A stretch of 33,651 nucleotides of DNA from Myxococcota bacterium (GTDB lineage: Bacteria > Myxococcota_A > UBA796 > JAJRTE01 > JBJTQF01): positions 1 through 33,651 of the forward strand of contig JBJTQF010000035.1 of NCBI GenBank assembly GCA_046075485.1, written 5' to 3'. This document shows positions 1 through 33,651 of this stretch, piece by piece. The notes under the pieces were generated by a model. That model had not been told where the DNA came from. It ran no database searches and saw nothing but the letters and a program-made list of their open reading frames with translations. Position numbers and translations under genes: made by a program. Each line of letters opens with the position of its first letter. The first letter of the stretch is position 1.

Positions 1-161
1 TTCCATGAGGGGCAGGAAAATGGTCTTATCGCTGTAAAACTGTCCGAGCTCACGGATGCTCTCGAAGTTACACTGACCATACGGGATCTTCACAGGCACT
101 CCTTGCCAGGGCTCGCTGCCGACGCGCAGGATGTGGGATTATAAGAACGACTGAGTATGCC

Positions 162-1103
162 TCACCCCTTCACCCCCTTGAGGTGGGGTTCCAGCCACTG
201 CAACAGATCCCGCAAGACTTCCTCACGGTTGGTTTCATTGAGGATCTCGTGACGTGCCTCCGGATAAAAGCGGTGCGCCACCTGCGTCAGACCTTGCTCC
301 GAGTACGCATTGAGCAGCCACTCCAGCCCGCGACATTGGCGACTGACGGGATCCTCTCGCCCCGAGACCACGTACACCGGGAGCTGCTTGGGGATATGCG
401 CCAGGTTGGAAGGCCGCTCGAGCTCCCCCAGCCCCTTCAGGAACTGGTTCCACAGCAGCACCGTCGCCCGAAAACCACAGCGGGGATCCGCGATATACGC
501 ATCCACCGTCGCGTGATCCCGCGAGAGCCAGTCAAAATCCGTCCGAGCGGGCTTAAAAGGACGGTTAAAGTCTGCAAACGACATGGCATGTACCAGCGCC
601 GAACGACCACGCGGCCCGAGCCGGAGGATCTCCAGCTCCGTCACCCCCACCCCAATCAAGCGCAGGGGGCCTACCTTTCCATTCGAGCCGGATAAAATCA
701 CCGCCGAGAACCCCTCCCCGTGTTTGTACATCAGCGTCTGCGCCAAAAACGAGCCCATCGAGTGCCCCAAGAGCACCAGAGGCAGTCCGGGATGGAGCCC
801 CTTGACCTTCTCGCACAGCTCCCACAGATCCTGAACGACCCGATTCCAGCCATCCTCCGCCGCAAAAAAGCCCACATCCTCTTCACGGTCGGCGGTCTTG
901 CCATGTCCACGGTGATCCATCGCATACACCACCAAGCCTGCATCCGTGAGGGTGGGCGCAATCCCTGCATATCGCGCCCCATGCTCCGCCAGACCATGTG
1001 CGATCACCATCACCGCACGCGGCGCTTGCACATCCGGGGTCCATTGATGCACATGAATTGACTTTCTATCACCGGCGACAAATGGCAAGGTTGAGGACTG
1101 CAT
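162..1103 (-). CDS. alpha/beta-fold hydrolase (lysophospholipase / monoacylglycerol-lipase-like)
   Basis: 313-aa ORF. It has the GHSMG nucleophile-elbow motif (GxSxG) and HGLAEHGARY near the N-terminus, typical of the Hydrolase_4/lysophospholipase family. An AGGAG RBS lies 4 nt upstream of the ATG at 1103. Confidence 0.85.
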   Translation of the reverse strand: MQSSTLPFVAGDRKSIHVHQWTPDVQAPRAVMVIAHGLAEHGARYAGIAPTLTDAGLVVYAMDHRGHGKTADREEDVGFFAAEDGWNRVVQDLWELCEKVKGLHPGLPLVLLGHSMGSFLAQTLMYKHGEGFSAVILSGSNGKVGPLRLIGVGVTELEILRLGPRGRSALVHAMSFADFNRPFKPARTDFDWLSRDHATVDAYIADPRCGFRATVLLWNQFLKGLGELERPSNLAHIPKQLPVYVVSGREDPVSRQCRGLEWLLNAYSEQGLTQVAHRFYPEARHEILNETNREEVLRDLLQWLEPHLKGVKG

Positions 1104-1235
1104 GACACTCCTATCTCACACGAAGGCGAAAATTCAGGGGATGAGGGGAGGAGGTCGGCCCGCTGCGCAGCCACTCCTCAACGACAGGTTGGCTGCACAC
1201 ATTATCACAGGTCTGCGTCGGCGCAAAGCTTGAGG

Positions 1236-1291
1236 TTCAGGCGGGAAGGTTCAGGCGGGCACGTTCAGGGGGGCACGTTCAGGCGGGAAGG
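1236..1291. repeat. 4 tandem copies of a 14-bp unit (GTTCAGGCGGGAAG / GTTCAGGCGGGCAC)
   Basis: Read directly, in the intergenic region between the S8 peptidase stop and the hydrolase start. Confidence 0.85.
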
Positions 1292-1293
1292 TC

Positions 1294-4200
1294 TCAGTCT
1301 CTGAGGGCTCCGCGACGCAGTGCCGAAGTTGACGAGGAGCCTGCCTCCGCAGCACGTTCCGGCATCGGCAGCGTCTCGAGCCCTTGTGTCCACCCGCGCG
1401 AGTCCGTCAAACGAGGCATCTCCACCCGCCCATGCTCTGCCAGCCGTTCCGCCATCGCCCCTTGAGCCAGTCCGTCCGTCTGCCATACAAAAAGGTATCC
1501 TTTGCGGGTCATCGCCACCACCTCGTTGAGCCCATCCCCATTAATATCCCCCGCGCGGATCGCCGAGTAGACCCAGCCTCCCGTGAAGTGAGGCCAGCCC
1601 ACCGGCACCGTGCCATCAGCCTCCCAAGCGTGTAAGGCATAACCGCCGCTGGACATGAGGACTTCTGGCTTGCCATCCCCTGTGACATCGGCCACCTCCG
1701 GCGTCACAAACATCATGATGTCCTCGATCACCCGAGGCCAAGCGGGGAGCGCCCGTTCCGTCTCCACATCCCACACTGCGACCACATGATCCTGATAGGG
1801 CATCCACTTGTTGAGCAGGAGCGAGAGTCCCCAGTTGAGGCAAGTCATGCCCCCCACCAGCTCCGGCACCCCATCCCCCGTCACATCCCCAAACTTGAGA
1901 TTGGCCAGGTAGGTCAGCCCCCCGATCTCATCCGTGTTACGCTGGAGTCCCCAGCCGCTCTCATCACACGAGACCTCCGACGTCACCCGCCCAAAACCAT
2001 TGAGAATCACCGGACAACCGCCGGGAGCTGCCACCGCGACCTCCTGCGCTCCATCTTGGTCGATGTCCGACATCACCGGTGTCATGGTGATGCCTTCGCC
2101 CATATAGTTGACCACCCCGCTCAGATAGCCGTTGACCGTCACCGGCCAGCCGCGCACAAAAGGCCCCTCCGGGTTGAGTGTGCCATTGTGATGCACCGCA
2201 TACACATAGGTGATAAACGGGAGCTCCTCGCGGTACTCATTGGTGCCCATCACCAGCTCGAGGGAGCCATCCCCGTTGATATCACCGACGGCGGGGGTGG
2301 AGTAGATGCGGCCCTGGTTGTTGACATCCGCCTCAGCACTCTCCAGCTTGACGGGAAATCCGGGCTGTCGTGAGCCATCTTCCCGCCAGACATAGACCTT
2401 CTGATCCATTGCGGGCAGGACGATCTCCAGCAGACCATCTCCGTCGAGATCGGCGGGGACCGGACCCGCTGCCATGCCGGGGTCGAGCTGATGGGTGGGG
2501 TCGGTCTGCGCATCGCTGACTGCGTCTCGCTGAACAGGAAATCCGGCGCGGAGCTTTCCATCCGCCCCAAACACGTACAGATAACCATCCAGCGTCGAAG
2601 CCATGACCTCTTTTTGCCCATCTCCCTCCAGATCCGCCACCGCCACCGTGCCGAGAATGCCCTGGCGAGCTGGTACGATGCCGTCTTGAGCGTAAGGGCG
2701 AGCGCCGAGATGATGGTCTGGCGCGTTGGGATCGAGTGCCCGCTGAGGCCCCACACTGACCGGCCAGCCTGCCAGGTTTTTGGCCGCGCTGGTGATGGCG
2801 TGGATGCGTCCATCGAGGGTTCCCACCACGATCTCCTGAACACCATCACTGTTAAGATCTGCTAATACAGGGGAAGACTCACCCGGCGTCAGCTCCAGCG
2901 GAAATCCAGGCAACAGATCCGGATCAGCACTTAAGAAAAAGGTCTTACGCTGCTCCGACCGGTTGCCATAGCCGTCTTCTGCCCGCAGTCGGAGGGTGAT
3001 TGCATGCACATTCACCCGCTCGAGCTTTGTCAGCAGGGGATCCTCACCCGACGACGCCTCCAGCGGTGCGGCGGGGTCGAGCTTCTCCACGGGGATGCTG
3101 CTGGTGGGCCATGAGTAGATCACCCCATCCAGCGCATTGCTGGTACTCCCATTTTTGAGCAACGTGAAGGCGTCATCGCGGGCATCGGCACCCGGTGCCC
3201 ACTCCAGAGTCCAGGAATAGAGCCCGGTGCGAGGCGCTGCGAGGTGTGCATCTATTTGAATATTGGGTGTTCGTCGTGGATCGAGCACATCATAATAACG
3301 TGGATGATGGATGCGCACCTCCGGCGGGACTTTGTAAGGCTGTGCTTTTTCAAGGGCACGACGCGCATTCACACGACCATATCCAAAAAACTGATCCCAG
3401 CCGGGGTACGATGGAAAGTATGCACTCTGCCCCGTCTGACTCTCCCGCACATTAATATCATCTGCGGTGCTGGTGAGAATCGAGCGTACCTCATCGGCAG
3501 ACAGCTCCATTCCATTGTCAAGGGCGCGAGAATACACCAACCCTGCGATGCCAGAGATGATGGCGGTTGAGCCGGTTGCACAGTCATTGGTGGTGGCCAC
3601 GAGCTGAAGGTGAGCACCATAGTTATTGCAGCCATTAAAGGCCAAGAAGGTGCGGGCAAACTCCAGTCCATAGACGGGGTAGAACTCGATGCTATGCACG
3701 GGGATGACGTATTCATTGGCACCGGGTGGCAGGTGATGATACGAGAGCTCATCTCCGATGGCGGTGACGATGGTCACATCATGCGCGTATGCATACGCGA
3801 AGGCATCACGAAGGTATTGAGAGTTGGCAATGCCTCCCATCGCGATGGCGATGACCTTTGCACCACGATCTACCGCATAGATCACCCCCTGAGCGATCTT
3901 GTTTCCTTCGCCCATAAACGAATCACTGACACGCACTGGAAGGATGGCACAGTTGGGACAATAGCCGAGATCGGAGCTGTGATCGCCCAGCATGGCAGCC
4001 GCATCGGTCATCACGGCGGAGCCATGATAAAAATCGTTGGAGGCCGCCGGATCGTTGTCATTCCATAAAAAATCCCATCCCGCGATATCATCTACATATC
4101 CATTCTGATCATTGTCGATGCCATCCGAAAAAGCAGCCACAAGATCCGATGGATCCAACACCGAGTCTGCATCATTCCAGCCCATATCTGGGCGAACACG

Positions 4201-4770
4201 ATCATCATCGAGATAATCCCAGACCGTCAGATAACCGTCCCCGTTACAGTCGTCGGAGAAACAGACCTTCCCATCCGCCCCCAGCGGCGACGGCAGCTCC
4301 CCTCGGTTGAGCAGGGTCTTGGGCACAAACTCCTGCGCACGCCAGCGCACACCCGAGTCGATCACCGCAATGGGAATCTCATATCGCCCGGTGGAGAGCT
4401 GAAAGGCCCGATCAATCCAGTTTCCAGAGCCTAAACTCAGCTCTTCGGGGCGAACTCTCTTCTTCAGCTCGGGTTTAATAAAGCTGACGAAAGACCACGT
4501 AATGCCGCGCCAGCTCCCATCTGCATTGGTGAAATCTGGTGGACAGAGCTCGAGCGATTCGTTTTCACCGCAGCCCGGATAGGTTGGAGCCGGAAAAATC
4601 GGTGCCGCTAAAGCGGAGTCTGTTGAATGCCACACACTCAGACCCCATAACAACACCATCCAGCACAGCCCTCTCTTCAGGTGTGAGCTTGACGGAGGCT
4701 GTGGGCCACTCGATGGGGGGCTCAGTGCAGACGCTCGATACGAGGCGACACATGACGACACCTTGTGCAT
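1294..4770 (-). CDS. secreted subtilisin-like (S8) serine peptidase fused to ~8 FG-GAP (integrin-alpha-like) beta-propeller repeats
   Basis: The S8 motifs are present: the Asp motif IAVIDSGV, the His motif FYHGSAVMT, the GAKVIAIAMGG oxyanion region and the Ser motif GSTAIISGIAGL. Eight D-x-[ND/DG]-x-DG-x-x-E-[LIV]-[LV] repeats (DLNSDGVQEIVVGT, DLEGDGQKEVMAST, DLDGDGLLEIVLPA, DINGDGSLELVMGT and others) follow in the C-terminal half. I chose the start at 4770 (MHKVSS...) because a perfect AAGGAG lies 7 nt upstream. The longer ORF start at 4836 has no RBS. A hydrophobic signal-like stretch (LCWMVLLWGLSVW) follows. Confidence 0.8.
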   Translation of the reverse strand: MHKVSSCVASYRASALSPPSSGPQPPSSSHLKRGLCWMVLLWGLSVWHSTDSALAAPIFPAPTYPGCGENESLELCPPDFTNADGSWRGITWSFVSFIKPELKKRVRPEELSLGSGNWIDRAFQLSTGRYEIPIAVIDSGVRWRAQEFVPKTLLNRGELPSPLGADGKVCFSDDCNGDGYLTVWDYLDDDRVRPDMGWNDADSVLDPSDLVAAFSDGIDNDQNGYVDDIAGWDFLWNDNDPAASNDFYHGSAVMTDAAAMLGDHSSDLGYCPNCAILPVRVSDSFMGEGNKIAQGVIYAVDRGAKVIAIAMGGIANSQYLRDAFAYAYAHDVTIVTAIGDELSYHHLPPGANEYVIPVHSIEFYPVYGLEFARTFLAFNGCNNYGAHLQLVATTNDCATGSTAIISGIAGLVYSRALDNGMELSADEVRSILTSTADDINVRESQTGQSAYFPSYPGWDQFFGYGRVNARRALEKAQPYKVPPEVRIHHPRYYDVLDPRRTPNIQIDAHLAAPRTGLYSWTLEWAPGADARDDAFTLLKNGSTSNALDGVIYSWPTSSIPVEKLDPAAPLEASSGEDPLLTKLERVNVHAITLRLRAEDGYGNRSEQRKTFFLSADPDLLPGFPLELTPGESSPVLADLNSDGVQEIVVGTLDGRIHAITSAAKNLAGWPVSVGPQRALDPNAPDHHLGARPYAQDGIVPARQGILGTVAVADLEGDGQKEVMASTLDGYLYVFGADGKLRAGFPVQRDAVSDAQTDPTHQLDPGMAAGPVPADLDGDGLLEIVLPAMDQKVYVWREDGSRQPGFPVKLESAEADVNNQGRIYSTPAVGDINGDGSLELVMGTNEYREELPFITYVYAVHHNGTLNPEGPFVRGWPVTVNGYLSGVVNYMGEGITMTPVMSDIDQDGAQEVAVAAPGGCPVILNGFGRVTSEVSCDESGWGLQRNTDEIGGLTYLANLKFGDVTGDGVPELVGGMTCLNWGLSLLLNKWMPYQDHVVAVWDVETERALPAWPRVIEDIMMFVTPEVADVTGDGKPEVLMSSGGYALHAWEADGTVPVGWPHFTGGWVYSAIRAGDINGDGLNEVVAMTRKGYLFVWQTDGLAQGAMAERLAEHGRVEMPRLTDSRGWTQGLETLPMPERAAEAGSSSTSALRRGALRD

Positions 4771-5049
4771 GACTTGGCTCCTTTGCAGTCGATGGAATAG
4801 ATGCAGGTGGTGTTTGAGTGTGGCATCAGACCACACGCCTCTAACAACCCGCTTTACCCTATCTGCGCCAAGAATTTCACGTCAAGCGTTTCTTTGCCGG
4901 GAGGTTGTAAGGGCTGCTGACAAACAGAATCCTTACTCGACAAGTGAAGACAGATTGTGTAGAGTCAAAAGTCAGCAACATGCAGTGTGACCAGTTGCAA
5001 TATGGGGAATCATGGTCACGCCGAATTCGAATCGTGGCGGAGGCGACAC

Positions 5050-5400
5050 ATGCAGAGCATATTAAATGTAGAGGAGGCGCTCGAGCGCCTAGATGGTGAC
5101 CACGAGCTGTATGCAGAAGTGCTTCAGCTCTTCATGGAAGACACACCCAAGCTGCTTGACGCCCTCAAGCTCGAAGTGAGAGGCCATTCGAGCCGAGAAG
5201 CCACCCGCTTGGCTCATTCGATAAAGTCGGCGGCTGCAAATGTAGGTGCTTCAGAGGTCGCCCGACTGGCCGCTCAGTGTGAGCTGGCCGGAAAAAATGA
5301 TCGATGGGAGGAGCTGCCTCAGCTCGTATTTGGCCTCGACGAAGCCATGAGCATGCTGATGGGCACCGCGCACCACTGGCTCGATCAGCACCCTCTATAA
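5050..5400 (+). CDS. histidine-containing phosphotransfer (Hpt) domain protein, stand-alone
   Basis: The Hpt signature HSIKSAAANVGASEVARLAAQCE (phospho-accepting His followed by K-[SG]-x-[AS]-x-x-[VL]-GA) is present. The ORF track starts at a GTG at 4987. I prefer the ATG at 5050 (MQSIL...) because GGCGGAGG lies 6 nt upstream. Confidence 0.7.
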   Translation: MQSILNVEEALERLDGDHELYAEVLQLFMEDTPKLLDALKLEVRGHSSREATRLAHSIKSAAANVGASEVARLAAQCELAGKNDRWEELPQLVFGLDEAMSMLMGTAHHWLDQHPL

Positions 5401-5426
5401 GCGACCCACAGAAGCGACCCACAGAA
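5401..5426. repeat. 2 tandem copies of 13-bp unit GCGACCCACAGAA immediately after the Hpt stop codon
   Basis: Read directly. Confidence 0.85.
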
Positions 5427-5571
5427 GAGCAACGCACCTGCTCTCCCCACCTTTGAGCTTGCCATCCCAACCCTTGACAGGTGTGTCCCAGACTATCCTA
5501 TTGCCAATAAGCGCCTGTCGATGCGGTATCGCAGCCGTGCATGTCTCATAGGCTTGAATGTCTCCGACCGA

Positions 5572-8313
5572 TCACCACAAGGGCATGCTCAGGCTCACCC
5601 CCACGGAGGGCCTCAAGGGTTGAGCCAGGGGATGCTCTCGATAGGTGCCCGCTTCGGTGGCCATATAGTTGACCGTGGCCCCTGTTGGATCGTCCGAATC
5701 CACCGGTCCAGCCTCCAGCGCTCCATGCAGGGGCGCGAGCAGATTTCGCCCTTCCAGCGCCAGCTCCAGCCCACCCTCTAGCTGCGTGGCCAGTCGAGCA
5801 TTGAGGGTCGCGCGGGCAGGCAGGCGTACCGCGTTGATCTGCACTTGCCCATTGGCGTCAAAGCTCCGTAAATTCCAGGTCTGGCTCGACACCGCATGCA
5901 GATCGGTGCTCAGCGACCAGCGAGGCCGTGAGATCCGCAGCCCCGCGTTGAGCTTGTGGGGGGAGGTGCTGGCAAGAGGTTCCGCATCCGCCCCGTCGCC
6001 CTGCTGAATCCAGGTTAAGGCGTAGTTGGCATACAGATCCAGCCCCTCCCGAGGCGAGAGTTTGCCGCCCAGCTCAAGGCCCATCGCCGTGTGAGGCTCG
6101 TCCACGTTGACGTGGCGGGTGGTGCCTGCATACCAATATCCATCTGGATGATAGTTATCTTCACCTTCAGGCCAGGGCTCCACATCGGTCAGCTCCAGCA
6201 ATCCATTGACTCGATTCAGAAACAGACAGCTCTCGAGCTGATATTTTTCGCTGTCGGGGAGCTGCAAAAAGCCCAGCTCAAAGCTCACAATACGCTCGGG
6301 GCGGAGCTGAAGATTGCCCTGTGTCAGCACTGCCACGGCATCCGTGCTGGTCGGAATGGCTTGAGAGATATAGGACTCAAAAAAGGTCGGGGTACGAAAG
6401 GCGGTGCCCCCCACCAAACGTAAGGCACTCTCCGGGGTTAAGTGCCACAGGAAGGCACCACGCGGCGATAAGGCCAGCTTGTCCAGCAGCGACGCATCGG
6501 TGAGGGTCGCCAGCAGCGGATGGCGATCCGCACGCAGGCTCAAGGTGGTGCTGATGGGCTCCGACCACGCCGACTCCACCTGCACAAAGGCCGAGGCATG
6601 CTGCTCCGGCTCCACCAGCGGCAGCCACTCCCAGGTGATCCCCTTATAACGATATCCCAGCCCCGCATGAATCCGGTGAGACCCCACTCCGTCCAGGCGC
6701 TGAGAGTTTTCCAGCTCCACATCCACCACATGGCTCTTCGGATGAGAGCTGATGTCCAGCCCTCCCACCGGTATGGCCCACGGACTGGCAGTCATATCAA
6801 AATGATTCCAGAAGGTGCGGAACGAAAAACCCAGCGGCAACAACAAGTCCGCCCGTGCATAGCCGTAGAGCCCATCCACCACGTAGTCGCGCAGCGCTCC
6901 AATGGCCATAAACTCCGTCTGACCTTGAGCCAGCCCACCGGAGACACTCAACGAGATCTCCTGGGCCAAGCGCCGATCCACCCGCAGATCCAGACGAGAG
7001 ATGTGCGCCGCTTCCGACGGATAGGGGGCCTTGAGCTCGTAGTCTTGTCGATCCGGATCCACCTCCACGGCGTAACGTGCGCGTGTCTCAAAACCTGCCG
7101 AAGCTCGAAAGGCTGTCTGATCCTGCCTTCCGCTCACGCTCAAGCTGGTCAGCGCGTAGTCCGGCAGGCCGCCGCGTAAGACCAGCGTCGGTCGAGAGCC
7201 CGTGGCTCCCGGTGGCCGGGTGATGATGTTCACCACCCCACTAAACGCGCCCGCTCCGTACAGCGCCGCGCCCGGACCTCGGATCACCTCAATGCGCTCG
7301 ATGTCCTGCAAAGAGATCGACTGAAGGGTCCACAGGGTGGCCCCAATAAAGTCCAGATAGATCGAACGCCCATCCACCAGCACCAGCACTTTGTTGGAGA
7401 GCAGGGCGTTAAAACCTCGTACCCCCACCGAATAGTCCGCAGGGTTGAGGGCCATCACCTCCATGCCCGGTACTCGGCGTAAGGCTTCCGGCACCGAGAG
7501 CGCCCCAGAGCGACGCAGCTCATCGCCCGAAATGACCGTGATGGCACCCGGAGCATCCAGCGGCTGCTGAGCGTAACGTGAGGAGGTGATCACCTCCAGG
7601 GCATACGGATCGGCTTCACGCGGAAGCGCTTCGGGACTGACGGTCGAATTATCCGGTCTTGTCGGAGCTTTCGCTGGAGGTGCTCCCACGGAGGGGCTCG
7701 CAGTCCCCGAAGCGGAAGGATTTTCTTCGGTGCGCGCAGGGCCGGTGGGGTAAGCTGCTCGTTCCACTTGTGCGACCGCCTGCCGCAGCTCCGCCAGGGC
7801 TTGGGCCAGGGCTGGACTCGTGACGGCGGCTTCTCGTTCCGGGGGGGCTGTTTTTCCTGCGATATCGGAGGGTTGCCGGGCAGCTTCATCACCGCGGACG
7901 CTGGAGGCTCCGTATCCTTCGCGAATCATCTCCGTGCGTCGTTGCCGGGCGAGGTTGAGCAGCCGCTGAGCTTCTCCAGCATCTTCTGGAGCGGTTGCCA
8001 GATACTGCTCCAGCCGCGCAATGGCTTGAGGGTAATCTCCTGCCTCAAAACAAGCCCGCCCCATGTTAAAGAGCACCGCTGGATGAGGCAAGATCTCGTG
8101 GGCGCGCTCGAGCTGCTGGAGCCCTTCTTCGTAGCGCCCCTCTTTGATCAGGCGCATACCCTCAAGAAAGTGGCGGCGAGCATCTGCGCGGTCGTCCGCA
8201 TGCGCAGGCGAGAGCAGGCTTAAGCTGCACAAGAGCCCAGAGAGCAGGCTCCATCGACGGGGCAGAGCCCCCTTAAGTCGCGCGCTGGGCAATGGCTTTG
8301 ATGTGCTGGGCAT
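5572..8313 (-). CDS. TonB-dependent outer-membrane receptor with N-terminal TPR-repeat extension
   Basis: There is a signal peptide (…LLSPAHA/DD), then TPR-like helical repeats over roughly residues 45-140, then an Ala/Pro-rich linker. The TonB-dependent receptor plug signature follows (ITVISGDELRRSGALSVPEALRRVPGMEV…LVLVDGRSIY…IERIEVIRGPGAALYGAGAFSGVVNIITR). A long beta-barrel ends in an aromatic residue (…SLSMPLW). The start lies 8 bp after the stop of the upstream kinase gene. Confidence 0.85.
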   Translation of the reverse strand: MPSTSKPLPSARLKGALPRRWSLLSGLLCSLSLLSPAHADDRADARRHFLEGMRLIKEGRYEEGLQQLERAHEILPHPAVLFNMGRACFEAGDYPQAIARLEQYLATAPEDAGEAQRLLNLARQRRTEMIREGYGASSVRGDEAARQPSDIAGKTAPPEREAAVTSPALAQALAELRQAVAQVERAAYPTGPARTEENPSASGTASPSVGAPPAKAPTRPDNSTVSPEALPREADPYALEVITSSRYAQQPLDAPGAITVISGDELRRSGALSVPEALRRVPGMEVMALNPADYSVGVRGFNALLSNKVLVLVDGRSIYLDFIGATLWTLQSISLQDIERIEVIRGPGAALYGAGAFSGVVNIITRPPGATGSRPTLVLRGGLPDYALTSLSVSGRQDQTAFRASAGFETRARYAVEVDPDRQDYELKAPYPSEAAHISRLDLRVDRRLAQEISLSVSGGLAQGQTEFMAIGALRDYVVDGLYGYARADLLLPLGFSFRTFWNHFDMTASPWAIPVGGLDISSHPKSHVVDVELENSQRLDGVGSHRIHAGLGYRYKGITWEWLPLVEPEQHASAFVQVESAWSEPISTTLSLRADRHPLLATLTDASLLDKLALSPRGAFLWHLTPESALRLVGGTAFRTPTFFESYISQAIPTSTDAVAVLTQGNLQLRPERIVSFELGFLQLPDSEKYQLESCLFLNRVNGLLELTDVEPWPEGEDNYHPDGYWYAGTTRHVNVDEPHTAMGLELGGKLSPREGLDLYANYALTWIQQGDGADAEPLASTSPHKLNAGLRISRPRWSLSTDLHAVSSQTWNLRSFDANGQVQINAVRLPARATLNARLATQLEGGLELALEGRNLLAPLHGALEAGPVDSDDPTGATVNYMATEAGTYREHPLAQPLRPSVGVSLSMPLW

Positions 8314-8321
8314 GCAAAATC

Positions 8322-9872
8322 CTAATAGGGAGAGGGCTTATAACCTTCGGGAAGCACTTCTTCCTCGGCAGGTGCTGGGGCGGAGCGGTTGCTCGTGCGC
8401 GCTTTTTTGCGGGCGGGCGGACTGCGGGGAGGCTCTTCGGAGGTGGCCACCGGGGAGGCGGCGGCGTTCTCCGCTGTTGCAGGCACGGTTTCAGGCGGGG
8501 TGGCCCCTTTTCCTCCTGTCTCGGCGGAGGACAGGGCAGGGGAGGGCTTTGAAGCGCCGCTCATGTCCGCTGGATGCCCCTCTGCGCGGGTGGAGTGGGC
8601 TCCTTCAGCAAGGACTTTGTTGGTAGAACTGCTTGAGGGTGCCACTGTTGTTTCGGTCGTACCCTGGAGCGCTGAAGGTTGAAGCGACAGCGACCGGAGG
8701 GGGGGACTGGCTTCTGGACGGGGGGCGGAGGTCTGTGTGGGAGGTTTAAACAGCAGCACGCCGACCAGCAGCACGCCGCAGGCCGTCCCCAGCATGACGC
8801 TGAGTTGGCGTCGAGAGCGGAGCCAGCTTGGAAGCCACGCATAGGACCAGCCCACCGGCATCTCTCCGGCGTGGGTGAGGGGCAGGAGCAGCTCCGGCTC
8901 GAGCTCTAGGGGTTCCGTGCGGGTCTGGGTGAGCTGAGAAAAGTCGATGCCCAGGCCCTGACTGATGGGCATGAGGGTGGCCCACAGCTCATCCACGGAC
9001 TGGAAGCGGTCCTCGGGATTGCGGGCCATGAGCTTCTCGATCATCAAGATCAGGGTGGGAGGCAATCCCAGCTCCATTGGCAACTTAGGCGGCGCTTCGT
9101 GCAGCACCATCATGATGGTCTCGGCGGGGGAGCCTCCTTTGTACGGCAACTTGCCTGCGAGCATCAGATAGAGCACCACGCCCAACGAGTACAGATCGGA
9201 GCGGTGATCGGCTTTACCGGTCATGGCTTCGGGGGCCATATATTCCGGAGTGCCCAGCAGGGTGCCGGAGCGGGTGATCTCCATCGGGGTCTCGACGCTG
9301 AGCATGGGCTCGGGCTGGAGCATCTTGGCGATGCCAAAGTCGAGCACTTTGACGGTCTCGAGGCCATCTCGGGTCAGCAGAATGTTGGCGGGTTTGATGT
9401 CGCGATGCACGATGCCCCGGCGATGGGCTTCTCTCAGCGCCAGCGCAAGCTGCCGGGTGATGTTGAGGGCGCGGGCGGGCGGAAGTTTCCCTTCTCGGCG
9501 CATGAGCTGGGAGAGGGTCTGGCCATCCACCAGCTCCATGACGATATAATAGAGGTCAGACTCTGTGCGGCCATAGTCGAAGATGGTGACGGTGTGGGGG
9601 CTCGAGAGGCGACTGGTGGCGGCAGCTTCGAGGGCAAATCGTTGACGGAAGCTCGGATCATGGCCTGCTTGTTGTTCGGTCAAGTGCAGGGTCTTGATGG
9701 CCACTTGGCGACCCAGTGAGAGCTGCTCGGCCCGATAGACCTTGCCCATGCCTCCTTGAGCCAAGAGAGAGCCGATCCGATAGCGGCCATCGAGGAGCTG
9801 GCCCACCAGAGGATCGTCGTTTCCGCTTGTGCGCGTGGGAGGGCTGTCTCCCGCCTGTGTCCGCAACCCCAT
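8322..9872 (-). CDS. Ser/Thr protein kinase (Hanks-type), membrane-anchored with Pro/Ala/Ser-rich C-terminal tail
   Basis: Kinase subdomains are present: the Gly-loop [10 protein letters not shown], the catalytic Lys in VAIK, the catalytic loop [11 protein letters not shown], the DFGIAK motif and [12 protein letters not shown] helix ([18 protein letters not shown]) follows, then a ~150-aa low-complexity tail. A GAGG RBS lies upstream of the ATG at 9872. Confidence 0.9.
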
Positions 9873-9978
9873 CTTCAGCCTCGCTGCGCTAAGTGTACCC
9901 GCATTCGAATTCCGCTCTTCTCACGGTAACATGGGCCTCCACTCAAGTCAATTGTCACCCCAGCCACGGAAAGGTTGG

Positions 9979-10974
9979 CTAATGTACAGAAATCATCAAT
10001 CCAACGGTGGTGCCTGGTGCATCCGGCAGCGGCGGCACCAAGATGGGGTGGAGCGACACGAGCGTCTTCTCTTGAAGAGACCTCTGCGTCACGACGTTTA
10101 ACCGTGGGACCGGTGGCCGGAGCTTCTCCGGCAAAGAAAGAATCCGATTCACCCGCTCCGTCGCGGCTTTGGTCCGGAGGAGGTCCGACACGGTACACCC
10201 GACAAATCCCAGGACGGAAATACCCATCAGGCCGCCTCCCACCAACAGAATACGCGCTGCGGCGCTGACCTCGTAAGAGCCTCCGGTGAAGAGCCCATCG
10301 GCGACCTCAAGCAGCCCTACCGCGGCCCCGACCGATGTGAAGATCACACCCGCGATGCCCACGAACTGTGACCCTCGCCAGATCTGCACCGTATCGGGAT
10401 TCACCGCATAGGGCCCCAGGTACGACCGCCAAGCCAAGGATGGCCCTACCAGCAGTGTCACCGCTCCGAGCCCCGTCAAGGGGGGGAACACCGTCCCCGT
10501 CAGCATCATGCCTGCACCAACGCCTGCGGTGCCCAGCGTCCGGCGGAAAGCGATCTGCGCCGTCTTGGGGGTCAGGACACACTGGGCGCTGCACACATCG
10601 GTATTGGACAGGTTGCCGTCGTCACATTGCTCCCCGCTCTCCAGCACGGCATTCCCACAGGTCGCGACTTTATCTTCGTCCTGACAGCTCGCGCTACAGC
10701 CGTCGTTGTCCAGCGTATTGCCATCGTCACACTGCTCATGGAGCGCCAGCTTGTAGTCACCACAGATACCGATAGAGGCTTCTGCCAGACACAGGGCTGA
10801 GCACCCATCTCCGGCTGTCAGGTTTCCGTCATCGCAGGTCTCTCCCGCATCCAGCACGGCATTTCCGCAGGTGGCGGCCCCCACGCCTTCGCCCGCTTCC
10901 GCCCGGATATGAAGGCCCATCATCAGCAGCAGCGCCACAACCCATCCCCATCCCTTCAGCCAGCCTCCGCTCAT
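9979..10974 (-). CDS. membrane protein with signal peptide, three 'Myxococcus cysteine-rich repeats' and polytopic C-terminal domain
   Basis: There are three copies of C-G-N-x-V-L-[DE]-x-G-E-x-C-D-D-G-N-x-x-x-x-D-G-C-S-x-x-C, matching the Myxococcales-specific cysteine-rich repeat (TIGR02232-like). About 5 hydrophobic helices follow. I chose the ATG at 10974 (MSGGWLKG…) because GGGGAG lies 5 nt upstream. The track start at 10980 is a GTG. Confidence 0.7.
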   Translation of the reverse strand: MSGGWLKGWGWVVALLLMMGLHIRAEAGEGVGAATCGNAVLDAGETCDDGNLTAGDGCSALCLAEASIGICGDYKLALHEQCDDGNTLDNDGCSASCQDEDKVATCGNAVLESGEQCDDGNLSNTDVCSAQCVLTPKTAQIAFRRTLGTAGVGAGMMLTGTVFPPLTGLGAVTLLVGPSLAWRSYLGPYAVNPDTVQIWRGSQFVGIAGVIFTSVGAAVGLLEVADGLFTGGSYEVSAAARILLVGGGLMGISVLGFVGCTVSDLLRTKAATERVNRILSLPEKLRPPVPRLNVVTQRSLQEKTLVSLHPILVPPLPDAPGTTVGLMISVH

Positions 10975-11175
10975 AACCACTCCCCATTCTTGCTCTTTGT
11001 TACGGTTATGTCAGGCGGTACTTCCCGGACGTCAGCGCCCCATGACGCACCACCTTGACGGGTGTTTTCCCAGGTGGTGATGGCCTGTTTTTAACGGACT
11101 CTTTCAAGGGCCCTCGCGCATGCCACGAGAGCCCAACACTCTATTCAGCAGGTCCGGGTGAAAAGCGAGTGTGCG

Positions 11176-11976
11176 TTAAGGCTTCACAAAAAGCATCACG
11201 AACCGGTCGCTGGTTCCCCGCCGTTCTCCCGCAGCCCTCGGGGAGCTATTCCAATCGCGGGTATCTTCAGGGTTGCGCAGGAAGTCAGCCTCGCCCCGGT
11301 AGAGGAAGCCTGCTTTTTCAACCTCCGCTTTCACCACCTGCTGGTCGATGCGGTGAAACGTCTGCACATCCTGAGTGCCACTGCCCATTTTCCCGCTGTG
11401 ATCGACCACCGCGTAAATGCCACCGGGCTTGAGGGCTTGGTAGATGGCGGCGTTCATGGCATTCCGGTCGATGCCCATCCACACAAAATCGTGGTAGACC
11501 AGAATGCTGAAGACCCGGTCGAAGTCCTTCACCTCCGCCGGAAAGGGATCATCGAAGGCCCGATCCAGTCGCACCACGTTGGACAGAATCGGCTTCTGAA
11601 GGCGTTCCGCCCAGGGCTTCTCTGCAAAACGTTCTAACATCGGCGGGCTGTTCACGCCATAGACCTTGCCGTCGGGCCCGACCACTCGCGCCAAGAGCTC
11701 GGCTGTATAGCCGCCGCCCGAAAAGAGCTCTGCCACCTTCTGACCGGGTGCCACCTGAAAATACGCCAGCAGCTCGGCTGGATGACGGCCCGCATCAAGG
11801 TCACGATCCGCCTGAGTGCGATCTGCGGCATTCACAGCGGACGAAATGGGGACTGGGACCGCCATCCGTCCCGCCGAAGCAGACGCCGAAGCAGACGCCG
11901 CAGGGACATTGGAGCTGGGGGTTTTGCCCGCACAGGCCGTCAGGGCCAACATCAGTGCAAAAACAACACGTCTCAT
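11176..11976 (-). CDS. lipoprotein, class I SAM-dependent methyltransferase domain
   Basis: A lipobox signal is present (MRRVVFALMLALTAC). The SAM-binding motif I is VAELFSGGGYTAELLA, followed by GKVYGVN. I chose the start at 11976 because GGAG lies 6 nt upstream. Confidence 0.7.
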   Translation of the reverse strand: MRRVVFALMLALTACAGKTPSSNVPAASASASASAGRMAVPVPISSAVNAADRTQADRDLDAGRHPAELLAYFQVAPGQKVAELFSGGGYTAELLARVVGPDGKVYGVNSPPMLERFAEKPWAERLQKPILSNVVRLDRAFDDPFPAEVKDFDRVFSILVYHDFVWMGIDRNAMNAAIYQALKPGGIYAVVDHSGKMGSGTQDVQTFHRIDQQVVKAEVEKAGFLYRGEADFLRNPEDTRDWNSSPRAAGERRGTSDRFVMLFVKP

Positions 11977-12271
11977 GTGAGACTCCATGCTTTAGGTCTG
12001 TAACAGGGGTGAAGGTCGTAGGGTATCATCATCCAACCCGTGCTTCAATGGCGTCGGCACGCATCCGTCATGAGCTGTTCTAGGGAGGGCCGGGGGCAAG
12101 AGGTCGATGGTTGGCTTTTGTCTGATGCGCACAGTCGGAAAATACGTGTCATGATGTTCTGTAATGGGCGGTGCTGGTAGGGCAAGCAGGAATGCGGTGA
12201 TCATTCGGTGGAGAAAGGGGTGCAACGTCTGTCTTATTAATGTGACAGAGACGTCGGCGGGGAGCGACGGA

Positions 12272-13366
12272 TCAGGGGAGAAATAGTGCTTCAAGGCTGG
12301 GGGTGGTGGCGGCGGCCACCAAGAGGGCGGAGAGCTGGTCGGGCTCGGTGAGTGCTTCAAGCTGGGTGCGTAGCGGCGGTGGTACGCTGCCAAACCGTGC
12401 TTCCAAAATCTGGAGGATGCTTTCTCGCTGAGCTGCGAGCCTGCCGACTGCCTGGCCCTGATGAAGACCTTCATGCAGACCCTGTTGCAGACCCTGTTGC
12501 AGACCTTCGAGCCTGCCTTGCTCCAGACCGCTCTTCGTGTAGTGCCGTGCCCAAGCGTTCTGGTAGCTGATGGCGTCCATGCGCTCCTTCATCTCAAAGA
12601 CCGAGGCAAACCGCAAGTCTGGGCTTCGGCTGACTTTTCTGAGCTTGTCATCCACTTCATTGAGAAGTTTTAATCCCATCTTCGTAACCTCCTCGTGTGA
12701 GAGCCGTTCGGCGTGCTTTAGATAGTATAGCCATTTCTCCTGGTCTGTCCGCAGCTCTTTCGGGGGGATCTTAAACTTGCGCAGCTCCGCAAAGACCAGG
12801 GTGAGCTGATCAGACAGTTCCTTCCCAGAGCTCGTATCACATAGCCGGCCCTGGGTCACCGGATGAGGCCAGTCTGAGACCGGCGTGAGCAGGTTCCAGC
12901 TCAAGATATGAATGCTGATCGAACGTCCGAGCTCGGCATAGTCCTGGCCCGCATCGAGCTGCTGTGAATGAATCCGGGTGAGATAGAAGACGGCCCGGGC
13001 CATATAGTCCGGCTGGCCGACGAGCTGAAGCTCAATGTGCAGCAGACGCCCCTCATCATCCCGCACGAGCAGATCCAGAACGGGGGTTTTATCACCCGCG
13101 TGAGGGCTGAGCTGACGGGTCTCGAGCCGCTCGACCTTGCGGATCTGATCGCGCTGCTCGAGCTGGAGCAGCGCATTGAGGAGCCCGATGAGCAGGCGAT
13201 GATCGTTTTCGCCGTCAAAGACGCGGAGAAAAACGACCTCCAGGATGAGCTTGAGCTTGCCATTGAAGTCATGACGAAGGATGTGCTCGGAATAGGCTCT
13301 GAGGAGCGTATCGAGCTGTTCGGAGTTCTCAGGGATGTCAAAGATGTCAAAAGTATCGATTGGCAT
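12272..13366 (-). CDS. Rpn-family recombination-promoting nuclease / putative transposase (PD-(D/E)XK, YhgA-like) with DUF4351-like C-terminus
   Basis: A PD-(D/E)XK core is present (…DLLVRDDEGRLLHIELQ…). The C-terminal module is typical of Rpn proteins (GRLEGLQQGLQQGLHEGLHQG…ILEARFG.VP…LEAL.). The gene and its flanks are visibly lower in GC than their neighbours. I chose the ATG at 13366 (MPIDTFD…) because a GAGGG RBS precedes it. The track start at 13435 is a GTG. Confidence 0.65.
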   Translation of the reverse strand: MPIDTFDIFDIPENSEQLDTLLRAYSEHILRHDFNGKLKLILEVVFLRVFDGENDHRLLIGLLNALLQLEQRDQIRKVERLETRQLSPHAGDKTPVLDLLVRDDEGRLLHIELQLVGQPDYMARAVFYLTRIHSQQLDAGQDYAELGRSISIHILSWNLLTPVSDWPHPVTQGRLCDTSSGKELSDQLTLVFAELRKFKIPPKELRTDQEKWLYYLKHAERLSHEEVTKMGLKLLNEVDDKLRKVSRSPDLRFASVFEMKERMDAISYQNAWARHYTKSGLEQGRLEGLQQGLQQGLHEGLHQGQAVGRLAAQRESILQILEARFGSVPPPLRTQLEALTEPDQLSALLVAAATTPSLEALFLP

Positions 13367-13706
13367 GTGGAAACCCTCATAAAACTGAAGAGCTAAGTCT
13401 CCTAAGCAGTTTACCACACATTTGGGACGATGCACCGCATCCAGTGATGCCGTGAGCCTGAGCCAGCCGTGGTCGCGCCCCCTCTGCCTCGAGGCTCTCT
13501 TGGGGCTCGCGCGTTTTCCCCACCTGGACCCACCTCCACTGCTTCCCTCGTGCAGCCGTCTTGCTTACGCAGGCGCGATGCCAAAATAGCCGTTGCTTCT
13601 GCGTTTTTTTGATCCAGTCTCACACATTTCAATCAAGACAATCCAAGCTCGTTCCGATAAACCAGCGGTGAGAACCCCTTAATTCCCGCTTTGGATGGAC
13701 TGAGCC

Positions 13707-16145
13707 ATGATCACCATACCCCGATCTCCACGTCTACCGTCGCTCGTTGGGTGCTCCTTTGTATCGCGCATGAGGCGCACGCCCTCGCTGCTGCTGCTGG
13801 CCTGTGTGTCGTCACTGCTGACCGCTTGTGATGACGGACATTATGCCATCGATATCGGCATCTATCCCACGGTGACGCCGATGGTGGAGACTCCGACCGC
13901 CACTCCCGCTGAGCATCCCAGCCCGACCCCCACGCCCGAGCAGACCCCTCCGATGGATCAAGATGGTGATGGCTACAACGTGCAGACCGACTGCGACGAC
14001 TTGGATCCCAACCTCTACCCCGGAGCCCCTGAGCGCCCCTACGATGGCATCGATCAAGACTGCTCCGGCACCGACCTCATCGATGTGGATGGAGACGGAT
14101 TTTCCTCCGTCGTGGTGGGGGGAGACGACTGCAACGACTACAACGCCAGCATCTTTCCCACTCAATCCGAGACCGCCGATGGGCTCGACAACAACTGCTC
14201 GGGAGCTGCCGACGAAAACACCGAGGTCATCGACGATGACGGAGATGGCTTTAACGAGCTCGCCGGAGACTGCGACGATGCCAATCCCTCCCGCTTTCCT
14301 GGCGCGGCGGAAGTCCCCTACGATCAGGTCGATCAAGACTGTGATGGTGCCGATCTCGCCGATGTGGATCGGGATGGTGTGCCCGGTGGAGCAGAGGGCG
14401 CCGATTGTGACGATTATAATGCGGCCATCTCTCCCCGCATGCCCGAGCAGTGCAACGGCAGCGACGACAACTGTGATGGACAGGTGGATGAGGCGCTCGA
14501 AGTGCTCTCGTATGAAGATCGGGATCAAGACGGTTTTGGCAACAGCAACCGCCCCGTCAAAACCTGTGACAGTGGCTTTCAGACTTCCACCCAGGGAGGA
14601 GACTGCAACGACAGCAGCAGCAGTATCCATCCAGGTGCTTCGGAGAGCTGCGATGGTCAGGACAATGACTGTAACGGCACAGTGGATGATAACGCCGGCA
14701 ACCTCTTCTACCAAGATCGAGATGGTGATCTCCAGGGCAATTTGGCTGTCACCTCGAGAGGATGCACCCTCCCGAGTGGTTTTGTGGCCAACAGCCGCGA
14801 CTGTAATGATCAGGATCCCGCCATCTATTCCGGTGCCCCCGAGCGATGTAATGGCATCGATGACGACTGTGATCAGCTCGCCGATGAAGACATCCGCCGC
14901 ACCGTCTATCCCGACCAAGACGGGGATGGTTATGGCCTGAGCACCCAACCTTCTCAAGATTGTATGCTCCGCCCTGGTTTTGTAGACAATGGCGCAGACT
15001 GCGATGACACCTCCAGCGCCATCCGTCCCGGAGCCCTCGAGCTGTGCAATGGCATCGACGACGACTGTGATGGTGCCTTCGACGATGGATATGCTCAGCG
15101 CACCTACTTCCGTGACATGGATGAGGATGGTTATGGCAACCACTCATTGCCGCTCAGTGCTTGTGCGCCTCCAGATGGATATGTCGAGCGTGGGGACGAC
15201 TGCAATGACGCCGATGCAAAGATTTATCCCGACGCCGATGAGCAATGTGACGCCCTCGACAACGACTGTGATGGCAAATACGATGAAGAGGTAACGACCC
15301 TTTATTACCTGGATACCGATGGAGATGGTTTTGGGGTGAATGATGTCACCTTCGTCGGCTGCGCTGCTCCTGCCGGATTCTCCGCCAGCAGTGGAGACTG
15401 CAACGATGGCGAAGCTCAGGTCAATCCCGGTGTGGCCGAAGACGCGAACCTCGAGGACGACAACTGCAACGGCCAAGTCGATGAAGGGGTCTATTTCAAG
15501 AGCTGCGCGGAGCTCCACTCAGCGGATCCCAGCGCGCCTTCCGGTGCCTACGTGCTGGATGTGGATGGTGTTGAAGGGGCCATGCCTCCCCGCAGTATTT
15601 GGTGTGAGATGTCCCGCGACGGTGGAGGCTGGACCCTGTGTGCTTCTTTTGGCCATCAGCGCGCTCACGACGGCCTGGGGTTCACCACGGAGACCTGGTC
15701 TACCGGCTCTTTTGCCTTCCTCTCGGGGGGATCGGTCACGAGCTGGGGCAACTTCTGTCCAGAACTCTCAGTAAATGAGCTGTATGTGGAGATGCGCAGC
15801 AATCCCAAGACCACGCTCTTTACCACCGGCCTCTTCCGCACCCTGGGAGAAAATCCTTTCACACTGGAGGGTTTTAGCTCGTATGGCAACGGTGAGAAAG
15901 ATGTCGTGGCTTTTTATAACCGCTCCTCGGCTCAACCTCGGGGTCAGTTCTTCAGTGGCATCGGCTGTGGTACGCAGAGCTCACTCGCCAGTCAGGGCTC
16001 GGCGCTCTGTGTGAGTGATGGCACGGCCTATCAGACGATGGTGGGTGATAAAGACGGCAACGACGCCGCCGATGATTGGATGAACACCCTCTCAAGCATC
16101 GGTGGCATGGACGAGGACAATGCCCTGCTCTACTTCGTGCGCTGA
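13707..16145 (+). CDS. secreted lipoprotein with ~9 tandem MopE-type 'putative metal-binding motif' repeats and a C-terminal fibrinogen-like (FReD) domain
   Basis: There are repeated ~45-55-aa units of the form D-x-D-[GQ]-D-G-[YF]…DC[ND]D…I.PGA.E.CNG.DDDC[DN]G, the Cu-binding_MopE / putative metal-binding motif common in Myxococcales. The C-terminal ~250 aa contains GAYVLDVDG…PPRSIWCEMSRDGGGWTLC, matching the fibrinogen C-terminal core (VYCDM.TDGGGWTV). A lipobox signal MRRTPSLLLLACVSSLLTAC is present. The true start may be the ATG at 13770 rather than 13707. Confidence 0.8.
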   Translation: MITIPRSPRLPSLVGCSFVSRMRRTPSLLLLACVSSLLTACDDGHYAIDIGIYPTVTPMVETPTATPAEHPSPTPTPEQTPPMDQDGDGYNVQTDCDDLDPNLYPGAPERPYDGIDQDCSGTDLIDVDGDGFSSVVVGGDDCNDYNASIFPTQSETADGLDNNCSGAADENTEVIDDDGDGFNELAGDCDDANPSRFPGAAEVPYDQVDQDCDGADLADVDRDGVPGGAEGADCDDYNAAISPRMPEQCNGSDDNCDGQVDEALEVLSYEDRDQDGFGNSNRPVKTCDSGFQTSTQGGDCNDSSSSIHPGASESCDGQDNDCNGTVDDNAGNLFYQDRDGDLQGNLAVTSRGCTLPSGFVANSRDCNDQDPAIYSGAPERCNGIDDDCDQLADEDIRRTVYPDQDGDGYGLSTQPSQDCMLRPGFVDNGADCDDTSSAIRPGALELCNGIDDDCDGAFDDGYAQRTYFRDMDEDGYGNHSLPLSACAPPDGYVERGDDCNDADAKIYPDADEQCDALDNDCDGKYDEEVTTLYYLDTDGDGFGVNDVTFVGCAAPAGFSASSGDCNDGEAQVNPGVAEDANLEDDNCNGQVDEGVYFKSCAELHSADPSAPSGAYVLDVDGVEGAMPPRSIWCEMSRDGGGWTLCASFGHQRAHDGLGFTTETWSTGSFAFLSGGSVTSWGNFCPELSVNELYVEMRSNPKTTLFTTGLFRTLGENPFTLEGFSSYGNGEKDVVAFYNRSSAQPRGQFFSGIGCGTQSSLASQGSALCVSDGTAYQTMVGDKDGNDAADDWMNTLSSIGGMDEDNALLYFVR

Positions 16146-16146
16146 G

Positions 16147-17385
16147 TTAAAAATGCGGAGCCGGTACTCCGTCCGTCGGACTCGGTACAGCAGGATTCGA
16201 CACGGCAGGATTCAAGACCTCGGGGCTCGGCACTGCCTCGAGGCCCATTTCAAACGGGAGCTGAAAGGTCTGCTGGAGCGGCTGTCCCTGTGCATCGAAG
16301 ATCCAGGGGCCTCTCACCACCAGCCGATAGGATCCCGCAGCCAACGGACGCAGCGGATGCACCACCGCTGTCTGCCGATCTTCCATATACACACCGCAGG
16401 CCAGCACCTTCTCCGCTGCATCCACCAACACCAGGGTGCTGGGGGAGAGGCTGGCTCCATTCATCTCCCGATCAAAATACAGTCGAAGCTGAGGATCCGG
16501 CTCCATCCTGCCCGGTGGGGTAAAGGACTCCAGCCGAGGTGCTGCTGGAGCGTGCGCCGCGTAGCCTGGGCTCCAAGTGTCGAAGGCATAGGCGGAGTCC
16601 ACCACCACATCGGTGACATCCCACCAGAGCTGTCCGGCCAAATGCAACCGGGGAGGGACAAACACCATCGTGCTTCCCGCACCCCCCCCACGCGGCGCAG
16701 GCGCTCGCGGAGGCGGCGGCAGGTTATAATCCGACCGACTCCCGGAAAAGACCCGCTCGGGCCTGCCTTTGATCTCCGGGAGATTGTCCCGCAGCAACAC
16801 CAGGGTCAGCACCAAGCCGATCACGATCACCACACTGAAGGCCACAATCGCCACTCGGCCCCAGGGCACCTTCTTAACCACCAGCCTCACCACCGCCGAC
16901 TCTTGAGGCTTCACTTCAAAGGTGATCACCTTGTCTTCGTTGGGCTGAGAGGGACGATCATGCTGGCGGATCTCCACCACCTCGAGCAGATACTTACCCG
17001 GCACGAGGTCACTTCGGTTCCACTGAGGGCTCTGCTCTCGATGGACCAGCTCCCAGCGACCATTCCGCTCCAGCCAGAGCTGAGTCAGCACGTTCCCTTG
17101 AAAGAGACGCTGGCTCTGCGCATCCGTGGCGTATCGAAAGGCTTGAAACTGGATCCCAGCCACATTCTGCTGCTCCGACATCCCCAACGAAGAGGAGGTC
17201 TCCACGCTGCTGAGCTCGGCCAGCGGCGGCTCGGCCCGTGGCGAGTCGGCAGGAGGTTGGGAGGGCAGGGCAGTGGTCACCCGGAGCTGAGTGCAGGCAA
17301 GCTGCGCCATCAAGACCGCTCCACTTAAGGCCAGGCAGCCCCAACGGGATAGCCTTCCTGTCATGCGCGAGAGAGGCTTGCTCAT
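16147..17385 (-). CDS. hypothetical bitopic membrane protein (lipobox-like N-terminus, single TM, Pro-rich segment, Ig-like C-terminal domain)
   Basis: The ORF has the N-terminus MSKPLSRMTGRLSRWGCLALSGAVLMAQLAC and a TM helix VAIVAFSVVIVIGLVLTLVLL. A PPPPRAPAPRGGG stretch and a C-terminal beta-rich domain follow. An AAAGGAAG RBS lies 7 nt before the ATG at 17385. The track start at 17403 is a TTG. The stop is 1 bp from the convergent MopE gene stop. Confidence 0.5.
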   Translation of the reverse strand: MSKPLSRMTGRLSRWGCLALSGAVLMAQLACTQLRVTTALPSQPPADSPRAEPPLAELSSVETSSSLGMSEQQNVAGIQFQAFRYATDAQSQRLFQGNVLTQLWLERNGRWELVHREQSPQWNRSDLVPGKYLLEVVEIRQHDRPSQPNEDKVITFEVKPQESAVVRLVVKKVPWGRVAIVAFSVVIVIGLVLTLVLLRDNLPEIKGRPERVFSGSRSDYNLPPPPRAPAPRGGGAGSTMVFVPPRLHLAGQLWWDVTDVVVDSAYAFDTWSPGYAAHAPAAPRLESFTPPGRMEPDPQLRLYFDREMNGASLSPSTLVLVDAAEKVLACGVYMEDRQTAVVHPLRPLAAGSYRLVVRGPWIFDAQGQPLQQTFQLPFEMGLEAVPSPEVLNPAVSNPAVPSPTDGVPAPHF

Positions 17386-17424
17386 GGCGCGTCTTCCTTT
17401 CAACTCCGGGTATGCCAGAGATCC

Positions 17425-18528
17425 TTACTGCCGCTTGGTGCCTTTGGGGGGCGGAGGAGGTGCAGGTGCCACCGGCGGAGGCGGCGCAAGCTGCTGCTTG
17501 AGCTTCGCTCGATCCGCAATGCGGGAGGACAAGATCGCCACATAATTCTGGCAGCGACCGTTGCTCTTCTCGATGCAGGACTGTTGCGCCAGCTTATAGG
17601 CACCATCCAGATCGCCCTCGACCTCTTTGGCAATGGCCAAGTTATAGAGGGCTTTGCCCCGGTTTTTCGGGTTGGGATCGGTCTTCATCGTCTCCCAGAT
17701 GTTGACCGCGCCCATCCAGTCATTCACCTTCACATGATCGGCGGCCTTTTTCAGCCGGTCATCGAAGCTGGTATAATAAGAACGCTCCACGTAGATGTAG
17801 GTCGGAGCGATACGCCGAGCGTAAAAATCTCCAAAATAGCGGGCACCTTCCAACACCCAGCCTTCTTGAGACGGAAGCTGAGCAGCGGCTTCTTGGAAGG
17901 TATCGGCGGTGAAGCTCCAGTGTTGCTGGCGATCTTTATTGAGCTGCTCATCCAAGATCGTGCCCTGGCGCGCATCGTACAGACGCCAACCAATGACCAG
18001 GGTGCCATCCATCGCGGCTTCATGCTGACGCTTTTTGTGCGGTTTTCCGTTCTCGTCGGTATATTCGGTCATGATCTCTTTGTCGATCACCGTCATGTCG
18101 GAGTCAAACATCTCGAGAGAGATGATGGCGTCACACTTCTCACGCGCGCAGATGCGCTGAGCGGTGGTGCCGCTGAGCACACTCATCAGCAGATCGGACT
18201 CCACGCTGAGGGCGTCGGTGGCAGGACGAATGACCTTAAATCGGGGAGAAGCCGCCAACAACTCGGAGACACGATTGAGGGCCTCTCGTCGTCCTGCTTG
18301 ATCGAGCCCAATTTGTTCGCCGGTCAGCGCACCTTCCAGCGCCGCCAGCACCTTCCCACCCGTTGAGGTGGCTTGGCTGCGATCAATCACCGCCAGCGTC
18401 TGGATTTGCGGAGGCACATATACATCGGCGGGTCGAAGCACATTCAGCGTGACAGTGGAGGCACACCCGGTCCCCAATGCACCCACCAAGAGCAGGGACA
18501 CCCAGGCCAGGTTTTTATGAAACGTCAT
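17425..18528 (-). CDS. hypothetical lipoprotein with C-terminal TPR-like hairpin and poly-Pro tail
   Basis: An AAGGAG RBS lies 8 nt before the ATG at 18528 (MTFHKNLAWVSLLLVGALGTGCAS, lipobox). The C-terminal KALYNLAIAKEVEGDLDGAYKLAQQ is a TPR-like pair. The protein ends in APPPPVAPAPPPPPKGTKRQ. It lies 40 bp upstream of the next gene on the same strand, so the two are probably co-transcribed. Confidence 0.55.
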   Translation of the reverse strand: MTFHKNLAWVSLLLVGALGTGCASTVTLNVLRPADVYVPPQIQTLAVIDRSQATSTGGKVLAALEGALTGEQIGLDQAGRREALNRVSELLAASPRFKVIRPATDALSVESDLLMSVLSGTTAQRICAREKCDAIISLEMFDSDMTVIDKEIMTEYTDENGKPHKKRQHEAAMDGTLVIGWRLYDARQGTILDEQLNKDRQQHWSFTADTFQEAAAQLPSQEGWVLEGARYFGDFYARRIAPTYIYVERSYYTSFDDRLKKAADHVKVNDWMGAVNIWETMKTDPNPKNRGKALYNLAIAKEVEGDLDGAYKLAQQSCIEKSNGRCQNYVAILSSRIADRAKLKQQLAPPPPVAPAPPPPPKGTKRQ

Positions 18529-18791
18529 GATCGAGACTCCTTGCAGAGCATGGTTATGGAACAGCTCCAAACGCTCAGAAACTTTCCTCGTTGGCCTGCC
18601 ACTTCTGAGCACCTGATGGATGGGATTGACGTTGCCTCACACGAGGTATTCAATCAACTCAAGGTATTTCTAGTGTGAAAGTACCTGCAACGCAACCGAA
18701 AAATCTTGCTTCACCCATATTCAATTTGGCGCTCGGCCTTCTCATTTGATATGGTAGCAGATCAGAACACCCGACAAAAGGAGGGCTCCGT

Positions 18792-19337
18792 ATGGCGCGC
18801 GTACTGGTTCCACTGGCGGAGGGTTTTGAAGAGATCGAAACCGCAAGCATCGTCGATGTGTTGAGGCGAGGGGGCATCGAAGTCATCCTCGCAGGCACCT
18901 CAAACGCGGAGCTGTACCGTGGCTCTCGTGGCATCATCTTTCAAGCGGATGTGGCGCTGACCCAGGCGGAAGGCCCGTGGTCGATGGTGATCCTGCCCGG
19001 CGGCGGTAAGGGGGTCGAGAACCTGCTCCGCTGTGAGCTGCTGCTTCAGCTCCTGCGTGCGCGTGCGGAGGCGCGGGAGCCTGTGGCGGCCATCTGTGCG
19101 GGTCCGCGTGTGCTCGATGCAGTACGAGCGCTTCCTCCAGGCCAGTTTACCTGCTATCCCGGACTTCAAGCTCAGCTCAAGTCCTCCGGGCGTCGCTCCG
19201 AAGTGGTGGTCGATGCAGGACATGTGATCACCTCCCAAGGACCAGGCACCGCCATGACCTTTGCCTTGTACCTGTTGGGCCGACTGCGCGGCGAAGAAGT
19301 GCGGGCTGAAGTCGCGCGCGGTTTACTTGTCCACTGA
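18792..19337 (+). CDS. DJ-1/PfpI (ThiJ/YajL-like) family protein
   Basis: 181 aa. The N-terminal strand is ARVLVPLAEGFEEIETASIVDVLRRGGIEV. The nucleophile elbow is AICAGPRVL (Cys in the C-A-G-P context). An AAGGAGGG RBS lies 6 nt upstream. Confidence 0.85.
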   Translation: MARVLVPLAEGFEEIETASIVDVLRRGGIEVILAGTSNAELYRGSRGIIFQADVALTQAEGPWSMVILPGGGKGVENLLRCELLLQLLRARAEAREPVAAICAGPRVLDAVRALPPGQFTCYPGLQAQLKSSGRRSEVVVDAGHVITSQGPGTAMTFALYLLGRLRGEEVRAEVARGLLVH

Positions 19338-19409
19338 GCCGAGCTCCGCTCGATGAGCTGTCTTCCTCTGAGCTGAGCCGTTCCGCGCGGCTGTGTGTCC
19401 TTCCCTCAT

Positions 19410-27114: not shown

Positions 27115-28131
27115 TCAGAAGCCGTAACTCGCCCCCAGCTCGAGGCGATAGAGCAGGGTGCCGCCATCGGGAAAACTCGGCGAGCCTGCCCATGCGAGCA
27201 ACGCGCCGACTCGTCCGACCACCCCTGCTGGAAGCTGAAGCCCCGTTCCCAAGCCCACCTGAGGCATCACCCCGCTGAGGGCATAACTCGACAGGTCCAC
27301 TTGCACGTCAAAGCGCTCCGAGATCCCTTGAACACCCACGCCGAGATAAGGGCTCCAGGTCTTGCCGAGTGTCTTGGACACCACCAGCCGCGCGGAGCCA
27401 TGTTTAAAGGTCAAGGTGTCCAGGCAACCATAGGTCTGAGGCGCACACACCTCCTCATAACGCACCGGGTCCACATTGGCGAAGTCGTCGGAGCCACTGG
27501 CTTGAGCCTCGTCGTAAGCGGCTTTGGACACCGTCACGGGCGCCACCGCTTGACCCACACTTGATTCCAGCTCCAGCCCAATGCGCAGGCCACTCTCGAG
27601 ACGTCGGGCGAGGGCCACATCCGCGCCGACCACAAACGCGCCTCCCCCTTGAACTGAGATCGGCGGCACCGCTGAGCCTCCCACGTTGAACAACCAGCCA
27701 TCCCGCTCCTTCTGCATGCCCAGGGTAAAACGAGGCAGCACCGGGCTAAAGCCGGTATTTTCTTCTTTCCCCAGCAGATTTTCCTGCGCCACAAAGGGGA
27801 AGCTCACCAACTGAAGCCCCACACCCAACCCCGTCTGAGCACCCGTTAAACTGGAAGTGGTGCTCGATGCATGTTGAAGGGTGAAGGACTGCTTCGCCAT
27901 CCCGAAGGCGGTGAGCTGGATAAAACTCCGTGCGGCACCGGTCTCCGTGCGGACCTGCTCGGCAAAACTTTCGTCAATGAGACCGGCATCCAACATCTGA
28001 AACTCGAGTGCAGCGGCCTGCGAGGAGCCCAGCAAGGCACTCAAGCTCAACACCACAAGACGCAGGGAGGCAGAGGGCTTTTGAAGACGTTGGAATTTGA
28101 GACGTTTCGTCGGATCTGAAGGCAACAGCAT
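27115..28131 (-). CDS. outer-membrane beta-barrel protein (porin-like), hypothetical
   Basis: A signal peptide (…LSLSALLGSSQAAALE) is followed by alternating amphipathic beta-strands. The C-terminus is …YRLELGASYGF, with a terminal Phe as in the OMP beta-signal. I chose the ATG at 28131 because a GGTGGAG RBS precedes it. Confidence 0.6.
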   Translation of the reverse strand: MLLPSDPTKRLKFQRLQKPSASLRLVVLSLSALLGSSQAAALEFQMLDAGLIDESFAEQVRTETGAARSFIQLTAFGMAKQSFTLQHASSTTSSLTGAQTGLGVGLQLVSFPFVAQENLLGKEENTGFSPVLPRFTLGMQKERDGWLFNVGGSAVPPISVQGGGAFVVGADVALARRLESGLRIGLELESSVGQAVAPVTVSKAAYDEAQASGSDDFANVDPVRYEEVCAPQTYGCLDTLTFKHGSARLVVSKTLGKTWSPYLGVGVQGISERFDVQVDLSSYALSGVMPQVGLGTGLQLPAGVVGRVGALLAWAGSPSFPDGGTLLYRLELGASYGF

Positions 28132-28362
28132 TTGGAATCTCCACCACATTTTTGGTCACAGCGGCCATAGCCACAATATCATACGTCAAATGGTTCAAAA
28201 GGAAAGTCCAGCAAGCGACGGCTGACACATCAAAATAGACCATAGCCGCTTCACGAGGGGGAAACAATCCCGCACCAGCCTCCTGCACCGGCAAAATTCT
28301 GAGCAGAAATGTGATATCCTCCCAGCGAGTCGTTCGTATTCCACGATAGAAGGATGTGCCAG

Positions 28363-29343
28363 ATGACTGCTCCAGCCTCGCCGAAACCAGTGTGGCGCTC
28401 CCCGCGTGTGTGGGTGCGTGTGCTCGGCGGCCTGTTGCTCGGAGGGCTGTTGTTCTCCAAGCTGGAGCTGGAGCCGGTGGTCGAAGGGCTCTCGCGTTTT
28501 ACCGGAGGTCGGCTGCTGCTGCTGGCCTTGCTCTTCAGCCTCTCCGCTGGGCTGAGGCTCTATCGCTGGCATCTCCAGATTCGCCGGATGCAGCTTACAA
28601 CGGAGCCTCGGCGTTTTGTGCGCACCTACGTGCTGGGGCTGGCCCTGGGAGCGGTGACGCCCCTGAGATTGGGGGAGCTCTATCGGATCTCGGCCCTCCA
28701 AAAGACGGCCCACACGCAGGGTTCGGTGGCGGCGCTGACGGCGGCGGGTTTGGTGCTCGAGAAGGGTTATGAAGTGGTCCTGCTCCTGCTGATTGCCAGT
28801 GTGGGGGCGCTGTGGGGGCAGTCGTTGCCCTGGGTGACGGCGGGTCTGCTGGCCCTCACGGGCATCGGCGGCGTGGTGCTCTTGACGCCCCTGGCACCCC
28901 CCGCGTTTTTGAAGCCCTGGCGGATGCTCAAGCCACTCTGGGCTCTGTGGGAGCCCTTTGAGATTGCCCGTGGCGCCTTGCGCCTGCCCGAGCGGATGGG
29001 GATGTTGCTCTTGACCCTGCTGGGACATGCGCTCAACCTCACGGCGGGCTTGCTGATTTACTGGTGTTTTGGGCCGCTCGACCCGTGGGCCTTTTTGTTT
29101 CGGATGCCTCTCTTGACCCTTGCCAGCGTGTTGCCCGTGACGGTGGGCGGCATGGGGCTGCGGGAGCTCTTGGCGATGGAGATCTTCGGAGCCCTGGGAT
29201 TTCCTGCCTCGGGTGCGGCGGTATCGGCCACCCTGCTGTTTTTGGGCAGCAACGTATGGCCTTTGACGGCCCTGGTATGGGCCTTACGTCCTGCTCAACC
29301 CGCTGAGGTGCCGGTGTCGATGTCTCAGGAGTCCTCATCATGA
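28363..29343 (+). CDS. polytopic membrane protein, lysylphosphatidylglycerol-synthase-TM / flippase-like (UPF0104-like)
   Basis: About 8 hydrophobic helices. The N-terminal pattern RVWVRVLGGLLLGGLLF…LLLLALLFSLSAGLRLYRWHLQI is typical of the LPG_synthase_TM family. The stop overlaps the next start (ATGA). Confidence 0.5.
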   Translation: MTAPASPKPVWRSPRVWVRVLGGLLLGGLLFSKLELEPVVEGLSRFTGGRLLLLALLFSLSAGLRLYRWHLQIRRMQLTTEPRRFVRTYVLGLALGAVTPLRLGELYRISALQKTAHTQGSVAALTAAGLVLEKGYEVVLLLLIASVGALWGQSLPWVTAGLLALTGIGGVVLLTPLAPPAFLKPWRMLKPLWALWEPFEIARGALRLPERMGMLLLTLLGHALNLTAGLLIYWCFGPLDPWAFLFRMPLLTLASVLPVTVGGMGLRELLAMEIFGALGFPASGAAVSATLLFLGSNVWPLTALVWALRPAQPAEVPVSMSQESSS

Positions 29344-30224
29344 ACTGTCCGATCTGTCGGGGCCCTCAGCTCTCGACTCTATACTGTATTAATACGTATG
29401 ATATTGTGGCCTGTGGACGTTGTGGCGGCTGGTCCGTGCCAGCGGTCCTTCGGACGGAGCTGGAGGAAACCTCCGCCAGCTATTCCGCAGACTATCTCAA
29501 GCGGGGAGAAGGGCAGGGCGCTCAGCTCTCGGGTTATTATGATTATGAGGCCGAGCGAGGACTCCACCTCAAAAACTTCCAGCAGAACCTGGAGATTTTG
29601 GCTCAGCATGTGACGGGCCCTCGGCTGCTGGATGTGGGATGTGCCACCGGACACTTTCTGGAGGCGGCGGCGCAGGCGGGTTATCAGGTGATGGGCACGG
29701 ACATCTCCGAGACGGCGGTTCAGCATGTGCGCGAGAAGCTGCACTTTCCGGCTGTGGCGGGAGATATCCTGCGCTTAAACCTTGAAGAGCGGTTTGATGT
29801 GATTTCGCTCTGGGAGACCGTCGAGCACTTGACCAGACCCGCAGCGGTGTTACACAAGCTCAGAAGCTGGTTGCGTCCGGGGGGGGTGTTGGTGATCGGC
29901 ACCGGAGACAATACCAGCCTGCTGGCCCGCTGGATGGGCGCACGTTGGTGGTATCTCACCCCGCCCGATCATGTGCTCTATTATAATCCGCGAGCCTTGG
30001 GTCTGCTGCTCAACGAGTGTGAGCTGGAGGTGGACGCTTGGCATCGCATCCGGTTTCACTGGGTCTCGTCCAGAAACGTGGTGATGAAGCTGCTGCGGAG
30101 CTTTCGCCTGCCCCCTGCTCAGGTGCTCACCTGGAGCAAGCGCATGCCTTTACTTCCGCTGCCCATCCTGCATAATACAACGATGGTGGCGGTTGCGCGG
30201 CATCAGAAGGTTCGTCTGCGCTGA
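29340..30224 (+). CDS. class I SAM-dependent methyltransferase with N-terminal Zn-ribbon
   Basis: There is a CxxC…CxxC ribbon (MNCPICRG…CGRCGGW). The SAM motif I is LLDVGCATGHFLEAAAQAG. The start is translationally coupled to the upstream membrane protein by a 4-nt overlap. Confidence 0.75.
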   Translation: MNCPICRGPQLSTLYCINTYDIVACGRCGGWSVPAVLRTELEETSASYSADYLKRGEGQGAQLSGYYDYEAERGLHLKNFQQNLEILAQHVTGPRLLDVGCATGHFLEAAAQAGYQVMGTDISETAVQHVREKLHFPAVAGDILRLNLEERFDVISLWETVEHLTRPAAVLHKLRSWLRPGGVLVIGTGDNTSLLARWMGARWWYLTPPDHVLYYNPRALGLLLNECELEVDAWHRIRFHWVSSRNVVMKLLRSFRLPPAQVLTWSKRMPLLPLPILHNTTMVAVARHQKVRLR

Positions 30225-30471
30225 GCCCTCCACCTCCTCTCGGGAGCCTGATATGCCGACACCCTCACGCCTGAGCTTAACCCTGGACCTGCTGAACCTC
30301 AAGCTGCGGGAGCTGCTCGTGCGCCTGCGTGTGATGCTCGAGGCTTTTTTTGCGCTGGTGGTGGGGATTTTTTTCCCCACCAATCACAGCGGCAACAACA
30401 TGTCGCGCTTTTGAGCCACTCCGTCTTCACGCTGGACCTGAAATCATGATGCGCTTGCTGGAGAGTTCAAC

Positions 30472-33195
30472 ATGCTGCCGCTCAAGCCTGAATCGATGGG
30501 CCTCCCGTCTGAAGATCCAAGCCTCAATCCGACGGTGCTGGTAGCGCGGTCGCTGTTGGGTGCGCTCGCTTCGCACCAGCCGTCAGGCGACACCCAGCAC
30601 ACGGCGCTGCCAGAATCCACCCTGATGATGAGCCCGGAGGACGTGCGCAGCTCCTTAGAGGGCCTGCATGCGCCCGAAGTGACCCATCGGGTACAGGTGG
30701 AGAGCCTCTCAGGGCTGGAGCCGATCCCAGCTCCGCCGGATGATGAGACCTGCTTTGGACTGAAATCGGATGCCGCTCAAGCCAGCGCCTGTGCCGATGA
30801 CCGTGCTTCTGCACCGGTGGATTGTGAATATGATGCCACACTCTTTCCTGGCAGCTCCGATGCACAAGCCTGTCAAAATCAGACCGTTCATGCGGTGCTG
30901 GCGGGACGTTACAAGCTGCTGAGCTTGATCGGCGTTGGAGGGATGGGCAGCGTCTATCGAGCCCGAGATCGGGTGCTGGATGAGGTGGTGGCCCTCAAAA
31001 TTCTCCGGCCTGACAAGATTAAAGCCCCCGGTATCCTGGAGCGGTTTAAGCAGGAAGTGCGTCTTTCTCGGCGCATCACCCATCGGAACGTGGCCCGCAT
31101 GTATGATATCGGTGAGGAAGGTGATACACACTTTCTGACGATGGAGTTTGTTCAAGGTGTGACCCTGGCCAAGCTGATGGCCTACGTCAAACCCTCACCG
31201 CTCCAGCATGTGTTGGAGATGGCCATTGATTTATGTGAGGGGCTGCAAGCGGCGCACGATGCTGGGGTGGTGCATCGGGATCTGAAGCCCGACAACATTC
31301 TCATCCAGAAGAATCCCAACCGGGTGGTGATCACCGACTTTGGTATTGCGTGGCCGGTGAAAAAGCCCTCAGAAGGGGGAACTCAAGCCATCTCGGGCAC
31401 GCCCACCTACATGGCACCGGAGCAAGTCGAAGACCGTCCGCTGGATGGCCGAGCGGATCTGTTTGCCCTGGGGGTGATCCTGTTTGAAGCCTTGACCGGC
31501 GCTCCGCCCTGGCAAGAAAAGGATGTGATGACCCTGCTGGTCAACCGGCTGAGCGTTCCTGCTCCTCCCCTGGAGCGCCTTAGGCCCGACCTCCCGGCAG
31601 AGCTCTGTCGGCTGGTGAACTCCATGCTCTCGCGAGAGCCCGAGGGACGCCCCACCAGTGCCCGGATGGTGCAGCAGTCGCTCCGGTTGTGTCATCTTCA
31701 CCCCTTGTTGATGCCCGAGCAGGTCGTGCCGATGGAGCTTGCGGCGGAGCGTGTGTCGCCCTCTCGACAGCTCGCGCTGGCGATCCTGCCGTTTCAGAAT
31801 CTCAGCGGTCCCGAAGATGCCCACCTGGCGGAAGGGCTGATGGAAGACATCTATGACGGACTCTCCGGTTTGGAAGGAATTCACCTCGTGCCTCGATATA
31901 AGACTCGAGCACTGGCTGGATTTCAAGGCGACCTTCGCACCTTAAAGACCTCCCTGGGGGTAGACTCGGTGTTGGAAGGCACCGTGCGCCGTCAAGGTAC
32001 GCGCGTGCGTTTGACCGCCCGTCTGAGCTGTACCGAAGATGGCATTCAGCTCTGGTCTCGGCGGTTTGATCGGGGGATGGAAGAGCTGCTGATGCTGGGA
32101 GACGAAGCCGCCCATGAGCTGGCGGCGGCCATGACCACCCAGAAGAATGAAGAACGTCGAGTCACCCCCACCCATCCAGAAGCCATCGAGCTGTACCTCA
32201 AGGGGCGGCAGGAGTATAACAAATCGTGGGGAGAGTCAAATGCCCGTGCGCTTGACTATCTGGCCCGTGCCTATCAATTGGCACCCGAGGAGCCCCTGAT
32301 CATGGCCAGCTACGCGATGGCCCTCTCCCGGCGTTTTATCCCGAACGCTGCGGTCATGGTCAATGCAGCCACCGCTCGTCGGCTGGCGGAGCAAGTGCTT
32401 CAGCGGGCGCCTCACCTGGGTGAAGCTCATATGGCCCTGGGCTGGTTGGCGCTCAACGAAGGAGATGCGCCCACGGCGGCGATGCGGGTGAGACGTGCGT
32501 TGAAGCTCTCACCGGGCTTGCCGGATACCTATGACTTGGCCGGAAGGCTGCTGGTGGAGGTGGGGGCTCATGCCGAAGGGCTCCGCCACTTGCGCACGGC
32601 CCTGGCCCTCGATCCGACCATCGGCCATGTGCAGGTCCAGATCCTGCGCGTGGAGGGACTGCTGGGGCATTTTGAGATCGCGGAGCAGCTCTTGCGCACC
32701 CTCCCGAACCAGCCTGAGACCTTTAACAAGGTCATCATTCAGTGGCCTCGGGTGCTGCTGTGGAACCATCGTCCCGACTTGGTGCGTCCGTTTATGGAAG
32801 GCATCGGAAATCGTCCTGAGCTGCCCATGAGCCAACATATGCGCCTCGTGATTGAAGCCATTCATGATGTCTCTCTTGCGCCCCATGTGATTGACGTGTT
32901 GTGGTCGATCTTTCGGAACGCCCAGCACAACCCGCGCTTTATGACCTTCATTCTCCAGCTCTGTGCGGAGATCAGCGGCTACGCGGGACAGCATGAGCAG
33001 GCATTTGAGGCCCTGCTGGAGGCAAACCGGCTTCAGCATCTGGATCTGCTCTGGCTTGAGCGGTGTCCTCAGCTTGCGGGTGTGCGTCAGCATCCGGGAT
33101 ATCCTGCCTTACATGCGGCATACCAGCAACGGGCGGAGCTCACCTATCAGCAGCTACAGGAGCCTGCTCCCCACTTAACAGCCGCCTCGCTCTGA
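30472..33195 (+). CDS. Ser/Thr protein kinase with large C-terminal sensor/TPR-like regulatory domain
   Basis: Kinase motifs are present: IGVGGMGSVY, ALKIL, HRDLKPDNILI, DFGIAW and GTPTYMAPEQ. Downstream is the conserved module …LAILPFQNLSGPEDAHLAEGLMEDIYDGLS…LEGTVRRQGTRVRLTARL…LWSRRFD, followed by TPR-like helical repeats. A GGAGAG RBS lies 6 nt upstream. Confidence 0.9.
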   Translation: MLPLKPESMGLPSEDPSLNPTVLVARSLLGALASHQPSGDTQHTALPESTLMMSPEDVRSSLEGLHAPEVTHRVQVESLSGLEPIPAPPDDETCFGLKSDAAQASACADDRASAPVDCEYDATLFPGSSDAQACQNQTVHAVLAGRYKLLSLIGVGGMGSVYRARDRVLDEVVALKILRPDKIKAPGILERFKQEVRLSRRITHRNVARMYDIGEEGDTHFLTMEFVQGVTLAKLMAYVKPSPLQHVLEMAIDLCEGLQAAHDAGVVHRDLKPDNILIQKNPNRVVITDFGIAWPVKKPSEGGTQAISGTPTYMAPEQVEDRPLDGRADLFALGVILFEALTGAPPWQEKDVMTLLVNRLSVPAPPLERLRPDLPAELCRLVNSMLSREPEGRPTSARMVQQSLRLCHLHPLLMPEQVVPMELAAERVSPSRQLALAILPFQNLSGPEDAHLAEGLMEDIYDGLSGLEGIHLVPRYKTRALAGFQGDLRTLKTSLGVDSVLEGTVRRQGTRVRLTARLSCTEDGIQLWSRRFDRGMEELLMLGDEAAHELAAAMTTQKNEERRVTPTHPEAIELYLKGRQEYNKSWGESNARALDYLARAYQLAPEEPLIMASYAMALSRRFIPNAAVMVNAATARRLAEQVLQRAPHLGEAHMALGWLALNEGDAPTAAMRVRRALKLSPGLPDTYDLAGRLLVEVGAHAEGLRHLRTALALDPTIGHVQVQILRVEGLLGHFEIAEQLLRTLPNQPETFNKVIIQWPRVLLWNHRPDLVRPFMEGIGNRPELPMSQHMRLVIEAIHDVSLAPHVIDVLWSIFRNAQHNPRFMTFILQLCAEISGYAGQHEQAFEALLEANRLQHLDLLWLERCPQLAGVRQHPGYPALHAAYQQRAELTYQQLQEPAPHLTAASL

Positions 33196-33339
33196 TATGC
33201 CCCGTCTATGCCCCGTCGCCGCACCTTCATCTTCTCGTCGCCAGTGGTTAAAAGCTGGGCTATACTCAGCCCCAGACATGAAGCGGGCGTCCGCGTGCAG
33301 GATGTCAAGGCAGCCATTGTATGATCTAAGGAGCTTTGT

Positions 33340-33651
33340 ATGCCGGGAACCGGATGGGGTGGGTCGTTGAGCACACTTAAAGAGCGGTCGAGTAAGACGT
33401 GGATGCCGCGAGGACTTTTGCTCAGCCTGATGTTGTTCGCCAGCGCCTGCCCTCGCACGGGGGGGACGGATGCGGGAGGCACTCACGGCGGAGGCGCTGG
33501 AGAGGCAGGCCAGGGCGGAACCAGTGGCGCCGGAACCAGTGGCGCCGGAACCAGCAACGGCGGAACGAGTAGCGGTGGCGGAACCAGCGGTGGCGGAACC
33601 AGCGGTGGCGGAACCAGCGGTGGCGGCACGAGCAACGGCGGTCACGATTCC
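33340..33651 (+). CDS. lipoprotein with Gly/Thr/Ser-rich (GGTS)n repeats, 3'-truncated at window end
   Basis: An AGGAG RBS lies 6 nt before the ATG at 33340. A lipobox (LLLSLMLFASAC) is followed by GGTSGAGTSGAGTSNGGTSSGGGTSGGGTSGGGTS…. The ORF is not in the track because it has no in-window stop. The minus-strand ORF 33175..33645 is its low-complexity mirror. Confidence 0.45.
   Translation, partial: MPGTGWGGSLSTLKERSSKTWMPRGLLLSLMLFASACPRTGGTDAGGTHGGGAGEAGQGGTSGAGTSGAGTSNGGTSSGGGTSGGGTSGGGTSGGGTSNGGHDS

Follow-up and report, generated by a model that had tools for sequence, protein, structure and literature searches.

One of the closest described systems to the locus reported here is FecA-FecR-FecI, with which it shares (i) an outer-membrane TonB-dependent receptor bearing a periplasmic N-terminal extension in front of the TonB box, (ii) a neighbouring gene for a single-pass inner-membrane protein whose periplasmic part would reach the receptor and (iii) the presumed logic, namely that occupancy by a ligand at the cell surface is reported to the cytoplasm. 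To our knowledge, TonB-dependent transducers have so far been found to signal only via anti-sigma/ECF pairs. A myxobacterial genome encodes around a hundred Hanks kinases, hardly any of which has, as far as we know, an established input signal.

We analysed a 33,651-nt stretch of DNA from a Myxococcota bacterium (contig JBJTQF010000035.1; its full length is called the window hereafter), in which a gene for a Hanks-type Ser/Thr kinase is directly followed by one for a TonB-dependent receptor. A preliminary description, made from the sequence alone, had placed the two ORFs 8 bp apart on the same strand, as their positions bear out, and had proposed that they encode a transducer wired to a Hanks kinase instead of an anti-sigma/ECF pair. 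The latter proposal is supported by the conservation of the pair, detailed below, and by the absence of STN, FecR and ECF families from the genes scanned. The domain search that it had suggested returned Pfam matches to Pkinase, TPR, Plug and TonB_dep_Rec. The features of the locus are collected in Table 1.

Table 1. Features of the kinase-receptor locus (positions in the window; residue numbers are those of the respective protein)
Feature	Position	Strand	Basis
Kinase gene (gene 1): single-pass inner-membrane Hanks-type Ser/Thr kinase, 516 aa	8322..9872	-	ORF; Pkinase E 5e-47
Kinase cytoplasmic catalytic domain, residues 31-291	9000..9782	-	Pfam Pkinase and motif inspection
Kinase transmembrane helix, residues 357-375, RSRRQ on the cytoplasmic side	8748..8804	-	Hydropathy scan, H = 2.42
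Kinase periplasmic low-complexity tail, residues 376-509, P/A/S/T-rich, unalignable between relatives	8346..8747	-	
Kinase C-terminal motif G-Y-K-P-S-P-Y-COOH, residues 510-516, conserved across the partner-kinase family	8325..8345	-	
Kinase/receptor junction: TAG stop, 8-nt spacer, AGGA SD-like element	8314..8324	-	
Receptor gene (gene 2): TonB-dependent receptor with N-terminal TPR extension, 913 aa	5572..8313	-	ORF, Pfam, AF2, Foldseek
Receptor signal peptide, residues 1-39, cleavage after AHA	8197..8313	-	Sequence, conservation, AF2
Receptor periplasmic TPR domain, residues 41-138, two TPR repeats and capping helix	7900..8193	-	Pfam, AF2
Receptor Ala/Pro-rich flexible linker, residues 139-236	7606..7899	-	Composition, AF2
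Conserved amphipathic helix within the receptor linker, residues 167-187	7753-7815	-	
Receptor TonB-box region, residues 237-246, YALEVITSSR	7576..7605	-	Alignment
Receptor plug domain, residues 252-360	7234..7560	-	Pfam
Receptor beta-barrel, residues 376-913, canonical TonB-dependent transporter fold	5575..7188	-	AF2, Foldseek

The stop codon of the kinase gene (TAG, 8324-8322) is separated from the receptor ATG (8313-8311) by the spacer 'gattttgc', and the AGGA Shine-Dalgarno-like element overlaps this stop codon, 6 nt 5' of the ATG. Terminator-like sites are present in no excess. Together, the 8-nt gap, the position of the Shine-Dalgarno-like element over the stop codon and the unremarkable number of terminator-like sites argue for probable co-transcription of the two genes. 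An NCBI MAG protein, annotated with a length of 516 aa, has a sequence identical to that of the kinase.

Residues 31-291 of the kinase match Pkinase (PF00069, E = 5e-47 in Pfam), and the G-loop, the VAIK Lys, the alphaC Glu and the HRD, DFG and APE motifs are all intact, which places the protein among the Hanks-type kinases; these motifs are likewise intact in every partner kinase except that of locus L004. Since RSRRQ precedes the transmembrane segment, the sequence fits an N-in orientation. The single transmembrane helix and the Pro/Ala/Ser-rich tail had both been recognized previously, and only the length given for the tail, ~150 aa, has to be corrected, to 141 aa (P 17%, A 16%, S 15%, hydrophobic residues 11%). 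Membership of the PASTA kinases (PknB/Stk1 family) was considered and rejected: the best NCBIfam match is the PASTA-kinase model NF033483, but through the catalytic domain only and with 297 bits against a cutoff of 450 bits, and neither Pfam nor NCBIfam detected a PASTA domain.

In the receptor, Pfam matched TPR_19/TPR_2 (residues 55-119, both above cutoff), Plug (PF07715, 252-360, E = 2e-23) and TonB_dep_Rec (PF00593, 543-858, E = 2e-26), and the plug aligns to those of Cir, BtuB and FecA. A 22-strand barrel around the plug is indicated by PF00593, by the AF2 model of the full receptor (pLDDT 86.9, pTM 0.84; barrel pLDDT above 90) and by Foldseek, which matched Cir, FepA and BtuB (E = 1e-31 to 1e-29, TMt 0.71-0.86). 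At the N-terminus, AF2 places a signal-peptide helix (17-32) and then five helices (41-138) with pLDDT 92-98; A37 and A39 of the signal peptide are at least 90% conserved. The linker that follows is 98 aa long (Ala 22%, Pro 15%) and its helix contains two residues, L169 and L176, that are at least 90% conserved. The TonB-box-like segment is conserved as well (family consensus D-x-Y-x-x-x-V-V-T-A-S-R-Y) and aligns from residue 9 of BtuB and Cir. Pfam found no STN/FecA-type signalling domain (PF07660) in the receptor, the N-terminal extension being the TPR. The replacement of a FecA-type domain by TPR repeats and an Ala/Pro-rich linker, as originally described, is upheld by Pfam and AF2, and the ~100 aa allotted to the repeats can be refined to two repeats plus a cap, about 98 aa. 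Assignment to the SusC/RagA transporters was rejected, the score against TIGR04056 being far under the cutoff (46 versus 368 bits) and no lipoprotein gene lying downstream in the window. No tonB or exbBD genes were found in the window.

Modelled in isolation, the TPR domain reaches a pLDDT of 94.2 and superposes on the consensus TPR proteins CTPR2/3 with an rmsd of 1.3-1.4 Å (E = 1e-18 to 7e-28 against consensus TPR proteins); a TPR fold, on which the preliminary description had staked its proposal, is thus confidently predicted. The closest natural folds include TPRs that were solved with C-terminal peptides (FKBP52-MEEVD, CHIP, Sgt2 and Tah1). Five residues of the domain (R46, F49, H77, N83 and R86) are invariant or nearly so, and four of them, R46, F49, N83 and R86, are its most conserved non-structural TPR residues (at least 90% for R46, N83 and R86). 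We take these four to lie at canonical groove positions, R46 and F49 presumably at positions 2 and 5 of TPR1, and N83 and R86 presumably at positions 6 and 9 of TPR2; in the numbering assumed here, R46, N83 and R86 (helix-A positions 2, 6 and 9) would match the clamp residues of Hop. Classical TPR clamps consist of three repeats, Tah1 being a precedent with two. The receptor TPR has two repeats only, which counts against a reading in which it binds a C-terminal peptide.

A same-strand kinase gene ends directly upstream of the receptor gene in 27 of the 31 assessable TPR-receptor loci (25/29 once the two loci picked from the kinase side are left out) and, in the same scan, at none of the 49 control loci with generic TonB receptors (Fisher P = 2e-17, a value that overstates independence because the loci are phylogenetically related). 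The pairing persists as receptor identity drops from 54% to about 35%, and the flanking genes are unrelated between loci. Kinase and receptor are genetically coupled, and their neighbourhood in relatives, the other point on which the preliminary description could have failed, is confirmed. Reciprocally, two kinases picked by their C-terminal motif only (P0163 and P0240) both proved to be encoded directly upstream of a TPR-Plug-barrel receptor. Adjacency by chance in a kinase-rich genome could be suspected, the window having three Pkinase genes in 33.6 kb, but it is refuted by synteny, since orientation and spacing are equal across distant lineages (27/31 versus 0/49), by the recovery of the pair from the kinase side and by the family-specific motif; we give it practically no weight. 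In locus L028, a protein with an MCP signalling domain and a receiver-PP2C phosphatase are inserted between kinase and receptor, which is consistent with a signalling operon. Far from being a one-off, the arrangement forms a large family that is widespread in Myxococcota (among them cultured Myxococcus, Corallococcus, Stigmatella and Archangium) and in Oligoflexia-like lineages.

The kinase tails cannot be aligned, yet they share a near-invariant end, G-[YF]-[KR]-x-[DES]-P-Y-COOH (PEGYKPSPY in the window). Of the 120 closest kinase homologs, 77 terminate in G[YF][KR]xxPY-COOH and about 9 others in a variant with a one-residue insertion. A comparison of 73 sequences by position showed G(-7), P(-2) and Y(-1) in all of them, Y in 68 and F in 5 at position -6, and K in 71 and R in 2 at position -5. 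The motif ends 26 of 27 adjacent kinases; among 14,635 six-frame ORFs from all loci, it closes only the partner kinases and one spurious ORF of 69 aa. As 1-4 extra residues trail the motif in about a quarter of the lineages (GYMPLPDDF, GYKSNPFD, PYQ), a strict clamp on the terminal carboxylate is not universal. The L004 kinase is catalytically degenerate and still ends in PEGYKESPY, a retention that points to selection acting on the tail contact itself. It is likely that the conserved C-terminal peptide of the kinase is the contact point.

Alternatively, the two genes might share an operon without any physical contact between their products, the kinase regulating the cytoplasmic use of, or the response to, what the receptor imports, and the receptor being a plain transporter with a TPR that serves assembly or localisation. 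The operon-like junction, the canonical transporter fold with its TonB box and the kinase density of myxobacterial genomes, illustrated by the three kinases of the window, are all in keeping with such a division of labour. We nevertheless regard it as quite unlikely, for it leaves unexplained the near-invariant end of an otherwise unconstrained periplasmic tail, the retention of this tail by the degenerate kinase and the exclusive association of the kinase with TPR-bearing receptors (0/49 controls).

Several family members without a motif-bearing kinase keep the conserved TPR residues: L090 and L091, where the TPR is duplicated and no such kinase is found nearby; L022, whose available upstream sequence of 1.3 kb contains no ORF with the motif; L003 and L030, where the kinase is divergent and without motif; and L026, where the adjacent kinase lacks it. 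In this minority, the TPR must therefore have another ligand, or its partner must be encoded elsewhere. A further recurrent feature is a lipoprotein gene immediately downstream of the receptor gene, present in 27 of 32 assessable loci. The lipoproteins gave no match in Pfam or NCBIfam, SusD included, with the exception of DUF2141 in L090; we flag this unannotated family as a probable third component. No lipoprotein gene follows the receptor gene in the window or in L001, and both keep motif and TPR; judged from these sequences, the lipoprotein is thus not an obligatory partner of the motif. In the window, the arrangement is reduced to two genes.

These observations bear on the idea that kinase and receptor are functionally coupled through some contact other than that between TPR and C-terminal peptide. 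The motif might then be recognized by the receptor plug or linker helix, a periplasmic tail-specific protease, peptidoglycan-associated proteins or the lipoprotein, and the TPR might bind TonB/ExbD, the receptor's own linker helix (167-187) or the imported substrate. Kinase-less members with conserved TPR residues, the conserved helix of the linker, the frequency of the lipoprotein (27/32) and a motif that is not strictly C-terminal everywhere would all be accommodated. However, the motif is retained in the window and in L001 without the lipoprotein, a Pro-rich polar motif is better suited to lie extended in a TPR groove than to take part in beta-augmentation, and TPR and motif are the two family-specific conserved features that co-occur; coupling through another contact seems to us unlikely.

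An inside-out or export role is conceivable by comparison with Oar of Myxococcus, a TonB-dependent transporter that is required for the subtilisin-like protease PopC to be secreted. The kinase would in that case gate the export of a neighbouring secreted protein, for example an S8/FG-GAP protease; indeed, both the window and L001 encode an S8 subtilase with FG-GAP repeats downstream, and L090 encodes one 3 kb upstream. Yet the protease is missing from most family loci, a convergent Hpt gene separates it from the receptor in the window, and no sequence relationship to the CarboxypepD_reg extensions of Oar-type proteins was found, so that we hold this role to be very improbable.

The reading that we favour, and whose chances we judge slightly better than even, is that the pair forms a trans-envelope module, i.e. 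a TonB-dependent transducer and a Ser/Thr kinase connected by contact between the TPR and the C-terminal peptide. We infer this contact, an outside-to-inside direction of the signal and its dependence on TonB. The receptor would reside in the outer membrane, its two-repeat TPR hanging into the periplasm on the ~100-residue linker, N-terminal to the TonB box; the kinase would be an inner-membrane protein with a cytoplasmic catalytic domain, and its disordered Pro/Ala/Ser tail of ~140 residues would span the periplasm and end in G-Y-K-x-[D/E/S]-P-Y-COOH. Capture of this peptide by the putative TPR groove (R46, F49, N83, R86) would physically link the two membranes. The tether could then be altered (pulled, released or clustered) when a ligand binds and TonB moves the plug and N-terminus, and the altered tether would change kinase activity and the phosphorylation of cytoplasmic targets.

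We found no published description of a kinase/TPR-receptor module in the literature. That it constitutes a third, previously unrecognized class of cell-surface signalling in diderm bacteria is possible, with chances just short of even. If so, some of the many kinases of myxobacteria, most of them orphans, would acquire an extracellular input. The repertoire of trans-envelope signalling would also widen and, with a contact defined by a terminal peptide of 7 residues and a small groove in the TPR, both open to mutation, the module could be put to a direct test in carriers that are cultured and genetically tractable.

Compared with FecA-FecR-FecI, the extension is a TPR and not an STN (Secretin/TonB N-terminal) fold, and the partner is a Hanks Ser/Thr kinase instead of an anti-sigma factor (no FecR or sigma-70 ECF family was found among the 20 largest ORFs of the window). 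Furthermore, what the kinase appears to present is a short peptide at the end of a disordered tail, not a folded periplasmic domain, and the output would be phosphorylation rather than regulated proteolysis and release of a sigma factor. The PASTA kinases PknB, PrkC and StkP likewise combine a cytoplasmic Hanks domain, a single transmembrane segment and an extracytoplasmic C-terminal part, whereas the kinase of the window has no PASTA or other folded sensor and its sensing element would be a separate outer-membrane protein. SusC/SusD-like and TbpA/TbpB pairs resemble most relatives in having a lipoprotein gene right after the receptor gene; in contrast to the SusC/SusD-like pairs, the lipoprotein of the relatives is not SusD-like, and the window has none.

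The carboxylate-clamp TPRs (Hop, CHIP, FKBP52, SGT/Sgt2 and Tah1; ligand EEVD-COOH) are small TPR modules and the nearest natural structural neighbours; conserved Asn and basic residues recur in the receptor TPR at putative helix-A groove positions, and its proposed ligand is again a conserved peptide with which a disordered tail ends. Unlike them, the receptor TPR is bacterial, periplasmic and fused to a beta-barrel transporter, with peptide binding as a proposal; it has two repeats (as in Tah1) and not three, and G-Y-K-x-x-P-Y is unrelated to EEVD. Finally, the kinase resembles TonB in topology, with an N-terminal inner-membrane anchor, a long Pro-rich segment that spans the periplasm and a C-terminal end that meets, as proposed for the kinase, the N-terminal part of the receptor. 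It differs from TonB in having a cytoplasmic kinase domain and neither a TonB C-terminal domain nor a signal of association with ExbB/ExbD, and the roles would be reversed: here the receptor would provide the folded domain (the TPR) and the inner-membrane protein the peptide.

On the minus strand of the window, a complete contig of 33,651 bp from a Myxococcota MAG, an ORF of 516 codons for a kinase is followed by one of 913 codons for a receptor (see table). The preliminary description had reported a Ser/Thr kinase and a TonB-dependent receptor encoded 8 bp apart on the same strand, the kinase with one transmembrane helix and a Pro/Ala/Ser-rich tail, the receptor with TPR repeats in place of the FecA-type N-terminal domain; coordinates, ORFs and Pfam domains all agree with this. 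An AGGA element, placed 6 nt 5' of the ATG, shares bases with the stop codon; the spacer itself is 8 nt long (gattttgc). No terminator was found at the junction in a promoter/terminator scan of the window; the terminator-like sites of the window all lie inside ORFs and are not above expectation (6 versus 3.9 ± 2.2 in shuffled sequences). The kinase tail behind the single hydrophobic segment is 141 aa long (P 17%, A 16%, S 15%, hydrophobic residues 11%), and Pfam detects no STN domain in the receptor.

TPR-extended TonB receptors constitute a large family (>1000 matches). When 1.84 billion representatives were searched with a profile of the TPR-domain alignment, no usable family size was obtained, since scores add up over repeats and long multi-repeat TPR proteins therefore dominate the output. 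The contig index has no exact match to the window receptor, and gene context was taken from homologs. In the contexts of five of these (54%, 48%, 44%, 37% and 35% identity), among them that of cultured Archangium lansingense, a Pkinase gene lies directly upstream on the same strand within unrelated flanks. A locus scan using one genome per GTDB species gave 24 loci matching from the TPR onward and 56 matching from the plug onward only; the latter, generic TonB receptors, served as a built-in control, and all loci were scored with HMMs built here. As anticipated from the window, the pair was conserved as neighbours in related genomes: a same-strand adjacent kinase was present in 27 of the 31 assessable TPR-receptor loci versus none of the 49 assessable controls (Fisher P = 2e-17, which overstates independence because the loci are phylogenetically related). 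The proportion is 25/29 when the two loci that had been chosen by way of their kinase are left out. As for the remaining four, the kinase is 3.2 kb away in L028 and divergent in L003, while L030 and L090 were scored as having none; a divergent kinase without the C-terminal motif described below is present in L030. The same gene arrangement was found in two MAG loci labelled Proteobacteria (L088 and L089). Reciprocally, two kinases picked by their C-terminal motif alone were each encoded directly before a TPR receptor gene. Cultured bacteria with a receptor of this family belong to Myxococcus (fulvus, stipitatus, eversor), Corallococcus coralloides, Stigmatella aurantiaca, Archangium, Melittangium, Hyalangium and Pyxidicoccus; among cultured strains, only Archangium lansingense (L005/L006) and Vitiosangium sp. 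GDMCC 1.1324 (L013) are confirmed to have the kinase gene adjacent.

A third gene belongs to most of these loci. Directly downstream of the receptor and on the same strand, 27 of 32 assessable loci have a homologous ORF for a lipoprotein, with a signal peptide bearing a lipobox Cys, a conserved beta-rich N-terminal domain of ~190 aa and a total length of 170 to >800 aa. It has no match in Pfam or NCBIfam, DUF2141 in L090 excepted, and kinase, receptor and lipoprotein alike stay below the curated family cut-offs of NCBIfam. Neither the window nor its closest relative (L001) has the gene; in both, a convergent Hpt-domain gene comes next after the receptor gene, and beyond it lies that of an S8/FG-GAP protease. 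A 101-aa ORF of the window was considered as a lipoprotein remnant and rejected, as the family HMM did not match it. The Hpt protein is of the stand-alone type, and a link to a phosphorelay is possible. The protease, a large subtilase of secreted type, lies near a TPR receptor in three loci and is absent from most loci of the family; its position recalls the precedent reportedly set by Oar/PopC. Gene number and order also vary. Two tandem TPR receptors follow one motif-bearing kinase in L092, with the lipoprotein gene next; in L090 and L091 the TPR is duplicated, the lipoprotein triplicated and the kinase missing, a variant to which L015 probably belongs as well; and in L028 the motif kinase and the TPR receptor are separated by the genes of an MCP-signalling-domain protein and of a response-regulator-SpoIIE/PP2C phosphatase.

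Several other genes of the window were noted. One ORF (741 aa) encodes, on a bacterial contig, an MVP-like protein; its domains are a Major Vault Protein shoulder (PF11978, E 7e-28) and one Vault_3 repeat (E 8e-9). There are genes for two more Hanks kinases: the first overlaps at its end with an Exo_endo_phos gene, and the product of the second has TPR repeats at its C-terminus. Near the paired kinase, in the window as in L001, lies the gene of an 812-aa protein with nine putative metal-binding repeats of the MopE type (PF11617, E 6e-90). A PD-(D/E)XK_2 transposase-family gene (PF12784, E 4e-38) is overlapped by a 160-aa ORF without family match.

Features of the window, of its kinase and receptor, and of related loci (nt, nucleotide positions; aa, residues)
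Feature	Locus or protein	Position	Strand	Remarks
Kinase gene	window	nt 8322-9872	-	
Kinase gene end, TAT-TAG	window	nt 8327-8322	-	
Receptor gene	window	nt 5572-8313	-	
Receptor ATG	window	nt 8313-8311	-	
Pkinase	window kinase	aa 31-291		Pfam
Hydrophobic segment	window kinase	aa 357-375		RSRRQ just before
Signal-peptide helix	window receptor	aa 17-32		AF2 and sequence; cleavage after A-H-A39
TPR domain	window receptor	aa 41-138		AF2 pLDDT 92-98; five helices: two TPR repeats and long capping helix
TPR match	window receptor	aa 55-119		Pfam
Linker helix	window receptor	aa 167-187; nt 7753-7815	-	AF2; disorder on both sides, up to residue 232
TonB-box-like strand	window receptor			YALEVITSS (family consensus VVTASR), then plug and barrel; AF2/alignment
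Plug	window receptor	aa 252-360		Pfam
TonB_dep_Rec barrel	window receptor	aa 543-858		Pfam
101-aa ORF	window	nt 5165-5470	-	
Hpt protein	window	nt 4987-5400	+	directly downstream of receptor
Hpt protein	L001	nt 10864-11253	-	directly downstream of receptor
S8 subtilase, FG-GAP	window	nt 1294-4836	-	
S8 subtilase, FG-GAP	L001	nt 11583-14987		
S8 subtilase, FG-GAP	L090	nt 1-2782		
MopE-type repeat protein	window	nt 13707-16145	+	
MopE-type repeat protein	L001	nt 3460-5910	-	
Transposase-family gene	window	nt 12272-13435	-	
160-aa ORF	window	nt 11992-12474		
MVP-like protein	window	nt 19701-21926	+	
Hanks kinase, first	window	nt 24458-26149	+	
Exo_endo_phos gene	window	nt 26146-27015		
Hanks kinase, second	window	nt 30472-33195	+	
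Lipoprotein gene	L002-L029, L088-L093			3' of receptor
Lipoprotein gene	L007	nt 10566-11723		
Lipoprotein gene	L005	nt 10547-11794		
Triplicated lipoprotein	L090	nt 8869-11784		
Tandem TPR receptors	L092	nt 7885-10398, 10401-13016	+	
MCP-domain protein	L028	nt 2380-3261	+	
Receiver-PP2C phosphatase	L028	nt 3704-5479	+	
Partner kinase	L004	nt 6597-7955	+	HRN for HRD
PEGA and motif ORF	L006	nt 7682-7993		103 aa

The periplasmic tails of the partner kinases cannot be aligned save for their last residues, which in the window kinase read ...[10 protein letters not shown] (in a longer listing of the same end, ...[13 protein letters not shown]). The pattern G-[YF]-[KRM]-x-x-P-[YFD] stands 0-4 residues from the C-terminus in 26 of 27 adjacent kinases; it takes the form GYMxxPDD in one subclade and GYKSNPFD in L088 and L089, and some lineages have extra residues beyond it. 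Among the 120 closest kinase-domain homologs, drawn from a collection of 5.8 billion proteins, 77 have G[YF][KR]xxPY-COOH as their exact ending, and a further 9 or so have it with a one-residue insertion; motif-ending homologs are 466-622 aa long, the remainder of the set being other architectures or fragments. A set of 73 sequences shows no variation at G(-7), P(-2) or Y(-1), and 71 of them have D, E or S at position -3. When 14,635 six-frame ORFs from all loci were inspected, the motif closed only partner kinases and one spurious ORF. Catalytic motifs are kept in all partner kinases but that of L004, which has lost the G-loop, retains a PEGYKESPY C-terminus and, judging from its sequence, is a probable pseudokinase. 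A PEGA domain precedes the terminal motif in the tails of the L005/L006, L088, L089 and L093 kinases; the L006 gene is split, PEGA and motif being called as an ORF of their own.

The receptor was modelled by AF2 with a pLDDT of 86.9 and a pTM of 0.84 (102-sequence alignment). Foldseek relates its plug and barrel to Cir, FepA, PirA and BtuB (E 1e-31 to 1e-29, TMt at most 0.86), and in sequence the plug can be aligned with BtuB and Cir starting at residue 9 of each. The N-terminal TPR fold expected from the sequence was recovered both in this model and for the isolated domain (pLDDT 94.2), which overlays consensus TPR with a deviation of 1.3-1.4 Å; LpoP and the peptide-bound TPRs of co-chaperones (FKBP52-MEEVD, CHIP, SGT/Sgt2 and Tah1) are among the natural structures closest to it. 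Conserved and amphipathic, the linker helix has L169 and L176, each conserved to 90% or more, at heptad spacing; it may serve as a ligand of the receptor's own TPR, in dimerisation, or as a binding site for a partner.

The TPR ranks among the best-conserved regions across the receptor family. With G52 and G85 set as TPR position 8, residues conserved to at least 90% comprise A45, G52, A71, P76, L81, Y104 and P109 at structural consensus positions, and the non-structural R46 (position 2), F49 (position 5), H77, N83 (position 6 of repeat 2) and R86 (position 9). In characterised TPRs, the residues at helix-A positions 2, 5, 6 and 9 form the lining of the ligand groove, and the carboxylate clamp of Hop includes an Asn at position 6 of repeat 2; the conserved residues would be exposed in the groove. 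Some loci without the kinase or the motif still keep them. The GYKxxPY and GYMxxPDD classes have R46, F49, N83 and R86 in common and differ from each other at positions 9 and 12 of helix A in repeat 1; these differences were rejected as evidence of covariation because they represent essentially a single phylogenetic event.

The module is conserved, and two family-specific conserved features share one compartment, the periplasm: the terminal peptide of the long, disordered kinase tail and the small TPR domain borne on the long, flexible receptor linker. It is from these two features that a TPR-peptide bridge is drawn as the most economical mechanism. We consider it very probable that kinase and receptor are functionally coupled; the inferred contact of the TPR with the terminal peptide, taken together with outside-in signalling, seems to us slightly better than an even bet. 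By binding the terminal peptide, the TPR would link the kinase in the inner membrane to the receptor in the outer membrane, and the kinase would then be modulated by occupancy of the receptor or by the action of TonB. This would amount to cell-surface signalling that uses a Ser/Thr kinase instead of the anti-sigma/ECF pair. A kinase-coupled transducer had been suggested from the window alone; this reading was supported by all tests possible in silico, and the terminal motif, the conservation of the predicted TPR groove and the third gene have sharpened it. No account of a kinase-coupled or TPR-extended TonB receptor was found in the full-text literature covered, outside which most subscription-journal papers fall, and such absence is no proof.

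In its working the module would be similar to TonB-dependent transducers of the FecA/FecR type, but it is without both of their defining features, the STN domain and the anti-sigma/ECF partners. The topology of the kinase is like that of TonB with the roles reversed, the peptide being provided by the inner-membrane protein and the folded domain by the receptor, and in fold the TPR of the receptor is like the clamp domains of co-chaperones.
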